Source: an uncultured Clostridia bacterium
Lineage (GTDB): Bacteria; Bacillota; Clostridia; Christensenellales; UBA1242
Direction of reading: 5' to 3'
DNA: 64,000 bases
NCBI GenBank assembly: GCA_948442695.1
Contig: CAOJSF010000001.1
Coordinates: 73,342 to 137,341, forward strand
Of the stretch, positions 1 to 64,000 are shown in pieces. Every line of letters starts with the position of its first letter. Positions within the stretch are counted from its first letter, which is position 1. A model generated the notes under the pieces. The model saw nothing but the letters and a program-made list of their open reading frames with translations. It had not been told where the DNA came from and ran no database searches. The translations under genes were made by a program, and so were the position numbers.

Positions 1-2
1 TC

Positions 3-965
3 AGTGAAAACGCTTGTGAGGGCTGGCTTGAAGGTTATCTTTTGACGGGCAGGCATGGTATGTTTGCAAGTTATGAGGCTTTTATTCGTGTTGTTGACAG
101 CATGGTTTCTCAGCACGCAAAGTGGCTTAAGGTGACAAGGGAGATTGAATGGCGTAAACCTATCTCTTCGCTAAACCTTATTCTTACCTCAAATGTTTGG
201 CAACAAGACCATAATGGCTATACACATCAAGAGCCAGGTTTTATGGATCATGTGGCAAGCAAAAAATCTGAAGTTGCAAGGATTTACCTTCCACCAGATG
301 CGAACACTTTGATTTGCGCTTATGATCACTGTCAGGCAACATTAAATCACATAAATGTCATTGTTGCTTCAAAACATCCTAGGTGGCAGTGGCTTAGCAT
401 GGAAGAGGCAATCAGTCATTGCGAAAAGGGCGTGGATGAATGGAAATGGGCTAGCACCTGTGGAAACAGCAAGCCGGATATAGTTCTTGCCTGCGCAGGT
501 GGGACACCAACTCTTGAGGCTCTTGCGACTATTACCCTTGTCAAGAAATATCTTCCAAAAGTCAAGGTCAAATTTGTCAATATAGTTGACCTTATGAAAC
601 TTGAGAAAGGTCATCCACATGGTCTTAGCGATAAAGAATATGATAAGTTGTTTACAACTGATAAACCTATAATCTTCAATTTCCATGGTTATCCAAAACT
701 TATTCATCAACTTACTCATGCAAGAGAAAATAAAGATTTGACTGTGCATGGATATCAAGAAGAGGGGACTATCACAACAGCATTTGATATGCGAGTTCAA
801 AATGAAATTGATAGATTCCATTTGCTTCTTGAAATAATTGAAAAGTTAAATATAGATGATAAAAAACTTGTCAATGAAATCAAGGCAAAACTTATTGAGC
901 ATAAAAAATATATTGCTGAATTTGGCGTAGATATGCCTGAAATTGAAAACTGGGAATGGGAATAA
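3..965 (+). CDS. xfp: Phosphoketolase (xylulose-5-P/fructose-6-P), C-terminal part; 5' end lies outside the window
   Basis: The frame is open from the window edge (SENACEGWLEGYLLTGRHGMFASYEAFI...), which is typical of the XFP phosphoketolase C-terminal half. A hairpin terminator follows. Confidence 0.85.
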   Translation, partial: SENACEGWLEGYLLTGRHGMFASYEAFIRVVDSMVSQHAKWLKVTREIEWRKPISSLNLILTSNVWQQDHNGYTHQEPGFMDHVASKKSEVARIYLPPDANTLICAYDHCQATLNHINVIVASKHPRWQWLSMEEAISHCEKGVDEWKWASTCGNSKPDIVLACAGGTPTLEALATITLVKKYLPKVKVKFVNIVDLMKLEKGHPHGLSDKEYDKLFTTDKPIIFNFHGYPKLIHQLTHARENKDLTVHGYQEEGTITTAFDMRVQNEIDRFHLLLEIIEKLNIDDKKLVNEIKAKLIEHKKYIAEFGVDMPEIENWEWE

Positions 966-994
966 AAAAATTGATTAAATAAAATAGAATAGAT

Positions 995-1028
995 AAAAAA
1001 ACCTACTATTGTTTTGTAGGTTTTTTTG
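995..1028 (+). terminator. Rho-independent terminator
   Basis: Stem AAAAAACCTAC / GTAGGTTTTTT with a 9-nt loop and a T-run. Confidence 0.7.
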
Positions 1029-1189
1029 TTGAATAAATAAAAATTTTTAATAAATCAATTTAGAAAAAATAATGAAATAACATTGAATCTGAATGAAAAT
1101 GAATTTATATGAAATTGAATTTGAGTAAAATAATTTATATGAAAATAAAATTTTTAGAAAGATAAATGTTGAAAATTTAAGCAATGTTT

Positions 1190-2764
1190 TTACAAGTTTT
1201 CATAAATTGATTCGCTGACTTTGACACCGTCTTGTGCACTTGTGATAATTCCTCCTGCATAACCAGCGCCTTCTCCGACAGGATAAATTCCTTTGATATT
1301 GCTTTGATAAGATGAGTCTCGCACGATTGTAATAGGACAACTGCTTCTTGATTCTATGGCTATAAGCATTGCCTGGTCAGAGGCAAAACCATTTAGTTTT
1401 TTATCGAGAAGGGGAAGTGCCTGTTTTAAACTTTCTGTAACAAAATTTGGTAGGCATTTTGAAATATCACAGATTTTTATTTGAGGCTGATATGTTGAGA
1501 TGCAACTTTTAATATCGCAATTTTGTTTGTTTAAAAATCTTCCAACCGATTGTGCTGGAGCGGTGAAATTTTCACCACCCAGTTTAAATGCAAGTTTTTC
1601 ATACTTTGCTTGAAAGTCAATTCCTGCAAGAGGGTGGGAAGAGCCGAAGTCATCAGGAGTTACATTTACAAGGAGTGCCGAGTTTGCAAACTTTCCATCA
1701 CGGGCAAAAAGACTCATTCCATTTGTCACAATTTCGCCATCGTCTGAAGAGGATGCGACGACTTGACCGCCTGGACACATACAAAAGGTAAAAACGTTTC
1801 TGTTGTTTGGAAGGTGGACTACAAGTTTATAATCGGCATTTGGCAGGCGAGAGTCATAGCCTTTTCCATACTGAGAAATATTGATAAGTTTTTGAGGGTG
1901 TTCAATTCTCACGCCCATAGCAAAAGGTTTTTGTTTTATATCTATATTTTTTTCATATAGCATTTTAAAACTGTCTCTTGCACTATGCCCCAGGCATAAC
2001 AAAAGGTGATTTGTTTCAAGTGTAAACTCTTCATCAGTTTTGAGATTTTTTACATTAATATTAGTTAATTTATCATTTTTGACAAAAATTTCGGTCATTT
2101 TGCAAGAAAAAAGCACTTTTCCGCCTAATTTAATGATTTCTTCTCTGATATTTCGGACGATTGCTTGAAGGTTATCACTGCCTATGTGAGGCTTTGATAA
2201 ATACAAGATTTCTTTTGGAGCACCCATATTGTAAAGTTCGTTTATCACCTTTCTTGTATAAGAATTATTTGTGTTGCTGTTAAGTTTCCCGTCACTGAAA
2301 GTCCCAGCACCACCTTCTCCAAACTGGACATTGCTATATTTGTTAAGTTTTCCGTCCTTCCAAAACATTTCTACATCTTTTATTCTTTCTTCAACTGGCT
2401 TTCCTTGTTCAAGTATGATAGGCTTAAGCCCCATTCTTGCAAGGGCAAGCCCGGAGAACATTCCGCTAGGGCCAAAGCCAACAACAATAGGTGATTTATC
2501 AATCGTTTTTTGGTTGTAAATAAGACCGTTTCGATTTAATTCAAACTCAAAATTTTTAAATTTTTCAGAATTTATACTGTCGAGTTCCAGTCCTATGCTT
2601 GCAATATATTTTATATTATTTTTTCGTCGTGCATCCAAAGAAAGTTTGATAATTTCAAAATCTTTTATGTTTTTTGATGAAATTTTTAATTTTTTTGCAC
2701 ATTTTTCGATAATTTCCTGATTATTAAAGCCTATTGCGAGACTTATTTCGTCTAGTTTTATCAT
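1190..2764 (-). CDS. FAD-dependent dehydrogenase-like protein (COG2509-like)
   Basis: VVGFGPSGMF dinucleotide-binding motif and a C-terminal GEGAGYAGGI motif. The start at 2764 shares ATGA with the upstream stop and is preceded by GGAGAA. Confidence 0.7.
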   Translation of the reverse strand: MIKLDEISLAIGFNNQEIIEKCAKKLKISSKNIKDFEIIKLSLDARRKNNIKYIASIGLELDSINSEKFKNFEFELNRNGLIYNQKTIDKSPIVVGFGPSGMFSGLALARMGLKPIILEQGKPVEERIKDVEMFWKDGKLNKYSNVQFGEGGAGTFSDGKLNSNTNNSYTRKVINELYNMGAPKEILYLSKPHIGSDNLQAIVRNIREEIIKLGGKVLFSCKMTEIFVKNDKLTNINVKNLKTDEEFTLETNHLLLCLGHSARDSFKMLYEKNIDIKQKPFAMGVRIEHPQKLINISQYGKGYDSRLPNADYKLVVHLPNNRNVFTFCMCPGGQVVASSSDDGEIVTNGMSLFARDGKFANSALLVNVTPDDFGSSHPLAGIDFQAKYEKLAFKLGGENFTAPAQSVGRFLNKQNCDIKSCISTYQPQIKICDISKCLPNFVTESLKQALPLLDKKLNGFASDQAMLIAIESRSSCPITIVRDSSYQSNIKGIYPVGEGAGYAGGIITSAQDGVKVSESIYENL

Positions 2765-3924
2765 ATTGATTCTCCTACGATATAGCCACTTGTCCATGCC
2801 CATTGAAGATTATAACCTCCGCATTTGCCGTCCACATCGCATACTTCACCACAAAAATATAATCCCTTACGGACTATGCTTTCCAAATTTTCTGTTAGAG
2901 AGTCTATCAACACTCCGCCAGAGTAAACTTGATGATTAGGGTAGTGTGATTTGACTTCAAAAGAAAGATGTTTGATAGTGTGGGCTAACAAAATTATTTC
3001 ACTGTCAGTCAGTTGCGCGGTTTTTCGATTTTCATTTAGTTTGCAATTATTTAATATTAGATAGCCTATGTTTGGCAAAAAGATTCCATCAAACATTTTG
3101 TTTATATCTAAATTTAATTTTTTTCTCAACTTTAATAAATCAAATATTTGTTCTTCTGTATGATTTGGTAAAAGGTCAATTTCAATCTTGCCATTATAAT
3201 TATTATTTCTTGCAAAATAAGATGAAATATTAAATGCGACAATTCCGCTTATTCCATTGTCTTTGAAAAGAATTTCTCCTATTTCTGAAATTTTTTTATC
3301 TTTCAAAAATAAGGTTACTTTAGCAGGCGAGATTCTTATATTTTCAACAATTTTGGTGGATTGTGTTTTAAGTGCGACCAAACTAGGAACAAAAGGTTTT
3401 GATTTGATTTTGAATTTGTCAAGTACTTTTTGCGCTGTGTTTCCACCAGTTGCAATTACAAGTTTTCTGCAAGAAAAAGCACCAACGTTTGTTATGACTT
3501 CATAAATCCCATTTTTAAATTCAATATCTTCAAATTCTGTTTCAAGTGATATGGAGATGTTTTTAAATTTTGCAAGTTGGTTGTTTAAAACATCAATTAC
3601 AGATTTGGCACTGTTTGAGATAGGATAAACTCTCTTCTCCTCATCTGCAAAACAAACAAGTCCCATTTCATTAAAGAAATTCAAAGTATCTTCATGGGAG
3701 TGTCTATTCAAGAAATTGTCAATATTTTGATTATAAAAATCAGAAGATGGAAAGAGATTCAAGTTTGTCATATTACATCTTCCATTTCCTGTAGCCATAA
3801 GTTTTTTACCTGCGATTTTTGCTCGGTCTATTAATAATATTTCTTTACCTTTAAGTGCGGTTTTTAAAGCGCACATACATCCTGATGCACCCGCACCTAT
3901 AATAATAACATCAAAATTTTTCAT
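2761..3924 (-). CDS. HI0933/YhiN-like NAD(P)/FAD-dependent flavoprotein
   Basis: N-terminal DVIIIGAGASGCMCA and C-terminal CGGYNLQWAWTSG. I chose the internal Met at 3924 (MKNFDVIIIG) as the start. Confidence 0.7.
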   Translation of the reverse strand: MKNFDVIIIGAGASGCMCALKTALKGKEILLIDRAKIAGKKLMATGNGRCNMTNLNLFPSSDFYNQNIDNFLNRHSHEDTLNFFNEMGLVCFADEEKRVYPISNSAKSVIDVLNNQLAKFKNISISLETEFEDIEFKNGIYEVITNVGAFSCRKLVIATGGNTAQKVLDKFKIKSKPFVPSLVALKTQSTKIVENIRISPAKVTLFLKDKKISEIGEILFKDNGISGIVAFNISSYFARNNNYNGKIEIDLLPNHTEEQIFDLLKLRKKLNLDINKMFDGIFLPNIGYLILNNCKLNENRKTAQLTDSEIILLAHTIKHLSFEVKSHYPNHQVYSGGVLIDSLTENLESIVRKGLYFCGEVCDVDGKCGGYNLQWAWTSGYIVGESI

Positions 3925-4146
3925 AGAAGTATTATAACATATCAAATCAAAACAAAAAAGAAAAATTTTAAATATTCAAAAAAAGTTTGTAAATAGTTGT
4001 TGTTTTTGTTATAATTCTTACAATTTAATTGAGAAAAATATTTATTTTGTCAGACTTGTTTTGATTACATTTTAAATTATCACAAAATTAAAGAATATTA
4101 TTTTAAATTATAGTTGGTTAATTTTAAATTTAAAGGATGAAAAGAA

Positions 4147-4935
4147 ATGAATTTGATTTTGACGAGTTGTCTAAATTGTTATACTAAAAATGAAAATGGA
4201 GAAAGAATTACTCATAAAATAGGAAATGAAAATGGCATTCTAGATTTAATAAAAAAATTGACTCCAAAACCAGATAATTTTGTCTATGTGGCAAGCACTC
4301 AAGATGATTTTATTTCCACTGATGTTTATGCTTTGCCAGTTATTGATTCATTTAAAATGACGTTCCCTTTCAAAAATTATACAATTTTAGATGGGAGAAC
4401 TATTGATAGAGCAAGAGAGATAATTGAAAATGCTGACTTAATTTATTTGGCGGGTGGACATGTTCCAACTCAAAATGCTTTCTTTAAAAACATTAATTTA
4501 AAATCATTACTCAAAAATGTTGATGTATTAATTTTGGGTGAAAGTGCGGGCAGTATGAATGCGGCAGATATTGTTTATGCTCAACCAGAACTTGAAGGGG
4601 AGACCGTTGATACTGAATATAATAGATACATAAACGGACTCGGACTTACAAAAATAAGCATTCTTCCTCACTTTGAAGAACGGATTGATTATGTTTTGGA
4701 CGGATTAAATATCTTGAGAGATATTTCATTGCCTGATTGTAAATTAAGACCTTTTATTGCTTGTGGGGATGGATCATATATTTATGATAATGGAGAAAAG
4801 CAATTTGTTTATGGCAGAGCATATTTATTTGCAAAAGGAAAATATAAAAAAATCTCAAAAGATAATTCTATAAAAAACATTACAAAACTTGTTGACAAAT
4901 TGTATTTAAAAGAAGATAATATAATCATGGAGTAA
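4147..4935 (+). CDS. Peptidase S51 / type 1 glutamine amidotransferase-like protein
   Basis: LAGGHVPTQNAFF and GESAGSMNA blocks resemble the dipeptidase E family. Confidence 0.55.
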   Translation: MNLILTSCLNCYTKNENGERITHKIGNENGILDLIKKLTPKPDNFVYVASTQDDFISTDVYALPVIDSFKMTFPFKNYTILDGRTIDRAREIIENADLIYLAGGHVPTQNAFFKNINLKSLLKNVDVLILGESAGSMNAADIVYAQPELEGETVDTEYNRYINGLGLTKISILPHFEERIDYVLDGLNILRDISLPDCKLRPFIACGDGSYIYDNGEKQFVYGRAYLFAKGKYKKISKDNSIKNITKLVDKLYLKEDNIIME

Positions 4936-5228
4936 AATTTTGGAAAATCAAATTGAAAGATTGTTAGTAAAACATACTTTATAAAAAAGTTCTATAAATA
5001 ATCTATAAAAAACATTTCAAAAGCGATTGAATATTGCAGACAATTTTTTGATTTTTAAATTTTTCTTTTCTAAGTGTTTGTTAAAAATTTAAACGATTGA
5101 CGTCAGTTTGGTATTCTAATGTTTTAAGCAATCGCAAACTTTAAAACAAGGAAGAAAAGTGTTGCAAAAGAATCAGACAAAACTTCATAAAAATTCTTTT
5201 TTACAACTTAGGTATTCGTTGTTTTTAT

Positions 5229-5303
5229 GTTCCCATAGTAAAGTGGATATTACAAACCCCTCCTAAGGGTTAGTCACAGGTTCGAGTCCTGTTGGGAACA
5301 CCA
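5229..5303 (+). tRNA. tRNA-Arg(CCT), copy 1
   Basis: Hand-folded cloverleaf: acceptor GTTCCCA/TGGGAAC, D stem GTAA/TTAC, anticodon stem AACCC/GGGTT with loop CTCCTAA, T arm ACAGG-TTCGAGT-CCTGT, and an encoded CCA. Confidence 0.8.
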
Positions 5304-5307
5304 AAAT

Positions 5308-5340
5308 AAAAACGGTCATGGTTATCATGTCCGTTTTTTT
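5308..5340 (+). terminator. Terminator after tRNA-Arg copy 1
   Basis: AACGGTCATG / CATGTCCGTT hairpin followed by a T-run. Confidence 0.65.
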
Positions 5341-5366
5341 AAGTGTAAAAGGATAATGAACCAAAC

Positions 5367-5460
5367 GAGCGTTTTCTTTAGATACGCAAGAACAACGCGA
5401 AGAATTTGAGCGTTTTCTTTAGATACGCAAGAACAACGCGAAGAATTTGAGCGTTTTCTT
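5367..5460. repeat. 41-bp tandem repeat, about 2.3 copies
   Basis: The unit GAGCGTTTTCTTTAGATACGCAAGAACAACGCGAAGAATTT is repeated perfectly at 5367-5407 and 5408-5448, followed by a partial third copy. Confidence 0.9.
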
Positions 5461-5473
5461 ATATCAATATCGT

Positions 5474-6517
5474 TTAAAATTTAATAATTTTGTCAAGTTT
5501 GTCACTAAGGAAACATGCATCAATAAGCTTCATGATTTCGATGGATTGTTGTTTTGTGACTAAAGGGGTTGAAGTCCCGTTTATGCATTCGCAAATATTT
5601 TTATAAAAGGCCATTTCATCGCCACAAACGTTGTCAGGAAGGGGAGAATGCTTTATTGAACGGTCAGACAATTTTGTCATTGTTTTTGAGAATCCGTTTC
5701 CCAAGATATTGCTACTATTATCAAAATCTGTATTCAACCTTGTTGCAATGTATCCAGCAAGGTCCCAATTTTTAATAATAGTTGTTGAATTCTCATCATA
5801 CGCAATCCAACGAGGTGTATCGATGAATGTGTTTGTATCAATATTTATATTAAATATTTTGCCAGTGGAAGAAGTTAATATAATTTTTACTCCATCGTCA
5901 ACATCAAATGCTTGTGTATGAGAGAATTTGCAATATAGAGATTTTATGTTTTCGTTGGTTTCTTCTATTATGCAATTTATTTGGTCGAGTAGATGCGCTC
6001 CCCAGTCATAAAGCATCCCGCCGCCGAACTTTCTTTCTCGTCGCCAGCCATCAGGTATACCTCGGCCTCCTACGACAAAGGAATCTAATTGTCGAATATT
6101 AAATTCAGTATTTAAGAGAATACTTTTAATTATTAAAAAATCATTATCAAATCTGCGATTCTGGTGTATAAATAGAAACTTGTTATATTTTTCTGAAGCC
6201 ATATACATTTTTTTTAATTCTTTAAGATTTAAGGCGACTGGTTTTTCGCAAAAAACATGTTTACCTTTTTTCATTGCCTCAATAGAATATTCCATATGCA
6301 GATGGTTTGGCAAAGCAATTAAAACAATTTCTAATTTAGGATCAGCCAGCATTTCTGCATAACTTGAATATGTATTTATGCCGTTTTCTTTAGCCAGATC
6401 ATTTTTCCAATTGCGAATATCATAAATTCCAAGTAAGTTAAAATCTTTAAATTTTTTTATTTCTTTTGCATGCTTTTGTCCCATAAAACCATAGCCGATT
6501 ATTCCAATATTTACCAT
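5474..6517 (-). CDS. Gfo/Idh/MocA family oxidoreductase
   Basis: N-terminal Rossmann IGIIGYGFMGQKHA and the EKP motif (FCEKPVAL). Confidence 0.8.
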   Translation of the reverse strand: MVNIGIIGYGFMGQKHAKEIKKFKDFNLLGIYDIRNWKNDLAKENGINTYSSYAEMLADPKLEIVLIALPNHLHMEYSIEAMKKGKHVFCEKPVALNLKELKKMYMASEKYNKFLFIHQNRRFDNDFLIIKSILLNTEFNIRQLDSFVVGGRGIPDGWRRERKFGGGMLYDWGAHLLDQINCIIEETNENIKSLYCKFSHTQAFDVDDGVKIILTSSTGKIFNINIDTNTFIDTPRWIAYDENSTTIIKNWDLAGYIATRLNTDFDNSSNILGNGFSKTMTKLSDRSIKHSPLPDNVCGDEMAFYKNICECINGTSTPLVTKQQSIEIMKLIDACFLSDKLDKIIKF

Positions 6518-6632
6518 AATTTTTCTCCTATAAAAATGATAATATGTTTTGTTTAAAAAGTCAAATTCTTGTAATGCAACATTGACATTATAATAAATAG
6601 GAAAGAAAAGTGTACGTGATAAAGGAGGCTTT

Positions 6633-7274
6633 TTGGATATAGAATCAATAAAATCCTTTATTGAAAAATCTGAAAGAACTTTTAATGTATGGTTAAGGTG
6701 TGATGATATCGGATTTTATACTGAAAATTTTGTAAAACTAGACCAAATGGTAAGTCAGTTTAAAGTACCATCTGTTTACGCTGTAATTCCTATTCAATTA
6801 GAGGAACAAACGGCGGATACGATAAGAGCAAATGCAAGTGTAATAGTTTCGCAACATGGATTTAACCATGAAAATAATAGCAAAAATTTGCCTTGCGAAC
6901 TTATAAATGATAAATGTTTATATGAGAATGTGCTTGTAAATAAAACCAAGTTAGAAAAAGAATTTTCAAGTCAATTTATGAGCATGTTGACACCGCCTTT
7001 TAACAGCATCGATGTCATGATGTCAGATTTATTAAAAAAACATTTCGTAGTTATATCAACTTTTTTAGATAATAGGACAACATTTGAGAGGTCTGTTAGC
7101 CCGAATGTAGAATTAATTAATTGGAAACTTGAAGAAGAGTTTACAAGTGAAGAATTTGTAAATTTACAAATATACAAACGAATTACAGAAGGTAGAGATA
7201 TTGGAATATGCGTACATTGTGAGAAATTGGGAGAATTAGGTTTTAAATATCTAAATAATTTGCTTTCAAACTAA
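6633..7274 (+). CDS. Hypothetical protein, possibly a divergent polysaccharide deacetylase (DUF2334/NodB-like)
   Basis: LRCDDIG ... AVIP ... QHGFNHEN pattern. TTG start after AAAGGAGG. Confidence 0.35.
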   Translation: MDIESIKSFIEKSERTFNVWLRCDDIGFYTENFVKLDQMVSQFKVPSVYAVIPIQLEEQTADTIRANASVIVSQHGFNHENNSKNLPCELINDKCLYENVLVNKTKLEKEFSSQFMSMLTPPFNSIDVMMSDLLKKHFVVISTFLDNRTTFERSVSPNVELINWKLEEEFTSEEFVNLQIYKRITEGRDIGICVHCEKLGELGFKYLNNLLSN

Positions 7275-7340
7275 AGTCATGTAAGAATATACGTTTTTCG
7301 CTGTCCTGGTTAAAAAATAAAATAGACAATGGAGAGAAAA

Positions 7341-7940
7341 ATGAAACTTAAAAAAAATATAATTATTTTTGGTACAAGCAGAAGCGGAAAAACAACATTG
7401 GCAATAAAGTTATCAAAAAAGATAGGTTATAGCGTGATTATGACAGACCCACTTGTTACAGCATTTGAACAGTCATTTCCGCAATTAAACATAAACCATT
7501 CTAATCATGATGGTCAATCAGTCAAAAATATTCAGGACTTTCTAATGAGCTATCTCAAGTCAAGTAGTGGAAGCTCAAAGTTGAGAAGGGGGCTAAACTA
7601 TATATATGAAGGCGCGTATTTTGATTTAGATGCTTTGCAATCAGAAAAAATACTTGAAAGGTATATTATAATTTATCTTTGTTGTCCGCTTGAAAGTAGT
7701 GATGATTATTATAAAATGCTTAAAACTTTTGATAAAGATACTGACTGGACATATCATGTGTCCGATGAAGAATTAAAAAAATACTGTGATATTTTAAAAG
7801 AAAGTAATGATTATTTCTTGAATGAATTCAAAAGTAGGGGACTAAAATTTTATGATACTTCGGTAAACCGTGATAAAATTTTAGAAGACATTGTTAAAGA
7901 CTTGGAAGTACGCATCGAAAATGATACTTTTTATAAATAA
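7341..7940 (+). CDS. P-loop NTPase / small-molecule or nucleotide kinase-like protein
   Basis: Walker A motif FGTSRSGKTTLA. Start chosen after GGAGAG. Confidence 0.5.
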   Translation: MKLKKNIIIFGTSRSGKTTLAIKLSKKIGYSVIMTDPLVTAFEQSFPQLNINHSNHDGQSVKNIQDFLMSYLKSSSGSSKLRRGLNYIYEGAYFDLDALQSEKILERYIIIYLCCPLESSDDYYKMLKTFDKDTDWTYHVSDEELKKYCDILKESNDYFLNEFKSRGLKFYDTSVNRDKILEDIVKDLEVRIENDTFYK

Positions 7941-8026
7941 TCAAAAAGTTTGAATTATTTGCACTACTTTGATATAATTTAATTGCGGTTATTTAAAGAT
8001 TATAATAACATTAACAGGAGAAAATT

Positions 8027-8458
8027 ATGAAAAAAATTGTGATCGGAGAGAAAATTCCAGATAGAAAGTATGATTTTAGAGAAACTTGCTTTGGTATTTG
8101 CGAGAGAAATGGCAAGATGCTACTTGTTATTAAAAAAGGACAACATTCTTTTATTGGTGGCGGAATTGAAGATGGTGAAACAAAAGAGGAATGTCTAAAA
8201 AGAGAATTTATTGAGGAATCAGGTTATAAAATTACCAGTATAAAAGAACTTATTACTGTTGACTGTTTTTGGCTTGCTGCAGGACAATGGCCACTTGAGT
8301 CGTTAGTAAACTTTTTTGTAGTAGAAGTAGCTGAAGAACATGGTGATCCTTTAGAAGAAGGACATACTGTTGTCGAAGTAGAACTAGATAAGGTTAAAGA
8401 TTTATTGCCTTTGCCATATCACCAAAAGGGTTTGGAAGTTTATTTAGAGAGGAGATAA
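8027..8458 (+). CDS. NUDIX hydrolase
   Basis: Nudix box GGGIEDGETKEECLKREFIEESGY. Confidence 0.8.
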   Translation: MKKIVIGEKIPDRKYDFRETCFGICERNGKMLLVIKKGQHSFIGGGIEDGETKEECLKREFIEESGYKITSIKELITVDCFWLAAGQWPLESLVNFFVVEVAEEHGDPLEEGHTVVEVELDKVKDLLPLPYHQKGLEVYLERR

Positions 8459-8461
8459 TAT

Positions 8462-9298
8462 ATGCAAAAGGTGTTGCCTAAATCTTTAAAAGAACTTGCT
8501 TGCAAAGTTCCACAAAAGAGGCTGAAACAAATTGAAATTCATTTAGCAAATAGTTGCAATTTAAGATGTAAAGGTTGCGATCATTTTTCTTGCATTTGTG
8601 AAAATGAAAGTTTCAATGAGAAGCAGTTTTATAAAGACATACAAAGGCTGTATTCTATTTTTGATGGGGATATTGAAAAAATTCTCTTGCTTGGTGGAGA
8701 ACCATTGCTAAATAAGAATGTGGACAAATTAATTGATGCAACAGCGAAACTGTTTGTTAATTCTGAAATTGATGTTGTAACTAACGGCACGCTTATTTTA
8801 AGACAAAAGGATAGTTTTTTTGAAAGTTGCAGAAAGAATAATGTGAAAATTGTTATTACTAAATATCCTATTGACTTTGATTATTTAGAGGTGGAGAAAT
8901 TTTTAATAGAAAAAGGTTGTAATTTCGAATACTTTGGAAACACAGGTTATAAAAAGAAAACATCCTATAAAATACCTCTTGATATTAGTGGTAAACAGGA
9001 CGTTGAATTTAATTTTAAAAATTGCTTCTATGCAAATCATTGTGTTCAATTATTTGAGGGGAAAATCTTTACTTGCACACCACCAGCATATATTCAATTT
9101 TTTAATAAGAAATTTAATAGAAATCTAATTATTTCAAAAAATGATTACATAAACATATATGATGATATTACAAAGGATGAGATTTTGCATAGATTAGCTC
9201 AACCAATAGAATTTTGTAAATATTGTAATGTTAAAGAAAGAGTATTTGATTTGGAATGGAGCGTGTCTAATGGAAAAGAAAATGAATGGACAAATTAA
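8462..9298 (+). CDS. Radical SAM protein, function unknown
   Basis: CNLRCKGCDHF cluster motif and a GGEPLL block. Lies 3 nt after the NUDIX gene. Confidence 0.75.
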   Translation: MQKVLPKSLKELACKVPQKRLKQIEIHLANSCNLRCKGCDHFSCICENESFNEKQFYKDIQRLYSIFDGDIEKILLLGGEPLLNKNVDKLIDATAKLFVNSEIDVVTNGTLILRQKDSFFESCRKNNVKIVITKYPIDFDYLEVEKFLIEKGCNFEYFGNTGYKKKTSYKIPLDISGKQDVEFNFKNCFYANHCVQLFEGKIFTCTPPAYIQFFNKKFNRNLIISKNDYINIYDDITKDEILHRLAQPIEFCKYCNVKERVFDLEWSVSNGKENEWTN

Positions 9299-9481
9299 TC
9301 AATCTTGTCCTAAGACAAGAGCGGCATTTTTTGCTTTTACTCCATTCATTTTGTTTTTTGGGTAAGTTTCTTTAAGATAATTAAAAATGTCCTCTTGTAG
9401 GCTCAGTGGAACTCTAATTGCTCCTTTTTGCTTTTGCATTGTTGTAATTAAGTCATAAACGACTTCATGTTCTATAAACAT
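9299..9481 (-). CDS. Small hypothetical protein, possibly a ribbon-helix-helix DNA binder
   Basis: AAGGAG RBS before the ATG. The IRVPLSLQEDIFNYLKE segment looks like a beta-strand plus helix. Confidence 0.3.
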   Translation of the reverse strand: MFIEHEVVYDLITTMQKQKGAIRVPLSLQEDIFNYLKETYPKNKMNGVKAKNAALVLGQD

Positions 9482-9700
9482 ACTAACTCCTTTTAATAAG
9501 AATTAGTAGTCAAATTTTATTCATACTTTTTCATACACTTTTGTTTTAAACTAAAAATTTCGCAAACTTTACACAACATGCAGAAATTGTTTTGCTAATT
9601 TGCACAATTTGTGATAGGATAAATTAAATCAATTTAGGAGAAAAATCGCACGATTTTCAGTTGCTTATTCTCCTAAGGAAATGCACTATCCATATCAAAC

Positions 9701-9714
9701 CACAATATATTGTG
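9701..9714. repeat. Perfect 14-bp palindrome CACAATATATTGTG, copy 1
   Basis: An identical copy lies at 9952-9965 and an imperfect half at 9983-9995. The copies flank tRNA-Arg copy 2. Confidence 0.85.
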
Positions 9715-9755
9715 TTTTTGAGATAAAGCCAAGCATAAATATTGTGCTTTTACAA

Positions 9756-9780
9756 CTTTTGGTATAGTTTTTGGTATAGT
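9756..9780. repeat. GGTATAGT direct repeats, iteron or arm-site like
   Basis: CTTTTGGTATAGTTTTTGGTATAGT. A related cluster lies at 17432-17463 and an inverted pair at 10003-10022. Confidence 0.7.
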
Positions 9781-9868
9781 ATTTTCGTTAAATATGTTCT
9801 TTTCCGTTAAATATTGTGCTATAATTGACCGATAGTGAAGTCATAAAACTACACAAAATTTTCAATTT

Positions 9869-9945
<77 letters not shown>

Positions 9946-9951
9946 GATAAA

Positions 9952-9965
9952 CACAATATATTGTG
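9952..9965. repeat. Perfect 14-bp palindrome CACAATATATTGTG, copy 2
   Basis: Lies 6 nt after the tRNA-Arg copy 2 CCA end. Confidence 0.85.
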
Positions 9966-10231
9966 ATATTTTTAATTTATAACACAATATATAGGAATTT
10001 TAGGTATAGTAATTTACTATACCAATTTTTTTATTAATATTGATGTCTTTCTCTCAAGATTTTAATGAGATCTTGTTCTAGTTCATCGTTTGCCAGTCAA
10101 GTTGTACCATGTATACTTTTTGTTTTTCCATATTAAGCAATCCTCCTAGTTACAAACATAAGCCATAGTATAAAATTCTCTATTTTTGCAATCAGTTATT
10201 AAATCTCGCCTTTCTTCTTCATAATCAGTTA

Positions 10232-10426
10232 CTATAAGAAGAAAGTAACATTCGCCAAACTCTGTAAATTCATGTGTAACTGCATATACTGTTCTTTTTT
10301 AAGTTCTTTTTCAATTTCTTCCCAAGTTTCATAATCATCTAAATGTAACCATTGAGAACCTAAACTTTTTTCGTTATATTCATTGTATGAACCATAATAG
10401 CCTATAATAATATCTATCACTTTCAA
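10232..10426 (-). pseudogene. ArdA-like antirestriction N-terminal fragment (tentative)
   Basis: YYGSYNEYNEKSLGSQWLHLDDYETWEEI resembles the ArdA N-terminal pattern. Downstream reading frames are broken. Confidence 0.3.
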
Positions 10427-11047
10427 CTCCTTTTTAATCTTCTATTGTTTCAAAGTTATCGACATTAACTTTTGTAAATTCAACTCCATATTGAAAATAC
10501 AATTGTTATTTTTATCACTTAATAAATTAAAACCAGTTACATAAATCTTTCTAGTTTTAGTGACTTCAATTGTGACAGTCATTTTCTCTGTGTTGCTATC
10601 TAAAGTATAAAGGTGACATCATATTCACATAAAACAGAGAAAATTCTTTTAAGTAATAATTTTTACTTTCTTTTTTTTTCATACATATTTCATTCTTATT
10701 TTTATTACGCCTTTCGGCAGGGGAAGAGGAGCATTGTTCGGTGAATATTTATCTCTTTAATAATTTTTTTTGCAGGTGTCAACAAAAAAGAAAAAATTGT
10801 TGCGTTGTGATAGGTGAGCGGGATAAAAACAAAAAAGTTAGATATTTCTATCTGACTTAAACATTATTGAATATATTAAGTGACAATTTTTTCCATTGAC
10901 ATAGGCAAGAATTGTGCTACTTTTTTTAATGAATGGCGAAAAATAAGGAGTGATTGAAAAATATTGTTAAATAAAAATTGTCAGTCATTGTTGCTTTTAA
11001 TATATTTATACATATATAATTTGTCATAGTTATAAAAAGGAGTAAAA

Positions 11048-11474
11048 ATGGCAAATGTAGATAAAGTTTTAAAGGAAATGCGAGAAAATGCGATTAAAAA
11101 AGAACAAGAAACAAAAGAAATTAATGAAAAGATTTTACAAGTTCCCGAAAATTTAAGTAACGTTGAAAAGAATGCCTATAAAGAGATAACAATCGCTTAA
11201 AGAAAGTATTTCTTTTCGATTATCACCAATGGATACAGAACTTATTTGGCAATATTGTCAATTAAAAATTATGAGAGATAGGGCATGGAGAGAATACAAT
11301 AAAAATCCAGAGAGATATATTAGAATTGTAACTGGAATATGTAGTGATGGAAAGACGCCAAAGGTTATGGTAAAAGAAAATGAACATTATAAAACACTCA
11401 TAGATTGCAATAAACAACTTGAAAGGATATTGAAAGATTTGAGATTAACGCCAGACATAAGGAGAAAAAAATAG
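11048..11474 (+). pseudogene. Phage terminase small subunit, P27 family, frameshifted
   Basis: A 50-aa N-terminal ORF (11048-11200) and an 81-aa ORF (11229-11474) read colinearly if the frame shifts near 11190. The C-terminus ends LRLTPDIRRKK. Confidence 0.55.
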
Positions 11475-12515
11475 ATGGATAAATTAAAAATTGAATATCT
11501 TGACATAGATAAACTTAATCATTATGCGAATAACTGCAAAATACATACAAAAGAGCAAATTGAGCATATAGCAAATTCAATTAAAGAATTTGGATTTAAT
11601 GACCCGCTTGGAATTGCGGGTAAAGATAATATTGTGCTTGAAGGAAATGGAAGAGTTGAGGCGGCAAAACTTTTAGGAATGACAAACTTGCCTTGCGTTA
11701 GACTTGACCATATGACTAGTGAAGAACAACAAGCATATGTTATTGCTCACAATTCGACAAATATCGAAACGGGATTCGATAGTAAAGTGCTTTTGAATGA
11801 ACTTGATAGATTGCAGGCTAATTTTGACTTTAAAGACTTTGGTGTAAAAAATGAAATGTTTGAAATGGCAGAACGAGATGATTTTTATAAAGATTTTCTT
11901 TCCTTAAAAAAGAAGAAACTTGTAAGAAATGAATTTGAGATGGTAGGAGATTATGATTTGCCTCTTATTAAAAAGCAAGATATTGATATAGAAAAAATAG
12001 AACTGATGAATTTTAATAATACAAAATATAACGATACAAGAAACAAGCATAAAACTATTCAATTTTTTACTTATGATTATAAATTTGATTATGTATATTC
12101 GCATCCTGAGTTCGCGGTAGAAAAGTTAAAACAATATTATTGTTTACTTTCTCCAGATTACAGTTTATATACAGATATGTCTTTATCTTTACAAATAAAA
12201 AATACATTTAAGAATCGCTGGTGTGGAGTTTATTTTCAAAGTTTAGGACTAAGAGTTATCCCAACAATAGAATGGAGTGACGAAAGGAGTTTTAAATTTT
12301 GTTTTGATGGAGTTGAAAAAGGAAGTGTTGTGGCTGTGTCTACATATGGTAAACAAAAAATAGAGGAGGAATTTATGAAAGGTTATAATAAAATGTTGGA
12401 AATTATCAAACCAAGTGATATAATATGTTATGAAAAGCCTTTTCCCAAAATGGGAGGAAAAATAAAAGCATTCCCATATTACCATAATGAATGGAGGGAG
12501 TGCTATGAAATTTAA
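11475..12515 (+). CDS. ParB-like N-terminal domain fused to a DUF4417-like domain
   Basis: N-terminus: IEYLDIDKLNHYANNCKIH ... EGNGRVEAAKLLG (ParB/sulfiredoxin-like). C-terminus: FFTYDYKF ... KNRWCGVYFQSLGLRVIPTIEWS ... VVAVSTYG, paralogous to 16391-17127. Confidence 0.6.
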   Translation: MDKLKIEYLDIDKLNHYANNCKIHTKEQIEHIANSIKEFGFNDPLGIAGKDNIVLEGNGRVEAAKLLGMTNLPCVRLDHMTSEEQQAYVIAHNSTNIETGFDSKVLLNELDRLQANFDFKDFGVKNEMFEMAERDDFYKDFLSLKKKKLVRNEFEMVGDYDLPLIKKQDIDIEKIELMNFNNTKYNDTRNKHKTIQFFTYDYKFDYVYSHPEFAVEKLKQYYCLLSPDYSLYTDMSLSLQIKNTFKNRWCGVYFQSLGLRVIPTIEWSDERSFKFCFDGVEKGSVVAVSTYGKQKIEEEFMKGYNKMLEIIKPSDIICYEKPFPKMGGKIKAFPYYHNEWRECYEI

Positions 12516-12771
12516 TTCGCAATTTTTTGGAGGAGGTGGAAGCTCAAGTGGAGGAAGTTTTAGAGGAAGTGCAAAACCACCTAACACACATCGTCCAAAT
12601 TCAAAATATACTCAATATAAAAATGGTAAAAAACATCAAGAAAGATGGTATGATAAAAATGGTAATCCAAAAAGAGACAGAGATTACACTAATCATGGGA
12701 ACCCCAAACAACACCCAAAAGTTCCTCATGATCACGATTGGAATAATGGGAAAAGAGGGGATTGGTATTAA
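12505..12771 (+). CDS. Small Gly-rich/His-rich protein with a PHDHDW motif, toxin-cassette-like
   Basis: GGAGGGAG RBS. Overlaps the upstream stop by 11 nt. Paralogous to 15259-15561 over QERWYDKNG..DRDY......H.KVPHDHDW. Confidence 0.6.
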   Translation: MKFNSQFFGGGGSSSGGSFRGSAKPPNTHRPNSKYTQYKNGKKHQERWYDKNGNPKRDRDYTNHGNPKQHPKVPHDHDWNNGKRGDWY

Positions 12772-12781
12772 AGGAGAATTT

Positions 12782-13078
12782 ATGAAAGATATGACAAATC
12801 GTTGTAATGAACTTATGAAAAAAGTTGAAAATAAACAAAAACTGACTTATAATGAATTTATTGAGATTATAAGTTATGGACTTGAAATGCAGTTTTATTA
12901 TAAGAAGAGAAAATTTGGTATAACTCATTTTGCGGGTTATGAGTTTTATGAATGGGAAAAGGAAGAAGGTTATCAAAACTATGATACAATAGAGGATTTT
13001 TCGAATAAAATCAATATTGAAGGTTTATTGGTAAAAGATATTTGGGATAATGTTTCACGTGTAAATTTTGCAGATTGA
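12782..13078 (+). CDS. Small immunity-like protein sharing a C-terminal domain with 14303-14776 and 14801-15247
   Basis: AAAGGAG RBS. Shared pattern: EFIE..GE.EF.Y....G ... I.G.LVKDIWD.V. Confidence 0.55.
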   Translation: MKDMTNRCNELMKKVENKQKLTYNEFIEIISYGLEMQFYYKKRKFGITHFAGYEFYEWEKEEGYQNYDTIEDFSNKINIEGLLVKDIWDNVSRVNFAD

Positions 13079-13128
13079 GATTTGACTAAATAGTTTTAAA
13101 TTTAAACATTTTATGTTATAATAAGCCT

Positions 13129-13978
13129 ATGAGTGTAATATATAAACCATGCGGAATGGCGAGAGAATATAGTCCTTATGCTTTGAATTTGTATATAGGG
13201 TGTTCGCACAGGTGCAGGTATTGTTATGCGCCTCACACTTTGCAAAGAAGAGGTGTGGACTATTTTGGAAAGCCAGAGCCACGAAAGGATATTTTAAAGT
13301 TACTTGAAAAAGACCTACAAAAGAATGTATATAAAGATCAGGTGCTTTTGTCGTTTGTTGGAGATGTTTATTGCGATAATGCAGATGATAGCGTAACCAC
13401 AAGAGAGGCTTTGAAACTTCTAAATTTATACAAAGTGCCAGTTGCGGTTCTTTCAAAAGGCGGGAAGAAGATGCTTCGAGATTTGGACATATTTAAAGAA
13501 TTTGGCGATCGCATAACCGTTGGCACAACACTCACATTTTTAGATAATAAGAAAAGCGAAGTTTGGGAGCCGTTTGCGTCTTTGCCAGAAGATAGGCTAT
13601 ATACACTTAAAACCTTGCATGAAAATGGAATAAAAACTTTTGCAAGTTTTGAGCCAACGATTGAACCAGAAGAGAGTTTAAAACTTATTCGAAGAACGCT
13701 TAAAGATAATTCTGTCGACCACTACAAAATAGGGAAAATTAACAATTACAAAAATGAAGACAAGTGGCAAGACTGGGGGAAATATTTACAAGATTGTGTA
13801 GATTTTGTTTCGTCCAACTGGAAAACAAGTTTATTACAAATTTTGTTTAAGAAAACTTGCTCCCGATATTGAACTGACGGAAGCAGAGAAAAATCCCGAT
13901 GAATACATAGTGAGAATTAAAGAAGAAGGGGAACAACTGAGTTTGTTTGATAAGACAAATAAAGATTCAAAAAAATAA
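13129..13978 (+). pseudogene. SplB/COG1533-like radical SAM protein, C-terminus frameshifted
   Basis: YIGCSHRCRYCYA cluster motif. After about 13805 a second frame continues plausibly (RPTGKQVYYKFCLRKLAPDIELTEAEKNPDEY...) to the stop at 13976-13978. Confidence 0.55.
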
Positions 13979-14160
13979 TTAATTTGTTTAATTTTTAATG
14001 TTAATAAAATGGCACTTTTTAGTATAGTTTTATAAAAAAAGTTATTTAAAATTACGAAAAATAATGCCTAAAAGTGCTTAAAAATGCTGAAAATTAGGCA
14101 AAAAACATGTAAAAACACAAGAAAAAGTTCCAAAAAGCCGTTATTGCACAAAAAATATTG

Positions 14161-14206
14161 GACTCCTAAGGGCTAGTCGCAGGTTCGAGTCAGCCTGGGA
14201 ACACCA
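14161..14206 (+). pseudogene. 3' fragment of a tRNA-Arg(CCT) copy-1-like gene (att-like direct repeat)
   Basis: CTCCTAAGGGCTAGTCGCAGGTTCGAGTCAGCCTGGGAACACCA aligns to 5260-5303 with about 38 of 44 matches by hand. The T stem is broken, and the downstream hairpin is also conserved. Confidence 0.75.
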
Positions 14207-14240
14207 AAAAAACGGTCATAGATAATTATGGCCGTTTTTA
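14207..14240. terminator. Hairpin between convergent gene sets, homologous to the terminator at 5308-5340
   Basis: AACGGTCATA / TATGGCCGTT stem flanked by an A-run and a T-run. Confidence 0.6.
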
Positions 14241-14302
14241 CAATTAAGGAGCTAGGAAAATATTATTTTATTTCTTTTCAAAATTTTATATATTCTTGTT
14301 TT

Positions 14303-14776
14303 TTAGTTAAATTCTTGTAAAAAATCCGTATTTATAACTTCTATCCATAGGTCTTTTAGAAGTATACCATTTATATTTGCTTTTTCGGCAAGATCATCAA
14401 TTGATTGATATAATTGTTCTTCGTGAGTGTTTATATTTAATAGCATATCGCATTTTTCAAAATCATTATATAAAATGCCGTATCTGTTGTTACGATAAGT
14501 AAACTCAACTTCACCATAATGTTTATATGCTTCAATAAAATCATCGAAATTGGATAAAACAGCAGATTTGCCTTCTTTAAATTGTTTTTGAGCATTGTTA
14601 AGTGAGGGGATATTTCTTATCCCTGCGATGTCAGGATGCTGAAACGATTCTTCTGATTGTCTCCAGCCACAATTGGGGCAAGCATCTCCATTTCCATATT
14701 CGCTAATTTTAATATTGCTTCCGCATACATTGCACTTTGAAATTTTATTTTTTAAATTTGGATACTTAATTATCAT
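14303..14776 (-). CDS. CPCC-type zinc-ribbon protein with an immunity-like C-terminal domain
   Basis: CNVCGS...GNGDACPNCGW at the N-terminus. The C-terminal domain is paralogous to 12782-13078. Confidence 0.55.
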   Translation of the reverse strand: MIIKYPNLKNKISKCNVCGSNIKISEYGNGDACPNCGWRQSEESFQHPDIAGIRNIPSLNNAQKQFKEGKSAVLSNFDDFIEAYKHYGEVEFTYRNNRYGILYNDFEKCDMLLNINTHEEQLYQSIDDLAEKANINGILLKDLWIEVINTDFLQEFN

Positions 14777-14800
14777 TTTTTCTTCTTTTAAATTAAATTG

Positions 14801-15247
14801 CTACATATATTTTGGATTTTCAACTTTATCCCATATATCTCTGACATATATATCGCCAATTTTTGCGTTTGCAATAAAGTCTTCTTTATCTTTAAAATAA
14901 TTAAGAGTTTTTTTACTGCCAATTTCAATGTTAGCATCTTCGCTAGGCCAAAACAAACTAAAACTATCACCTTTATATTCGAATTCTGTTTCACCATAAA
15001 AATTCAACATATCTAAAAAGTCCTCTAGTGATGGTTTTAATGGTTTGCCCTCAGAAACAAGTTCTCGTGCTTTATTCTCTGAGACAACATTTGGAAACAT
15101 AACATAATCTTCATTGTCACCATTAGTGATTGAATTGTACCAGCCACAATATGGACATTCGCCATTACCACTGCTATCTACCAAAAGAATTTTACCACAA
15201 ACTGAACAGATTTTTTCAATATTTTTTTCAAACGGATTTTTTTTCAT
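14801..15247 (-). CDS. CPCC-type zinc-ribbon protein with an immunity-like C-terminal domain
   Basis: CSVCGK...GNGECPYCGW. The C-terminus reads FLDMLNFYGETEFEYKG...IGDIYVRDIWDKV. GGAGAG RBS before the Met at 15247. Confidence 0.55.
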   Translation of the reverse strand: MKKNPFEKNIEKICSVCGKILLVDSSGNGECPYCGWYNSITNGDNEDYVMFPNVVSENKARELVSEGKPLKPSLEDFLDMLNFYGETEFEYKGDSFSLFWPSEDANIEIGSKKTLNYFKDKEDFIANAKIGDIYVRDIWDKVENPKYM

Positions 15248-15258
15248 ATTCTCTCCAT

Positions 15259-15561
15259 TTAACAATAATCCATATTAATTTCGGGGCCATATTCTTGTCT
15301 TTCTTTTCCTCTAGGTTTTGTATAGTCCCAATAATGATCGTGCGGGAATTTGTGATTATTATGGTCATTTTTATGATCCCAATCTCTATCCCATATAGCC
15401 CATCCATCTGGGCCAAACCATCTTTGCTGAGGTAGTTTTCCTGTTATTTCATCATAGTAGTCGATTCTAATATTAGGCTTTTCACTCCAAATTTGAGGGA
15501 TGTTAGATCTATATGGTCCATACATATCAAACTTTCCACCGCTTGGTTTACACATACCCAT
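15259..15561 (-). CDS. Small His-rich protein with a PHDHYW motif, paralog of 12505-12771
   Basis: AGGAGG RBS. QQRWFGPDG...WDRDWDHKNDHNNHKFPHDHYW. Confidence 0.6.
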   Translation of the reverse strand: MGMCKPSGGKFDMYGPYRSNIPQIWSEKPNIRIDYYDEITGKLPQQRWFGPDGWAIWDRDWDHKNDHNNHKFPHDHYWDYTKPRGKERQEYGPEINMDYC

Positions 15562-15572
15562 TATAACACCTC

Positions 15573-16382
15573 CTAGGGCAAAATTGCAAATTTTTTAGAT
15601 ATAGTTTGTCCACCATTGCCAGTTAAAACAAAACTTAATTGAGAGCCTTCTAAATTCTCTAATTTTAAAGATGTTACAAATTTACCTATTACATTGTATT
15701 TTGTCTTTATTTTATTGTCATCCAAATACCATTCTATTTTGTTCGTAAATAACGAGGTGACTGTTATTATTCCTTGATAGTTATCTACCTCAAGAGATAC
15801 TATCTTTGGAGGGACAACAAAATTGTCTTGACTTGAAGTAATATTAAATAACTTTTTTATGTTTGAATGATTTATTTTATTCCATTCAATCTCTTGATAA
15901 GGGTTGACAATCAATGGTATATTCCTTTCTTTTACTTCAATATTTTTACCACCAAACTTTTCTAAATTTGCAATTATTTTCCACCTGTAAATTTTGTTTC
16001 TTTCATCGTAATTTATCTTTGCTTCTAGTAGGTGATTTATAAAATCAATTTCACTGCATTTGTTTGTTTTAATAAAATGTTCTTTTGCCTGTTTTCCAAA
16101 GCCTAGTCTAACAGAATTTTTGAAGTGTTTTACACCATGACATTTGCTACAAATTGCAATTATGTTTTTACGAGTTTGAGTTTTATGCTGTAAATCAAAC
16201 TCCCAAACTTCGTGTGCATCAAGTTCGTCAGTTTGGTAACCACAAATTTGACATTTATGATTGGCTTTTTGATAGCAGGCAAATCTTAAAGTGTCCCAAT
16301 CTTTCTTTGATAAAGTTTTACTGAAATCATTGTTCCAAGCACCTTTAGGAAGAAGGTCGATTGTTAATTTAAAATTTTCCAT
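15573..16382 (-). CDS. HNH-like zinc-finger nuclease-like protein with an uncharacterised C-terminal domain
   Basis: CQICGYQTDELDAHEVWEF......AICSKCHGVKH (CxxC...HE...CxxCH). Strong AGGAGG RBS. Confidence 0.5.
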   Translation of the reverse strand: MENFKLTIDLLPKGAWNNDFSKTLSKKDWDTLRFACYQKANHKCQICGYQTDELDAHEVWEFDLQHKTQTRKNIIAICSKCHGVKHFKNSVRLGFGKQAKEHFIKTNKCSEIDFINHLLEAKINYDERNKIYRWKIIANLEKFGGKNIEVKERNIPLIVNPYQEIEWNKINHSNIKKLFNITSSQDNFVVPPKIVSLEVDNYQGIITVTSLFTNKIEWYLDDNKIKTKYNVIGKFVTSLKLENLEGSQLSFVLTGNGGQTISKKFAILP

Positions 16383-16390
16383 ATTGCCTC

Positions 16391-17127
16391 CTAAATTTCG
16401 GGATAAAGTTCACCAGCTAAATATTTTTTAGTAAATTCAGTGAGTCCCATTTTTTCAATAAGTTCTTCTTTATTGAAAGGATCGATTGCTTTGATATTTC
16501 CTTTCATTTCAGAAAAAGGCTCACCATAACAAATAATTGCGCTTGGTTTTATCTTTTCCATCATTTTTTCTAACCTTCCATAAAGCCTTTTTTGTTGTCT
16601 TCTCTGGTATAGGTTGATACAGCCACAACACTTACTTCTTCAACTCCATCAAAGCAAAATTCAAAACATCTATAAGATCCCCATGAAATTGTTGGGATTA
16701 CTATCATTCCTTGTTTTTGCCAAAACGCTCCACACCATCTGTTTTTAAAAACGCTATCAATCTGACGTGCAAGCGGCATATCTTTGTAAGTGCTAAATTC
16801 AGGGGTAAGCAGGGCGTAATATTGGTCTAATCTTTCAAGTGCTATTTCAGGTTTTTGATAAACAGTTTCAAAATTCCAATCGTATGTAAAGAAATGTATT
16901 GTTTTATCTTTATTTTCACTATCGTTTAATTTGGTTTTTGTGTAATTCCATAGACTTATCTTGTCTAAGTCTATATTTTGTTTTCTAATGAGTGGCATTC
17001 CATATTTACCACATTTTTCAAACTCGTTTCTTACGAGTCTTTGTTTCTTTTTTCGCTTTTCATCTTCGTAATCAGACACATTGTCTGCAGCAGAAAAAAG
17101 CGAACTTAATTGTTCACTTGTATACAT
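16391..17127 (-). pseudogene. DUF4417-like protein without a ParB domain, 1-nt frameshift near the C-terminus
   Basis: ORF 17127-16570 ends ...GFMEG*. A 57-aa ORF (16564-16391) continues colinearly with the paralog (MMEKIKPSAIICYGEPF vs KMLEIIKPSDIICYEKPF). One missing T at GGTT(T)AG would fuse the two. Confidence 0.6.
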
Positions 17128-17570
17128 ATTTTCTCCTTTAAAAATTTTGCTTACAATATCTGTCGGCTGAGCCATTCCAAATATCTTGCTTTTTTATTTT
17201 TTCAAACAAGAAGAGCCTAAGTTATATAGTTAAACATTATGGGGAATGAATAATGTTAACTAATTCTTAGGTTGTTCATGTTTTGTTTTTAAAATTGTAA
17301 GTTATCCTTTGACAGGGCAAACAATTATTTATTCTTATTATATTATATATTTTTATAAAATGAAAGGAAGAGTTACAAAAATTTAATATGAGAGAGGAGA
17401 TATATTAAAATAATTGATAGTATTATAAACACTTTGGTATAACTTTGGTATAATTTTGGTACAGAAGTTGCTTAAAAATATGAAAATTATTAAATAATAC
17501 TCATAAACATGCTTAAAATTATATAAATTACTGCAAAAAATGAAGAAATTACATAGAAATTAATTTAAAG

Positions 17571-17767
17571 TTTGGGGAAATTGATTTATTAATTAACAAT
17601 GCGGCAATTCAACGTGTGGGAGATTTTTTAGAAACTGAGTTAGTCGATGTTTTAAATACAAATATAATCGGAACAATGAGTTTTACAAAAACTATTGAAA
17701 AAATATGAAAAGTGGAGGTATGTTTTTTAATATTTTTCCGTATAAAAATTCTTTAAGCATTGTTTAA
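17571..17767 (+). pseudogene. Internal fragment of a short-chain dehydrogenase/reductase gene
   Basis: FGEIDLLINNAAIQRVGDFLETELVDVLNTNIIGT, then a frameshift to MKSGGMFFNIF. No N-terminal Rossmann motif and no catalytic C-terminal part. Confidence 0.6.
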
Positions 17768-17857
17768 AAATTTTATGATAAACTGAATCTATATGAATAT
17801 AAAAATTATCTATTTGATTTATTAATATTATGAGTTATAATTAATTGTGGAGGGAAT

Positions 17858-18523
17858 ATGGTAATAGCAATTGAAGGAATGGATGGTAGTGGAAAAAGTT
17901 CTGTTGCAAAAGCTCTTGCAGTAAAGTTTGGATACGAATATAGAGATATGCCCAACAAATATTTCTTAGAATTTTCAGATGAAGGTTTTCAAAAAATTTG
18001 TGATAAGATATATAAATTCCCAGACAATACTATTAAAGGTTGGTTTTTTGGCTTTGGTAACATACTTGCCTCGCAAAATGTAGGAAAGGGTGTAATTATT
18101 GACAGGCATCTTCTTTCAAACTACTTTTGGAATGGAAATAATAACAATAAGGGGATGTATAAGGAACTTATTTCGATTACAGGCAAACCAGATTTGACCA
18201 TTGTTTTATATGCCGGAGTGAAAGAGCGGATGAGAAGAATTTATAAAAGAAGTGCAACTGATAGAGATTTAGATGATGATGAAAAAAAGGTACTTGGATA
18301 TGATAAAATGATATCTTTTGCGAAACAAGAAAAAATGCCATATTTAGTAATAAATACTGAAATTTATAGATTGGATAGAACAATAAAAATTTGTGAGTGC
18401 TTGATTAAAAAGATAGAGAAATTAGAGAAATCTCAAATTGCTGAATTTGTGGATGCAGTAAACCAAAGATTATATATAGAAAAAAATCAACCATATTCAG
18501 AGTTGCTTAACAATGAAATATAA
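17858..18523 (+). CDS. dTMP kinase / (d)NMP kinase-like P-loop protein
   Basis: IAIEGMDGSGKSSVAKAL Walker A and an IIDRHLLSNYFW block resembling the thymidylate kinase DRY region. Confidence 0.6.
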   Translation: MVIAIEGMDGSGKSSVAKALAVKFGYEYRDMPNKYFLEFSDEGFQKICDKIYKFPDNTIKGWFFGFGNILASQNVGKGVIIDRHLLSNYFWNGNNNNKGMYKELISITGKPDLTIVLYAGVKERMRRIYKRSATDRDLDDDEKKVLGYDKMISFAKQEKMPYLVINTEIYRLDRTIKICECLIKKIEKLEKSQIAEFVDAVNQRLYIEKNQPYSELLNNEI

Positions 18524-18587
18524 AATAATTAAAAAAACTTGCCAAGAAAACAAATTTTTGATATAATGCTTATCAATAGGGGTAGAT

Positions 18588-19046
18588 ATGTTATTAGACC
18601 AATATGGATATGAGCAATTAGATGAGTTGATAAAAAAAGAAACAGTTAGATTAAAACGAGCTGTTTCACAAAAGGCTCATGCTTATCAAAATGATACAAA
18701 TACATGGCATGATAATTCTGAATTTGATAATGCAGTTGAAAAAGAAGATGCGGCAATAAATGAAATAAATAAATTGATTGAAATCAAAGCTGACGCAGAT
18801 ATCCTAGAAAAACATATGCAAACAGATAAAATTGATGTTGGTGATATAGTAACAGTGGATATAGAAGATGATGTATTTAATGTCATTCTTACCGGAAAGT
18901 ACATTGCTGATGCGGGTAAAGGTGAAATAACTTTAAATAGCCCATTAGGAAAAAATATCTATAAAAAGTGTAAGGGTGATATTGTTAAATATAAACATTT
19001 AGGAAACTTGTTTGTTGTCAAAATAATTGATTTTAAAAGAATTTAG
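18588..19046 (+). CDS. GreA/GreB-family protein, short Rnk-like form
   Basis: WHDNSEFDNAVEKEDAAINEI and C-terminal ITLNSPLGKNIYKKCKGDIV match Gre family blocks. It is too short for a full GreA coiled coil. Confidence 0.55.
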   Translation: MLLDQYGYEQLDELIKKETVRLKRAVSQKAHAYQNDTNTWHDNSEFDNAVEKEDAAINEINKLIEIKADADILEKHMQTDKIDVGDIVTVDIEDDVFNVILTGKYIADAGKGEITLNSPLGKNIYKKCKGDIVKYKHLGNLFVVKIIDFKRI

Positions 19047-19054
19047 AGGTAAAA

Positions 19055-19588
19055 ATGAAAATTGAATATGAAGTAAGATTTTTAAATATTGATAAAGAAA
19101 AAATAATAAGTAAATTGAAAGAACTTAAAGCTGAAAATGAGGGTGAAAAACTTCAAATTCGCAAGACTTATGATTTGATTAAACCTCAACCAAATAGCTG
19201 GGTTAGGTTAAGAACAAATGGAGAAAAAACAACTTTAACAATAAAAGAAATTAAAAATGCAAAAATTGATGGAACAAATGAACTTGAGGTTGCCGTAAGT
19301 GATTTTTTTGAAACTGATGAAATTCTAAATAAAATTGGCTTAAAGGCGAGAAATTACCAAGAAAATAAAAGACATCAATTTCACTTAAATGGGGTTGAAA
19401 TTGATGTTGATTCATGGCCACTTATTCCAACATATTTAGAGATAGAAGGAGAAAATGAAGCGAGTATCATTAACGCATGTAAACTTCTTGATTTAGATTA
19501 TGAGTCTTCAACTTCAATGGACATAACTGATATTTATAATAAAGTTTATAATATAGATTTGTTAAGTATAAAAGAATTAAAATTTTAA
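19055..19588 (+). CDS. CYTH-domain protein (CyaB-type cyclase / triphosphatase family)
   Basis: Begins KIEYEVRFL and has RLRTNGEKTTLTIKE and LEIEGENE strands typical of the CYTH tunnel fold. Confidence 0.6.
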   Translation: MKIEYEVRFLNIDKEKIISKLKELKAENEGEKLQIRKTYDLIKPQPNSWVRLRTNGEKTTLTIKEIKNAKIDGTNELEVAVSDFFETDEILNKIGLKARNYQENKRHQFHLNGVEIDVDSWPLIPTYLEIEGENEASIINACKLLDLDYESSTSMDITDIYNKVYNIDLLSIKELKF

Positions 19589-19589
19589 T

Positions 19590-20267
19590 ATAAAGTAGGA
19601 GGCAAAAACCTTCCTTTTTTATTTCATTTTCATCAAAATCATCTTTAAGATGTATGCAAACAACTTTGTGACGAAATTCTTTTGGAATTTGTTTTTTGAT
19701 ATCTTCAAATCCGATATGATAACTATTGCTTTTATATAATCGTGTGTCAATAAATAATCTTTCAATTTCATTATTAATCAATTTTTCAAGTATGACTGAC
19801 AAAAGTTCATTTGTGTCGCCTGAAAAATAATAGTGTTTTCCGCTAATTGTAAATAAATATCCATAAGAATAGCAAGTGTTATGGTGCTGCTTATAAAATT
19901 CAGTATTTATTTTTTGAAATCTTTTTTTTATACATTAACTGACAATCTGACTTATCAAGTCCAAAAATGTTTACCAAATGTTTTAAAAGTTTTTTGTTGG
20001 GGAAATAGATGCAAATATCTTTATTGGTAAATCCAATTGTTTCTAAATAAAAAACAAGTGTTCCAAGACTTCCGCAATGGTCGGAATGTGTATGGGTTAA
20101 AAAATGTTAATACTATTCACATTATTAAAACTATTCTTTTCTTTTGCTACTTTAAAAATACTTTCGTCACAGTCAAATAAATTTAGAGTACCATTATCAA
20201 TATAAAATGTGGATGTATTTTCATTTTTTATTGCAAAAGAAGAACCAAATCCTAAAAATTTCAACAT
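19590..20267 (-). pseudogene. MBL-fold metallo-hydrolase, at least two homopolymer frameshifts
   Basis: MLKFLGFGSSF...INIF* then (L)THTHSDHCGSLG in another frame (T-run near 20100). A second shift lies in the A-run near 19925. The start overlaps the LysR stop. Confidence 0.65.
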
Positions 20268-21172
20268 GATTTTTCCTTGTTATTTTTACTTAAATAATCT
20301 ATAAATGATTTAATTTTTGAATTGTTGTTTTCTTTCTTAGTAATAAGACATAGAGGAATTGAAGGAAGTGTATTATTAATAGACATTTTGCAAAGTATTC
20401 CATTTTGCAACAATTCTTTTACTGCACTTTCAAAAACATAGCCAATTACATTTCCGCCAAGTATTAGGTCTATTGTAACTTGAGTTGAATTGCTTTGATA
20501 GGATGGGGTTAGGCTTAAATTTTCTTTGTTTAACAATAAATTTAATGAATTTCTGATATTTGAATTTTCTCGAGGAAGAACTATTTGAAATTTAGAAATT
20601 TCCCTGAGATTTGTTGCGTTAGAGAAAAGATAATGACTTTCTTTTGCATAAACGAAACACATCTTTTCAAGTTTTATTGTTTCTAAATCATATTCATTAC
20701 TGTTTATGCTAATAGGGGCAGTATCTATAATGAAATCAATTTCATGATTTTTTAATTTATTAATTAATGTCGCTGTTGAGTCATCATGAAAAACTAATTT
20801 AACACTAGGATTCTTTTTAATAAACGATTTAATCCTATTTTTAAAAAAAAGATAGATATGGCTTTGCATTCCAAATGCAATTTGTTCTGACTCTGTTTTA
20901 TTTTCCATGATTTGATGGCACTCGTTCACTGTGGTGATAATTTCTTTAACTTTAGAAAATAAAAGAGAACCTTTTTTTGTCATTTTAACGCCGTTTTTAT
21001 TTCTAATTATAAGTTCTTCTCCAAAATGTTCTTCAAGTTGTTTTATAGCATAGCTGATAGAAGGTTGAGAAATGCAAAAATATTCGCTTGCTTTAGTAAA
21101 ACTGCCAAGTTTACAAACTTCATAAAAATATTTTAAGTTGTTAAAGTTTAAATTAAATAAATTTATATCCAT
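20261..21172 (-). CDS. LysR-family transcriptional regulator
   Basis: The N-terminal HTH reads LKYFYEVCKLGSFTKASEYFCISQPSISYAIKQLEEHFG. Divergent from the 21304 operon. Confidence 0.85.
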   Translation of the reverse strand: MDINLFNLNFNNLKYFYEVCKLGSFTKASEYFCISQPSISYAIKQLEEHFGEELIIRNKNGVKMTKKGSLLFSKVKEIITTVNECHQIMENKTESEQIAFGMQSHIYLFFKNRIKSFIKKNPSVKLVFHDDSTATLINKLKNHEIDFIIDTAPISINSNEYDLETIKLEKMCFVYAKESHYLFSNATNLREISKFQIVLPRENSNIRNSLNLLLNKENLSLTPSYQSNSTQVTIDLILGGNVIGYVFESAVKELLQNGILCKMSINNTLPSIPLCLITKKENNNSKIKSFIDYLSKNNKEKSC

Positions 21173-21303
21173 ATATCTATAATATATTTTTATATAAACA
21201 CATGTCAAGTTAAATAAGATAAATTCAATTTATGCATCAATAAAAATTTTGTATTTGACTTTTCTTTTATGCTGTGTGAAAATAAAAAAAGTGAGGTAGT
21301 GTA

Positions 21304-23379
21304 ATGGAAATTTTATATCCAGTAGGAAGTAAAGAACATGTTGAAAATGCAATAAAATCCAAAGCAAATGCTGTTTATGGTGGATTTCAACTTTTTAATG
21401 CAAGAAATAAAGCGAAAAATTTTACCACAAATGAACTTGTAGAAGCAATAAATAAGTGTCATGAGAATGGCTTAAAATTTTATTTAACATTAAATACATT
21501 AATGTTGGATGAAGATATTGAAAAAGTAATACATATTTTAAAAAATATTAATGTTAAGCCCGATGCTTTTATTAGTGCCGATATTGGGCTTTGTCAAAAA
21601 TTGAAAGAGGAGTTTCCAGATGTTGAGCTTCATGCTTCAACACAATTTGGAATCTCGAATATTAAAGATGCACAATTTGCAGAAAAATTTGGATTTAAGA
21701 GGGTAATATTGGCTCGAGAAATGACTGAAAAAGAAATTGAACTTGTAACAAATAATATTAATATAGATTCAGAAGTCTTTGTTTGGGGAACGCAATGTGT
21801 TAGTTTTTCTGGCTCTTGTTTTTTAGGTTCTTTAATGAATGGTGGTACTGCAAATAGAGGAAAATGTATAACTTTATGTAGAGATAAGTATCTTTTTAAT
21901 GATGCAGGTGAAATGGGCAATTATTTATATGTTCCTGACTTGAATTGTATTAATAGTGCTAAAAAGGGGAAGGCGATATCATTAAAAATTGAAGGAAGAA
22001 GAAGGCCTGTTGCGCAATTAAATGATGTTGTAAAGGAAATAAAAGGTGAATTAAAACCCAATGAAGAAAAAGGATTTTATTTGGGTGAAAATTTAGAAAA
22101 AAATCATTTATTTGAAAGGGTAAATAATAGACAAAAGTTTGCTTTTAAACATAATAAAAATTTCCCTTTAAAAAAAGAAGATGTTTGGATTTATGAAAAT
22201 AACGGTGAGTTTTATTATATTTCTAAAGACACTATACTACAAAATGAATGTTTTTATTTATATTCAGAGTGGAAACTTCCTTTTAAAGAAAATCTAAAAA
22301 ATGTTTCAATGGAAATAAATCAAAAAAATGGAATAGTTCAAAGTATAATGTTTTTAAATTATAAGGGAGAGGCAAAACATTTTTATCTCAAAAATCATGA
22401 AGATAAATATAAAAGTATAGAATTATTAAAAGATTTGTATAAAATTTTAAATATAAATATTTATAGTATAAAGTTTAAAAAGGAAAATGAGAATCAAGAT
22501 ATTTTAATATCGGTACAGATGTTTGAGGAAATAGAAAAATATATTTTAAAGTTATCAAAAGCGGAGAGAAATTTTTCTTATATGTCTAGTGCATTGAAGA
22601 AAGTATATGTTGAAACTGAAAATCTTAATCTTGCGTATGAACTTTCTAGTGAGGAAATTCCAATTATAGTAAATTTAGAAACTTTTGAAATGTTTGAAAA
22701 ACTTGAAATCAATAGATTTAAAGATAAAGAAAAAACTATATTTAAACTTCCATTTTTCAATTTTAGAAATAAAGATATGTCAAATTATTTAAAGAAAATT
22801 GAAGGGTTTGGCGTAATGTTAACAAAATTTTCTCAAATTGAAGATGTTAATAAGTTTAAGTTTGGTAAAATTTTTGTTGATTATCTTGTTCCAGTTTGGA
22901 ATCATCATTCAAGAGAGTTTCTTGAAAAACTTGGTATAAAAAACTTTTGTGCAAGTCCGGAATTGAGTTTTGAAGAAAATATGAATATCTTTGAAGATGC
23001 AAATGAAGTATGTTTGTTGCTAGGCGGAAAACCAACATGTGTTTATTCTAGACAGTGTTTTAAAAAAGCTATAAGTTGCTTAACTTGTATTACATCAAAT
23101 AAAAACATAAAAAATATTGATAGAGATATAGATTTTGAACTAAATTGTTATGCAGATCATAGAACAATGAATTATAAAACTAACATTCTGAATCCATATA
23201 ATTGTAAAAAGGAAAATGTATCTTATAGATTTGTAGAAAGAGGTATGAGCATTCAAGATATAAAGCAAATTTTGACTATGGTGAAAAATGATAGCTACTA
23301 TGAAAATTTATTAAAAGTAGATTTATTTAAAAATTCATTTTCAAATATGTTAGAGGAGGATAAAAGAATTGAAAACTAA
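21304..23379 (+). CDS. U32-family protein, long form (collagenase-like peptidase / O2-independent hydroxylase family)
   Basis: ILYPVGSKEHVENAI..ANAVYGG...NARNKAKNF...LHASTQ...VILAREM...VWGTQCVSFSGSCFLGS...ANRGKCITLCRDKY. The C-terminal extension carries a second ASPELSFEE-like segment. Confidence 0.75.
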   Translation: MEILYPVGSKEHVENAIKSKANAVYGGFQLFNARNKAKNFTTNELVEAINKCHENGLKFYLTLNTLMLDEDIEKVIHILKNINVKPDAFISADIGLCQKLKEEFPDVELHASTQFGISNIKDAQFAEKFGFKRVILAREMTEKEIELVTNNINIDSEVFVWGTQCVSFSGSCFLGSLMNGGTANRGKCITLCRDKYLFNDAGEMGNYLYVPDLNCINSAKKGKAISLKIEGRRRPVAQLNDVVKEIKGELKPNEEKGFYLGENLEKNHLFERVNNRQKFAFKHNKNFPLKKEDVWIYENNGEFYYISKDTILQNECFYLYSEWKLPFKENLKNVSMEINQKNGIVQSIMFLNYKGEAKHFYLKNHEDKYKSIELLKDLYKILNINIYSIKFKKENENQDILISVQMFEEIEKYILKLSKAERNFSYMSSALKKVYVETENLNLAYELSSEEIPIIVNLETFEMFEKLEINRFKDKEKTIFKLPFFNFRNKDMSNYLKKIEGFGVMLTKFSQIEDVNKFKFGKIFVDYLVPVWNHHSREFLEKLGIKNFCASPELSFEENMNIFEDANEVCLLLGGKPTCVYSRQCFKKAISCLTCITSNKNIKNIDRDIDFELNCYADHRTMNYKTNILNPYNCKKENVSYRFVERGMSIQDIKQILTMVKNDSYYENLLKVDLFKNSFSNMLEEDKRIEN

Positions 23380-24079
23380 AAGTATTTGGGGAAATCCGCC
23401 AAAAAGATTATATAAATTGTTAAATATTTTAAAATCAGAAAATCGTGAGAATGTAGAAATATGTATAGTAGGTTGCTCTGATGGTAAGTTTTTAATGCCA
23501 TTTGCTCGAGCAGGAATAAAGGTTACAGGATATGATATTGATGAAATCGCATTATATGGTGGTGAAAAACTTTTCCCAATAAAAGAAGTAAATATAAAGT
23601 ATGAATTTAATACAAAATTCAAGAGTAAAGATTTTCCTCTTGAAAAAAGAAGGGTATATGGTGTTTGCGAACGCTTGCATTTAGAAAATTTAGAATCATT
23701 TGCAAATGTAAAACTTTTGGATTTTTACAAAAATACACCAAGCGATTCTTTTGACTTAGTATTTACAAGTTGTTCATTACATTATTCAAAAAATGCAGAA
23801 TATAGTTTGCAAGACAAGGTGCAAAAGCTAGGAAGTATAGTTAAGAAAGGAGGATATCTTTATCTTGATTATATGATGGCAATTGTTGAAGATGATTATG
23901 AAAATTTTCCTGAAAGTAAATTTTTTAGAAAAGGACAAATAAAAAATATGCTTAGTGATTGTTTTGAAATAATTTACAATAAGGAGAATTTTAATCCTAG
24001 TTTTGAAGGTGCTCATGTAGATTGTGTAAAAGATCACTTTCATAGATTCGGCTATATTTTTGCAAGGAGAATAAAATGA
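23369..24079 (+). CDS. Class I SAM-dependent methyltransferase
   Basis: Motif I-like IVGCSDGKFLMPFARAGIKVTGYDID and a DLVFTSCSLHY block. Overlaps the upstream gene by 11 nt. Confidence 0.65.
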   Translation: MKTKSIWGNPPKRLYKLLNILKSENRENVEICIVGCSDGKFLMPFARAGIKVTGYDIDEIALYGGEKLFPIKEVNIKYEFNTKFKSKDFPLEKRRVYGVCERLHLENLESFANVKLLDFYKNTPSDSFDLVFTSCSLHYSKNAEYSLQDKVQKLGSIVKKGGYLYLDYMMAIVEDDYENFPESKFFRKGQIKNMLSDCFEIIYNKENFNPSFEGAHVDCVKDHFHRFGYIFARRIK

Positions 24080-24831
24080 ATATTGAACTGTGTTGGAATA
24101 TAACTGCTAATTGTAATCAAGCTTGTAAATACTGTCATAGATTTATAGGGTTACAGAATTTATCAAAAGAGGAAAATATACAAATTTTAAACAATATTAT
24201 AGAAAGTGGGTGTGATAATATTACATTTACTGGAGGCGAAGCTCTTTTAATTGATTATTTAGAAGATCTTTTATCATATTCTCATTCGCACAAAATAAAA
24301 AACAAATTAATTACAAATGGTGTTTTATTAACAGAGGAAAGATTCTTGAAAATTAAAAACAATATTGACAAAATTAATCTATCTATAGATAGTTTAAACA
24401 ATGACACTAATATCCTATTAGGTAGAGGAGATAGGCATGTAGAAATCATAAAAAAAAGAATAGTAATGATAGAGAATAGTGATGTAGAGCTATCAATAAA
24501 TTCTGTCATGACAAGATTGAATATTGATGACATGTTTGAACTAGGAATATATTTATCTTCTATGAAAATAGAACAATGGAGAATTTTTAAGTTTATGCCA
24601 TTAAGAGAAAGGGCAAAAGAAAATGAAGACAAATTTTCAATATCGAGAGAAATATTTGATGAAAATATAAAAAAATTACAAAAGATGTTTCCGAAATTAA
24701 ATATAGTGACGAGAGATGTTGGTGAGTTTGAGAAACTTTATTTATTAATTCTTGCCAATGGCGATATTTATCAAACGAAAGAAGGAAAAGATGTTAAAAG
24801 AGGGAATGCTCTAGAAAATAAAATTTTATAA
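24076..24831 (+). CDS. Viperin-like radical SAM enzyme (candidate prokaryotic viperin, short form)
   Basis: CNQACKYC cluster motif, then FTGGEALL, LSIDSLNNDTNILLGRG, SINSVMTRLN and EQWRIFKFMP blocks, colinear with the viperin/RSAD2 motifs as I remember them. ATGA start/stop overlap with the methyltransferase. Confidence 0.65.
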   Translation: MNIELCWNITANCNQACKYCHRFIGLQNLSKEENIQILNNIIESGCDNITFTGGEALLIDYLEDLLSYSHSHKIKNKLITNGVLLTEERFLKIKNNIDKINLSIDSLNNDTNILLGRGDRHVEIIKKRIVMIENSDVELSINSVMTRLNIDDMFELGIYLSSMKIEQWRIFKFMPLRERAKENEDKFSISREIFDENIKKLQKMFPKLNIVTRDVGEFEKLYLLILANGDIYQTKEGKDVKRGNALENKIL

Positions 24832-25240
24832 AAAGGTGATAAATGTTGTAAGAATACAATGAGAAAATTGTAATTATAGCTTGCAATGATTTCAATGTTA
24901 GGTATAAATATTTTTATGTTTTATAAAGGAAGCTTTGGTGCGAATTACTTTTTAAAATCATTTCAAACATATAATATTAGTATAGAATTCTTAATAATAT
25001 AATTATAAGTGTATATGAAGACAAACTTGAATTGCAAGAACTTAAACATAGATATTTTAATAAAAACGCATATAAAGTAAATATAATAAAGAAAAATAAA
25101 AAAGAAATTTAATATAGGTACATTAAAAATTTAATAAAAATAGGTATATGCTATATCAAGTTGTCTATGAAAAGTAGGAAATTGAACATTATAGGAAAAA
25201 CCACCAGGTTCACTGGTGGATTTTTATTTTAAATTCTATT

Positions 25241-25730
25241 TATGAACACCTCTATGAGATCGCATTTTAAATAAAGCAGAAATGAAACTATGATAATATC
25301 CTATAAATTTTTTTCGTCAAGAAGTTTTAATATTTCTTTTTCGGAAGCCCATTTTACTGCTTGAACTTCTTGATCTGGGAATTTTACAATGTTTGCATCA
25401 AGGTCTTTTTCGATAAAATAGAAATCGTCAAAGCCATTGTTAAAATTTATTGTCATAAATGCTCTTTCATTTTCAAAATTTGTTCAATACTGAGTTCTTC
25501 ACTGAGTTTTCTGTGTGCTGCTAGTTTTAAATTTTTACCTGTTTGAACGCAGCCTCCTAAAGTGATATCCCAAATATTGGCTAAGACTTCTTACTTGAAT
25601 GTCTTTGTTGAATAAGCATTTCTCCATTGCTATTAAAAATACAAATATGTATAACAAGTCTGCATAATTGTTTGGACATTTGTCTCCTTGAATGATTGTT
25701 TTTCCGATAAGTTGTCGATCTTCATATTAT
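25241..25730 (-). pseudogene. NUDIX hydrolase, multiple frameshifts
   Basis: The fragments EDRQLIGKTIIQGDKCPNNYADL, HICIFNSNGEMLIQQRHSSKKS, LANIWDITLGGCVQTGKNLKLAAHRKLSEELSI and NNGFDDFYFIEKD..VKWASEKEILKLL lie in different frames. Confidence 0.6.
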
Positions 25731-26316
25731 AAATAAAAAGATCCATAATATCTTCCATTTATTATAATTTATTTTATCATTTATAAAAATTTATTGAATA
25801 AACATTATATATGTAAATAAACTTATTTTGAGATTTATTAAATAGAAAATTTGTTTATAATAAATTTTTTTGTGTAAGAATAAAATTTATTGTTATAGAA
25901 TAGATTTTAAAAAATCAAAATAGTAGGTAGAATGAAATATGTAAATATGATTTCTAAACTATTTATAAAATAGTAAAAAATATAATTATACTTATTTTAG
26001 AAATTTTTGACAATACGCAAGTTAATTAAGTATTTAATAAATTATAAAAATTTTATTAAATTATAATGATTAAGATTAAAAAATTAAACCTATATTGATG
26101 ATAGTTTATTAGTTATATTATATTAAAGAGGTTGAATATTTTAAGGGTTGACTATTTTATTGTTAAAAACTTTATATATATTGTGTATATTATTTTTAAG
26201 AAATCTTTGTAAATTCTATGTTTATATTAATTTTTAAGAAATTTTGAGAAAATTGTTTAATTTTGTTTTGCCTTAGACAAAATGTATGTTATATTAATTT
26301 TGTTTTAGGAGTGTTT

Positions 26317-26748
26317 ATGAAATGTTTGTCTAAAGCATTGCTGGTCTTGTTTATTGCTTGTTGTTTGCCATTGTTAATTTCATGCGGAAATTCTTTTAGC
26401 GAATTAGGTGAAAAATGTAATATTACTTTTGATCTAAATTCTGAATATGGAAAATTAAGCAAGCCGATAAAAGAAGGGGATAATTATTCTGTTGAATTAG
26501 AAGGTTTAAAAGTTGCACAAATAAAGACAAATGGAATCAATATTTTAAATGAAATTATTAAAGATACCGAGTTGATATTAAAAATATACATATCAATCAA
26601 TTCATATGATATTGAGTTGAAAATAAATGGTGAAGAAGTCGGTTTTAAAGTCGAAGAGAAGGGTGAGTATAGTGTCATTGAAGTCAAATTTGTTGTAGAA
26701 AAAGATATAAATTTCTTTATGAATGGTTGTTTTGAATTAATGATATAA
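26317..26748 (+). CDS. Putative lipoprotein
   Basis: MKCLSKALLVLFIACCLPLLISCGN signal peptide with a lipobox. AGGAG RBS. Confidence 0.6.
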   Translation: MKCLSKALLVLFIACCLPLLISCGNSFSELGEKCNITFDLNSEYGKLSKPIKEGDNYSVELEGLKVAQIKTNGINILNEIIKDTELILKIYISINSYDIELKINGEEVGFKVEEKGEYSVIEVKFVVEKDINFFMNGCFELMI

Positions 26749-26902
26749 TGAAGTTCAGAAAAGATATTATTGTTGATTTTTTATTATTACAAATTTGAAG
26801 ACAGTGTTGTTAAATCAAATTTTTAAACTCTAGTGAATCTAGAGTTTTTTAATTGTATAAAATATATTGATTTTTTTTTAAAATTTTGTTACACTTTAAA
26901 TT

Positions 26903-28183
26903 ATGAAAATTTCTGTTATGACATTAGGTTGCAAAGTCAACAAGTATGAGAGTGATGCACTGATAAATAAATTGAATGCTTTGGGGTTTGAAACATCAGA
27001 CAAGTTGGAGTTTGCTGATGTCTTTGTTATAAACACCTGTGCGGTGACTTCAGAGGCTGAAAAGAAGTCTAGGCAGATGATTGCAAGGTGTAAAAAATTC
27101 AATAATTTTGCAAAGATTTTTGTCTGTGGATGTGCGTCTCAGCATAACGGAAAACAGTTTTTGGATAAGGATGTTGAAGTAGTTTGCGGGACAAGTGGGA
27201 AGTTGAAAATAGTTGAATTTATTGATAATTTAGCCAAAAATGACAAAATTTTTAAAAAAAATGGCATTTTTATTGAAAATTTGCCTGAAATTTATCAAGA
27301 TGACTTGATTGCAAGCCAAAATAGAACAAGGGCATATATCAAAATTCAAGACGGTTGCAACAATTTTTGTTCTTATTGCATCATCCCATATTTGAGAGGG
27401 AGAAGCAGGTCAAGAGACCTTTCTTCAATCTTGAATGAAGCCAGTTTGTTGGGTGAGGAAATAAAAGAAATTGTTTTGACAGGAATCAATGTGGCTGACT
27501 ATAAAATTGACGGAAAACCTGGTCTTTTGAAACTGCTTCAAGAACTTGACAAGTGTGGAAAGCGACTAAGATTGAGTTCTATGGAAGAGGGGCTTATTAG
27601 TGAAGAGTTTGCAGAAGGTTTATCAAAACTTAAAAATTTCTGTCCTCATTTTCATCTTTCATTGCAAAGTGGAAGTGATGGTGTTTTGAGGAGAATGAAT
27701 AGGCATTATAGTGCTGAAGAATTTTTTAGTTCTGTGAGTGTATTAAAAAAATATTTTCCATATGCTGGCATAACCACAGACATAATTGTTGGGTTTCCTA
27801 ATGAGAGTGAAGATGAATTTGACGAGACATATGAATTTGCAAAAAGGGTAGAATTTAGCCAACTTCATATTTTTAAGTATTCACCTCGTGAAGGGACCGC
27901 ATCTTATAAGTTGTTTAAAGATTTGCCACATGAGATAAAACAGGCTAGGCTTGAAAGGCTTGAAAACCTTAATAACAATTTAAAAGAAAAATTTATTGAA
28001 GAAAATAAACATAACAAATGTTTAAATGTCCTTTTTGAAGAAAAGGTTGATGATTTTTATGTAGGTTATACAGAAAATTATATAAGGTGTTATTTGCAAA
28101 GTGAAAGTGATGTGACAAATAAAATTTTGCAGGTTCAAATTTTGGACAAATTCAGAGATGGAGCAAGATGCAATTTAATCTAA
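26903..28183 (+). CDS. mtaB: tRNA methylthiotransferase, MtaB-like
   Basis: N-terminal MTLGCKVNKYESD and a radical SAM CNNFCSYCIIP motif. Domain order fits the MiaB/MtaB family. Confidence 0.8.
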   Translation: MKISVMTLGCKVNKYESDALINKLNALGFETSDKLEFADVFVINTCAVTSEAEKKSRQMIARCKKFNNFAKIFVCGCASQHNGKQFLDKDVEVVCGTSGKLKIVEFIDNLAKNDKIFKKNGIFIENLPEIYQDDLIASQNRTRAYIKIQDGCNNFCSYCIIPYLRGRSRSRDLSSILNEASLLGEEIKEIVLTGINVADYKIDGKPGLLKLLQELDKCGKRLRLSSMEEGLISEEFAEGLSKLKNFCPHFHLSLQSGSDGVLRRMNRHYSAEEFFSSVSVLKKYFPYAGITTDIIVGFPNESEDEFDETYEFAKRVEFSQLHIFKYSPREGTASYKLFKDLPHEIKQARLERLENLNNNLKEKFIEENKHNKCLNVLFEEKVDDFYVGYTENYIRCYLQSESDVTNKILQVQILDKFRDGARCNLI

Positions 28184-28392
28184 ATCATTTTTAAATTTTC
28201 TTAATAACTTTAAAAATAACCAAACTATATATAACTTTATTTGTCGATATAATTGAAATCATAATTATTGGTTTAAATTTTTATAAAATATCAAATTAAT
28301 GAGAAAAAAGCAGATTTTCAAAAAAAACACTTGACATTTACCCCCACCCATGTATAATTAAATTAAGCATATAATTAAAAAGGGGAATGATT

Positions 28393-29065
28393 ATGGATAG
28401 AGAAGAAATTATCAAAAATGCAGTTGAAAAGTCAGAATTTTTTGGAAGACTTGATGAGGCTGTTGTATATTTGGAAAATGCAAAAAAAACAAGGGGAAAA
28501 TATTTTTGTAAATTTCAATGGAAACAAACTTTATGCTTTGCTCGATGATCGTGATTCTTGCTATGAAAAAGTCACTGGATATAAATATGATGAATTTCAA
28601 GAAGTTTCAAAAGCAGAGAGAAGAGCGTTTGAAGAGCGCCAAATTAAAGAAAGGCTTGAAGCAATAGATAAATTAGATGCAAGAATTGAAAGTGGGCTAA
28701 AATATATCTATCCTCAAAGAGAATTTGATTGGAAAAAAAGAGTGATGGACTCAACTGATGGAATATATTTAGGCAATGATATTGACAGTGCTATTGAAAT
28801 TATGGAAATACTTGCAAATTCTAAAGAAGAAAATAAATTTGATATCGCTATGAATAAACTTGATGAGCAAGGACATTCTAACATTTCTTACTGGGTAACA
28901 TTGGGCAGCATAACAACTTTTGCAAAAGAGGGTGTTAATTTCTTTAAATACCTTATGGAAAAACAAGGCAAGACTATTGCTGAACAAGATATAGACTATC
29001 TCAATAAACTTGAATCAGAAAATGCATCGTTTGAGGCAGAACTTGAAGGGGCAGAGAGAGAATAA
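28393..29065 (+). pseudogene. Hypothetical protein interrupted by a frameshift in an A8 run
   Basis: A good promoter (TTGACA-16-TATAAT, 28331-28358) and RBS precede the ATG at 28393. That frame closes at 28542, and ORF 28418-29065 continues colinearly after the A8 run at 28482-28489. Confidence 0.5.
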
Positions 29066-29346
29066 AAAATGAAACACACAATAGACTAGTGTTTTCATCT
29101 AGTTTATAAATAAAAAAATACTATGATAGTAGTCATGGTATTTTTAATTTTTTATAAATAAATATCTTCACAAGTCAAATTTATAAGAAAGTAAGAGATC
29201 ACACAGTAAAAAAGGAGTGTCTTATAATGCAGGTTGATAGCGGAAAGAGAATGGGTGATATTTATGTTGATTTGACAATAACAACGAAATGAATTTTTTA
29301 GTTTATAAAACAAATCAAAAAATTAAAAAGTTTTTCTTTGAATTGC

Positions 29347-29375
29347 TTGACAAATGATTTTGTTTTCATTATAAT
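29347..29375 (+). promoter_or_regulatory. Consensus sigma-A type promoter upstream of rpsU
   Basis: TTGACA, 17-nt spacer, TATAAT. Confidence 0.6.
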
Positions 29376-29410
29376 TAAATAGATTTATAAATTAGAAGGT
29401 GGTGATAAGA

Positions 29411-29593
29411 TTGACAACTGTTAAAGTGGGCGAAAACGAAACTCTTGAAAGCGCTCTTAAAAGATTTAAGAGAAAATGCCAAAAAGATGGAATCATCGGT
29501 GACATTAGAAGAAAAGAAGCCTATGATAAACCTAGCGTTGCTAAAAAGAAAAAGAGAGAAGCGGCTAGAAAAAGAGCCAGAAAAAGAGGCTAA
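29411..29593 (+). CDS. rpsU: 30S ribosomal protein S21
   Basis: [25 protein letters not shown]...[18 protein letters not shown] start 8 nt after GGTGG; the GTG at 29399 is an alternative. Confidence 0.85.
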
Positions 29594-29654
29594 ATGTTAA
29601 TCTTTTGCAAATTCAATTTTGCGTTTAAAAAAATATTATTAAAAGGAGAAAAAA

Positions 29655-30005
29655 ATGGCTAACATTATTGACCAAATCGAGAAAGAGAACATGAAAGAAT
29701 CTTTCCCTGAATTTAATATCGGTGACACTGTTAAAGTTGGCGTAAAAATCAAAGAAGGTGACAAAGAAAGAATTCAAGGATATGAAGGAGTTGTTATTGC
29801 TCGTAAAAATGGTGGTATCAGAGAAACTTTCACTGTTAGAAAAATTTCAAACGGTGTTGGAGTTGAAAAAACTTTCCCTATTCACTCTCCACTTGTTACA
29901 AGTGTTGAAGTAATAAGAAAGGGTAAGCCTAGAAGAGCAAAACTCTATTATGTTCGTGCTCTTACTGGAAAGGCTGCAAAGATTAAATCTGCAGACAATA
30001 GATAA
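29655..30005 (+). CDS. rplS: 50S ribosomal protein L19
   Basis: [44 protein letters not shown]...RRAKLYYVR. Confidence 0.9.
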
Positions 30006-30010
30006 AAACA

Positions 30011-30037
30011 AGGCAGTCTTATGACTGCTTTTTTTTG
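30011..30037 (+). terminator. Terminator after rplS
   Basis: GCAGTC-TTAT-GACTGC hairpin plus a T-run. Confidence 0.7.
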
Positions 30038-30180
30038 TTTTGTAAAAATTAAAAAATAAGAATAACAAAAAGGAATGTTTTTTGATTTGTATATTTTAAT
30101 AGATTAAAATTTAAATCAGAACCGCTTTTATGATAAATAAATATTTTTTAAATTATTTTATAGATTTTTATTAAAACTAT

Positions 30181-30867
30181 TTGGAGAAAAATGTGGAAGT
30201 TACTATTAAAAAATTTTTGAATGACAATAGAGAGGGTGACAAAGCCCAGTTTGACAAAAAATTAATCCCAACAAAGTATGAAATTTTAGGGATTAGGACA
30301 AAGGTGCTTGAAGATTTTTCAAAAGTTCTCGCAAAGGAAAATGTGAGAATTTCACAAATGCCATTATCAAATCATGAAGAGATTTTGCTTGCAGGAATGG
30401 TTTTGGCAAAATCTAAAATGCCCCAAAAAGAGAAAGTTGAAGATTTTAAAATTCTTTTGAATTATATCGACAACTGGGCAACCTGTGATATGATTGTTGC
30501 GAGATTGAAAGGCCTTGAAAGTGAAGGTGAGTTTTTTATAAATCTTCTTTCATCAGATGAAGTCTTTAAAGTCAGAGTTGGCATAATATGGGTTATGAAA
30601 TTTATGTTGAAAAAAGATGTTGTAAAGGCATTGTCTTTATTGAAAGATAGGATAAAAGTGAAAGATTATTATATTGATATGGCTCTTGCATGGTGCTATG
30701 CGGAGGCACTTATTTATGATTTTGATTTTGTAATCAATTTTGTGCAAAAAATCGATAACGAAAATGTAAAAAAAATTGCCTATTCAAAAGCGTGTGATTC
30801 TTTTAGAATAAGCGATAGTCAAAAATACTTTATTAGAAACCTTAGAAAGAATCAAATTAAAAAATAA
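30181..30867 (+). CDS. DNA alkylation repair protein (AlkD-like HEAT repeat family)
   Basis: Family-like blocks KAQFDKKLIPTKYEILGIRTKVLEDFSK and WATCDMIV. The start may instead be the GTG at 30193, after GGAG. Confidence 0.6.
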   Translation: MEKNVEVTIKKFLNDNREGDKAQFDKKLIPTKYEILGIRTKVLEDFSKVLAKENVRISQMPLSNHEEILLAGMVLAKSKMPQKEKVEDFKILLNYIDNWATCDMIVARLKGLESEGEFFINLLSSDEVFKVRVGIIWVMKFMLKKDVVKALSLLKDRIKVKDYYIDMALAWCYAEALIYDFDFVINFVQKIDNENVKKIAYSKACDSFRISDSQKYFIRNLRKNQIKK

Positions 30868-30869
30868 TT

Positions 30870-30895
30870 GTCAGCAAACTTGCTGACTTTTTTTT
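30870..30895 (+). terminator. Terminator
   Basis: GTCAGCA-AACT-TGCTGAC hairpin plus a T-run. Confidence 0.7.
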
Positions 30896-30915
30896 ACGGT
30901 GGGAGGTATAACGCT

Positions 30916-31057
30916 AATGAAGTAAATGTTAGTTTTAGGGATGATAGAAACAACAGGAATGAAAATAGTGTTTTCTTTAGGGATGCCAGGTAAACAGGGA
31001 TAAAGTGAATGTTTCTTTAGGCACGATAGGAACAACAGGATTGAAAATAGTGCGTTT
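30916..31057. repeat. Degenerate tandem repeat of about 42 bp, about 3.5 units, same family as 5367-5460
   Basis: Units resemble GTTTTCTTTAGGGATG.TAG.AACAACAGGAATGAAAATAGT and abut with no spacers. Confidence 0.75.
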
Positions 31058-31290
31058 ATACTTTTATTATTATATTAATTTTTAAATTTCAAACTAATAA
31101 TAAAAGTTTTTGAATTTAAAGAGATAAAAAAATATTAAAAATTTTCAAACTCAGAAACATAATGAAAATCAACAAATTTGCTCATTTTTATCTTTGTTTT
31201 CTTTTTGTTTGGAGATTTTTTAGTTTTATGTTAAAATATCATAGACAAATTATATAAAAGATTATGCCTGATGATAAAAGGAGTAAATTT

Positions 31291-32823
31291 ATGTATTCGA
31301 AAGTTTTAAGTTTTGGACTGAAAGGCATTGAAGGTTTTCCGATTGATGTTGAGACAGATGTAAGCAATGGTCTGCCTCATTTTGAAATTGTGGGCCTTGC
31401 TGATACTGCGATAAAGGAAGCGAAAGAGCGTGTAAAAAATGCAATCAAAAATTCAGGGCTAAACTATCCTATAAAAAAGATAACTATAAATTTGGCTCCT
31501 GCTGATGTCAAAAAAGAGGGTGCGCTGTATGACCTTGCAATTGCAGTAGCTATTTTATCATGCGATGAAGAAAATGAAATTAGTCATGAAAAAGATTATG
31601 TTTATATAGGGGAATTATCTTTTGACGGGACTATAAAAAAAGTTAAAGGTGTTTTGCCTCTTCTTATTTCTGCAAGAAAGATGGGATATAAAAAGTTTAT
31701 AATACCTGCTGAAAACTCTCATGAAGCAAGTTTTATCTCTGGCATTGAAATTTATAGTGCTAAATCTTTGCTTGAAGTTTTTGAATTTTTGAAAGGTGGC
31801 GAGCATTTGCCTCTTGTTGAAGCCTGTCAATTTGAAGATGTGGTTAAACAATCGGTTGGTGGACTTGACTTTTCTAATGTGAAGGGTCAGGCTATGGCGA
31901 AGAGAGCGCTTGAGATTGCTGCTGCTGGTGGACATAACTTATTAATGATAGGACCTCCTGGAAGTGGAAAAAGTATGCTTGCAAAATGTTTTCCAACCAT
32001 TCTTCCAGAACTTACATTTGATGAGGCACTTGAAGTGACAAAGGTGCATTCGGTGGCTGGAGAACTTGATGGCAAGGCGGGAATAGTCTCAATGAGACCA
32101 TTTAGAAGCCCTCACCATACTGCGACTACGGTGGCACTTACTGGTGGCGGAGCGCATAGCAAACCGGGAGAAATTTCCCTTGCTGACCATGGTGTGCTTT
32201 TCTTAGATGAATTTCCAGAATATACAAGACACACCATTGAAACTTTGAGACAGCCACTTGAAGACGGAATTATCACTGTTGCAAGGTCAAATGCGACAAT
32301 TGTGTATCCGGCAAACTTTACACTTATTGCAAGTATGAATCCTTGTCCATGTGGCAACTATGGTTCTAAGGATAAAGAATGCCGATGTTCTCCAGCACAA
32401 ATAAGCAAATATCTTTCAAAATTATCAGGACCTATTATGGATAGAATTGATATTCATATTGAGGTAGAAAATGTCACTTATGACCAACTTAAAAGTGACC
32501 ATTTAGAAGAAAGTTCGCAGGAAATAAAGACCAGAGTTGATAAAGCGAGAGAGATTCAACTTAATAGGTTTGCAAAGAGCAATAATTATTGCAACGCTAA
32601 AATGGGTGTTGCCCAAACAAGAAAGTTTTGTAAACTTAGTGGAGATTGTGAAGACCTTATGAGAAATGCCTTTGAAAAATTGCATTTATCTGCAAGGGCG
32701 CATGACAGAATTTTGAAAGTCGCAAGAACGATTGCCGATTTGGAAGGTTGTGAAAACATACAGCCAGCGCATATTGCAGAAGCGATTTCATACAGAACTT
32801 TAGATAGAAAATACTGGCAATAA
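31291..32823 (+). CDS. comM: YifB/ComM family Mg-chelatase-like AAA ATPase
   Basis: MYSKVLSFGLKGIEGFPIDVE start, Walker A GPPGSGKSM, and HRILKVARTIADLEG at the C-terminus. Confidence 0.85.
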   Translation: MYSKVLSFGLKGIEGFPIDVETDVSNGLPHFEIVGLADTAIKEAKERVKNAIKNSGLNYPIKKITINLAPADVKKEGALYDLAIAVAILSCDEENEISHEKDYVYIGELSFDGTIKKVKGVLPLLISARKMGYKKFIIPAENSHEASFISGIEIYSAKSLLEVFEFLKGGEHLPLVEACQFEDVVKQSVGGLDFSNVKGQAMAKRALEIAAAGGHNLLMIGPPGSGKSMLAKCFPTILPELTFDEALEVTKVHSVAGELDGKAGIVSMRPFRSPHHTATTVALTGGGAHSKPGEISLADHGVLFLDEFPEYTRHTIETLRQPLEDGIITVARSNATIVYPANFTLIASMNPCPCGNYGSKDKECRCSPAQISKYLSKLSGPIMDRIDIHIEVENVTYDQLKSDHLEESSQEIKTRVDKAREIQLNRFAKSNNYCNAKMGVAQTRKFCKLSGDCEDLMRNAFEKLHLSARAHDRILKVARTIADLEGCENIQPAHIAEAISYRTLDRKYWQ

Positions 32824-32947
32824 TTGATGTTCATAAAAAAACATATATAATTTATCAAAAAAATTGTTTAAAAATATAACCCTTAAATATTTGTTTTTTA
32901 TTTAAAAAAATGCTAGAATATATGGAAATGTAGCAAAGAGGAAACTA

Positions 32948-34033
32948 ATGAATGATTTAAAATGTTTGATAATATTTTTATCACAATTTGATCTTACAAA
33001 TGCAAAGATAGGTCAAATTCTTGAAGAACTGGGGAATAATCAATCCATTGCTGGGTTTAAAAAGTCCAAACTTGTCAAAAATGGTGTTTTAACTAAAGAG
33101 GCATTTGACAAAATGATTGAAGTGGCAAATGATGGTTTTGTAAGGACATATTTGTTGAATCTGCAAAACAGAGGAATAAATGTTGTCACAAAATTTGATG
33201 ATGACTATCCAGAAAAACTTTTTGAGTTGTATGATGCACCTTATATCTTGTTTTATATGGGCGATTTAAATCTTGTAAATCAGCCTTCGCTTGCAGTTGT
33301 AGGTTCTAGAAAACCAACAAGTTATGGAAAGGTAATCACTGAAAGATTTGTACGTGATATTGCTTCAACAGGAGTTGTCATTATAAGTGGACTTGCATTT
33401 GGCGTTGATTCTATTGCTCATAGAGTGTGCCTTGATACTGGTGGGAAGACAATTGCAGTTTTGGGTGGCGGATTTGACCACATCTATCCACAAGAACATC
33501 ATAATCTTGCAATGGAAATCGCAGAAAAGGGATTGATTATAAGTGAGTTTAGACCTAAAAAGACGGCGACTAAATATTCATTTCCGCAAAGGAATCGCAT
33601 TATTGCAGGACTAAGTGATGGTGTGCTTATCACAGAAGCAAGTATCAAAAGTGGAACAATTCACACAAAAGAATTTGCACTGGAATATGGCAAAAATATC
33701 TATGCGGTGCCAGGCAATATCGACAATATAAATTCAGAACTTACAAATGATATCATTAAGACTTGTCAAGCAGAATGTGTGACAAAAAGTGATGATATTT
33801 TAAAAGATTATAGTTTGACAAAGTCTGACAAGAAAGAACAAATTTCTATGTTTGAAGGAGTCAATGAAGATGAAAAAATTTTGTTAAATCATTTAAAAAA
33901 TGGAATGAAGAGCATAGATGATTTGACAAAAGAATGCAAAATGAGTATAAATATTTTTAATACGTGTTTGACAACTTTAGAAATTCGTGGAATAATAAAG
34001 AGAATGCCAGGCGGTTGTGTCGCACTAAGTTAG
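32948..34033 (+). CDS. dprA: DNA-processing protein DprA
   Basis: AVVGSRKPTSYG...SGLAFGVDSIAHR...FPQRNRIIAGLS blocks. Confidence 0.85.
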   Translation: MNDLKCLIIFLSQFDLTNAKIGQILEELGNNQSIAGFKKSKLVKNGVLTKEAFDKMIEVANDGFVRTYLLNLQNRGINVVTKFDDDYPEKLFELYDAPYILFYMGDLNLVNQPSLAVVGSRKPTSYGKVITERFVRDIASTGVVIISGLAFGVDSIAHRVCLDTGGKTIAVLGGGFDHIYPQEHHNLAMEIAEKGLIISEFRPKKTATKYSFPQRNRIIAGLSDGVLITEASIKSGTIHTKEFALEYGKNIYAVPGNIDNINSELTNDIIKTCQAECVTKSDDILKDYSLTKSDKKEQISMFEGVNEDEKILLNHLKNGMKSIDDLTKECKMSINIFNTCLTTLEIRGIIKRMPGGCVALS

Positions 34034-34047
34034 AGTGGAGGAATATT

Positions 34048-36141
34048 TTGAAATTAGTAATTATAGAATCACCTTTCAAAAGAGAAGCACTAAAAAAATA
34101 TCTGGGAAATGGATATGAAGTTTTTGCTACCAAAGGCCATATTAGAGATTTACCTCAAAAGAATTTTGGCATAGATTTGAAAAATAATTTTGAGCCAAAA
34201 TATGAAATTGTGCCTGATAAAAAGGATTTGATTAAAGAACTTAAGTCTAAGGCAGAAAAAGCCGAAGAAGTTTTGATCGCAACCGACCCTGACCGTGAAG
34301 GTGAGGCAATTTCATGGCACGTTGCAAACATTCTCGGGTTTGACACCGAAAAAACTTGCAGAATTGAGTTTAACGAAATTTCCAAAAAGGCAGTCACAGA
34401 AGCACTGAAAAAGCCTCGAAAGATTGATTTGAAACTTGTTGACGCACAGCAGGCTCGACGTGTGCTTGACAGGCTTGTGGGTTATAAAGTTTCACCGATT
34501 ATCTGCAAAAAGATTGCACCAAAACTCAGTGCTGGTCGTGTTCAATCTGTGGCTCTTAAACTTGTGGTTGACAGAGAAATAGAGATTGAAAAATTTATTC
34601 CTGAAGAATACTGGACTGTAAATGCTCTCTTAAAAAAGGGAGAAAGTCAGATAAAGGCATCACTTTCGACTTATAAGAAAAAGAAGTTTGTGCCAAAAAA
34701 TAAAGAAGAGGTGGACAAACTTTTAGAAGAAGTCAAAGGCAAGGACTTTTTGGTCAAAGAGGTCAAGAAATCAAAGACAAAATCCCATGCTCCTGCACCA
34801 TTTACAACAAGTACTATGCAACAGGATGCTCTCAACAAACTGGGCATGAGCCTTGCAAGAACTTCATCATCAGCGCAACAGTTGTATGAAGGGGTTGATA
34901 TTAAAGGTGAGGGCAAGATAGCACTTATCACTTATATCAGAACTGACTCTGTCCGTGTTTCGCAAGACGCACAAAATGCCTGCCTAAGTTTTATTAAAGA
35001 AAAGTATGGCGATGATTTTGTGCCTTCAAAACCAAATATTTATCACACCAAAGACAGTGCTCAAGACGCCCACGAGGCCATCCGTCCTATTACTATGGAC
35101 ATTACTCCAGAAATGGCTAAAGAGACACTTTCGAGTGACAACTATCGTTTATATAAACTCATCTACGAAAGATTTTTGGCAAGTCAAATGGCATCGGCAG
35201 AATATTCTTCTGTTGCGGTGACTTTTGATTGCGAAAATTATGGTTTTAAAGTCAATGGCAAAACTATGGAATTTCCTGGTTATACCTCTGTCTACAAAGA
35301 ATTTGTGGAAGATGAGAATAAAGAGGGTATGGCGGGCAGACTTCCAAAACTTGAGGAGGGAGAACTTTTGCCTTGCGAAAAGATTTTGCCAGAACAAAAA
35401 TTCACAAAGCCACCAACAAGATATACAGAAGCAAGTCTTGTCAAGGCTATGGAAGAGAAAGGAATCGGTCGACCTGCGACATATGCAGCGACTATTACAA
35501 TCTTGCAGTCGAGAAAATATACTGTCAAAGAGGCAAAATATCTGGTGCCAACAGAACTGGGGCGTAAGATAACAGCATATCTTGACCAGTTTTTCAGCAG
35601 TGTCATAAACGTCAAATTTACTGCACATATGGAAAGCAGACTTGATGATATTGCTGTCAAAGAGGAGGACTGGCACAATGTCGTTTCAAACTTCTGGAAG
35701 GGCTTTGAACATCTGCTTGTCAATGCTGACGCAAGCAGTGTGACAATGAAAGAGCCACCAAAGGAAACTGATATCGAATGTGAAAAATGTGGAAGTAAAA
35801 TGCTTATCAGGACAGGCAGATTTGGAGAATTTTTGGCTTGCTCGAATTTCCCAAAATGTAAAAATACCAGACCGCTTGATACAACTAAAAAGGTGGTTGG
35901 CAAATGCCCTGATTGTGGCGGTGAACTTGTTGAACGCAAAAGCAAGAAAGGAAAATTATATTATTCTTGCGACAAATACCCTGAATGTAAATTTATGAGT
36001 TGGGATATTACAACAGGTGATAAATGTCCAAAATGTAAAAGTCCTTTGATTGTAAAAGGTAAAATCATAAAGTGTAACAATAGTGATTGCGACTATAAAA
36101 TAGACGACAAAAATGACGCTCAGACAAAAAATAATCAATAA
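34048..36141 (+). CDS. topA: DNA topoisomerase I
   Basis: TTG start after GGAGGA. TOPRIM segment VIIESPFK...ATDPDREGEAISWH, and C-terminal CxxC zinc ribbons. Confidence 0.9.
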   Translation: MKLVIIESPFKREALKKYLGNGYEVFATKGHIRDLPQKNFGIDLKNNFEPKYEIVPDKKDLIKELKSKAEKAEEVLIATDPDREGEAISWHVANILGFDTEKTCRIEFNEISKKAVTEALKKPRKIDLKLVDAQQARRVLDRLVGYKVSPIICKKIAPKLSAGRVQSVALKLVVDREIEIEKFIPEEYWTVNALLKKGESQIKASLSTYKKKKFVPKNKEEVDKLLEEVKGKDFLVKEVKKSKTKSHAPAPFTTSTMQQDALNKLGMSLARTSSSAQQLYEGVDIKGEGKIALITYIRTDSVRVSQDAQNACLSFIKEKYGDDFVPSKPNIYHTKDSAQDAHEAIRPITMDITPEMAKETLSSDNYRLYKLIYERFLASQMASAEYSSVAVTFDCENYGFKVNGKTMEFPGYTSVYKEFVEDENKEGMAGRLPKLEEGELLPCEKILPEQKFTKPPTRYTEASLVKAMEEKGIGRPATYAATITILQSRKYTVKEAKYLVPTELGRKITAYLDQFFSSVINVKFTAHMESRLDDIAVKEEDWHNVVSNFWKGFEHLLVNADASSVTMKEPPKETDIECEKCGSKMLIRTGRFGEFLACSNFPKCKNTRPLDTTKKVVGKCPDCGGELVERKSKKGKLYYSCDKYPECKFMSWDITTGDKCPKCKSPLIVKGKIIKCNNSDCDYKIDDKNDAQTKNNQ

Positions 36142-36280
36142 TTATCAATAGAAAGCAATAACTTTGATTTTATTGTTTTTAATGTAAATATCATTAAATT
36201 TAATTAAAAATTGCAAAAAAACATAAAAAATAAACAAAATTTACAAAAAATATGTAAAATTACGAAAATTTGGAGGAAAA

Positions 36281-36820
36281 ATGGAAAGTTTGTTTAGAGG
36301 CACCACAATATGTGGTGTAAAAAGAGATGGCAAGATTGCCATTGCGGGAGATGGGCAGGTTACACTTTCAGAAAGCGTAATATTTAAATCAAATGCTCAC
36401 AAGGTGAGAAGAATCTATAATGACAAGGTTGTGATAGGTTTTGCTGGTTCTGTTGCTGACGCTTTCTCCCTTTGTGAAAGATTTGAAAATATGCTCAATA
36501 AATTTTCTGGCAATCTTATGAGAAGTGCTGTTGAACTTGCTGGCACATGGAGAGAAGACAAAGCATCAAGACAACTCAATGCTATGATGATTGTTGCAGA
36601 CAAAGAAAGACTTTTGATTGTCAGCGGAACAGGGGAGGTCATTGAACCTGACGATGATGTTTGTGCAATCGGTTCTGGCGGAAATTATGCGCTGTCTGCA
36701 GCAAAAGCACTTAAACAAAATACCAACCTTTCTGCCAAAGAAATTGCAACTAAATCTCTTGAAATCGCAGGACAAATTTGCGTTTTCACAAATGGGAATA
36801 TCACAGTTGAGGAGGTATAA
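36281..36820 (+). CDS. hslV: ATP-dependent protease subunit HslV
   Basis: [23 protein letters not shown]-terminus. Confidence 0.9.
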
Positions 36821-36822
36821 AG

Positions 36823-38118
36823 ATGAATTTGACACCAAAACAAATTGTTGAAGAACTTGATAGATATATTATCGGTCAGGCAAAAGCAAAAAGGGCAGTT
36901 GCTATTGCTCTTAGAAATAGATATAGAAGAAGCAGACTTCCAAAGGAAATTCGTGATGAAATCACACCTAAAAATATTATTATGAAGGGACCAACTGGCG
37001 TTGGTAAAACAGAAATTGCCAGAAGACTTGCAAAACTTGTAGGTGCACCTTTTATTAAAGTGGAAGCAACAAAATATACCGAAGTTGGTTATGTTGGTCG
37101 TGATGTTGAAAGCATGGTTCGTGATCTTGTTGAAGTTTCTGTCCGCATTGTAAAGGATGAAAAAAAGCATCAAATGGAGGCAAAAGTAAAGCCTAGTGTT
37201 GATAGAAGACTGGTAAATGCAATTTGCGATTCAAGAAGGGCTCAAAACATGACAGTTGACAAAACTGATGTTGAAAATGACCTTAAAGAAGGAAAACTGG
37301 AAAATGAGACCATTGAAATTGAAGTGCTTGACAATACAAAACAGGTTACAACTTTTGGAATGCAAGAACTTAATATAGGAAATTTGTTTGATGGTATGCT
37401 TCCAGCAAAGCGTCATAAAAGAAAATTGTCTGTTGCAAGGGCTCGTGAAATTTTGACTTCAGAAGAATGTGATAGAGTGGTTGACAATGAGAGTGTCAAT
37501 GCTGAGGCTATAAGAAAGGTTGAAGAAGAAGGTATTATCTTTATTGATGAAATAGACAAAATTATCGGCAAAGCGGGTGGTTCAAACAATCATGATGTTT
37601 CTCGTGAAGGTGTTCAGAGAGATATCTTGCCTATCGTTGAAGGAAGCACTGTTGCAACAAAATATGGCAATGTAAAAACAGATTTTATTCTTTTCATTGC
37701 TTCAGGTGCATTCCATGTTTCAAATATTGAAGATATGATCCCAGAACTTCAAGGAAGATTCCCTATCAGAGTAGAACTTGATAATCTTACAAAAGATGAC
37801 TTCAAGAGAATTTTGACAGAACCAAAAAATTCGGTTACGCTTCAATATGCAAGCATTTTAAAAGTTGACAACATTGATTTGAAATTCACTGAAGAGGCGA
37901 TTGATGAAATGGCTGAAATGGCAGCCGCTGAAAATGAAACAAGCGAAAATATCGGTGCTAGAAGACTTCATACAATCATGGAACTTTTGCTTGAGGACAT
38001 CTCTTTCAATGCAACAGGTGATCATCCTATGCTTGAGGTCATGGTTGATAAAAACTATGTTATAAATGCATTTAAAGAAACAAAGCGTAAATATGACTTG
38101 AGTAAATATGTGCTGTAA
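36823..38118 (+). CDS. hslU: ATP-dependent protease ATPase subunit HslU
   Basis: LTPKQIVEELDRYIIGQAKAKRAVAIALRNRYRR and GPTGVGKTEIARRLAK. Confidence 0.9.
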   Translation: MNLTPKQIVEELDRYIIGQAKAKRAVAIALRNRYRRSRLPKEIRDEITPKNIIMKGPTGVGKTEIARRLAKLVGAPFIKVEATKYTEVGYVGRDVESMVRDLVEVSVRIVKDEKKHQMEAKVKPSVDRRLVNAICDSRRAQNMTVDKTDVENDLKEGKLENETIEIEVLDNTKQVTTFGMQELNIGNLFDGMLPAKRHKRKLSVARAREILTSEECDRVVDNESVNAEAIRKVEEEGIIFIDEIDKIIGKAGGSNNHDVSREGVQRDILPIVEGSTVATKYGNVKTDFILFIASGAFHVSNIEDMIPELQGRFPIRVELDNLTKDDFKRILTEPKNSVTLQYASILKVDNIDLKFTEEAIDEMAEMAAAENETSENIGARRLHTIMELLLEDISFNATGDHPMLEVMVDKNYVINAFKETKRKYDLSKYVL

Positions 38119-38296
38119 TTTAATGTTTTATGAGAAAACATAAAAACATATTAAAAATGCAGTTTTTATAAAAAAAAGTCTAATTTTATGAACAAATATC
38201 TATTTTTCAGTTTTAATAAAGCGGGAGAAATTGAATTTGTCAAAAATAAATAAAAATGATTTATTTAAATCAAATAGAAAAATTGTATGGTGACAT

Positions 38297-38974
38297 ATGG
38301 ATAATTCAAGGACTGAAATATTAATAGGCGAAGAAAACTTAAAAAAGATAATGTCTAAACATATGACTATTGTTGGCACTGGTGGTGTTGGCGGATATGT
38401 GGCAGTCATGCTTGCAAGGGCAGGAATTGAAAACTTTACTCTTATTGATTTTGACGATGTTTCTTCTTCAAACATCAATCGTCAGATTGTTGCTTATAAA
38501 GGCACAATAGGACAGAAAAAGGTTGATGTATTAAAAAGAATGATTGAAGAGATAAACGAAAAAGCGACTGTCAGAATTTTTGCTGAAAGACTTACGAAAG
38601 AGAATATAAGTCGTTTAATCGGGCAAACTGATATTGTAGTCGATGCAATAGATAGTGTGAAAGATAAGATAGATCTTATTGCTTATTGCAAAGAAAACAA
38701 TATAAATATCATTTCTGCAATGGGTGCAGGAAATCGTTATGACATTCCACAATTTAAACTTACTGACATATATTCAACTTGTGATGATGGTCTTGCCAAA
38801 GCGGTGAGAAAAGGGCTTCGTGAAAGAGGTGTGAAAAGTCTCGAGGTCGTAACAAGTTCATCAAAGGCAAAGAAGATTGATGGGGTGATAGGAAGCATAA
38901 GTTTTTATCCAGCAATGAGCGGATGTTTTATTGCTTCAGTCGTAATTAATAAAATAATTGAAGATAAAATTTGA
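38297..38974 (+). CDS. tcdA: ThiF-family tRNA threonylcarbamoyladenosine dehydratase (TcdA-like)
   Basis: VGTGGVGGYVAVMLARAGI...LIDFDDVSSSNINRQ. Confidence 0.75.
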   Translation: MDNSRTEILIGEENLKKIMSKHMTIVGTGGVGGYVAVMLARAGIENFTLIDFDDVSSSNINRQIVAYKGTIGQKKVDVLKRMIEEINEKATVRIFAERLTKENISRLIGQTDIVVDAIDSVKDKIDLIAYCKENNINIISAMGAGNRYDIPQFKLTDIYSTCDDGLAKAVRKGLRERGVKSLEVVTSSSKAKKIDGVIGSISFYPAMSGCFIASVVINKIIEDKI

Positions 38975-39115
38975 TTTAAATAAATTGTTTTATTGAGATA
39001 GTTTGAAGATAAATATCTATTTAACACCTTAAAAAATATAATAAAAATATTGCAAGTAATTTTATATGATTTTTCAGATGTTTGATATTAAAATAAAAAA
39101 TTAATGGAGGGAAAA

Positions 39116-39421
39116 ATGAAAGTCGTAGAAGAAAAAGATTTTGAAAGTGAAATTTCTTCAGGGGTTGTGCTTGTTGATTTCTTTGCATCATGGTGTGGAC
39201 CATGCAGAGTTATGGGCTCAATTTTAGAGCAGATGGACGGAAAAGTTGAAGGCGTCAAAATCATTAAAGTTGATGTCGATGAAAGTGGGACTGTTGCAAG
39301 ACAGTTTGGAATTATGTCAATTCCAACACTTATTATCTTCAAAGATGGCAAACTTCAAGAGAAGCACATCGGACTTTGGCAAAAAGAAGATTGCTTAGAA
39401 GCACTTAAAAAATATTTATAA
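39116..39421 (+). CDS. trxA: Thioredoxin
   Basis: WCGPC active site. Confidence 0.9.
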   Translation: MKVVEEKDFESEISSGVVLVDFFASWCGPCRVMGSILEQMDGKVEGVKIIKVDVDESGTVARQFGIMSIPTLIIFKDGKLQEKHIGLWQKEDCLEALKKYL

Positions 39422-39662
39422 ATGGCGAAGGAAGTTTGACTTTTATAAGATATTTTATAATTGAAAATTAAATTAAAAAAATTTTAATTTTACTTTTAAT
39501 TTTTTTAGGTTTGAAAGTGAAAAAATGAAAAATTTAAGCAAACAAAAATCAAAAAAGAAAAAAAGTTGAAAAAAATCCAACTTTTTTTTATTTTGACTAA
39601 GTTTAGTATTGACTTTATTTATATAGAGTGTTAAAATATTACTATGTTTAAAGGGGTGTAAA

Positions 39663-40838
39663 ATGTCAAAAAAAGTTTATTTAGATTATGCTTCAACAAC
39701 CTATGTTTCAAGTGAAGTCTTGAATGAAATGCTTCCTTGCTTCAATGCAGTTTATGGCAATTCAAATTCGCTTCATAGTTATGGAAGAGAGGCTTCAAGT
39801 CTTGTTGACAGAGCAAGAGACCGTATTAAAAATGCTATCGGTGCTGAAAAATCAAATGAAATTTACTTTACTTCAGGTGGGACTGAGGCAAACAACTGGG
39901 CAATCAAAGGCATTGCTCACGCATATTCAGAAAAGGGAAAACATATCATTGTAAGTAAGATTGAACATAAGTCACTTTTAGATGCTTGTGCTTCACTTGA
40001 AGAGGAGGGATTTGAAGTTTCTTATCTTCCTGTTGATAAGCATGGTCTTGTGAATATGGGAGAACTTATCCATCTTATAAGAAAAGATACAATCCTTGTT
40101 TCTATCATGGCAGTAAACAATGAAATAGGCACAATTCAAAATATCAAAGCCATTGCAAAGATTTGTCATGATTATAATGTGCTTTTCCATACTGATGCTT
40201 CACAAGCCATAGGTGCAATTAAAATCAATGTCAAAGACATGGAAATTGACGCGATGACTATGACTGCTCATAAAATTTATGGACCAAAAGGCGTTGGTGC
40301 TTTATATCTTAAGGATGGCATCAGAATTGAAAACCTTATCTATGGTGGAAGTCAAGAAAGAGGAAAGAGAGGCGGAACAGTCAATGTCCCTTCAGTTGTT
40401 GGATTTGGCAGAGCCGTTGAAAGTGCAAATAGAGACATCATGATAAATCAACAAAAGGTCAGAAATGTAAGAGAATATTTCCTTAAGAATGTCAACGAAA
40501 GAATCCCTTATGTCACTGTAAATGGTCATCCTATTCAAAAGGTAAATGGAATATTAAACCTTTGCTTTGAAATGGTTGATAAAGAATCTCTTTTAATGCT
40601 TCTTGATATTGAAGGCGTTGCAGTTTCTGCTGGTTCTGCTTGCACATCAAATTCAACTCTTCAATCTCATGTTTTGAAGGCTATCGGAATAAGTGATGAA
40701 TTTGCAAATAGTTCTATTCGTTTCTCATTTGGCAAAAACACAACAAAGGCAGACCTTGACTTTGCTATTGACGCTCTTGTAAAATCAGTTGAAAGACTCA
40801 GGTCTATTTCGGCTCTTACTAAAGCAGGGAGGAAATAA
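39663..40838 (+). CDS. nifS: Cysteine desulfurase (NifS/IscS class V aminotransferase)
   Basis: YLDYASTT..., HKIYGPKG PLP-lysine block and SAGSACTS catalytic Cys loop. Confidence 0.85.
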   Translation: MSKKVYLDYASTTYVSSEVLNEMLPCFNAVYGNSNSLHSYGREASSLVDRARDRIKNAIGAEKSNEIYFTSGGTEANNWAIKGIAHAYSEKGKHIIVSKIEHKSLLDACASLEEEGFEVSYLPVDKHGLVNMGELIHLIRKDTILVSIMAVNNEIGTIQNIKAIAKICHDYNVLFHTDASQAIGAIKINVKDMEIDAMTMTAHKIYGPKGVGALYLKDGIRIENLIYGGSQERGKRGGTVNVPSVVGFGRAVESANRDIMINQQKVRNVREYFLKNVNERIPYVTVNGHPIQKVNGILNLCFEMVDKESLLMLLDIEGVAVSAGSACTSNSTLQSHVLKAIGISDEFANSSIRFSFGKNTTKADLDFAIDALVKSVERLRSISALTKAGRK

Positions 40839-40840
40839 TT

Positions 40841-41233
40841 ATGTTTAATGAACGCATTATGAAAAGATTTACAAATCCAAAATATGCTGGCGGACTTAGA
40901 GGTGCAAATGGTACTGGAAGAAGTGGTGACAGCGAATGTGGCGACCTTATCAAAATCTATATTCTTGTAAATGACGAAAATGTCATAACTGAAGCAAAGT
41001 TTAAGGCGTATGGCGGTGTTTGCACCATCGTTGCCTGCGATATTGCTTGCGGACTTATTGAAGGTCGTTCTCTTGAGGCGGCTTTAAGGACAAATTATTA
41101 TCAAATCCTTGAAGAAATGGGTCAGGTTCCTGAAAATAGAGAATATACTGCAACTCTTGCAGAAGAGGCTATCAAAAATGCCATTGATGATTTCTATAAG
41201 AAGAAAGAAAAAGATTTGAAAGGCAAAAAATAA
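40841..41233 (+). CDS. nifU: Fe-S cluster scaffold protein, NifU/IscU-like
   Basis: NPKYAG...GDSECGDLI...AYGGVCTIVACD. Lies 3 nt after nifS. Confidence 0.8.
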   Translation: MFNERIMKRFTNPKYAGGLRGANGTGRSGDSECGDLIKIYILVNDENVITEAKFKAYGGVCTIVACDIACGLIEGRSLEAALRTNYYQILEEMGQVPENREYTATLAEEAIKNAIDDFYKKKEKDLKGKK

Positions 41234-41468
41234 TAATATAAAAAGATATGGTGATTTCCATGTCTTTTTTATTAAAAATTTTTTTAGTTTACATCATCAA
41301 AGTAAAATTAATACTCTTATGGACATCTTAAAGTAAATTAGTTAAATGAAGGCATTATTAAATTAAACAAACAATATACAAAAAACACATATAAACATTT
41401 TTATTATTTGTTCTGAAATTATGTATAATATAACTTGATTTGCACAAAATAAGCATAAGGAGGGTGAT

Positions 41469-41639
41469 ATGAAAGATGTTTTGATGTTACTGGGCTTTAG
41501 TATGGGGCTTGTAACTGGTGCATTATTATATAAATACTCTGAATGTGCTAAGCAAGCAGTAGATAAAAGCGAAAAAGCAGTCATGAAAGAAGTTGACAAA
41601 CTTGAACAAAAAGCAAAAAAACTAAATAAAGAGAATTAA
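41469..41639 (+). CDS. Small membrane-anchored protein, 56 aa
   Basis: AAGGAGGG RBS. One hydrophobic helix (LMLLGFSMGLVTGALLY) followed by a charged coiled tail. Below the ORF-track length cutoff. Confidence 0.5.
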   Translation: MKDVLMLLGFSMGLVTGALLYKYSECAKQAVDKSEKAVMKEVDKLEQKAKKLNKEN

Positions 41640-41885
41640 AAAAAAGGCTGTTAGTCATTCAATTTTGAAACTAGCGGAATAATAAAAGAAAAACATAGAC
41701 AAAAACAGCCTATGTTTTCTTTTTGCTCCTAACTTTCTCTTAACTGCAAAATAAAGCGAATGCTTCTGCCGTTGTCACAGGTTGTCGTTCAAATAACAAA
41801 CCTAACAATCATAAGACACTCGCATTGACCTTGACAACAAAGAATATTCGTTTACACTAGAAGAATAGAGAGAAGAAAACAAAAA

Positions 41886-42011
41886 GCAAAAGAGCGGTCT
41901 GCGTTACGCTCTGCCAGCAACCGCTCTTTTGCAACAAAATTAGTTTGTTAGGCGTGTGCTTGTCTGCTGGAGCGAAGCGACAGCACTTGTATAAGACAAG
42001 CACACGCCTAA
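41886..42011 (-). other. GC-rich double-hairpin element; candidate small RNA or regulatory structure upstream of the RM operon
   Basis: A 12-bp perfect stem (41886-41897 / 41921-41932) and a 17-bp perfect stem (41948-41964 / 41995-42011). On the minus strand the first stem is followed by a T-run. Confidence 0.4.
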
Positions 42012-42112
42012 ATGCCAAATTAAAAAAGTTTAATATTTTTTGATTTTAATAGCCCAAATTTCGATGTTATATGTTATAATATAATTCATATAGAGATATT
42101 AAGGAAAAATAT

Positions 42113-43105
42113 ATGAAAGTTGTTAGTTTTTTCTCTGGAGCCGGCGGTCTTGATTTAGGTTTTGAACAAGCGGGCTTTAAAATCATTTATGCAAATGAAT
42201 TTGATAAAACCATTTGGGAAACTTATGAAAAAAATCATAAGGCTTTTTTGGATAAAAGAGATATTAGAGAAATAAAATCTGAGGAAATACCTGATTGCGA
42301 TGGTATTATTGGTGGTCCACCATGTCAAAGTTGGAGTGAAGCTGGCAAGATGAAAGGATTTGCTGATGCTCGTGGTCAATTATTTTTCGAGTTTATAAGA
42401 ATATTAAAAGACAAACAGCCTAAATTTTTTGTAGCAGAAAATGTTGTTGGAATGCTTTCTTCTGCTCATGGAGATGCCGTTCAAAACATACTAAAATTGT
42501 TTGATGAGGCAAATTACGATGTGTCATTAACATTAGTAAACGCATCCGATTATGGAGTTCCTCAAGATAGAAAAAGGGTTTTTTACATCGGCTTTAGGAA
42601 AGATTTAAAGATAAACAACTTTCAACTAAATTTACAAAAACAGCCTAAAGTTCCACTCAAAAATGTTATTTGGGATTTAAAAGACAATGTTTTACCAGCA
42701 AAATCATTAAACAAAACTAATGGTGATGAATGCAAAATCAGTAATCATGAATATTTAACGGGTTCCTTCTCAACAATTTTTATGTCTAGAAATAGAGTTA
42801 GGTCTTGGGATGAACCTTCTTTTACAATACAGGCTGGTGGTCGCCATGCACCTATTCATCCACAAGCACCTAAAATGCTATTCGTTGAACAAAACAAAAG
42901 AGTTTTTGTACCAGGACAAGAAAATTTATATAGAAGATTAAGTGTTCGAGAATGTGCTAGAATACAAACATTCCCTGATGACTTTAAATTTTATTATAGA
43001 GATGTTGTTGATGGTTATAAAATGATTGGTAATGCTGTTCCTGTTAAATTAGCAAAGCAAGTTGCTGAGTGTATTATTGATGCATTGAAAGATGCGAAGG
43101 AGTAA
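42113..43105 (+). CDS. DNA (cytosine-5)-methyltransferase, M.HaeIII-like
   Basis: [34 protein letters not shown] and GNAVPV motifs. Near-colinear with M.HaeIII (same length) as I recall that sequence. Confidence 0.9.
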
Positions 43106-43109
43106 AATT

Positions 43110-44063
43110 ATGAGTGTACAGAGTAATAATCAAGGTCGTGCATACGAATACATTTGCTTATTGACTTTAAATGAAGAAATAAATAAAATTCGTAAATCTC
43201 AAATCGTTGAAAACAGTGCATATCATGCTGCACAAAATGCTTGGAATTCAGTGGATTCAGCATTTCAATCAATATTGAAAGAAAGTGCAAAAGCAGCCGT
43301 TGCCACTATTTTTGATATGGAACCCATGATAATTGAAAAAAGCAATGATGTTTTGACTTTAAAAATTCAAACTGACAATGAAGGTAAAGAAGGCGATGTT
43401 AGAGATATTTTAATATCTCGCAGTGATGTTTGTTGGGAAATTGGTTTAAGCATTAAGCATAATCATTTTGCAGTAAAACATAGTAGACTTGGAAAATCTT
43501 TAGACTTCGGTAAAAAATGGTTTAATATCCCTTGCTCTACTATTTATTGGAATGATATTAAATCTATATTCGATTATTTAGAAGCTCAAAAATCGGAAAA
43601 TAAAAATTGGAATGAACTTCCATCAAAAGATAAAGACGTATATGTTCCATTATTAAAAGCTTTCATAAACGAGATTAAAAAAAGTACGCAAATAGATTCA
43701 AGTGTTCCTAGAAAAATGGTTGAGTATTTGCTTGGAGAATTTGATTTTTATAAAGTTATTAGTATTGATTCTAAAAGACTTACACAAATTCAGTCATATA
43801 ATTTGCACGGCAAATTAAATCAGTCGACCAGAACAATTACACCGAAAATTAAAGTGCCTGTTGTATTGTTGCCAACTAGAATTGTAAGCTTTGATTTTAA
43901 GCCTAATAGTTCAAATACAGTTGAGTTATATATGGATGGCGGCTGGCAGTTTAATTTTAGAATACATAACGCATCAACAAAAGTCGAAACAAGTTTAAAA
44001 TTTGATATTCAAATTATAGGAATGCCAACTACAATTATTTCAATAAATTGCAGTTGGAAATAG
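43110..44063 (+). CDS. Type II restriction endonuclease, probable HaeIII family
   Basis: Follows the methylase by 4 nt, preceded by GAAGGAG. The size and position fit an R subunit. The family call is by association and weak memory. Confidence 0.6.
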   Translation: MSVQSNNQGRAYEYICLLTLNEEINKIRKSQIVENSAYHAAQNAWNSVDSAFQSILKESAKAAVATIFDMEPMIIEKSNDVLTLKIQTDNEGKEGDVRDILISRSDVCWEIGLSIKHNHFAVKHSRLGKSLDFGKKWFNIPCSTIYWNDIKSIFDYLEAQKSENKNWNELPSKDKDVYVPLLKAFINEIKKSTQIDSSVPRKMVEYLLGEFDFYKVISIDSKRLTQIQSYNLHGKLNQSTRTITPKIKVPVVLLPTRIVSFDFKPNSSNTVELYMDGGWQFNFRIHNASTKVETSLKFDIQIIGMPTTIISINCSWK

Positions 44064-44076
44064 AAACGGAGAAATT

Positions 44077-45306
44077 ATGGATAGTAATAAAGAAAAAATT
44101 ATATATCCAGAATGGATGGATAAATATTTTAAAGATAATCAAGTTGAAATAAAAAGATTGCCAGATGATTTTAGAATTATTGACAAACAAGCATTACCAA
44201 ATAAATCTATAAAAACAACTAAACAATTTGTTCAATATTTAGAAACTGAAGCAAATTTTTGGAATTATGATAACATTAAAAACAATATTTTAGTATCTAG
44301 TTACTGCCAAATAATTAAGACTTCTTTATCAAATATTAATACAATAAGAAATTCAGATGATTCTGAAGGTAATAAAAGACTATTTAGAGAATCAGTTGTA
44401 TCTTTTGTTAATGGTTGTCAAATATCATCTAGTACAAATTTGGCAAAGTGGTTTAAAACTTTTGCAAATAAAAGTCAGTATTTTTTCTACGGGTTTAAAG
44501 ATGCAATAATAAATACATCTTCTGGGTATACTAACTATACACAATGGCACGAAGGGTTTTATTACGGGATGGAATACAAAAATGCCATACAAAGTATAGA
44601 AATTTTAGTTTCAAATTATGGACTTTCCTATAAAGAAGCTTTTGAGAAAACTGAAAAAGAGCTGAACGAACTTGTAGAAAATTCAAGCAACTTATTTTAT
44701 AATCAGCAGAAAGAAATAGTTGAACTTAAAACATCAACAATTAAAGAAATTGAAGAAGAGAAAAAACAATTTCTAGAATACAAAAATCAAAAAGAAAAAG
44801 AATTAACAGATTTAGAAAATTTATATCAAGAGAAATTAAAACTTTCTAAACCCGCTGAATATTGGAAAAAGATGTCAAAATCTTATACTAAAAGTGGGAG
44901 TATTTGGTTAGTAATCAGTGCATTAATTGCATTAGGTACTATCGCAGGTCTAGCATTAATAATAGTTTATACACCTAATTTGTTTGAAAAGAATGCATAT
45001 TGGTTGGACCTTGTAAAAGATACTGCTTTACTAACTGTTATAACAAGTGTTGCAATTTATATACTACGCATAACTATTAAGTTATCTTTAAGTTCATTCC
45101 ATCTTTCTAGGGATGCTCGAGAACGGGAACAATTATCGTATTTTTATTTATCTCTTATGGAATCTAAGGGAATTACTGAAAAAGAAAGAGCGTTGATAAT
45201 AAATTCATTATTTAGCCGTTCGGATACAGGTCTTCTGAAGGGCGAAGCTGCACCTTCTATGACAGCAAATATTACTGATTTACTTGATAAGGATAAATCT
45301 AAATAA
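44077..45306 (+). CDS. Hypothetical coiled-coil protein with two C-terminal transmembrane helices
   Basis: Lies 13 nt after the REase. Coiled coil around KELNELVEN...EEEKKQFLEYKNQKEKELTDLENLYQEKL. TM helices IWLVISALIALGTIAGLALIIVY and ALLTVITSVAIYILRITI, then a conserved-looking HLSRDAREREQLSYFYLSL tail. Confidence 0.6.
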   Translation: MDSNKEKIIYPEWMDKYFKDNQVEIKRLPDDFRIIDKQALPNKSIKTTKQFVQYLETEANFWNYDNIKNNILVSSYCQIIKTSLSNINTIRNSDDSEGNKRLFRESVVSFVNGCQISSSTNLAKWFKTFANKSQYFFYGFKDAIINTSSGYTNYTQWHEGFYYGMEYKNAIQSIEILVSNYGLSYKEAFEKTEKELNELVENSSNLFYNQQKEIVELKTSTIKEIEEEKKQFLEYKNQKEKELTDLENLYQEKLKLSKPAEYWKKMSKSYTKSGSIWLVISALIALGTIAGLALIIVYTPNLFEKNAYWLDLVKDTALLTVITSVAIYILRITIKLSLSSFHLSRDAREREQLSYFYLSLMESKGITEKERALIINSLFSRSDTGLLKGEAAPSMTANITDLLDKDKSK

Positions 45307-45335
45307 GTCTTTATAAATAATATGTTTACTACAAT

Positions 45336-45371
45336 AAAAAATGCTTTATCAAAAATGATAAAGCATTTTTT
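45336..45371 (+). terminator. Terminator after the RM-linked gene
   Basis: ATGCTTTATC-AAAAAT-GATAAAGCAT hairpin plus a T-run. Confidence 0.75.
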
Positions 45372-45696
45372 GCTAGTTTCAAAATTTATAGACCTTTAGC
45401 CTTTTTTTTTGTTTTCTTATCAAATATTGATTCTATAAAAATTTTTAAAAATAAAGATAGTTTATATTTATTTTTTTGATTTTTTACATATCATCAACAT
45501 AGGGCTGTATATGCTCAGATAAAAATCTTCATTTTAAAACATGGGTCAATAGAAATATGTTTGTTAATAGAAATAAATTGTCAATAAAAATATATTAGTC
45601 AACAGAGAAATATTAGTCAAAAGAAAATTTTAAGAGAAGCAATGTCATATATTTTAAAATTGCTGGCAACAAAAAAAGGTGGAAATAATCCACCTG

Positions 45697-45980
45697 TTAT
45701 ATTCAAGGCCGAGCATCCTAGTCCGATAAAACCTTACCAACTGCCTTATAAAATACAAACTCCACCAAAGCAACCTTATGGCACATCAAATGATCCTCTT
45801 AATGATGCTTCCGTCAGGACCTGACATGATTCAAGGGATTTAATTGCATAAGACCTTGATTTCAACGCCCATATTTTATACACATTTTTGACAAAATTAA
45901 ACCTCGCAAGGCATTCAATCCCACATATAGCGGATTGTGGGTAACAGAGCACCGCTAACTCTCCATCTAGCCCGACAAGA
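45697..45980 (-). ncRNA. ffs: Signal recognition particle RNA, large Bacillus type with an Alu domain
   Basis: The minus strand reads TCTTGTCGGGCTAGATGG...GCGGTGCTCTGTTACCC (Alu-domain-like) and GTCAGGTCCTGACGGAAGCATCATTAAG (domain IV motif). Upstream promoter TTGTAT-17-TATAAT with TG, and a hairpin terminator at 45671-45696. Confidence 0.8.
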
Positions 45981-46094
45981 GTATTATATCACAAATTTTA
46001 AAAAAATACAATAAAATGTATTAATTTAAGTAAATAAGTTTGTAAGATTTTGTAATTTTTGATATACTAATTTAGATTAAAGAGGAGAAAACAG

Positions 46095-46823
46095 GTGAAC
46101 AAGGAAGAGAAATCGAATGCTAAGCGTTTTTTAGACGCATACAACAACATTGATTATGCACTTAAAACAAGATATAATCTCAATCGTGCAATGGGATTTT
46201 CAGACCTTATAAGAAAATCAGTCGTTGTAAATTATGTTGTGAGAAAATATGAAGATGAACTTATTGATTATGGCAGACTAAGAAATGCAATTATTCACAA
46301 CAACAATGAAGATTATGTGATTGCCGAGCCACATAGTGCTGTTGTTGAAAAGATTGAACATATTGAAAGACTTTTGACAACACCTCCACTTGCCATTGAA
46401 AGTGTTGCACAGAAGAATGTTGTGATCACTTATGCCGAGAAAAGTATGCGTGATGTGATTGAACTTATTGCATCTTCGGGTTTCAGCAATATCCCAGTAT
46501 ACAAAAACAATAGGCTTGTCGGTGTTGCAAATGGTCAAAAAATTTTACATTCTTTGGGAAATTTCTTGATTGCGGGAGGCAAGGAAAATATATTTTTAGA
46601 CAATGTCCAAATTGAGGATATGCTTTCAAGTTTAAACAACAGTATATATTATGTTGTCAAAAAAGCAGATTGCACAATAGAAGAAGCACTCAACGAATTT
46701 CATAAAAATCCAAAACTTCTTGCAATTTTATTTACAAAAAATGGTCAAAACACAGAATTGCCTTTGGGGATTATGACAGGGGCAAATGTGACACCAGCGC
46801 AGAAAATTTTGGAGGAATACTAA
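46095..46823 (+). CDS. CBS domain-containing protein
   Basis: GTG start after AGAGGAG. The C-terminal half has a CBS-pair pattern (VITYAEKSMRDVIELIASSGFSNIPVYKNNRLVGV ...). Confidence 0.5.
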   Translation: MNKEEKSNAKRFLDAYNNIDYALKTRYNLNRAMGFSDLIRKSVVVNYVVRKYEDELIDYGRLRNAIIHNNNEDYVIAEPHSAVVEKIEHIERLLTTPPLAIESVAQKNVVITYAEKSMRDVIELIASSGFSNIPVYKNNRLVGVANGQKILHSLGNFLIAGGKENIFLDNVQIEDMLSSLNNSIYYVVKKADCTIEEALNEFHKNPKLLAILFTKNGQNTELPLGIMTGANVTPAQKILEEY

Positions 46824-47020
46824 AAATTTGTTTTTTATGACATCTTTTTTAGCAAGTTTTATTGATTTTTTATAAAATTTTATATTCTTTTAATAAATTT
46901 TATAATATCTATAATCTTATTTTAATTAAGATTGAATATGATGACTATTAAAATATTTGTGGTAAAAAGAGTAGTGAAAAAAGTGTAAAATAATTTTTAA
47001 ATTTTGTTTGCTTATAATAA

Positions 47021-47049
47021 TTGACAAAAAAAAATTGTTATGATAAAAT
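47021..47049 (+). promoter_or_regulatory. Promoter of the ileS leader
   Basis: TTGACA, 17-nt spacer, TAAAAT, with an upstream TG (extended -10). Confidence 0.5.
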
Positions 47050-47055
47050 ATTTGT

Positions 47056-47375
47056 GTAATTTTTATTACTTTATTAAATGCGTTGATTAAGGACAACACT
47101 TTATCTTAAATTCCTTTTTTCAATTTGTTGAATTCATATTGAATGTAAGAGAGTTGCCGTTTGGTGGGAGGCAATAGGAAAGAGATAGGGTTATCACCTT
47201 AGGAGTTGCAAAGACGAACATAAATCTTTTGATTTATAATTAATTTTTGCCGGGTATTCCCGTAATAGAAGAGGCGGATGTTGGTCTGCAGTAAAGTATA
47301 CAAGTGGTATAAAAAGTCTCTAACAGGCTCTTGTGTCTTTTGGGGCTTTTTTTGTTTTTAAAGCCTATAAGAAAA
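47056..47375 (+). promoter_or_regulatory. T-box leader with an Ile (AUC) specifier
   Basis: Stem I motifs AGAGAG..GTTTGGTGGGA, a candidate specifier GGGTT-ATC-A-CC at 47193-47195, a UGGU-containing segment at 47305-47308 and a U-run at 47346-47353, directly upstream of ileS. I could not fold the terminator helix cleanly by eye. Confidence 0.6.
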
Positions 47376-47394
47376 TTTGCGTAAGGAGAATGAT

Positions 47395-50300
47395 ATGTAT
47401 AATAAAGTTGAAACCAAACTTGATTTTATCAAAAATGAAAACAAAATACTTGAATTTTGGGAAAAAAATGATGTTATAAATAAAGGTCTTGAGTTGAATA
47501 AGGGAAGTGACCGCAGTTATACCCTCTATGATGGTCCGCCAACTGCAAATGGCAAACCACATATAGGTCATCTTTTGACAAGGGCTATGAAAGATATCAT
47601 TCCTAGATATAAGGCAATGAAAGGCTTTTATATTCACCGTAAGGCAGGTTGGGACACTCATGGACTTCCTGTTGAGGTTGAAATTGAAAAGAAGTTGGGA
47701 CTCAATGGCAAGCAAGACATTGAAAAATATGGTGTTGATAGATTTATTAACCTTTGCAGAAATTCTGTTTGGGAATATAAAGGTATGTGGGAAAAATTTA
47801 CTAAGCGTGTTGGCTACTGGGTAGACATGGACAATCCTTATATCACATATGACAACAACTATATTGAAAGTATATTTTGGGCATTAAAGGAAATGGACAA
47901 GAAAAACCTTATTTATAAGGGACACAAAATTATGCCATATTGTCCTAGATGCGGGACTACGCTTTCAAAAATGGAAGTTGAAAATGGAGACAACTATAAA
48001 CTTCTTAAAGAAAACTCTATCTTTGTCAAGTTTAAAAGTTTGGAAGAGGAGAATACATCTTTTATTGTTTGGACAACTACTCCATGGACTTTGCCTTCAA
48101 ATGTTGCACTTTGTATGAATCCAAATGAAGTTTATTGCAAACTTGAGCATGATGGCAAATATTACATTATGCTTGAAAAACTTGTTTCGACATTGTTTGA
48201 AGAGGGCAGTTTCAATATTGTATATAGAAAGAAAGGTAAAGAATTTGAATTTCACAAATATCAACCACTTTTTGATTATGCTTTAAATGATGTCAAGAAA
48301 GGCTATTTTGTAATTGTTGATGATTATGTAACTACTGAGGACGGAACTGGTATCGTTCACATCGCACCTGCTTTTGGTGAAGATGACTATAATGCTTGCA
48401 AAAAATATGACATAGATTTTGTTCAACTTGTTGATGAAAATGGCAAAATGAGTGATAAAACCGATTTTGGTGGATTGTTTGTCAAAGACGCTGACAAGTT
48501 TGTAATTAAAAAACTTGAAGAAGAAGATAAAATGTTTAAAGTTTTGCCTTTTGAACATAATTATCCTCATTGCTGGCGTTGTAAGAGTCCGCTTCTATAT
48601 TACGCAAAGGATACATGGTTTATAAAGACCACTGCCTATAAAGATAAGATGGTTGAAAATAATAATTCTGTTTACTGGTGTCCTGAGCATATTAAGGCGG
48701 GAAGAATGGGAAATTTCCTTGCAAATAATATAGACTGGGGTATTTCAAGAAACAGATACTGGGGGACACCTTTGCCTTTCTGGATTTGTCCAAATGGTCA
48801 TATTCATGTTGTTGGAAGCATTGACGAATTTGAGAAATTGTCGGGCGTGCGACCTCAAGATTTGCACAAACCAACTCTTGACAAAATCTCTTTCCCATGT
48901 CCTGAATGTGGAAAGATGATGAAGAGGACACCAGAGGTTATGGATTGCTGGTTTGATAGCGGTGCAATGCCTTTTGCTCAATATCATTATCCTTTTGAAA
49001 ATAAAGAACTTTTTGAAAAATCTTTCCCTGCTGATTATATCAGTGAGGCAATAGACCAAACAAGAGGTTGGTTTTATACACTTCTTGCTGTCAATACTCC
49101 TTTATTTGAAAAATCGCCATATAAGGCTTGCAATCTTTTGGGACTTGTCCTTGATAAACATGGTCTCAAGATGTCAAAATCTCTAGGCAATGGTATTGAC
49201 CCATGGTCGGTGCTTGACAAAGAGGGGGCGGATGCTCTTAGATGGTATTTCTATAATAACTGTCTGCCAGGACAGGGACTTGCCTTTAATGAAGATAATT
49301 TGATTGATTTGCAAAGAAAATTTATGGGCACTCTTTGGAATGTTTACGCTTTCTATTGCTTGTATGCAGAGATTGACCAAATTGATCCTACAAAATATAG
49401 CCTGTCTGAGTGCAAACTTTCATTTCTCGATAAGTGGTTGTTGTCAGAGTATAACGCTCTTGTCAAGTTTGTTGATGAAAGTCTTGAAAAACTTGATATG
49501 TTGAATTCTTCTCGTAAAATAACTGAATTTGTTGACAAACTTTCAAATTGGTATATCAGACGCTCAAGAGAGAGATTCTGGGGAAGTGAGGAAAGTGATG
49601 ATAAAATTTCGGCATATAAGACTCTTTATGAGGTGCTTGTTGGTCTGTCAAAACTCATCGCACCATTCCTTCCGTTCTTGTCAGAAGAAATTTATCAGAA
49701 CCTGGTGAGAAATCTTGACAAAAATTCACCTATAAGTGTTCATTTCTGCTCTTTCCCTGAGGCGGATGAAAAGATGATTGATAATTCTCTTAATGAGGGC
49801 ATGGACAAAGTTCTTGAAATAGTGCTTTTAGGCAGAACTTGTCGTGCATCAAGTGGTGTGAAAAATCGTCAACCACTTTCAAAAGTTATGGTTTGTGCAA
49901 CTGATGAAATAAATTTGGATAAAGAATTAAAATCTCTTATTGAAGACGAACTTAATGTCGAAAATGTTGAAATTTTAGAAAAGGCAGATGAGTTTGTCTC
50001 TTATGAACTTAAACCTCAACTTAAAACTTTAGGTCCAAAATATGGTAAAAATTTGGGTGTTATCAGAGAATTCTTGTCAAATTGCGATGCAAGTGAGGTT
50101 GTTGCAAAGGTAAGATATGGTCAAAGTGTTTTGATAAATGCTCCAGATGGAAGCGAAATTGAGATTAATGAATGCGACCTTTTAATTACTCATAAAAACA
50201 AAGAAGGTTATGCTTCAGACTCAAATGGCGTGCTTACTGTTGTGCTTGATACCTCTTTAAGTGACGAACTTATTGAAAAAGGACTTGTAAATGAATTTGT

Positions 50301-50526
50301 AAGCAAAGTTCAAAACCTTAGAAAGGACAGTGGACTTGAGGTTGTCAACCATATTCAAATTGAAATTTCTGGTGATGAGAATCTTACAAAAGTTCTTGAA
50401 AAGAGAAAAAATGAATTTTTGAAAACTTTGCTTGCTGACAAATTTGTTGTTGGCACAAATGGTGATTTTGTCACCGAACTTAAGTTTGATGATAAAATTT
50501 TAAATATTTATATTACAAAAATATAA
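47395..50526 (+). CDS. ileS: Isoleucine--tRNA ligase
   Basis: PPTANGKPHIGH (HIGH) and KMSKS motifs, about 1040 aa. Start after AAGGAG. Confidence 0.9.
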   Translation: MYNKVETKLDFIKNENKILEFWEKNDVINKGLELNKGSDRSYTLYDGPPTANGKPHIGHLLTRAMKDIIPRYKAMKGFYIHRKAGWDTHGLPVEVEIEKKLGLNGKQDIEKYGVDRFINLCRNSVWEYKGMWEKFTKRVGYWVDMDNPYITYDNNYIESIFWALKEMDKKNLIYKGHKIMPYCPRCGTTLSKMEVENGDNYKLLKENSIFVKFKSLEEENTSFIVWTTTPWTLPSNVALCMNPNEVYCKLEHDGKYYIMLEKLVSTLFEEGSFNIVYRKKGKEFEFHKYQPLFDYALNDVKKGYFVIVDDYVTTEDGTGIVHIAPAFGEDDYNACKKYDIDFVQLVDENGKMSDKTDFGGLFVKDADKFVIKKLEEEDKMFKVLPFEHNYPHCWRCKSPLLYYAKDTWFIKTTAYKDKMVENNNSVYWCPEHIKAGRMGNFLANNIDWGISRNRYWGTPLPFWICPNGHIHVVGSIDEFEKLSGVRPQDLHKPTLDKISFPCPECGKMMKRTPEVMDCWFDSGAMPFAQYHYPFENKELFEKSFPADYISEAIDQTRGWFYTLLAVNTPLFEKSPYKACNLLGLVLDKHGLKMSKSLGNGIDPWSVLDKEGADALRWYFYNNCLPGQGLAFNEDNLIDLQRKFMGTLWNVYAFYCLYAEIDQIDPTKYSLSECKLSFLDKWLLSEYNALVKFVDESLEKLDMLNSSRKITEFVDKLSNWYIRRSRERFWGSEESDDKISAYKTLYEVLVGLSKLIAPFLPFLSEEIYQNLVRNLDKNSPISVHFCSFPEADEKMIDNSLNEGMDKVLEIVLLGRTCRASSGVKNRQPLSKVMVCATDEINLDKELKSLIEDELNVENVEILEKADEFVSYELKPQLKTLGPKYGKNLGVIREFLSNCDASEVVAKVRYGQSVLINAPDGSEIEINECDLLITHKNKEGYASDSNGVLTVVLDTSLSDELIEKGLVNEFVSKVQNLRKDSGLEVVNHIQIEISGDENLTKVLEKRKNEFLKTLLADKFVVGTNGDFVTELKFDDKILNIYITKI

Positions 50527-50533
50527 ATCATGA

Positions 50534-50568
50534 AAAAAATCAGGCATTGATATCTGTCTGATTTTTTT
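50534..50568 (+). terminator. Terminator after ileS
   Basis: ATCAGGC / GTCTGAT hairpin plus a T-run. Confidence 0.7.
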
Positions 50569-50584
50569 AAACTCGAGAAAAAAT

Positions 50585-50675
50585 ATGAATGAAATGGCTG
50601 TCTTTTTAGGAATGATTGAAAGCATACGAGTGAAGAGAATGTTTTTTTAGGAGCGGGAGAAAGAATATTCTTCAA
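50585..50675. repeat. Two degenerate units related to the repeats at 5367-5460 and 30916-31057
   Basis: GTCTTTTTAGGAATGATTGAAAGCATACGAGTGAAGAGAAT followed by GTTTTTTTAGGAGCGGGAGAAAGAATATTCTTCA. Confidence 0.5.
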
Positions 50676-50941
50676 TCTTGTTTTTACTTTTAAAATTTTG
50701 AAAAGGGTTTTTGATTCAATCTTGTTTTACTTTAATAATATGATTTTTATTATTTAAAGAAAGATTTGAATTTAAGTCATTTGAATATAGGTTATTTGAA
50801 TACAGGTTTATAAAATTGAAAAAAGAGGATTGAAAAATAAAGAAAGAAGATTTTAAAATTTTTGTGCATTGCTATAAATGAGGCAAAATAAGTTGATTAA
50901 TATTGAAAATTTTGATAAAATACAAAAAGAGGTAAAAAACA

Positions 50942-51793
50942 TTGAAAATTGCTGATACATGGCAGGATTATGAAGTTCTTGCGACAGGAAATGGCGAAAA
51001 ATTAGAGCGCTGGGGAAAATATAAACTTTTAAGACCAGACCCTCAAGTGATATGGCACGCTAAAACAAATTTAAGTGCTTTTAAGGGGCTGGACGGACAT
51101 TATTTAAGATCTAATTCTGGTGGTGGAGGCTGGAAATTTTTTTCACGAGTTCCTGAAAAATGGCAGATTAGTTGGAATGGTATAAAATTCATCATCAAAC
51201 CTATGGGGTTTAAACACACCGGGCTTTTCCCAGAACAGGCTGTCAACTGGGCTGATATGACCAAACTCATTAAAGAGGCAGGCAGGCCTATTAAAATTTT
51301 AAACCTTTTCGCTTATACTGGTGGTGCAAGTGTGGTTTGTGCAAGTGCAGGAGGCGAGGTGACTCACGTCGATGCAAGCAAAGGCATGGTTGAGAGGGCA
51401 AGAGAAAATGCAGGACTTAATGGAATAACAAACATTCGCTATATAGTCGATGACTGCGAAAAGTTTATAAATAGAGAAATAAGACGAGGCAACAGATATG
51501 ACGCCATTATAATGGACCCTCCTAGTTATGGCAGAGGGACAAATGGCGAGATGTGGAAACTTGAGGATAATCTTTTTGATTTTGTCCGTCTTACTAAACA
51601 GGTGCTTTCAGATAAACCATTATTTGTACTTATTTCATCATATACAACAGGACTTCAAGCAAGTGTGTTATCAAATATTTTGAGTCTTGTTTTTGGTGAG
51701 GGGAATATTGACGCAGATGAAATATGTCTGCCAACAAAAGAAAATATAGTTTTACCTTGTGGATCTAGAGGAATGAAAATATGGAAAAATTAG
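50942..51793 (+). CDS. Class I SAM-dependent RNA methyltransferase, RlmI-like core
   Basis: EKLERWGKYKLLRPDPQVIW N-terminus, NLFAYTGGASV motif I and IIMDPPSYG motif IV. Confidence 0.65.
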   Translation: MKIADTWQDYEVLATGNGEKLERWGKYKLLRPDPQVIWHAKTNLSAFKGLDGHYLRSNSGGGGWKFFSRVPEKWQISWNGIKFIIKPMGFKHTGLFPEQAVNWADMTKLIKEAGRPIKILNLFAYTGGASVVCASAGGEVTHVDASKGMVERARENAGLNGITNIRYIVDDCEKFINREIRRGNRYDAIIMDPPSYGRGTNGEMWKLEDNLFDFVRLTKQVLSDKPLFVLISSYTTGLQASVLSNILSLVFGEGNIDADEICLPTKENIVLPCGSRGMKIWKN

Positions 51794-52476
51794 TTGTTTT
51801 ATATGAAGATAATCAGGTGATTGTGGCACTTAAACCACACAATGTGCCAACTCAGGCGGATGCGTCTGGCGATAAAGATATGCTCAGCATGGTCAAAGAT
51901 TATGTAAAAGAAAAATATAATAAAGAAGGCGATGCTTTTATAGGTCTTGTCCACAGACTTGACAGACCTACTGGCGGAATTATGGTCTTTGCAAGAAATT
52001 CAAAATCAGCGGGTCGTTTGTCACAGCAGTTTGCTTCAAGAGAGATAAAAAAGACATATTATGCAGTTTTATCAAAAGTTCCGCAGGCAAAATCAGGACA
52101 TCTTGTGCATAATTTAAAAAAGGATGAAAAGGAGAATATTGTCAAGATTGTTCCACTTAGTGAAGAGGGGGCAAAGAAGGCAGAACTCGACTATAAGGTC
52201 CTTCAAATTGAAAATGAAAATGCTCTTGTTGAGGTAAATCCATTGACAGGCCGAGGACATCAAATAAGGGTGCAATTTGCTGGTATCAACTGCCCACTTT
52301 TTGGTGATAACAAATATGGAAAAGACAAGACAAAGTCTTCAAAGAATTTAGGATTATGGGCAGGAAGACTTGAGTTTTATCATCCAACAACAAAAGAAAA
52401 AATGGTTTTTGCTTGTCCTCCAGAAAAAGTTTTACCATGGTCAAATTTCTATCTTGAAAAGTATTTTATTAGATAA
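51781..52476 (+). CDS. RluA-family pseudouridine synthase
   Basis: HRLDRPTGGIMVFARN catalytic Asp block and TGRGHQIRVQ. Confidence 0.85.
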   Translation: MEKLVVLYEDNQVIVALKPHNVPTQADASGDKDMLSMVKDYVKEKYNKEGDAFIGLVHRLDRPTGGIMVFARNSKSAGRLSQQFASREIKKTYYAVLSKVPQAKSGHLVHNLKKDEKENIVKIVPLSEEGAKKAELDYKVLQIENENALVEVNPLTGRGHQIRVQFAGINCPLFGDNKYGKDKTKSSKNLGLWAGRLEFYHPTTKEKMVFACPPEKVLPWSNFYLEKYFIR

Positions 52477-52635
52477 TTTAAGAAAAATGGCAATTTTTTT
52501 GCAAAAAAAGGTTAAAATTTATTAATTATTGTTAAATTTTATTCAATTAAATACTATTTTTTAAGATTGAGTGAAGAATTGTTGTTTATAAAAAAATATT
52601 GTTTTTAATAAAACAAAATTTAAAAAGAGGTGATT

Positions 52636-54423
52636 ATGTCTGAAATGAAAATAAAAACCAGAGAGGAAATTGCAAAGGATTACAAGTGGGATTTATCGCC
52701 ACTGTGCAAAGATGATAAAGATTTTTATCAAAGACTTGAAAAGGCCAAATTGTTTCTGCCAAAACTGAAAGAGTTTGAGGGCAAACTCGACAATAAAGAA
52801 AGTGTTTATCAATATCTTATGCTTGACAGAGAACTTGAAGAAATTTTAGAGCCTATAGTTCAATATTCTCACTTGAAATTGACTGAAGACTTGTCTAGCG
52901 AATTTTATAACGAAATGCGTGAAAAACTTCATATAGTTTTAAGTGAGATGAGTGTGGAAACAGCATTTGCAACATCGGAGTTGTTTGCTTTGTCGGACCA
53001 AATTTTGGATGACATAATTATGGACGAAAGATTTAAGGATTTTGATAAGATTTTTGAAGATATAAAGCAAAATAAAATCCATAAACTTTCAAAGGAAGAG
53101 GAAAAATTGATTGCCGGAATGGACTTTTTGGGCGGATTTTCTGACAATATGGAAAAGGCTTCTGATGTCGATTTTGATTTTGGTGAGATAGAATCTTCTA
53201 AGGGTGAAAAGTTTAAACTTACATCTTCAAGTTATGGAAAATATATGCGTGATAGCGATCGTCAAATTAGAAAACAGACATTTTGCAATTTGAATGGAAA
53301 GTTTGGCGAACTTATCAATATGCTTTCAAATAATTATATCAATGATGTCAAAGCGACCTGCTATTTTGCCAAAGTGAGAAAATATAAAAGTGCTTTAGAA
53401 AGTGCACTTGAAGGTGAAGAGGTTGATGATAAGGTTTATTATAAACTTCTTGAAAAGGTTTCAGAAAATTTGCCTGTGCTTTTTAAATATTTTAATTTAA
53501 AAAAGAAAGAAATGAATCTGAAAGAATTTTATATCTATGATGCCATGGCGTCAATCGAAATGGGCGAAAGAAAAACATATTCTTATGATGAAGCATTTGA
53601 TTTGATTAAGAAGGCGCTTTCACCACTGGGCGAAGAATATCTTGCCCTTCTTGACAGGGCAAAAAATGAAAGGTGGATTGATGTTTATCCAACCTTAAAC
53701 AAACGCTCTGGTGCTTTTGAAAGTGGAATATATGGATTTCATCCTTATGTTATGACAAACTTTGAAGGCGACCTTGATTCTGTTTTTACTCTTGCGCATG
53801 AACTGGGTCATGCAATGCACTCATATTTTTCAGATAAAAATCAACCTCGTGAAAAGGCTGGTTATACAATCTTTTTGGCTGAAATTGCCAGCACTACAAA
53901 TGAAATACTGCTTATAAATTATCTTATAGCAAACTCTAAAAATAATGATGAAAAAAAGGCACTTTACAACAAACTCTTTGATGAAGTAAAAGGGACTATA
54001 TTTAGACAAACAATGTTTGCTGAATTTGAAGAAAAAGTCCATGCTATGCATGAAAATGGGGATGGACTCACCAAAGAAAAATTATGCAATGAGTATTATA
54101 AACTTAATGTTAAGTATTTTGGTGATGTCAAACTTGTTGATGAAGTAAAATATGAATGGGCAAGAATTCCTCACTTTTTCAATTCTTTCTATGTCTACAA
54201 ATATGCGACAGGTATGATTTGTGCCATCAATTTTGCAAACAAGATTCTGTCGGGCGAAAAGGATGCAATTGAAGATTATTTCAGATTTTTGTCTGCTGGA
54301 TGCAGTGATGATCCGATAGCAATCTTAAAAAATTCAAGTTGTGATTTGACCGGTTCAAAAACATTTGACAAGAGTTTTGAATTCTTGAAAGATATACTAG
54401 ACAGGTGGGAGAAACTTAATTAA
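52636..54423 (+). CDS. pepF: Oligoendopeptidase F (M3 family)
   Basis: HELGHAMH zinc motif. The length and the N-terminal WDLSPL pattern fit the family. Confidence 0.85.
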   Translation: MSEMKIKTREEIAKDYKWDLSPLCKDDKDFYQRLEKAKLFLPKLKEFEGKLDNKESVYQYLMLDRELEEILEPIVQYSHLKLTEDLSSEFYNEMREKLHIVLSEMSVETAFATSELFALSDQILDDIIMDERFKDFDKIFEDIKQNKIHKLSKEEEKLIAGMDFLGGFSDNMEKASDVDFDFGEIESSKGEKFKLTSSSYGKYMRDSDRQIRKQTFCNLNGKFGELINMLSNNYINDVKATCYFAKVRKYKSALESALEGEEVDDKVYYKLLEKVSENLPVLFKYFNLKKKEMNLKEFYIYDAMASIEMGERKTYSYDEAFDLIKKALSPLGEEYLALLDRAKNERWIDVYPTLNKRSGAFESGIYGFHPYVMTNFEGDLDSVFTLAHELGHAMHSYFSDKNQPREKAGYTIFLAEIASTTNEILLINYLIANSKNNDEKKALYNKLFDEVKGTIFRQTMFAEFEEKVHAMHENGDGLTKEKLCNEYYKLNVKYFGDVKLVDEVKYEWARIPHFFNSFYVYKYATGMICAINFANKILSGEKDAIEDYFRFLSAGCSDDPIAILKNSSCDLTGSKTFDKSFEFLKDILDRWEKLN

Positions 54424-54488
54424 TAAATTGTTTTTACCTTAAAAAAAATATTTTGACAATTATTGCAATATATTGTATAATAAAAGGT

Positions 54489-56801
54489 ATGAAAAACGTA
54501 AAACAATTGCTATTTATTTTTGCATTGATGTTGATGATAAATTTGTCGTCAGCATTTTTGTTTTCGTGTGGCAAAAATGATGGTGTGAAATATACGACTT
54601 CTGGAAATGGACAGGTTGAAAGTGTAAAAATAAATGGTGAAAAATATTTTATGGCAACTGCCGACCAGTGGCATGAATTTGTTGGCTGGTTTGATGGCAA
54701 TAGAAAAATAAATGAAAATCCAAAACTAAAAATTACAAAGAAAACTCCTAAAAAGTTGGAAGCCAGATTTGTCACAACCGCGAGATTGTCTTTTGACAGA
54801 ATTTTAAATGGTTTATATAATGCTTATATAAATGGAATTTCTCAGGAAGGCGAATATTTTAATATTATATCAAATTTAAAAATTGCTCGCGAGGATGACT
54901 TGACAACATATTCTTTTGGCGGGCATCTAAATTTCAATGAAAAGGGTAATCAATTATTTTTAAAAAGCGAAAGTAAAAATAACAATTATGCGATTGTCTA
55001 TGATGATGACCTTGACAATGGTTTTGCTTATGTTGATTATGATGGAGAAAAAAGCGTTTTTGAAGATTTGGGCATTTTATCAAATGTTTTGAAGTCTCTT
55101 CCTGATCCTTCAAAAGATAGTTGGAACATTGAAAATCTTTTAAACAACAAAACTTTATTTTATCAATTTGAACAATATTTTGGTTATACAAATGCAACTG
55201 GAATTGTAGAAAGTGTGATAAATGATAAACAAAAATCAACTTTTGTCATAAATTTCACAAAACTGCTTTCTACTCTTAAAACAAATTATCCAAATTTTGA
55301 AGAAGATTCTTTTTTGAAAGATCTGACCGAAATTTTAACTGGGAATTACACTGATTCATCATTTCCCAAAATTTCTATAACAGCAAATATAGAATTTGAC
55401 AATGAGCAAAAACAACAGATTAAAAATATGCAGTTTTTATTTGATATTTCAAAAGACTATCTTCTGAAGTTTGGAGATAAAACGATTGTTGTTTCAAAAG
55501 GTAAAATCAATGTAGAAGTAAATGATTTAAATTATGCTTATTGCACTACGCCATTAAATTATGATGATGACTTAAGTTTATTTCCAAAACCAGAGCATAA
55601 TTTACTTAATTTTCAGTTGATAGGAGATTTGACTTTTGCCACTGATGAAATGGAAGAAAATCCATATCAAGATATTTATCGTGTTGAAATGAATGCAGAT
55701 ATAAACCCTTTTGCTCTTATTTCTTATAATAAAGACGGCAAAGGTTATGAAAATATTGAATGGGAAAAACTGGGATTTTTAAGTTTAAGTATAATTTTGA
55801 TTCCTGCTGAAAATGAAGCCGATTGTTTGTCGCAATATGAAAGACATAAAGGCTCGACGGAATATTTAAATATCTTAATAGATACAAAACGATATGGTGC
55901 AAATATGTTTATGCGTGCATCATTTTACAATCCAAACACCTTGCTTACAACCTCATATTTTTTCAATAACAGTTTTTATTTGCCAGAGTTGATGAAATAT
56001 TATCATTCAAGTGAAGTTTCAACCTATCAAAATGAGAAAACAGATAATTCTTCTTTTGCAAATAATATCATTAAAACACTGATAGATATTTGCATAAACT
56101 TTGATAAAACTGATATAAATGGCTCTTTTTATAACATTTTTCTTAAATATTTTGACAAAAATGGCTTATTAAGTGAAAATTTAACTCTTTCAGAAGAGGG
56201 GATAATACTTCAGACTAAAAATATTAGACAATTTATAAGAGAAAAAGAAAGTGATGTGGGACTTCTATTTTTAGGTTATCCTATCAAATCTGACACTTAT
56301 ATTTTGGGCAAAGATGAAATAACAAAAATTGTATTAAATTTTGATAAGTTTTCACAAGGAATCATCAAAAAAGATATAAATGGTTTTTATTATGATAGTC
56401 AGGGGAATAATATAGTGGATGTTTTTAATGAAAAGTATCAAACTGTCTCAAAAATTGATAAAATCTCTTATTTTGATGATAAAAATATGACAATTGATGA
56501 AATTTCTTCTTTGAATGGGCAGGTGGTTGAGGTTGACTCATTTACATTGTCAAATGGAGAGAAGGGCAACTTGTATTATAGTATTAGCGGAAAGAATGAA
56601 GTTTTAAAGATGAAAATTCTTAAACAAAATATTTTAAAAGTTGAAAACAATGTTGCAAAGGTAAGGTTTATTATGGCAGTTGATTCGCCTTTTAATAAAC
56701 CAAATTATCTTAACACATCGCTTAGCGAAGTTTTGCTTAAACATCTTAATTTCCCATATGGCTTAATGACATATGAATGTGAATTTGAATTGAATAATTA
56801 A
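54489..56801 (+). CDS. Large putative surface lipoprotein
   Basis: Signal peptide with lipobox LSSAFLFSCGKN. An N-terminal WHEFVGWFDG segment resembles Listeria-Bacteroides repeats. The rest is unrecognised. Confidence 0.5.
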   Translation: MKNVKQLLFIFALMLMINLSSAFLFSCGKNDGVKYTTSGNGQVESVKINGEKYFMATADQWHEFVGWFDGNRKINENPKLKITKKTPKKLEARFVTTARLSFDRILNGLYNAYINGISQEGEYFNIISNLKIAREDDLTTYSFGGHLNFNEKGNQLFLKSESKNNNYAIVYDDDLDNGFAYVDYDGEKSVFEDLGILSNVLKSLPDPSKDSWNIENLLNNKTLFYQFEQYFGYTNATGIVESVINDKQKSTFVINFTKLLSTLKTNYPNFEEDSFLKDLTEILTGNYTDSSFPKISITANIEFDNEQKQQIKNMQFLFDISKDYLLKFGDKTIVVSKGKINVEVNDLNYAYCTTPLNYDDDLSLFPKPEHNLLNFQLIGDLTFATDEMEENPYQDIYRVEMNADINPFALISYNKDGKGYENIEWEKLGFLSLSIILIPAENEADCLSQYERHKGSTEYLNILIDTKRYGANMFMRASFYNPNTLLTTSYFFNNSFYLPELMKYYHSSEVSTYQNEKTDNSSFANNIIKTLIDICINFDKTDINGSFYNIFLKYFDKNGLLSENLTLSEEGIILQTKNIRQFIREKESDVGLLFLGYPIKSDTYILGKDEITKIVLNFDKFSQGIIKKDINGFYYDSQGNNIVDVFNEKYQTVSKIDKISYFDDKNMTIDEISSLNGQVVEVDSFTLSNGEKGNLYYSISGKNEVLKMKILKQNILKVENNVAKVRFIMAVDSPFNKPNYLNTSLSEVLLKHLNFPYGLMTYECEFELNN

Positions 56802-56835
56802 TTAAATTTGATATTTTTCTTAATTAATTTAAAAA

Positions 56836-56872
56836 TAAAAAACACTGTTTTATAATTTAACAGTGTTTTTTT
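56836..56872 (+). terminator. Terminator
   Basis: AACACTGTT / AACAGTGTT hairpin plus a T-run. Confidence 0.7.
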
Positions 56873-56936
56873 GTGAGGAAAAGTAACAATGGTAAAGCAA
56901 ATATATTTTATCTTTCAAGATTTTTTATTGATAAAT

Positions 56937-57644
56937 TTAATTTATGTAAATTATTTGTCCTTGAGTTGGATATTTAATATTAAGTTTGTCAAGTTCACGC
57001 TGTGAATAATAAGAAAGGTGAACAGGGTGGATTTGGCAATCTTTATATTCATTCATAAGTTCAATCACCTCTTTTACGCAAATGTGCTTGTTTGTCATAT
57101 CAACTCCAGCGCTGTCAATAAATGCAACATTGCTTTTGGATAAAATTTTTCGTATATTGTTGCACATTGCACTGTCACCACTGAAGCCAACTTTTGTTTC
57201 GTCCTTTTGGAAAATGAAACCATAACTATCAACATCTTGATGATACATTTTATATATCTTAATTTTAAAATCTAAGATATTTACAATTTTATTGTTTTCG
57301 CAGTCAATAAAGGTCACCCTTTCTTTTAGAGGCTCTATGAGATGTTGAACTTCACAGATTTTGAATAATGTTATCATCCTTTCTTGACATCCCTTTGGTG
57401 CTAGCACGATGAGTTTGTTTTCTGTCTTTGAGAAAAGGTGATCAAACACCAAATGTAGGTCGATAAAATGGTCGCTGTGAAAATGAGAAATTACTATCAG
57501 TTTGATCTTTTTGAGATCATAATCATTAAGTAGAGTTTTAAAAGATGACTCTGGCACATCAAATAATATTTCATCGTCGATTATATAACTTGTCGAAAGT
57601 TCTTTGGTCCAGGTACACATGGCTCCAACTATATCAATTTTCAT
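56937..57644 (-). CDS. MBL-fold metallo-hydrolase
   Basis: VISHFHSDH motif. Confidence 0.7.
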   Translation of the reverse strand: MKIDIVGAMCTWTKELSTSYIIDDEILFDVPESSFKTLLNDYDLKKIKLIVISHFHSDHFIDLHLVFDHLFSKTENKLIVLAPKGCQERMITLFKICEVQHLIEPLKERVTFIDCENNKIVNILDFKIKIYKMYHQDVDSYGFIFQKDETKVGFSGDSAMCNNIRKILSKSNVAFIDSAGVDMTNKHICVKEVIELMNEYKDCQIHPVHLSYYSQRELDKLNIKYPTQGQIIYIN

Positions 57645-57730
57645 TTTTTCCTCCTTTGAGATTGTAAATATATTTTTTATTGTTAGAGTAATTTTTAAAC
57701 AACTTTTTTAATAACTTATTTAATAACTTT

Positions 57731-58462
57731 TTAAATTAATTTGTTTTTAAGTTGGTTTGTTTTGAAGATGACTTTTTTGGAATTTAATTTTAATAGTTCT
57801 TCACTTTTTATAATAGGATATATTTTTCTAAATCTATATTTCACGCTTAAAAACATATATGCAGATATACAAATGGTGGCAATTCCGACAACAGTGCCAG
57901 TTGCCATATTGTAAATAATACTTTCTGTTGATATAAAATTTAATGAAAGTAGGGCGATTTGGGTGAGGACTAGAGATGACAATGCACTTGAAAGATTTAT
58001 GAATTTCAAACCTGATAATAGCAGGTCATTTGTCTTTTTTGACCTAAAAAGTCCTATGCAAGAAAACAAGATTTCGCAAAATGCGACGAAGGCTATTGTA
58101 ATTGATATAATAAGACCATACTTTGTTTCTTTTGGATGAATGAAGAGTTCTATAAAATAAAACAAATATGTTATGCCGGCAAGCAAAATTGCAAATGCGA
58201 TACGATTGTAATATTTATGTTCATCATGCAACTTTTTGGAATTTCTGCGACCATCAAAATATGCTGTTTTTGCAAGACCTATAAAAATAGTATAAAAACC
58301 GCTTAAAGAGATAAAAACTGAGGAAATTAAATATGCAAAAACAAGTTTTAAAGTGGCCCATATAATATTTACAGTCATTGTAATTTGATTAAGGAAACTT
58401 GTTTTTATACGATATGGCACCTTTTTATAACGACTTATTAAACTCAAATTTAGTTCCCTCAC
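57731..58462 (-). CDS. Polytopic membrane protein, uncharacterised
   Basis: Five to six hydrophobic helices seen by eye. Confidence 0.45.
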   Translation of the reverse strand: MRELNLSLISRYKKVPYRIKTSFLNQITMTVNIIWATLKLVFAYLISSVFISLSGFYTIFIGLAKTAYFDGRRNSKKLHDEHKYYNRIAFAILLAGITYLFYFIELFIHPKETKYGLIISITIAFVAFCEILFSCIGLFRSKKTNDLLLSGLKFINLSSALSSLVLTQIALLSLNFISTESIIYNMATGTVVGIATICISAYMFLSVKYRFRKIYPIIKSEELLKLNSKKVIFKTNQLKNKLI

Positions 58463-58652
58463 TTTTTTTATGCATGAGCATATAATAAACTATAACTCTT
58501 TTATTTTAGTTTATTTAAAAAAAATTGTCAATAGAATAAGATTTAATAAAATTCTTTCGCTAATTTTCTTTATTATTCGATAAGATTTTTATTAAAATCT
58601 ATTGATTTAAATTTTTAATGTGATAAAATTGATGTTTTAAAGGAGAATAGGA

Positions 58653-59303
58653 ATGGATTTTTGCCAGTTTATTGATCAAGAGGTGGTAAGCAAACTTGAT
58701 AAAAATATTATTTATCAAAGTCATTGTGTAAACTTAGAAACATATAAAGATTTGTTTAAAAAATATACAAACAAAATTGATGAAATTTGCAAAGATCTCA
58801 ACATCAATTCTTTTTACGATAATGAAATTAAATTTAGAGAAATGAGAAGTAAGTTTTGCAGAGAGAAAGCGAGTTTAGAGGCTGTTTTAAAAGAAAAGAC
58901 TTTCGGGAAAAAGAGAATTTATAGACAAATTGTTGCACTTGACACTAAAGAATGTCTGGCAGGGGTTGGGCTTCAATATTCTTTGTGGCAGGACGAGATG
59001 TTAAGAAATATCAAAGAGGAAATAAGTGAAATTCGTGAAATAGAAATTAAAGAAGTTGAAAAATTTTTAAAAGACAATTTATTTCATCCGCTTATTCAGA
59101 ATGTGGTTAAAACATTAGAAGATGAAAGTCAGCAAAATGAAAAAGTCTTGAATAGTTATTATGGTGATAATAAGTTTGTGAAAATGGCAATAGGAATATT
59201 AAAAAATTATTGCAATGCTTTAAAAAATCAAGATAATTTTCAAACAAATGAATTTTTTACAACAGAACAAATAGATGTTGATGAAAAAGATTGTGAATTG
59301 TAA
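58653..59303 (+). CDS. Hypothetical protein
   Basis: AAAGGAG RBS. No recognised motif. Confidence 0.45.
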   Translation: MDFCQFIDQEVVSKLDKNIIYQSHCVNLETYKDLFKKYTNKIDEICKDLNINSFYDNEIKFREMRSKFCREKASLEAVLKEKTFGKKRIYRQIVALDTKECLAGVGLQYSLWQDEMLRNIKEEISEIREIEIKEVEKFLKDNLFHPLIQNVVKTLEDESQQNEKVLNSYYGDNKFVKMAIGILKNYCNALKNQDNFQTNEFFTTEQIDVDEKDCEL

Positions 59304-59407
59304 TTTTATAAATCAGATTGTTATTATTTGGTTTTTGACCTTATGTTGCTGATAAATTATTATTGACAGAAACAAAATATATGTTATAATTATATTAGAG
59401 GGAAAAT

Positions 59408-60796
59408 ATGCAACAAACAATGTTAGATAAATTTATCGCTGAGGCCATAGAAAAACGATTAGTTTACAACAAGACAAAAGATATTGATGGAGATCTGCAA
59501 AAAATTGTGAAAATTTGTAAAATCTCCCAACAAGAAGCGAAAGAAAGATTGAAGAGTGGAATATTTGAGTTTGTTGGGAATGATCTTAAAGTCAAAGGTT
59601 ATGATTTTTTAGGACAGGCAAAATCTATATATAATATTTACAATATGTCAGACATTCATATTGCTTCAGATTTTTTTAAAGAAGAGTGGAGGAAGATTCC
59701 CTTTACGATGATTCAAGAAGATTTTGATAAAGTTCAGGCAATAATTAAAAAACCTTTAAAGTATAAATTTTATGACTACAACAAAGCAATATACAATTTC
59801 TTGAATGAAAAAGAACTGCATTCAAATTTTACTGAAAAGATTTTTAATGATAAGAAAATTATAAGAAACACACAATTCTATCTTTCTGAAGAAAGGGATG
59901 AACAAAATTTGTTTGCAAAGCAAACAGAATTTACTTTCAAAGCGAAAAGTTTAAAGAAAGTTAAAGAAGCGCTAAAAGACAAGTCGGAAATAGAACTTTT
60001 TAAGGATGAAGATTTGTTTGCAAGAACTCTTTCTATTTCGATGTATGTTTTGCTTGACGGTGACCCTAAAAAAGCATTTTCTATCATGAGATATGACAAT
60101 CAATATGATAGCAGTGGTGTGCATAAAAACATTTATGTTGGAAGGGATAATAGGGCAAAGGTCTTTGGCTATAATGCAACCTATCCACATTTTCATTTTC
60201 AGAATGAAAATGACGCTTTGATTTGTTTGAAGAAAAATAAGTTTTCTGATTCTTATAAAACATCAAGGTGCAACTCAATAGATTGTGTTCATCTTAAAAA
60301 GTATCTTCTTGATCTTGACAGTAAAAGTGGGCTTAATTTGAAAAAAGAAAGAGAAAATAATGGAAGTTATGGAATGCCATTTCTTGCTATGAAAGAGGAA
60401 AAATATAAATTCAATATTGATGTTGTCAAACTTGTTGATGATTATTTTAAACAAAGTGAATTTACAAGTGGAAAGGATAACACTGTAGGTGAAGAGCAAG
60501 AGAATAAGGTTGTTGAAAAAATTAATGACTGGCTTATTGCATCTTTGCAAAAGGAAGATTATCGAGACAGTGATTTCAAATGTTTTGCAAATTTAATCAA
60601 AGCGGTTGATTTTGTAAAGTTCTTAAATAATATTAGGGGTGGGATGAATAAAATCCTTACTGCTCAAGACAGGTTGGCTTTGTCAGAAATTGAGACTTTA
60701 GTTGCAAGTGAAATTGTTGATGAGGTAAACAAAATTTCCACTAGATTTGTCACAAAAGAAGTTGACGGAAATGAGGAGGAAATTTATATTGATTGA
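59408..60796 (+). CDS. Hypothetical protein
   Basis: AGAGGG RBS and a terminator downstream. No recognised motif. Confidence 0.45.
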   Translation: MQQTMLDKFIAEAIEKRLVYNKTKDIDGDLQKIVKICKISQQEAKERLKSGIFEFVGNDLKVKGYDFLGQAKSIYNIYNMSDIHIASDFFKEEWRKIPFTMIQEDFDKVQAIIKKPLKYKFYDYNKAIYNFLNEKELHSNFTEKIFNDKKIIRNTQFYLSEERDEQNLFAKQTEFTFKAKSLKKVKEALKDKSEIELFKDEDLFARTLSISMYVLLDGDPKKAFSIMRYDNQYDSSGVHKNIYVGRDNRAKVFGYNATYPHFHFQNENDALICLKKNKFSDSYKTSRCNSIDCVHLKKYLLDLDSKSGLNLKKERENNGSYGMPFLAMKEEKYKFNIDVVKLVDDYFKQSEFTSGKDNTVGEEQENKVVEKINDWLIASLQKEDYRDSDFKCFANLIKAVDFVKFLNNIRGGMNKILTAQDRLALSEIETLVASEIVDEVNKISTRFVTKEVDGNEEEIYID

Positions 60797-60797
60797 T

Positions 60798-60833
60798 AAA
60801 AAATGATAAAGCATTTGGCTTTATCATTTTTTG
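60798..60833 (+). terminator. Terminator
   Basis: ATGATAAAGC-ATTTG-GCTTTATCAT hairpin plus a T-run. Confidence 0.75.
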
Positions 60834-60965
60834 ATTTTTTTATTTTATATTGAGAGTTTTATAAACCTGAGAAAATTTATATTATTTTTCACTTATTATT
60901 TTATATTTCTATTGTTTTTATGGAAATTGTTTGATGCTGTTTATGAAAGTGAAAATGATGATTTT

Positions 60966-62264
60966 TTATCGTTGATCAATTGAATTTATGATACTTTCAA
61001 TCTCACACGCCCATTTTTCTGCTTCTTTTTGATTTATATGTTCGCACATAACTCTGATTTTGCTTTCAGTCCCGCTTGCTCTGACTAAAACTCTTCCATC
61101 TGATCCAAACAAATTTTGAATTGAGAGAATTTTTGATGACAAAAAGTCAGAATTCAAAATTCTGTATTTATCTATCACTTCTACATTTTTTATGACTTGA
61201 GGGTAGTGCTTGAAAGTGATAAGTTTTGATAAAGTTGTGCCACTTTTCTTTACGAGAGATGCAATATTTATTGCGGTGAGAACCCCATCTCCTGTTGTTG
61301 AAAAATCGGTGTCTATAATATGACCTGAAGTTTCGCCACCCAGTTTTGAGTTTTTGTTTTTCATAAGTTCAACAACATATTTATCGCCAACATCAGCCCT
61401 AAGAAGTGAAATGTTCTTTTTTGCAAGTGCGACTTCAAGTCCCTTATTTGTCATGCTTGTTCCAACAACAGTTTCGCCAGAAGAAAGTTTGTTTGAAAGG
61501 ATATAGAGAATATCATCACCATCAATAATTTCTCCTTTTTCATTGCAACCAATTATTCTGTCGGCATCACCATCAAATGCAAAGCCCATATCGGCTTTAA
61601 ATTTTTTGACAGAATCAGAAATTATATCAGGATACAAAGCACCGCACTTATGATTTATTTTCTTTCCATTTTTGCCATTATTGATGACAATTACATTTGC
61701 CCCCAGTGAAGTGAACAAATCTTTTGCAGTAGAGGTGGATGCACCATTTGCAAGATCTATGACAATTTTTAATCCGTCAAGTCTTTCAAACTTTGAAACA
61801 ATGTTGTCTTTGTATTTTCTTATTAATCTAGGTCTTGAATAATATCTTCCTATTTTATCGTTGCCTAGATTTGTTGAATACAACATCTTTCGTTCGATAA
61901 TTGATTCAAGTTCTTCGGTGAGTTTAAAGCCATCTTTGTCAAAGATTTTTATTCCATTATAACAGCGTGGATTATGACTTGCACTTATGACGATTCCGTA
62001 GTCATAACCTAAAGCCTTTGTAAGATATGCTATGACGGGGGTAGGGGCTATTCCGATATCAACCACCTCGACGCCATGACTCATTAGACCACTTGCAAAT
62101 GATAGAGCAAGAAGGCTTCCGCTTCTTCTTGTATCTCTTCCGATAATGACCTTTTTGTGTTGGCAAAGCCCTCCTAAACTATTGCCGACTTTGTATGCGA
62201 TATCTGGCGAAATAACTTCGCCATAAATTCCTCTGAAACCATCCGTTCCAAAATAGATTCCCAT
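60966..62264 (-). CDS. glmM: Phosphoglucosamine mutase
   Basis: YFGTDGFRG start, SASHNP active-site loop and GDGDADR block. AAGGAG RBS before the Met at 62264. Confidence 0.9.
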   Translation of the reverse strand: MGIYFGTDGFRGIYGEVISPDIAYKVGNSLGGLCQHKKVIIGRDTRRSGSLLALSFASGLMSHGVEVVDIGIAPTPVIAYLTKALGYDYGIVISASHNPRCYNGIKIFDKDGFKLTEELESIIERKMLYSTNLGNDKIGRYYSRPRLIRKYKDNIVSKFERLDGLKIVIDLANGASTSTAKDLFTSLGANVIVINNGKNGKKINHKCGALYPDIISDSVKKFKADMGFAFDGDADRIIGCNEKGEIIDGDDILYILSNKLSSGETVVGTSMTNKGLEVALAKKNISLLRADVGDKYVVELMKNKNSKLGGETSGHIIDTDFSTTGDGVLTAINIASLVKKSGTTLSKLITFKHYPQVIKNVEVIDKYRILNSDFLSSKILSIQNLFGSDGRVLVRASGTESKIRVMCEHINQKEAEKWACEIESIINSIDQR

Positions 62265-62527
62265 ATTTTTCTCCTTTTTATTCGAATGCAATTCTATGTA
62301 AGATTTGCCTTTATTTATTTTTATCTTTTTGATTTTAGAAGTTGAAGTTTATTTTTTGTTTCTTTATATTTTTAATCATATTTTTTTGTTAAAATCAATA
62401 TGTGTATTTTTTGATTAATGTTTATTGAAAGGTTGTTTTTTAATAAAAATAAAGAAAAAACAAAAAATAAAACAAATTTTTTGTAATTTATTTTAAATTT
62501 TGATATATTTTCTTGTATTTTTGAGTT

Positions 62528-63139
62528 TTACCAGTATTTCTTTGCCCGTTTAGGTTTTCGCTCTTGTCTTACTCTTCCTATTACAAAATCTTCACTCTCA
62601 ATATCTTCTGTCACTGTTGTTCCGGCACAAATATAACTTTCATCTTCAATCTTTACTGGTGCAATGATGTTGCAGTTTGAGCCTATAAAAACATGATTGC
62701 CAACCTCGGTTTTACTCTTGCTTTTGCCATTGTAATTGACAAAGATTGCTCCACATCCGATATTGCAATTCTCACCAACTTTTGCATCGCCCACATATGC
62801 CAGATGACTGATTTTAGAGCCTTTGCCGATATCACTTTTTTTGATTTCAACAAAGTTTCCTATTCTGCAATTATCTTCAATACTTGCCTCCATTCTTATA
62901 TGTGCAAAAGGTCCAACACTTACATTGTCTTTGATGGTGGAGTTTTCAATAATACTGCTTGATAATTTGCAGTTGGCTCCGATAGAACTGTCAACAATAA
63001 AATTGCCGGGGAGTAAAACGGTGTCATCTCCTATATGACAATTTCCTTCAATATGATTGTTTTCATAGATTATTACATTATCGCCAAAGATGACACCTTC
63101 GCCGATATAACAATTTTCTCTGTTTAAAAATTTAGTCAT
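62528..63139 (-). CDS. Left-handed beta-helix acetyltransferase corresponding to the GlmU C-terminal domain only
   Basis: GPFAHIRMEA..IGNFVEIKKSDIGKGSKISHLAYVGDAKVGENCNIGCGAIFVNYNGKSKSKTEVG..VFIGSN is colinear with the GlmU acetyltransferase half. No uridyltransferase domain is present. Confidence 0.7.
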   Translation of the reverse strand: MTKFLNRENCYIGEGVIFGDNVIIYENNHIEGNCHIGDDTVLLPGNFIVDSSIGANCKLSSSIIENSTIKDNVSVGPFAHIRMEASIEDNCRIGNFVEIKKSDIGKGSKISHLAYVGDAKVGENCNIGCGAIFVNYNGKSKSKTEVGNHVFIGSNCNIIAPVKIEDESYICAGTTVTEDIESEDFVIGRVRQERKPKRAKKYW

Positions 63140-63345
63140 AAATTCTCCTCTAGTGGTATTTATGAGCAAAGTGATAAAATGTTGAAAATTATTAAAAATT
63201 TTTTTTAAAACAATATTAAATGTTTGTGAAAAAGATATGAATGTGATATAATGAAATTACGACATTAAAAAGACTTTTTATATAAACGTTTTTTACTTGC
63301 CTTTGAAAAAAGGAATGAAAATTGTTTAAATAAAAGAGATTATAT

Positions 63346-63419
63346 GCAGGTATAATTTAGAGGTAAAATGTACGCTTCCCAAGCGTGATTCACGGGTTCG
63401 ATTCCCGTTACCTGCTCCA
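63346..63419 (+). tRNA. tRNA-Gly(CCC)
   Basis: Acceptor GCAGGTA/TACCTGC, anticodon stem TACGC/GCGTG with loop TTCCCAA, T arm ACGGG-TTCGATT-CCCGT, and CCA. Confidence 0.8.
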
Positions 63420-63461
63420 AATATACTATAACAAAAGTCTTTTTTTGAAAAGGAGCATTAT

Positions 63462-64000
63462 ATGGAAAAACTAGTTGTAGAAGTTGGTATGCCACTTGAT
63501 AAAAGTCTTATCTATTATCATGAGATGCTTATTTCACATGGGCTTGATTTGCAATTCGCTTGTGTGACGCATGATTTGTATTACACAAAAGAAAATCTTG
63601 ATGGATGTTTGACCGATAGTCAAATTAAAAAATTGTGTATTAGATTAAGACATCTTGAAGGCGTGATAGGTGTTAATAAACGGCCTAAAGATGATATAGA
63701 TGAAATTAAGAGAAAAGAAAATGAACTTATTTCTCAAGGCTATAGAAAGGCGTTTGATACAATAAAGTTTGATTTCCAATATCACAAAGAAGGAATGACA
63801 GGATATATTCAATTACAGGATATAAAGGATATTGGACTTTTGTGTTATTATAACAATGGACATTATTATAATTTACCGCTTGATGAACAAAGAAAAGCAT
63901 TATTTGAAGAATTGAATTCCTATGGTTTTAATTTCAGACAAGATGATTTGGGAGTTGATAAACTTCTATCTTTGTGTTACGGCAAGTTAATGTATAGTAA
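63462..64000 (+). CDS. Hypothetical protein, 3' end outside the window
   Basis: AAGGAG RBS. The frame stays open to the window edge (MEKLVVEVGMPLDKSLIYYHEML...). Confidence 0.45.
   Translation, partial: MEKLVVEVGMPLDKSLIYYHEMLISHGLDLQFACVTHDLYYTKENLDGCLTDSQIKKLCIRLRHLEGVIGVNKRPKDDIDEIKRKENELISQGYRKAFDTIKFDFQYHKEGMTGYIQLQDIKDIGLLCYYNNGHYYNLPLDEQRKALFEELNSYGFNFRQDDLGVDKLLSLCYGKLMYS

Follow-up and report, generated by a model that had tools for sequence, protein, structure and literature searches.

The toxin domain Ntox24 (PF15529) was described in 2012 by Zhang, de Souza, Anantharaman, Iyer and Aravind as part of polymorphic toxins (PMC3482391). It is all-beta and has conserved Tyr/His residues, and earlier comparative work predicted RNase activity. 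Typically, it forms the end of large exported proteins built on LXG, RHS, MuF or filamentous-haemagglutinin-type scaffolds, and a small immunity gene, recorded as Imm50 or Imm53, lies directly downstream. Stand-alone pairs resembling toxin-antitoxin (TA) systems also belong to this picture, as do the joint exchange of toxin and immunity gene in cassettes and immunity genes left as orphans. MuF polymorphic toxins of temperate phages are phage-borne and sit beside terminase and portal genes; they gave rise to the idea of a toxin in the phage head (Jamet et al. 2017, PMC5576092). In orphan arrays of Rhs/CdiA, variable toxin-core/immunity modules follow a conserved upstream region, with an abrupt boundary between them; extra modules carry a piece of the constant region, and immunity genes persist without their toxin. 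Type II TA modules, including three-gene variants, consist of small intracellular proteins whose genes are tightly coupled in operons. Such modules survive in decayed mobile elements, and in some of them the neutraliser carries a further, fused domain. The locus described here shares these features with one or the other system, yet differs from each of them.

The locus lies within a window of 64,000 nucleotides from an uncultured Clostridia bacterium. Its two arms are old, partly decayed, phage-derived cassette copies that face each other on the bacterial chromosome. The plus arm, on the plus strand throughout, starts with a P27-family small terminase gene (TerS, 11048-11474) disrupted by a frameshift near 11190: in tblastn, residues 1-47 of the TerS of locus L009 align with 11048-11188 at 66% identity, residues 50-142 with 11193-11471 at 91% in a different frame. 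Its match to Pfam Terminase_4 is weak (20.4 bits); the homologs upstream of DUF4417 in L001 and L009 are intact (142-157 aa). There follow A (11475-12515), an intact protein of 346 aa with a ParB-N domain of CTPase fold and DUF4417; B (12505-12771, 88 aa), a small protein with a free-standing Ntox24-like toxin domain, whose overlap with A is 11 nt, or 29 nt if translation starts at another ATG, at 12487; and C (12782-13078, 98 aa), a putative cognate immunity protein starting 10 nt past the stop of B. The arm ends with a PA0069-like radical SAM gene (13129-13978; Radical_SAM 1e-10, NF033668 1.6e-22). Its ORF (13129-13872) is 55% identical to residues 1-232 of a Dulem virus 36 protein; after a frameshift near 13820, the conserved C-terminus continues in a different frame (13805-13978). 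The gene or its remnant is also found 3' of the immunity gene in L092 and L009, and it is an accessory gene of the plus-arm cassette lineage.

The minus arm, on the minus strand, reads DUF4417 gene without ParB domain (16391-17175), H (15573-16382; HNH endonuclease-like, 269 aa), G (15259-15561; a second small Ntox24-like toxin of 100 aa with an N-terminal MCKPSGG and a C-terminal Cys), F (14801-15247, 148 aa) and E (14303-14776, 157 aa). F and E combine a CPCC zinc ribbon with an immunity domain, F being the putative cognate immunity protein of G. The DUF4417 gene (PF14386, 152 bits, 1.9e-44) is frameshifted, as had been seen before: against the intact 263-aa homolog of L014, a shift of 1 nt near 16568-16572 leaves two pieces, 16570-17175 and 16391-16564, with 79% and 77% identity. 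Between the arms lies a partial tRNA copy with terminator (14163-14239, plus strand), an att-like island boundary. It agrees in 66 of 76 positions (87%) with 5260-5338, i.e., with the 3' half of the tRNA at 5229-5303 and its terminator. The original prediction let both arms converge on this element; it does lie between them, but on the plus side the radical SAM gene, which had gone unmentioned, intervenes.

All ORFs are positioned as originally given, and the mirror order of paralogous genes holds. The pairwise comparisons are A with the minus-arm DUF4417 (E 3e-63, 54% identity), B with G (1e-8, 33%), C with E (1e-9, 30%) and E with F (3e-19, 28%); judged by these E-values, the paralogy between the arms is far above chance. 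The arms had been called duplicated cassettes. Paralogous they are, but a recent inverted duplication had to be rejected, because their DNA similarity is just 71% and extends over only 186 nt.

The small toxin domain is characterised by the motif R...G...DxD...H...H...PHxH. B contains all near-invariant residues (R47, G53, D58, D60, H64, H70, P74, H75 and H77), preceded by the leader MKFNSQFF/GGGG. It matches phrog_18811 ('toxin') at its C-terminus and also phrog_21033; G matches phrog_18811 at 1e-5 and the family HMM at 1.4e-23, and is 43-47% identical to the two toxins of L014. A profile of the small proteins retrieved 1526 cluster representatives, many of which are the C-terminus of larger proteins: RHS proteins (P0060, P0013), LXG proteins (P0072, P0128), Phage_Mu_F proteins (P0092, P0124, P0127), a DUF637 protein with a CdiA-like type of scaffold (P0056), a 'minor capsid protein' of phiCDKH02 and a 676-aa 'toxin' of Paenibacillus phages. 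B and G match no Pfam toxin model at E ≤ 0.1, whereas 32 of the 74 small members reach Ntox24 weakly (best E 1.7e-5); via these sub-threshold matches of their relatives, the small His-rich proteins may be considered divergent relatives of Ntox24. The structure model of B is also all-beta (pLDDT 81). A search of the PDB yielded no fold match for the toxin model (best E 0.18); close homologs aside, there is a faint likeness to beta-hairpin repeats of the MORN/YwqK type. Such repeats are binding modules, not enzymes. No recognised secretion or trafficking domain and no signal peptide was found in the toxins of the window, which therefore fall outside the classic definition of polymorphic toxins as multi-domain, exported proteins.

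C, E and F belong to a single family of about 75 aa (phrog_3711; 8e-10, 2e-10 and 2e-10, respectively), which is not among the immunity families recorded for Ntox24. E and F had been regarded as paralogs of the 98-aa protein C; the family is indeed the same, but they have an extra N-terminal CPCC zinc ribbon (PF14206; 32.2 bits in E, 19.5 bits and thus under the cut-off in F) that C lacks. C is 64% identical to the post-toxin gene of L001. In L014, imm2 follows tox2 and imm1 its own toxin; F is 39% identical to the former immunity protein and E 62% to the latter. E thus looks like an orphan, an immunity gene whose own toxin is absent. In a survey of 80 loci, each from a different species, a toxin ORF was present in 74. 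Within 200 nt downstream of it, 70 of these have an ORF of the immunity family, whatever the toxin architecture, although only 79 of the 4943 ORFs scanned match this family. The immunity ORF lies at a similarly short distance (up to 200 nt) behind the toxin in five of six viral contigs analysed, and about 1.7 kb downstream in the sixth (L027). The shared toxin domain and this constant position, hence homology and synteny, support the toxin-immunity reading of the original prediction.

A matches DUF4417 with 187 bits (PF14386, 2e-55), phrog_940 at 5e-77 and ParB_N weakly. In its AlphaFold model (pLDDT 88) the N-terminal domain resembles ParB (CTPase), Noc and sulfiredoxin folds, and ParB matches dominate the structure search. 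The linkage of DUF4417 to small ORFs, whose failure to recur had been named beforehand as a refutation, does recur: among the 74 species loci, 22 have DUF4417 immediately 5' of a toxin encoded as a small protein of its own, spanning Lachnospiraceae, Erysipelotrichaceae, Bacillales, Ruminococcaceae, Saccharibacteria and others, and gene fusions add to it. One of them joins DUF4417 to the toxin (P0018, L111); being known from a single contig, it could be an assembly error. Four others join DUF4417, CPCC and immunity domain (P0359, P0369, P0385, P0386). The toxin gene lies just upstream of P0386 in L114; in L115, with P0359, merely a frameshifted remnant of it is left. H matches Pfam HNH weakly and phrog_5200 (HNH endonuclease) at 3e-28. 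It had been considered inserted. This is not a one-off event, however: the order DUF4417-HNH-toxin-immunity is also seen in another genome (L014), where the gene in the same position is 60% identical (dN/dS 0.19), and by this synteny H is a conserved member of the minus-arm cassette subtype. The original prediction could not assign the DUF4417 partner to any system. We found no description of a DUF4417-toxin-immunity pairing either; with this partner, the cassettes look like a previously undescribed form of polymorphic toxin system. The pairing recurs across many gut and soil bacteria.

Comparison with L009 reveals how such cassettes change. Over 10967-12554, which covers TerS, ParB-DUF4417 and the toxin leader, the two are 88.8% identical in nucleotides. 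Similarity is absent over 12555-13784, i.e., toxin core and immunity gene, and is regained with 78% at 13785-14206, the homologous right end being kept. At the protein level, DUF4417 is 92% identical (dN/dS 0.12), the toxin just 48%. Toxin core and immunity gene have been swapped, while the part upstream of them is conserved. In L014 there are two toxin-immunity pairs, and the 3' end of its HNH gene is repeated ahead of the second toxin. Across all cassette genes dN/dS versus relatives is 0.09-0.43, values that indicate purifying selection; the ORFs are thus conserved as coding sequence.

With a probability of roughly 65%, we consider both arms to be copies of a polymorphic toxin-immunity cassette of phage origin. 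Homology, synteny, fusions, cassette swapping and purifying selection are the basis. The small His-rich protein would be a stand-alone toxin domain, all-beta, Ntox24-like and possibly an RNase; the product of the gene directly 3' would bind and neutralise it. DUF4417 would be translationally coupled to the toxin, since their genes overlap. Together with the short toxin leader it appears to behave as the constant part of the locus, onto which recombination would place different toxin-core/immunity modules. The plus arm (TerS-ParB/DUF4417-toxin-immunity-radical SAM) would mark where an old island, delimited by the tRNA 3'-half repeat, ends on the right; the minus arm (DUF4417-HNH-toxin-immunity-immunity) would be a second subtype in which one toxin is gone but its immunity gene remains. 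Compared with the established Ntox24 systems, the toxin is a separate protein of 88-100 aa instead of the end of a large exported one, the immunity protein is of the phrog_3711 family with or without CPCC, and the conserved partner, DUF4417, is absent from the trafficking modes in PMC3482391. With MuF toxins the locus shares the domain itself, C-terminal in 'minor capsid proteins' such as that of phiCDKH02 and then followed by an immunity-family ORF, and the L27/Prp-like leader is compatible with a toxin in the phage head; a MuF domain, however, was not found in the window, the neighbour is DUF4417 (with or without ParB, HNH or TerS), and the majority of trios are found away from prophages and head genes. 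In contrast to Rhs/CdiA, where the constant region forms the body of the toxin protein, it is here a separate, translationally coupled gene plus a leader of about 17 aa, and secretion system genes are not linked.

A possible, though less probable, alternative is an intracellular three-component TA or abortive-infection module directed against phages. The toxin would stay in the cell and the downstream protein would be a labile or titratable antitoxin; DUF4417, phage-derived and normally placed beside the terminase/cos region, would here act as sensor or regulator that frees the toxin upon infection. The 20 DUF4417-toxin-immunity trios examined are indeed isolated small islands with no phage structural or secretion genes within 3.5 kb, and their neighbours include HTH/M78 regulators, Thoeris, Fic and Phd/YefM genes. 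The missing signal peptides and trafficking domains fit, as do the stand-alone Ntox24 domains that Zhang et al. noted in apparent TA systems (PMC3482391), the 492 records of phages with DUF4417 commonly beside the genome end or terminase, and the fusion of the neutralising domain to DUF4417 in several clusters, reminiscent of the DNA-binding or sensor domains of antitoxins. However, PADLOC defence models match no component apart from the ParB domain. Also, unlike in type II TA, the toxin precedes the neutraliser, which has no DNA-binding domain, and the third gene encodes a DUF4417 domain of about 190 aa that, by its many conserved polar residues, looks enzyme-like rather than chaperone-like. 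Toxin-core swapping at a conserved leader and orphan modules are more typical of exported polymorphic toxins, and the toxin domain is common to secreted or exported scaffolds (LXG, RHS and signal-peptide forms in phages).

That the small proteins are no toxins at all is most doubtful. They could be metal-binding or structural accessories that help phages to package DNA or to assemble heads, with the downstream family as their chaperone or partner; the link to DUF4417, TerS and HNH would then reflect no more than a shared position in phage late operons. The neighbours are packaging-region genes, the leader resembles the Prp/L27 cleavage motif of capsid and scaffold proteins, and the domain matches no solved enzyme but faintly recalls MORN-type binding repeats. 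Yet LXG (type VII) and RHS proteins, unconnected with phage assembly, end in this domain, as do secreted, membrane-anchored phage morons; the small partner gene follows it in all contexts, trios occur without phage structural genes, and the module is very rare in isolated phage genomes with DUF4417 (492 records), with only 16 matching records. Scarcely less improbable are two decaying prophage or island remnants with ORFs that persist by chance. Frameshifts in three accessory genes within 6 kb (TerS, radical SAM and minus-arm DUF4417), an att-like repeat diverged to 87% and the absence of an integrase among the window ORFs scanned against Pfam speak for such debris. The polymorphic toxin-immunity reading accommodates the same decay: it is expected if the pair is kept by addiction or, alternatively, if it protects against the identical toxin from neighbours or phages. 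Moreover, the ORFs of B, C, E, F and G are all intact and retain the near-invariant residues of their family, dN/dS of the relatives is well below 1, and the gene order is conserved in many species.

The 6-kb stretch in question is best explained by a putative toxin that would be neutralised by the immunity protein encoded downstream; in this reading the locus is polymorphic and of phage origin, and a DUF4417 protein together with a short leader makes up its constant part. It consists of two cassettes in mirror order, and the ORFs were found where the original prediction had placed them. On the plus strand, a frameshifted P27-type small terminase gene (TerS, 11048-11474) precedes gene A (11475-12515), which encodes a 346-aa protein with a ParB N-terminal domain and DUF4417 (PF14386, 2e-55; phrog_940, 5e-77). 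The end of A is overlapped by B (12505-12771, alternative start 12487), a small His-rich protein and putative toxin, and 10 nt after B starts C (12782-13078), a 98-aa putative immunity protein. A PA0069-like radical SAM (rSAM) gene (13129-13978, plus strand; ORF 13129-13872), missing from the original description, lies between this arm and a boundary made of a tRNA fragment. The minus strand carries a DUF4417 copy split in two (17175-16391, Pfam DUF4417), the HNH-like protein H (16382-15573; phrog_5200, 3e-28), a second small His-rich protein G (15561-15259), which is a paralog of B, and the putative immunity proteins F (15247-14801), starting 11 nt after G, and E (14776-14303). Both F and E combine a CPCC zinc ribbon with the domain of C. 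Against PF14386, A scores 187.5 bits and the minus-arm copy 151.8, both above the curated threshold of 28.9 bits. The TerS fragment matches the PF05119 / TIGR01558 family weakly (20.4 bits, cut-off 24.7) and is 84-91% identical to proteins of 142-157 aa with Terminase_4 matches.

The proposed paralogy of the arms holds for DUF4417 (54% identity, E 3e-63), for the His-rich proteins (33%, E 1e-8) and for the domain common to C, E and F (28-30%, E 1e-9 to 3e-19). The DNA of the two arms, however, is similar over one 186-nt stretch only, with 71% identity, which implies old copies that have been evolving separately. A recent inverted duplication was rejected for this reason, for the 28-54% identity of the proteins and also because the arms match separate relatives, the plus arm the loci L009 and L001 from other genomes, the minus arm L014. 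The idea that the HNH gene is a random insertion of a homing endonuclease has lost ground, since the gene order is kept in L014 at 60% identity.

No model of Pfam or NCBIfam was matched by B or G, nor did they match Ntox24 (PF15529; curated threshold 24 bits) at E <= 0.1. They do match the last ~60 residues of phrog_18811, a "toxin" of 676 aa, and also phrog_21033. A profile built from B, G and 12 close relatives was searched among 1.84 billion proteins and yielded 1526 cluster representatives at E <= 1e-3. In the longer ones the domain is found at or near the C-terminus of RHS-repeat, LXG (type VII secretion) and Phage_Mu_F proteins; further scaffolds ending in it are a DUF637 (CdiA-like) protein, a peptidoglycan-binding (PG_binding) protein and signal-peptide proteins, and some of the longer proteins carry the membrane-spanning Tox-WTIP tail behind it. 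The HMM search, a check the original prediction had suggested, reveals the small His-rich proteins as stand-alone forms of a domain that also occurs C-terminally in polymorphic-toxin scaffolds. Only 16 genomes of isolated phages contain the domain. In Clostridioides phage phiCDKH02 it forms the C-terminus of the MuF "minor capsid protein", in Paenibacillus larvae Fern-like phages that of the 676-aa "toxin"; IMG/VR contigs encode secreted, membrane-anchored proteins (130-240 aa) with the domain at their end.

Ntox24 is an all-beta domain with conserved Y, H and H; it is predicted to be a metal-independent RNase and is known from T5SS, T7SS and MuF scaffolds and from apparent TA pairs (Zhang et al., PMC3482391). 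The AlphaFold model of the window toxin is all-beta with six strands and no helix (pLDDT 81). The near-invariant residues of the family include H64, H70, H75 and H77; the Tyr of a DYT motif belongs to the majority consensus, outside the near-invariant columns. By model and consensus, the window toxins would share with Ntox24 the all-beta fold and the conserved Tyr and His. Of 74 small family members, 32 match Ntox24 at E <= 0.1, the best (1.7e-5) staying just below the curated cut-off, as does the representative P0058 with 23.7 bits. Since B and G fall below the Ntox24 model and their relatives remain sub-threshold, they are here treated as a divergent sister group and not as formal members. 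The structure search, likewise suggested beforehand, gave nothing significant in the PDB (Foldseek, best E 0.18), and PDB sequence searches with B, G and the family profiles gave no match; in BFVD the model retrieved phage homologs only, followed by faint MORN/YwqK-like hairpin repeats.

The domain of about 75 aa shared by C, E and F is phrog_3711, listed with "unknown function" in PHROGs, and has no Pfam or NCBIfam model. E matches the CPCC family PF14206 with 32.2 bits (curated 24.5), F stays below with 19.5. Despite this score F aligns with E over the whole length; C is devoid of a CPCC domain. Two solved CPCC proteins, 8ey3 and 8ey4, are matched by the profile of the N-terminal zinc ribbon that E and F have in common (E 1e-4). 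These entries are named "Cys_rich_CPCC domain-containing protein", and chain I of 8ey4 suggests a complex.

HMMs for the toxin and the immunity family were scanned over 80 loci from distinct species, which had been retrieved by the toxin motif. A toxin ORF was present in 74 of them, and in 70 of these 74 an ORF of the immunity family followed within 200 nt downstream, with toxin ORFs ranging from 42 to 1717 aa. Of the 4943 ORFs scanned, only 79 matched the family. Among the viral loci analysed it was adjacent downstream in five of six; in the sixth, L027, it lay ~1.7 kb away. The annotated phages phiCDKH02 and Tadhana have the same pairing, and orphan copies also stand alone beside housekeeping genes. 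With a member behind nearly every toxin surveyed, and with orphans elsewhere, the family behaves as a cognate immunity family. BLASTP with the window immunity proteins had failed to detect the gene downstream of an LXG toxin with this domain (L013); the profile survey, unlike BLASTP, found the family behind nearly all toxins. The unannotated family of phrog_3711, with its link to CPCC proteins, thereby gains a likely role, which is immunity.

Polymorphic toxin loci are characterised by a constant upstream part, by the exchange of toxin/immunity modules and by the presence of orphan modules. The comparison with L009 displays such a pattern. The window and L009 share 88.8% nucleotide identity from 10967 to 12554, a stretch that takes in the DNA upstream, TerS, ParB-DUF4417 and, with the first ~50 nt of the toxin gene, the coding sequence of the leader. 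From 12555 to 13784 (toxin core, immunity gene and rSAM) DNA similarity is undetectable, and from 13785 to 14206, including the tRNA-fragment boundary, it returns with 78%. Between the proteins, identity is 92% for DUF4417 and 48% for the toxins, and the immunity architectures differ. The minus arm, in turn, is 74% identical to L014, a locus of a Clostridia MAG, across DUF4417-HNH and the toxin start. In L014 DUF4417 is intact and is followed by the HNH gene and two toxin-immunity pairs (toxins 6720-6989 and 7761-8048), and ahead of the second toxin positions 7527-7780 repeat 6490-6741, which is the 3' end of HNH plus the toxin start. This repeat resembles the homology patches for recombination of orphan toxin modules in Rhs/CDI loci. 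G and F correspond to the second pair of L014, E to the immunity gene of the first (62% identity). No toxin adjoins E, which makes it a likely orphan immunity gene.

The place of DUF4417 in front of the toxin is not peculiar to the window. The gene order is TerS-DUF4417-toxin-immunity-...-CPCC immunity in L001, TerS-ParB/DUF4417-toxin-CPCC immunity-rSAM remnant in L009 and DUF4417-toxin-immunity in L002-L007. A survey of neighbourhoods had been recommended together with the original prediction, and the one made here, over the toxin loci, supports the recurrent linkage: DUF4417 lies directly upstream of the toxin in 22 of the 74 species loci and within 5 kb of it in 4 further ones. All 22 linked toxins are small (median ORF 122 aa), and their hosts comprise Lachnospiraceae, Erysipelotrichaceae, Bacillales, Ruminococcaceae, Saccharibacteria, a Sphaerochaetaceae MAG and Duodenibacillus. 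At most loci the start of the toxin gene overlaps the stop of DUF4417 by 4-14 nt, which implies translational coupling. A DUF4417-toxin fusion made by programmed frameshifting was rejected, as the toxin frame relative to DUF4417 is +1 in the window and -1 in L001; the simple overlaps at most loci also speak against it. The flanks of 20 trios of DUF4417, toxin and immunity genes had no terminase, portal or capsid genes; what they contained were HTH/M78 regulators, housekeeping genes and, here and there, genes of defence or TA systems, so that the trio appears as a self-contained small island.

Gene fusions tie the three components together. In P0018 (locus L111) DUF4417 and toxin form a single ORF, followed by the immunity gene. 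In P0359, P0369, P0385 and P0386 the C-terminus of DUF4417 is fused to CPCC plus the immunity domain; directly upstream of the fusion there is an intact toxin gene in L114 (fusion P0386 at 5001-6242) and a frameshifted toxin remnant in L115 (fusion P0359 at 5001-6212). In P0356 and P0387 the domain N-terminal to DUF4417 is CPCC instead of ParB. The partnership of DUF4417 with the toxin-immunity pair is real. Among isolated phages DUF4417 occurs in 492 records; its gene is often next to the terminase or the genome end, as is gene 1 of mycobacteriophage D29. A Foldseek search with the complete ParB-DUF4417 model brought up ParB-fold matches only. The only functional remarks on DUF4417 in the literature searched concern its frequent fusion to ParB-CTPase folds and its enrichment in prophages; we found no description there of its conserved partnership and its fusions to toxin or immunity domains, nor of the toxin leaders and the immunity family. 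In kind, both the toxin domain and the locus logic are known already; the partnership of DUF4417, the fusions, the immunity family and the leaders seem to be the new parts. For DUF4417, widespread in phages and prophages, the partnership provides a first testable functional handle, be it loading, activating or sensing.

The toxins linked to DUF4417 have three conserved types of N-terminus ahead of the domain: MKF(N/K)xQ(F/L)F-GGGG in the plus arm, M(G)CKPSGG combined with a C-terminal Cys in the minus arm, and MKGxxxF...YNxAGSxxV in further DUF4417-linked genes. The leader encoded at 12505-12560 reads MKFxLQ(L/F)F-GG(G/R)G in the relatives P0002-P0004, P0011, P0023, P0035 and P0140. The motif MLxx(D/N)LQ(F/L)F'A is cleaved by Prp in Firmicute L27 and in capsid and scaffold proteins of phage 80alpha (PMC9405229, PMC5744158). 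As a sequence, the first leader type resembles this motif, with Gly instead of Ala behind the putative cut, and may be taken as a lead. G and both toxins of L014 begin with M(G)CKPSGG and end with (D/E)(Y/F)C; the Cys near both termini of this subtype may signal a disulfide bond, lipidation or processing of another kind.

How do these cassettes compare with the known classes? As in the polymorphic toxins of Zhang et al. (2012), the domain is common to varied N-terminal trafficking scaffolds, the immunity gene is immediately downstream (70/74 loci; C and F in the window), and a variable module sits on a conserved upstream part and is accompanied by orphans. The likeness to polymorphic-toxin cassettes, at first seen in the sequence, is supported by the shared toxin domain, adjacent immunity, module swapping and orphan immunity genes. 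A polymorphic toxin, however, is the C-terminal domain of a multi-domain trafficked protein, whereas B (88 aa) and G (100 aa) stand alone, with neither a Pfam or NCBIfam domain nor a signal-peptide-like one at the N-terminus. They also differ from MuF toxins: Phage_Mu_F (PF04233) is absent from the window proteins of this region and occurs in distant relatives only. In PADLOC-DB 2.0 the toxins, the immunity proteins, HNH and the minus-arm DUF4417 had no match; only the ParB N-domain of A did (models MTase_II and PD-Lambda-5_A).

DUF4417 might represent a new partner or trafficking class of polymorphic toxins delivered by particles, a proposal to which we assign a probability of about 0.2. The DUF4417 protein, acting jointly with TerS or HNH and possibly equipped with a ParB-CTPase or CPCC domain, would hand a stand-alone Ntox24-like toxin with its short leader to the DNA-packaging or head-assembly machinery of a phage, either the ancestor of the element itself or a helper. 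The toxin would reach other cells with the particle, as has been proposed for MuF toxins, and the many trios standing alone on chromosomes would hitch-hike on resident phages. Export in general, e.g., via phage particles as proposed for MuF toxins, is one possible mode of action, favoured by the cassette swapping, the conserved leaders and the presence of the domain in toxins that are exported. The other, a less probable reading than that of a polymorphic toxin, is an action inside the cell, where the toxin would be the effector of a TA or abortive-infection system and DUF4417 its sensor or regulator; in favour of it are the fusions of DUF4417 to immunity domains and the trios that stand isolated, away from genes for secretion or phage structure. 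Among the Firmicutes of gut and soil, the cassettes are candidates for a novel way of deploying toxins or of using them in defence.

Within 6 kb, frameshifts are seen in TerS near 11190, in rSAM near 13820 and in the minus-arm DUF4417 near 16570; they could reflect real decay or sequencing errors. Both toxin ORFs and all three immunity ORFs are intact and have kept the near-invariant residues of their families. Intact toxin-immunity pairs amid decay fit retention through addiction or the protection given. Conservation as coding sequence had been anticipated, and dN/dS values of 0.09-0.43 for all genes compared with relatives indicate purifying selection. That the region is junk is unlikely, and so is a purely structural role of the small proteins, whose domain ends toxins of other scaffolds.

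A RiPP-like system, composed of rSAM and a small Cys/His peptide, was rejected: the rSAM is PA0069-like, is missing in most cassettes and is frameshifted here. In a DNA similarity search against isolated phages, the rSAM gene was the only one to match. Dulem virus 36 (PP511521.1; L119), a complete phage, has ParB, a hypothetical protein of 190 aa and a PA0069-family rSAM consecutively at 6582-8522. Its rSAM is 55% identical to that of the window; no toxin or immunity gene lies between ParB and rSAM, and by HMM the 190-aa protein is not DUF4417.

The window DNA is that of a bacterial chromosome of low GC (~30%) with housekeeping genes for phosphoketolase, topoisomerase I, isoleucyl-tRNA synthetase, thymidylate kinase, a GreA-like factor and NUDIX, and against this background the cassette stretch looks foreign. 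Positions 14163-14239 are identical to 5260-5338, 8.9 kb apart, at 66 of 76 positions (87%); the latter comprise the 3' half of a tRNA (5229-5303, called Arg-CCT) and its terminator. An old island that includes the plus arm ends on the right with the repeat at 14163-14239, and the two repeats would bracket this putative island at about 5304-14162. Besides the plus-arm cassette it contains an oxidoreductase, a kinase-like gene, NUDIX, radical SAM and, at 9869-9945, a further tRNA-Arg(CCT); an integrase was not observed. Its right-end sequence is also present in L009. An Rfam search of the intergenic regions matched nothing except tRNA. At 8462-9298, beside the NUDIX and kinase-like genes, there is a second, unrelated gene for a radical-SAM / 4Fe-4S protein. 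At the left edge, just 3' of the tRNA terminator, a perfect 41-nt tandem repeat extends over 2.3 copies (5367-5460).

What the first reader, a model, noticed from the sequence alone, without database searches (positions are those of the whole stretch)
20261..24831. LysR-linked operon pairing a viperin-like radical SAM enzyme with a long U32-family protein and a SAM methyltransferase
Seen in the sequence:
- Three + strand genes are translationally coupled. 21304-23379 and 23369-24079 overlap by 11 nt, and 23369-24079 and 24076-24831 share ATGA.
- They are divergent from a LysR regulator.
- The last protein (251 aa) has the CNQACKYC radical SAM motif.
- It also has blocks colinear with viperin/RSAD2 as I remember it: FTGGEALL (FSGGEPFL), LSIDSLNNDTNILLGRG (ISCDSFDEEVNVLIGRG), SINSVMTRLN (KINSVINRFN), EQWRIFKFMP (VRWKVFQCL) and LYLLILANG (SYLILDEY).

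Established knowledge:
- Prokaryotic viperins are antiviral enzymes that make 3'-deoxy-3',4'-didehydro-NTP chain terminators. As far as I recall they typically sit beside nucleotide kinases.
- U32-family proteins (TrhP, RlhA, UbiU/UbiV) are O2-independent hydroxylases, and two of them act on pyrimidine C5 in RNA.

Inference: dehydration, hydroxylation and methylation activities encoded in one operon could make a further-tailored ddh-nucleotide, or a modified nucleoside or RNA. I do not recognise this gene context as described. The enzyme is shorter at the C-terminus than typical viperins, so its substrate or role may differ.
Basis: partly seen in the sequence, partly recalled or inferred. Interest (0 to 1): 0.85.

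Follow-up and report, generated by a model that had tools for sequence, protein, structure and literature searches.

The report
Viperin-like nucleotide-tailoring gene cluster
An uncultured gut bacterium carries a conserved, regulator-controlled gene cluster that pairs a relative of the antiviral enzyme viperin with an oxygen-independent hydroxylase, a methyltransferase, nucleotide kinase/phosphatases and an RNA-polymerase-binding factor, most likely to build a previously undescribed modified pyrimidine nucleotide.

Summary
In detail: the genes, overlaps and motifs are as described. The radical SAM protein is viperin-like by profile, PDB sequence search and predicted fold (TM 0.87-0.89). It is not a canonical viperin:
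- It scores 132.8 bits against NCBIfam's 180-bit cutoff.
- It falls in a sister clade to curated prokaryotic and eukaryotic viperins.
- It lacks the C-terminal RGG tail and three basic residues invariant in canonical viperins.

The U32-MTase-rSAM trio is strongly conserved: all 20 U32-bearing genome loci and 23 of 24 metagenomic loci. It also includes a thymidylate-kinase-like kinase, a GreA-like factor with an invariant WHDN tip, a CYTH protein, an MBL/Apyc1-like gene (a pseudogene here), and LysR with a conserved operator. Relatives add a HAD phosphatase, a second MTase and a cytidine-deaminase-like gene.

The long U32, MTase and kinase also occur with NrdD-like reductases, and the rSAM also occurs alone with LysR. 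These are separable nucleotide-modifying modules.

Best reading: a pathway for a base- and sugar-modified pyrimidine nucleotide analogue. The chemistry is inferred, not shown. No held paper describes this association.

The parts
17858..18523 (+). Thymidylate-kinase-like NMP kinase (221 aa, P-loop GMDGSGKS)
   Evidence: Pfam Thymidylate_kin 45.4 bits. PADLOC PDC-M51B E=2e-17 and VakA E=4e-9. Present in 22 of 24 metagenomic and 20 of 20 U32-bearing genome loci. About 37% identical kinases accompany distant long-U32 genes.
18588..19046 (+). GreA-family factor of a distinct subfamily with an invariant WHDN coiled-coil tip (152 aa)
   Evidence: Pfam GreA_GreB 36.6 bits. TIGR01462 54.8 bits, below its 139-bit cutoff. 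WHDN is conserved at 90% or more in 32 cluster-linked homologs. Present in 19 of 24 metagenomic loci.
19055..19588 (+). CYTH / triphosphate-tunnel metalloenzyme-like protein (177 aa, N-terminal E-x-E-x-R)
   Evidence: Pfam CYTH 36 bits. Best PDB sequence hit is the TTM Saci_0718. Present in 22 of 24 metagenomic loci. E4 and E6 conserved across 56 homologs.
19597..19615 (+). Terminator-like hairpin closing the kinase-GreA-CYTH operon
19599..20267 (-). Pseudogene of an MBL-fold, Apyc1-like phosphodiesterase (5 in-frame stops)
   Evidence: tblastn with the intact 228-aa L001 gene gives 65% identity over 226 aa. The translation shows 5 stops. Intact copies in L001-L004 carry PF23023/Lactamase_B.
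20261..21172 (-). LysR-type transcriptional regulator (about 303 aa from the ATG at 21172; the ORF is listed to 21208)
   Evidence: Pfam HTH_1 64.4 bits and LysR_substrate 75.3 bits. It is the constant partner of this rSAM family (63 of 80 loci). It occurs fused to the rSAM in P0285 and P0309.
21219..21233 (.). Palindrome ATAAATTCAATTTAT (T-N11-A, LysR-type box)
   Evidence: Conserved as ATAAAT-N3-ATTTAT in five clusters, down to 47% U32 identity.
21255..21283 (+). Promoter-like TTGACT-17-(TG)GAAAAT for the U32 operon
   Evidence: the -35 hexamer is invariant in the alignment.
21304..23379 (+). Long U32-family protein (691 aa). Domains: N-terminal U32 barrel with CX6CX15CX3C (C165/172/188/192), a beta-rich middle domain, and a C-terminal second barrel-like domain with its own four conserved Cys (C585/592/595/615).
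   Evidence: Pfam Peptidase_U32 147.9 bits. TrhP 150 bits and UbiU 121 bits, both far below their cutoffs. Full-length homologs extend down to about 30% identity. Invariant Cys. AF2 pLDDT 88.6 and Foldseek top hit 5d88. hhalign of N-half against C-half E=1.9e-4.
23369..24079 (+). Class I SAM methyltransferase of an uncurated subfamily (236 aa; IVGCSDGK...GYDID...FTSCSL; invariant EAAH...DHFHRFG)
   Evidence: Weak Pfam Methyltransf_11 (29.7 bits, above the 21.2-bit cutoff) and Methyltransf_31 (28.2 bits, above 27). No NCBIfam family match. Alignment A3. 42-55% identical copies accompany distant long-U32 genes.
24076..24831 (+). Short viperin-like radical SAM enzyme (251 aa, CNQACKYC)
   Evidence: PADLOC pVip E=4e-44. 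NF038283 132.8 bits against a 180-bit cutoff. Top 9 PDB sequence hits are viperins. AF2 pLDDT 92 and Foldseek TM 0.87-0.89 to viperins. Sister clade to curated viperins. Residue table.
25201..25219 (.). Bidirectional terminator-like hairpin downstream of the operon

Best explanation
Proposal: the locus is a LysR-controlled, two-operon pathway that makes a doubly modified pyrimidine nucleotide analogue.

Shown:
- The gene content, its conservation, and intact catalytic motifs.
- A viperin fold for the rSAM.
- A U32 Fe-S motif.
- A conserved LysR operator and promoter.

Inferred steps:
1. The long U32 enzyme hydroxylates the pyrimidine ring of a free cytidine or uridine nucleotide without O2, most plausibly at C5. 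This is by analogy with TrhP and RlhA, its nearest families.
2. The 236-aa MTase methylates that hydroxyl, giving a 5-methoxy base.
3. The short viperin-like rSAM performs viperin-type radical chemistry on the ribose (4'-H abstraction and 3'-dehydration). Its remodelled phosphate site suggests it acts on a mono- or diphosphate and not a triphosphate.
4. The thymidylate-kinase-like kinase, whose family accepts 5-substituted pyrimidine monophosphates, phosphorylates the product.
5. CYTH, together with the HAD phosphatase and MBL phosphodiesterase found in relatives, trims or recycles phosphorylated forms.
6. The GreA-like factor acts in the RNA-polymerase secondary channel. The most likely role is protecting or rescuing host RNAP from the chain-terminating product.

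The most likely biological role is conflict: antiviral, or otherwise growth-inhibitory toward a competitor or mobile element. LysR would switch the U32 operon on in response to a small-molecule cue.
For: - Viperin relationship.
- Trio and cluster conservation with fixed spacing.
- Translational coupling.
- Core of kinase-U32-MTase-rSAM-CYTH retained even in Alphaproteobacteria MAGs (L058-L061, L066).
- The U32-long, MTase and Tmk-like kinase recur with other enzymes that act on free nucleotides: NrdD/NrdG-like, Ham1, PfkB, cytidine deaminase and HD.
- Pyrimidine pointers: a cytidylate-kinase-rSAM fusion, and dCMP_cyt_deam-like genes in 9 of 24 loci.
- An rSAM-PfkB fusion and the loss of K120, K220, R245 and the RGG tail point to a non-triphosphate substrate.
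- The U32 carries the exact CX6CX15CX3C motif that is essential in known U32 hydroxylases (review PMC11574389).
- The GreA-like subfamily has an invariant tip and is tied to the full cluster.
- The LysR box and promoter are conserved.
- Distribution is patchy, rare, cross-phylum and gut-restricted. The cluster sits beside a tRNA-Arg integration hot spot or on ICE-like DNA.
- Eukaryotic viperins are also found fused to a 'triphosphatase or cyclase' domain (Shomar et al. bioRxiv 2023).
Against: - There are no biochemical data. Every chemical step is inferred.
- Known U32 hydroxylases act on RNA or quinones, never on free nucleotides.
- The rSAM is outside the curated viperin family and has an altered substrate site, so it may catalyse a different reaction.
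- About 60 of the 80 rSAM-family loci lack the U32 and MTase. Distant U32-MTase-kinase modules lack this rSAM. The two modules therefore need not act on the same molecule in sequence.
- LysR regulators are more typical of metabolic operons than of defence systems.
- Immediate neighbours are not recognised defence genes. In L005 and L006 the cluster sits among housekeeping genes.
- The MTase's regiochemistry is unknown.
- The MBL gene is dispensable here, being a pseudogene.
Confidence: 0.45

Rival explanations
1. It is an ordinary prokaryotic viperin defence gene with its kinase, making plain ddhCTP/ddhUTP. The U32 and MTase genes are unrelated neighbours, for example RNA-modification enzymes.
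For: PADLOC pVip models hit at E=4e-44 and the kinase hits VakA. The fold is viperin. Curated pVips also sit beside kinases.
Against: - The score is below the NF038283 cutoff, and the protein falls in a sister clade.
- It lacks the RGG tail and K120, K220 and R245.
- U32-MTase-rSAM are translationally coupled.
- They co-occur in 23 of 24 and 20 of 20 loci with fixed spacing.
- This MTase subfamily is found essentially only beside the long U32.
Confidence: 0.1
2. The cluster makes and senses a nucleotide second messenger. The rSAM, U32 and MTase build it. CYTH (cyclase or triphosphatase) and the MBL/Apyc1-like phosphodiesterase set its level. LysR is the receptor, and the GreA-like factor transmits it to RNA polymerase, analogous to ppGpp with DksA.
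For: - rSAM-LysR and rSAM-receiver fusions exist.
- LysR is the constant partner of the rSAM family.
- CYTH and an Apyc1-like MBL co-occur.
- The GreA-like subfamily has a unique invariant tip.
- The cluster is adjacent to RelA/SpoT in L005 and L006.
Against: - This is too many tailoring enzymes for a signal.
- The MBL gene is a pseudogene here.
- The Alphaproteobacteria versions have no LysR or GreA-like gene.
- No cyclase activity can be inferred for this CYTH; its best solved relative is a triphosphatase.
Confidence: 0.12
3. U32, MTase and rSAM modify RNA, for example hydroxylation and methylation of a tRNA or rRNA pyrimidine, as TrhP with TrmR makes mo5U.
For: The N-terminal U32 domain is closest to TrhP (150 bits). 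Known U32 enzymes hydroxylate C5 of U34 or C2501.
Against: - The TrhP cutoff of 534 bits is far from met.
- Partners are enzymes of free nucleotides: NMP kinase, CYTH, HAD, cytidine deaminase, NrdD-like, Ham1 and PfkB.
- The cluster is LysR-controlled, rare, patchy and horizontally distributed, unlike core RNA-modification genes.
Confidence: 0.1
4. It is a catabolic, salvage or detoxification operon for an exogenous modified nucleoside in the gut, induced through LysR by its substrate.
For: The architecture is LysR-divergent. Kinases and phosphatases are present. The cluster is restricted to the gut habitat. In some loci the context is housekeeping.
Against: There is no transporter, nucleoside phosphorylase/hydrolase or ring-opening enzyme in the conserved set. 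Methyltransferases and a GreA-like factor are not expected in catabolism.
Confidence: 0.08
5. It is a biosynthetic cluster for a secreted nucleoside antibiotic aimed at competing bacteria rather than at phages. The GreA-like factor would be the producer's self-resistance.
For: The enzyme logic is the same as in the best explanation. HAD, CYTH and MBL phosphatases could release a nucleoside. The distribution is patchy.
Against: There is no exporter in the conserved set. The kinase points to an intracellular phosphorylated end product. Some relatives sit on ICE or integrase-linked DNA, as defence cargo does.
Confidence: 0.1

Closest known systems
Prokaryotic viperins (pVips) with associated nucleotide kinases (Bernheim et al. 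2021; NCBIfam NF038283; PADLOC pVip/VakA)
   Same: - Radical SAM core and viperin fold (TM 0.87-0.89).
- Conserved GGE, SxDS, GRG, N-S/T-V and W-(K/R)-x-F blocks.
- Linkage to an NMP kinase.
- Patchy distribution.
   Different: - Sister clade; below the curated cutoff.
- About 25-30 residues shorter, with no RGG tail.
- H79, K120, K220 and R245 equivalents lost, and new basic residues at the H93 and Q250 positions.
- Always paired with LysR.
- Here embedded with the U32, MTase, GreA-like and CYTH genes.
TrhP/RlhA U32 hydroxylases and the ho5U-to-mo5U route (TrhP + TrmR/CmoB) in tRNA
   Same: U32 domain with the CX6CX15CX3C Fe-S motif, followed by a SAM methyltransferase. Hydroxylate-then-methylate logic on a pyrimidine.
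   Different: - 691-aa architecture with a beta domain and a second Cys-bearing barrel.
- No Peptidase_U32_C or DUF3656 domain.
- Partners indicate free nucleotides, not RNA.
- The MTase is unrelated to TrmR/CmoB at family level.
UbiU-UbiV heterodimer (two U32 proteins, each with a 4Fe-4S cluster)
   Same: Two U32-like modules working together. Each half here carries four conserved cysteines.
   Different: The modules are fused in one chain. The C-terminal half is highly diverged (hhalign E=2e-4, probability 48% only). The substrate context is nucleotides, not quinones.
Eukaryotic viperins fused to a 'triphosphatase or cyclase' domain (Shomar et al., bioRxiv 2023)
   Same: Association of a viperin-type enzyme with a CYTH-like activity.
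   Different: Here the genes are separate within an operon set, in bacteria, with additional tailoring enzymes.
Secondary-channel RNAP factors (GreA/GreB, Gfh1, DksA)
   Same: GreA N-terminal coiled coil plus C-terminal domain architecture.
   Different: A distinct subfamily with an invariant WHDN tip in place of the canonical acidic pair. Encoded inside a nucleotide-analogue cluster.

Membership tests
Viperin / pVip (radical-SAM nucleotide dehydratase) | CxxxCxxC radical SAM core with SAM-binding motifs | tested here: met
   CNQACKYC at residues 13-20. Pfam Radical_SAM 67.7 bits. GGE, SxDS and GRG are invariant in the family.
Viperin / pVip (radical-SAM nucleotide dehydratase) | Viperin three-dimensional fold | tested here: met
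   AF2 pLDDT 92. The top 17 Foldseek PDB hits are viperins or viperin-like enzymes, TMq 0.81-0.89, rmsd 2.3-2.8 A.
Viperin / pVip (radical-SAM nucleotide dehydratase) | Score at or above the curated cutoff of NCBIfam NF038283 (180 bits) | tested here: not met
   132.8 bits. Ten short relatives score 89-147 bits and ten long relatives 139-167 bits.
Viperin / pVip (radical-SAM nucleotide dehydratase) | Match to defence-database pVip profiles | tested here: met
   PADLOC PDLC02904 E=4.3e-44 (149 bits) and PDLC02903 E=8e-41.
Viperin / pVip (radical-SAM nucleotide dehydratase) | Branches inside the clade of curated or characterised viperins rather than with MoaA-type enzymes | tested here: not met
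   NJ tree with 100 bootstraps. It lies inside a viperin superfamily clade (100%) apart from MoaA-type outgroups. Within that clade it falls in a separate sister clade (100%) from curated pVips plus mouse and T. virens viperins. This is a distance tree only; no ML tree was possible.
Viperin / pVip (radical-SAM nucleotide dehydratase) | Basic residues and His that are invariant in canonical viperins around the nucleotide (mouse H79, K120, R194, K220, R245, K247) | tested here: not met
   R194 is kept and K247 is replaced by R. H79 is N, K120 is N/S/E, K220 is S in the window (S/T/N/R across the family) and R245 is Q/E/S. All seven canonical references keep them. The triphosphate-binding role of these residues is from my recollection of Fenwick et al. 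2020; that paper was not held.
Viperin / pVip (radical-SAM nucleotide dehydratase) | C-terminal extension with an RGG-x-Y/W tail | tested here: not met
   Present in curated pVips from Nostoc, Thiodictyon and Methanomethylovorans. Absent from the window protein and its whole family, which end about 8 residues after GNAL.
Viperin / pVip (radical-SAM nucleotide dehydratase) | Converts NTPs to 3'-deoxy-3',4'-didehydro-NTPs; protects against phage | not testable with these tools
   Requires enzymology, LC-MS and phage assays.
U32 O2-independent hydroxylases (TrhP, RlhA, UbiU, UbiV) | Peptidase_U32 domain with the CX6CX15CX3C Fe-S motif | tested here: met
   PF01136 147.9 bits against a 22.4-bit cutoff. 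C165-X6-C172-X15-C188-X3-C192 is invariant in 31 homologs. The motif definition is from PMC11574389.
U32 O2-independent hydroxylases (TrhP, RlhA, UbiU, UbiV) | Equivalog-level match to a characterised member | tested here: not met
   TrhP 150 bits against 534, UbiU 121 against 440, UbiV 38 against 275. Only the N-terminal third aligns with other U32 proteins.
U32 O2-independent hydroxylases (TrhP, RlhA, UbiU, UbiV) | Prephenate-dependent hydroxylation of an aromatic carbon | not testable with these tools
   Biochemical.
GreA/GreB transcript-cleavage factors | GreA N-terminal coiled coil plus GreA_GreB C-terminal domain | tested here: met
   PF01272 36.6 bits against 26.9. TIGR01462 aligns residues 9-148 to model positions 8-149 of 151.
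GreA/GreB transcript-cleavage factors | Curated GreA score and the canonical acidic tip (D41/E44 in E. coli) | tested here: inconclusive
   54.8 bits against a 139-bit cutoff. The tip carries an invariant WHDN, and the second acidic position is not conserved.
CYTH / triphosphate tunnel metalloenzymes | CYTH domain with the N-terminal ExExK-type motif | tested here: met
   PF01928 36 bits against 23.2. E4-x-E6-x-R8, with both Glu conserved in 56 homologs. Nearest solved relative is TTM Saci_0718. The class IV cyclase model scores below its cutoff (32.9 against 57.95).
LysR-type transcriptional regulators | HTH_1 plus LysR_substrate domains, divergent from the target operon, with a T-N11-A box | tested here: met
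   The palindrome ATAAAT-N3-ATTTAT is conserved upstream of the -35 in five clusters.

The most novel reading that the evidence does not exclude
The cluster is a new nucleotide signalling system rather than a weapon. A tailored pyrimidine nucleotide is made by the viperin-like rSAM, U32 and MTase. CYTH and an Apyc1-like phosphodiesterase set its level. A dedicated LysR (sometimes fused to the rSAM) senses it, and a WHDN-tipped GreA-like factor delivers it to the RNA polymerase secondary channel. This would be a Firmicute analogue of ppGpp with DksA.
Probability: 0.12. Interest if true: 0.95.

Novelty: new variant of a known kind. Interest (0 to 1): 0.8.

Why it matters
If the pathway works as inferred, four things follow:
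1. Viperin-type chemistry is combined in nature with base tailoring. That would give new natural nucleotide analogues, which are potential antiviral or antibacterial leads.
2. It would be the first U32 'oxidase' acting on free nucleotides, broadening a poorly understood class of O2-independent hydroxylases that is abundant in gut anaerobes.
3. It would define a large sister clade of viperins with a remodelled substrate site and obligatory LysR partnership.
4. It would suggest a Gre-factor-based way for a cell to live with its own chain terminator.

All four are directly testable with a cassette of five to eight genes.

Tried and rejected
- **Truncation:** I considered that the short C-terminus is a truncation or frameshift. 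Rejected, because 28 homologs share the length and the ending.
- **Phage origin:** I looked for the module in phages. There is no full-length long U32, MTase or rSAM in INPHARED, and no MTase in IMG/VR.
- **Defence island:** neighbours are DUF4417, a second radical SAM and CPCC proteins, with only a partial MTase_II hit in PADLOC. This did not help.
- **Viperin structural papers:** Fenwick 2017 and 2020, Lachowicz 2021 and Bernheim 2021 are not held. Residue roles therefore rest on my memory, while the conservation pattern is computed.
- **Second U32 domain:** Pfam on the U32 C-terminal half gave nothing and BLASTP between halves was non-significant. Only hhalign gave a moderate signal, so 'second U32 domain' stays tentative.
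- **GreA-like homology search:** it returned only 7 hits because of the word prefilter.
- **Database names:** there are none for any cluster protein.
- **MTase against the PDB:** only marginal hits.

Full report
**1. Observation**

The four ORFs exist as described. LysR probably starts at the ATG at 21172, giving 303 aa like its relatives, and not at the listed TTG at 21208. The U32 stop (23377-23379) overlaps the MTase TTG start (23369) by 11 nt, with GGAGGA upstream. MTase and rSAM share ATGA at 24076-24079, with AAGGAGA upstream. The rSAM carries CNQACKYC. The window is low-GC bacterial chromosome with a large SRP RNA.

**2. The radical SAM protein is viperin-like but not a canonical viperin**

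Evidence that it is viperin-like:
- Its best NCBIfam family is viperin_w_prok at 132.8 bits. The next is MoaA at 71.8 bits.
- PADLOC pVip models hit at E=4e-44.
- The nine best PDB sequence matches are all viperins or viperin-like enzymes, for the single sequence and for a 28-member profile.
- An AlphaFold2 model (pLDDT 92) has viperins as its top 17 Foldseek hits, with TM 0.81-0.89 and rmsd about 2.4 A.

Evidence that it is not canonical:
- The 132.8-bit score is below NCBIfam's 180-bit cutoff. The same holds for twenty sampled neighbours, both short and long forms.
- PGAP-annotated pVips from plasmids are only 23-31% identical to it.
- A bootstrapped NJ tree puts all viperin-type sequences together (100%) against E. 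coli MoaA and three other radical SAM outgroups. Inside that clade, curated pVips plus mouse and T. virens viperins form one group. The window family, with its short and long neighbours, forms a separate clade (100%).
- A column-by-column comparison shows canonical viperins share H79, K/R120, R194, K/R220, N222, R245, W246 and K247 (mouse numbering), and most of the full-length curated pVips an RGG-containing C-terminal tail. The window family keeps R194, N222, W246 and a basic residue at 247.
- In that comparison it has N at 79, N/S/E at 120, S in the window (S/T/N/R across the family) at 220 and Q/E/S at 245, and no tail. It ends about 8 residues after an invariant GNAL. It gains invariant basic residues at the H93 and Q250 positions.

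From my recollection of Fenwick et al. 2020, the lost residues and the tail clamp the triphosphate. That paper was not held. The natural inference is a nucleotide substrate with fewer phosphates. A fusion of this rSAM to a PfkB sugar/nucleoside kinase (P0241) points the same way.

**3. The neighbourhood is conserved and larger than reported**

Look-ups of homologs at 79%, 56% and 51% identity all returned the same set: a thymidylate-kinase-like kinase, GreA-like, CYTH, LysR, a U32 of about 690 aa, a 236-aa MTase and the rSAM. Some also carry an MBL/Apyc1-like gene, a HAD phosphatase, a second MTase and an M20 peptidase.

In the window these genes are at:

| Gene | Coordinates |
|---|---|
| Kinase | 17858-18523 |
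| GreA-like | 18588-19046 |
| CYTH | 19055-19588 |
| MBL-fold pseudogene (minus strand) | 19599-20267 |

The kinase-GreA-CYTH operon ends at a terminator. The MBL gene has five in-frame stops.

A scan of one genome per species returned 80 loci, almost all uncultured gut Clostridia and Bacilli MAGs, with a few Alphaproteobacteria ('Enterousia'). They sort as follows:
- 20 carry the long U32. All 20 also have the MTase at -710 to -730 bp from the rSAM, and the kinase.
- About 40 have only LysR followed by the rSAM. There the rSAM is fused to a receiver domain, next to a ToxN-fusion gene.
- About a dozen have CYTH-rSAM-LysR with a cytidylate-kinase-rSAM fusion, an MBL and a second CYTH-like gene.

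Using the MTase as marker, 55 metagenomic loci were found. Of the 24 with adequate flanks:

| Partner | Loci of 24 |
|---|---|
| Long U32 | 23 |
| Viperin-like rSAM | 23 |
| Kinase | 22 |
| CYTH | 22 |
| GreA-like | 19 |
| LysR | 18 |
| HAD | 17 |
| Second MTase | 15 |
| MBL | 11 |
| Cytidine-deaminase-like | 9 |

The Alphaproteobacteria versions reduce to kinase-U32-MTase-rSAM-CYTH.

**4. Modules**

The most distant full-length long-U32 proteins (30-34% identity) still sit beside a Tmk-like kinase (about 37% identical) and usually the MTase (42-55% identical). Their partner enzyme differs:
- an NrdG/NrdD-like pair in L088, L089, L124 and L125;
- on ICE-like DNA in L087, a MoaA-like rSAM with Ham1, PfkB, a cytidine-deaminase-like gene and an HD protein.

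So the long U32, MTase and Tmk-like kinase form one module, and LysR with the short viperin-like rSAM forms another. LysR is present in 63 of 80 loci. LysR-rSAM fusions P0285 and P0309 exist. The window's cluster is the union of the two modules. Every recurrent partner acts on free, mainly pyrimidine, nucleotides.

**5. The long U32**

- The N-terminal 250 residues are a U32 domain with exactly the CX6CX15CX3C motif (C165/172/188/192). That motif is essential in known U32 hydroxylases.
- The domain is closest to TrhP, then UbiU, but far below their cutoffs.
- The rest has no Pfam match. It is confidently modelled (pLDDT 88.6) as a beta-rich domain followed by a second beta/alpha domain.
- That second domain carries four conserved cysteines (C585/592/595/615).
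- Foldseek's top PDB hit is the only solved U32 structure.
- hhalign of the N-half against the C-half gives 158 columns in register with the Cys motif (E=1.9e-4, probability 48%). This suggests a fused, UbiU/UbiV-like pair, but it is not conclusive.

**6. Other parts**

- The MTase has a Rossmann SAM motif and an invariant His-rich C-terminal motif. It has no curated family.
- The GreA-like proteins form their own subfamily with an invariant WHDN at the coiled-coil tip.
- CYTH keeps its E-x-E motif, and its nearest solved relative is a triphosphatase.
- The LysR-U32 intergenic region holds a conserved ATAAAT-N3-ATTTAT palindrome (T-N11-A) just upstream of an invariant TTGACT and a -10 element. 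It persists down to clusters with 47% U32 identity.

**7. Context**

The cluster lies beside a tRNA-Arg(CCT) integration hot spot. In L002 it directly follows the tRNA. In the window a DUF4417/radical-SAM element (about 10.1-17.2 kb) is inserted between them. In L001 and L002 an integrase-bearing element follows the cluster. Neighbours are not recognised defence genes, and in L005 and L006 the cluster is among housekeeping genes. The module is absent from the phage collections.

**8. Interpretation**

The best-supported reading (confidence about 0.45) is a LysR-controlled pathway for a base- and sugar-modified pyrimidine nucleotide analogue:
1. The U32 hydroxylates the base, probably at C5.
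2. The MTase O-methylates it.
3. The viperin-like rSAM dehydrates the ribose by a radical route, on a non-triphosphate substrate.
4. The Tmk-like kinase, a family adapted to 5-substituted pyrimidines, phosphorylates the product.
5. CYTH, HAD and MBL trim or recycle phosphates.
6. The GreA-like factor acts at the RNAP secondary channel. Rescue from a chain terminator is therefore a plausible immunity mechanism.

All chemical steps are inferences from family membership and context. The rivals are plain pVip defence, a signalling nucleotide, RNA modification, catabolism, and a secreted antibiotic. They are listed with their evidence in the Rival explanations section.

**9. Novelty**

No held paper contains viperin together with U32 in a relevant sense, nor viperin with LysR and radical SAM, nor viperin with GreA. 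The broad viperin survey by Shomar et al. mentions kinases and a 'triphosphatase or cyclase' fusion, but none of the other partners. No source names any of these proteins. I classify it as a new variant of a known kind: a viperin-type nucleotide-analogue system.

**10. Limits**

- The tree is a distance tree only.
- Two eukaryotic references are partial sequences copied from tool alignments.
- MAG taxonomic labels may include mis-binned contigs.
- The library lacks most subscription-journal papers.

Noticed in passing
window 19599-20267 (-): Pseudogene of an MBL-fold, Apyc1-like phosphodiesterase, with five in-frame stops. It is intact in close relatives (L001-L004), so this cluster member is decaying in this genome.
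   Followed up: yes
window 5229-5303 and 9869-9945: Two tRNA-Arg(CCT) genes 4.6 kb apart. In L002 the cluster directly follows the tRNA-Arg. In the window a roughly 7-kb element (10.1-17.2 kb) lies between them, consistent with a tRNA-linked integration hot spot.
   Followed up: partly
window 11475-12515 (+), 16570-17175 (-), 13129-13872 (+): Two DUF4417 paralogs and a second, unrelated 247-aa radical SAM protein. The first DUF4417 protein has an N-terminal stretch that hits PADLOC MTase_II. The same gene set sits on the other side of the cluster, beyond an integrase, in L001 and L002.
   Followed up: partly
window 14303-14776 (-) and 14801-15265 (-): Tandem pair of small Cys-rich CPCC-domain proteins of unknown function.
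   Followed up: no
window 24832-26262: A 1.4-kb stretch downstream of the rSAM with no ORF of 110 aa or more. It contains a bidirectional terminator-like hairpin at 25201-25219. Relatives carry a second MTase, CYTH or an M20 peptidase at this position, but no remnants were detected by tblastn.
   Followed up: partly
L012 7702-11176: In about 40 mouse and rabbit gut Clostridia MAGs the same rSAM family is fused to a response-regulator receiver domain and preceded by LysR. Upstream is a ToxN (type III toxin) domain fused to a C-terminal region of about 200 aa that looks CYTH-like by eye but has no Pfam hit.
   Followed up: partly
L075 9442-14581: A complete 1.54-Mb Bacilli MAG chromosome carries this order: CYTH, viperin-like rSAM, LysR, a cytidylate-kinase fused to a second radical SAM domain, an MBL/Apyc1-like gene and another CYTH-like gene. 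It is a U32-free variant of the theme.
   Followed up: partly
L088 5893-11336; L089 3067-7372; L124/L125: The long U32, usually with the MTase and the Tmk-like kinase, is directly coupled to an NrdG/NrdD-like anaerobic ribonucleotide reductase pair instead of the viperin-like rSAM. This suggests a 2'-deoxy counterpart of the same base-modified nucleotide.
   Followed up: partly
L087 6373-17894: Next to an integrase and a giant polyvalent protein of more than 3700 aa (ICE-like), a 12-gene set combines the long U32, a cytidine-deaminase-like gene, Tmk-like kinase, an Orn/Arg decarboxylase-like gene, Ham1, PfkB, the MTase (55% identical), a MoaA-like rSAM, cupin, HD and Fe-ADH genes.
   Followed up: no
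window 26903-28183 (+) and 45709-45975 (-): An MtaB/MiaB-type methylthiotransferase (UPF0004 + radical SAM) and a large bacterial SRP RNA. These are ordinary housekeeping genes that mark the window as chromosomal.
   Followed up: no
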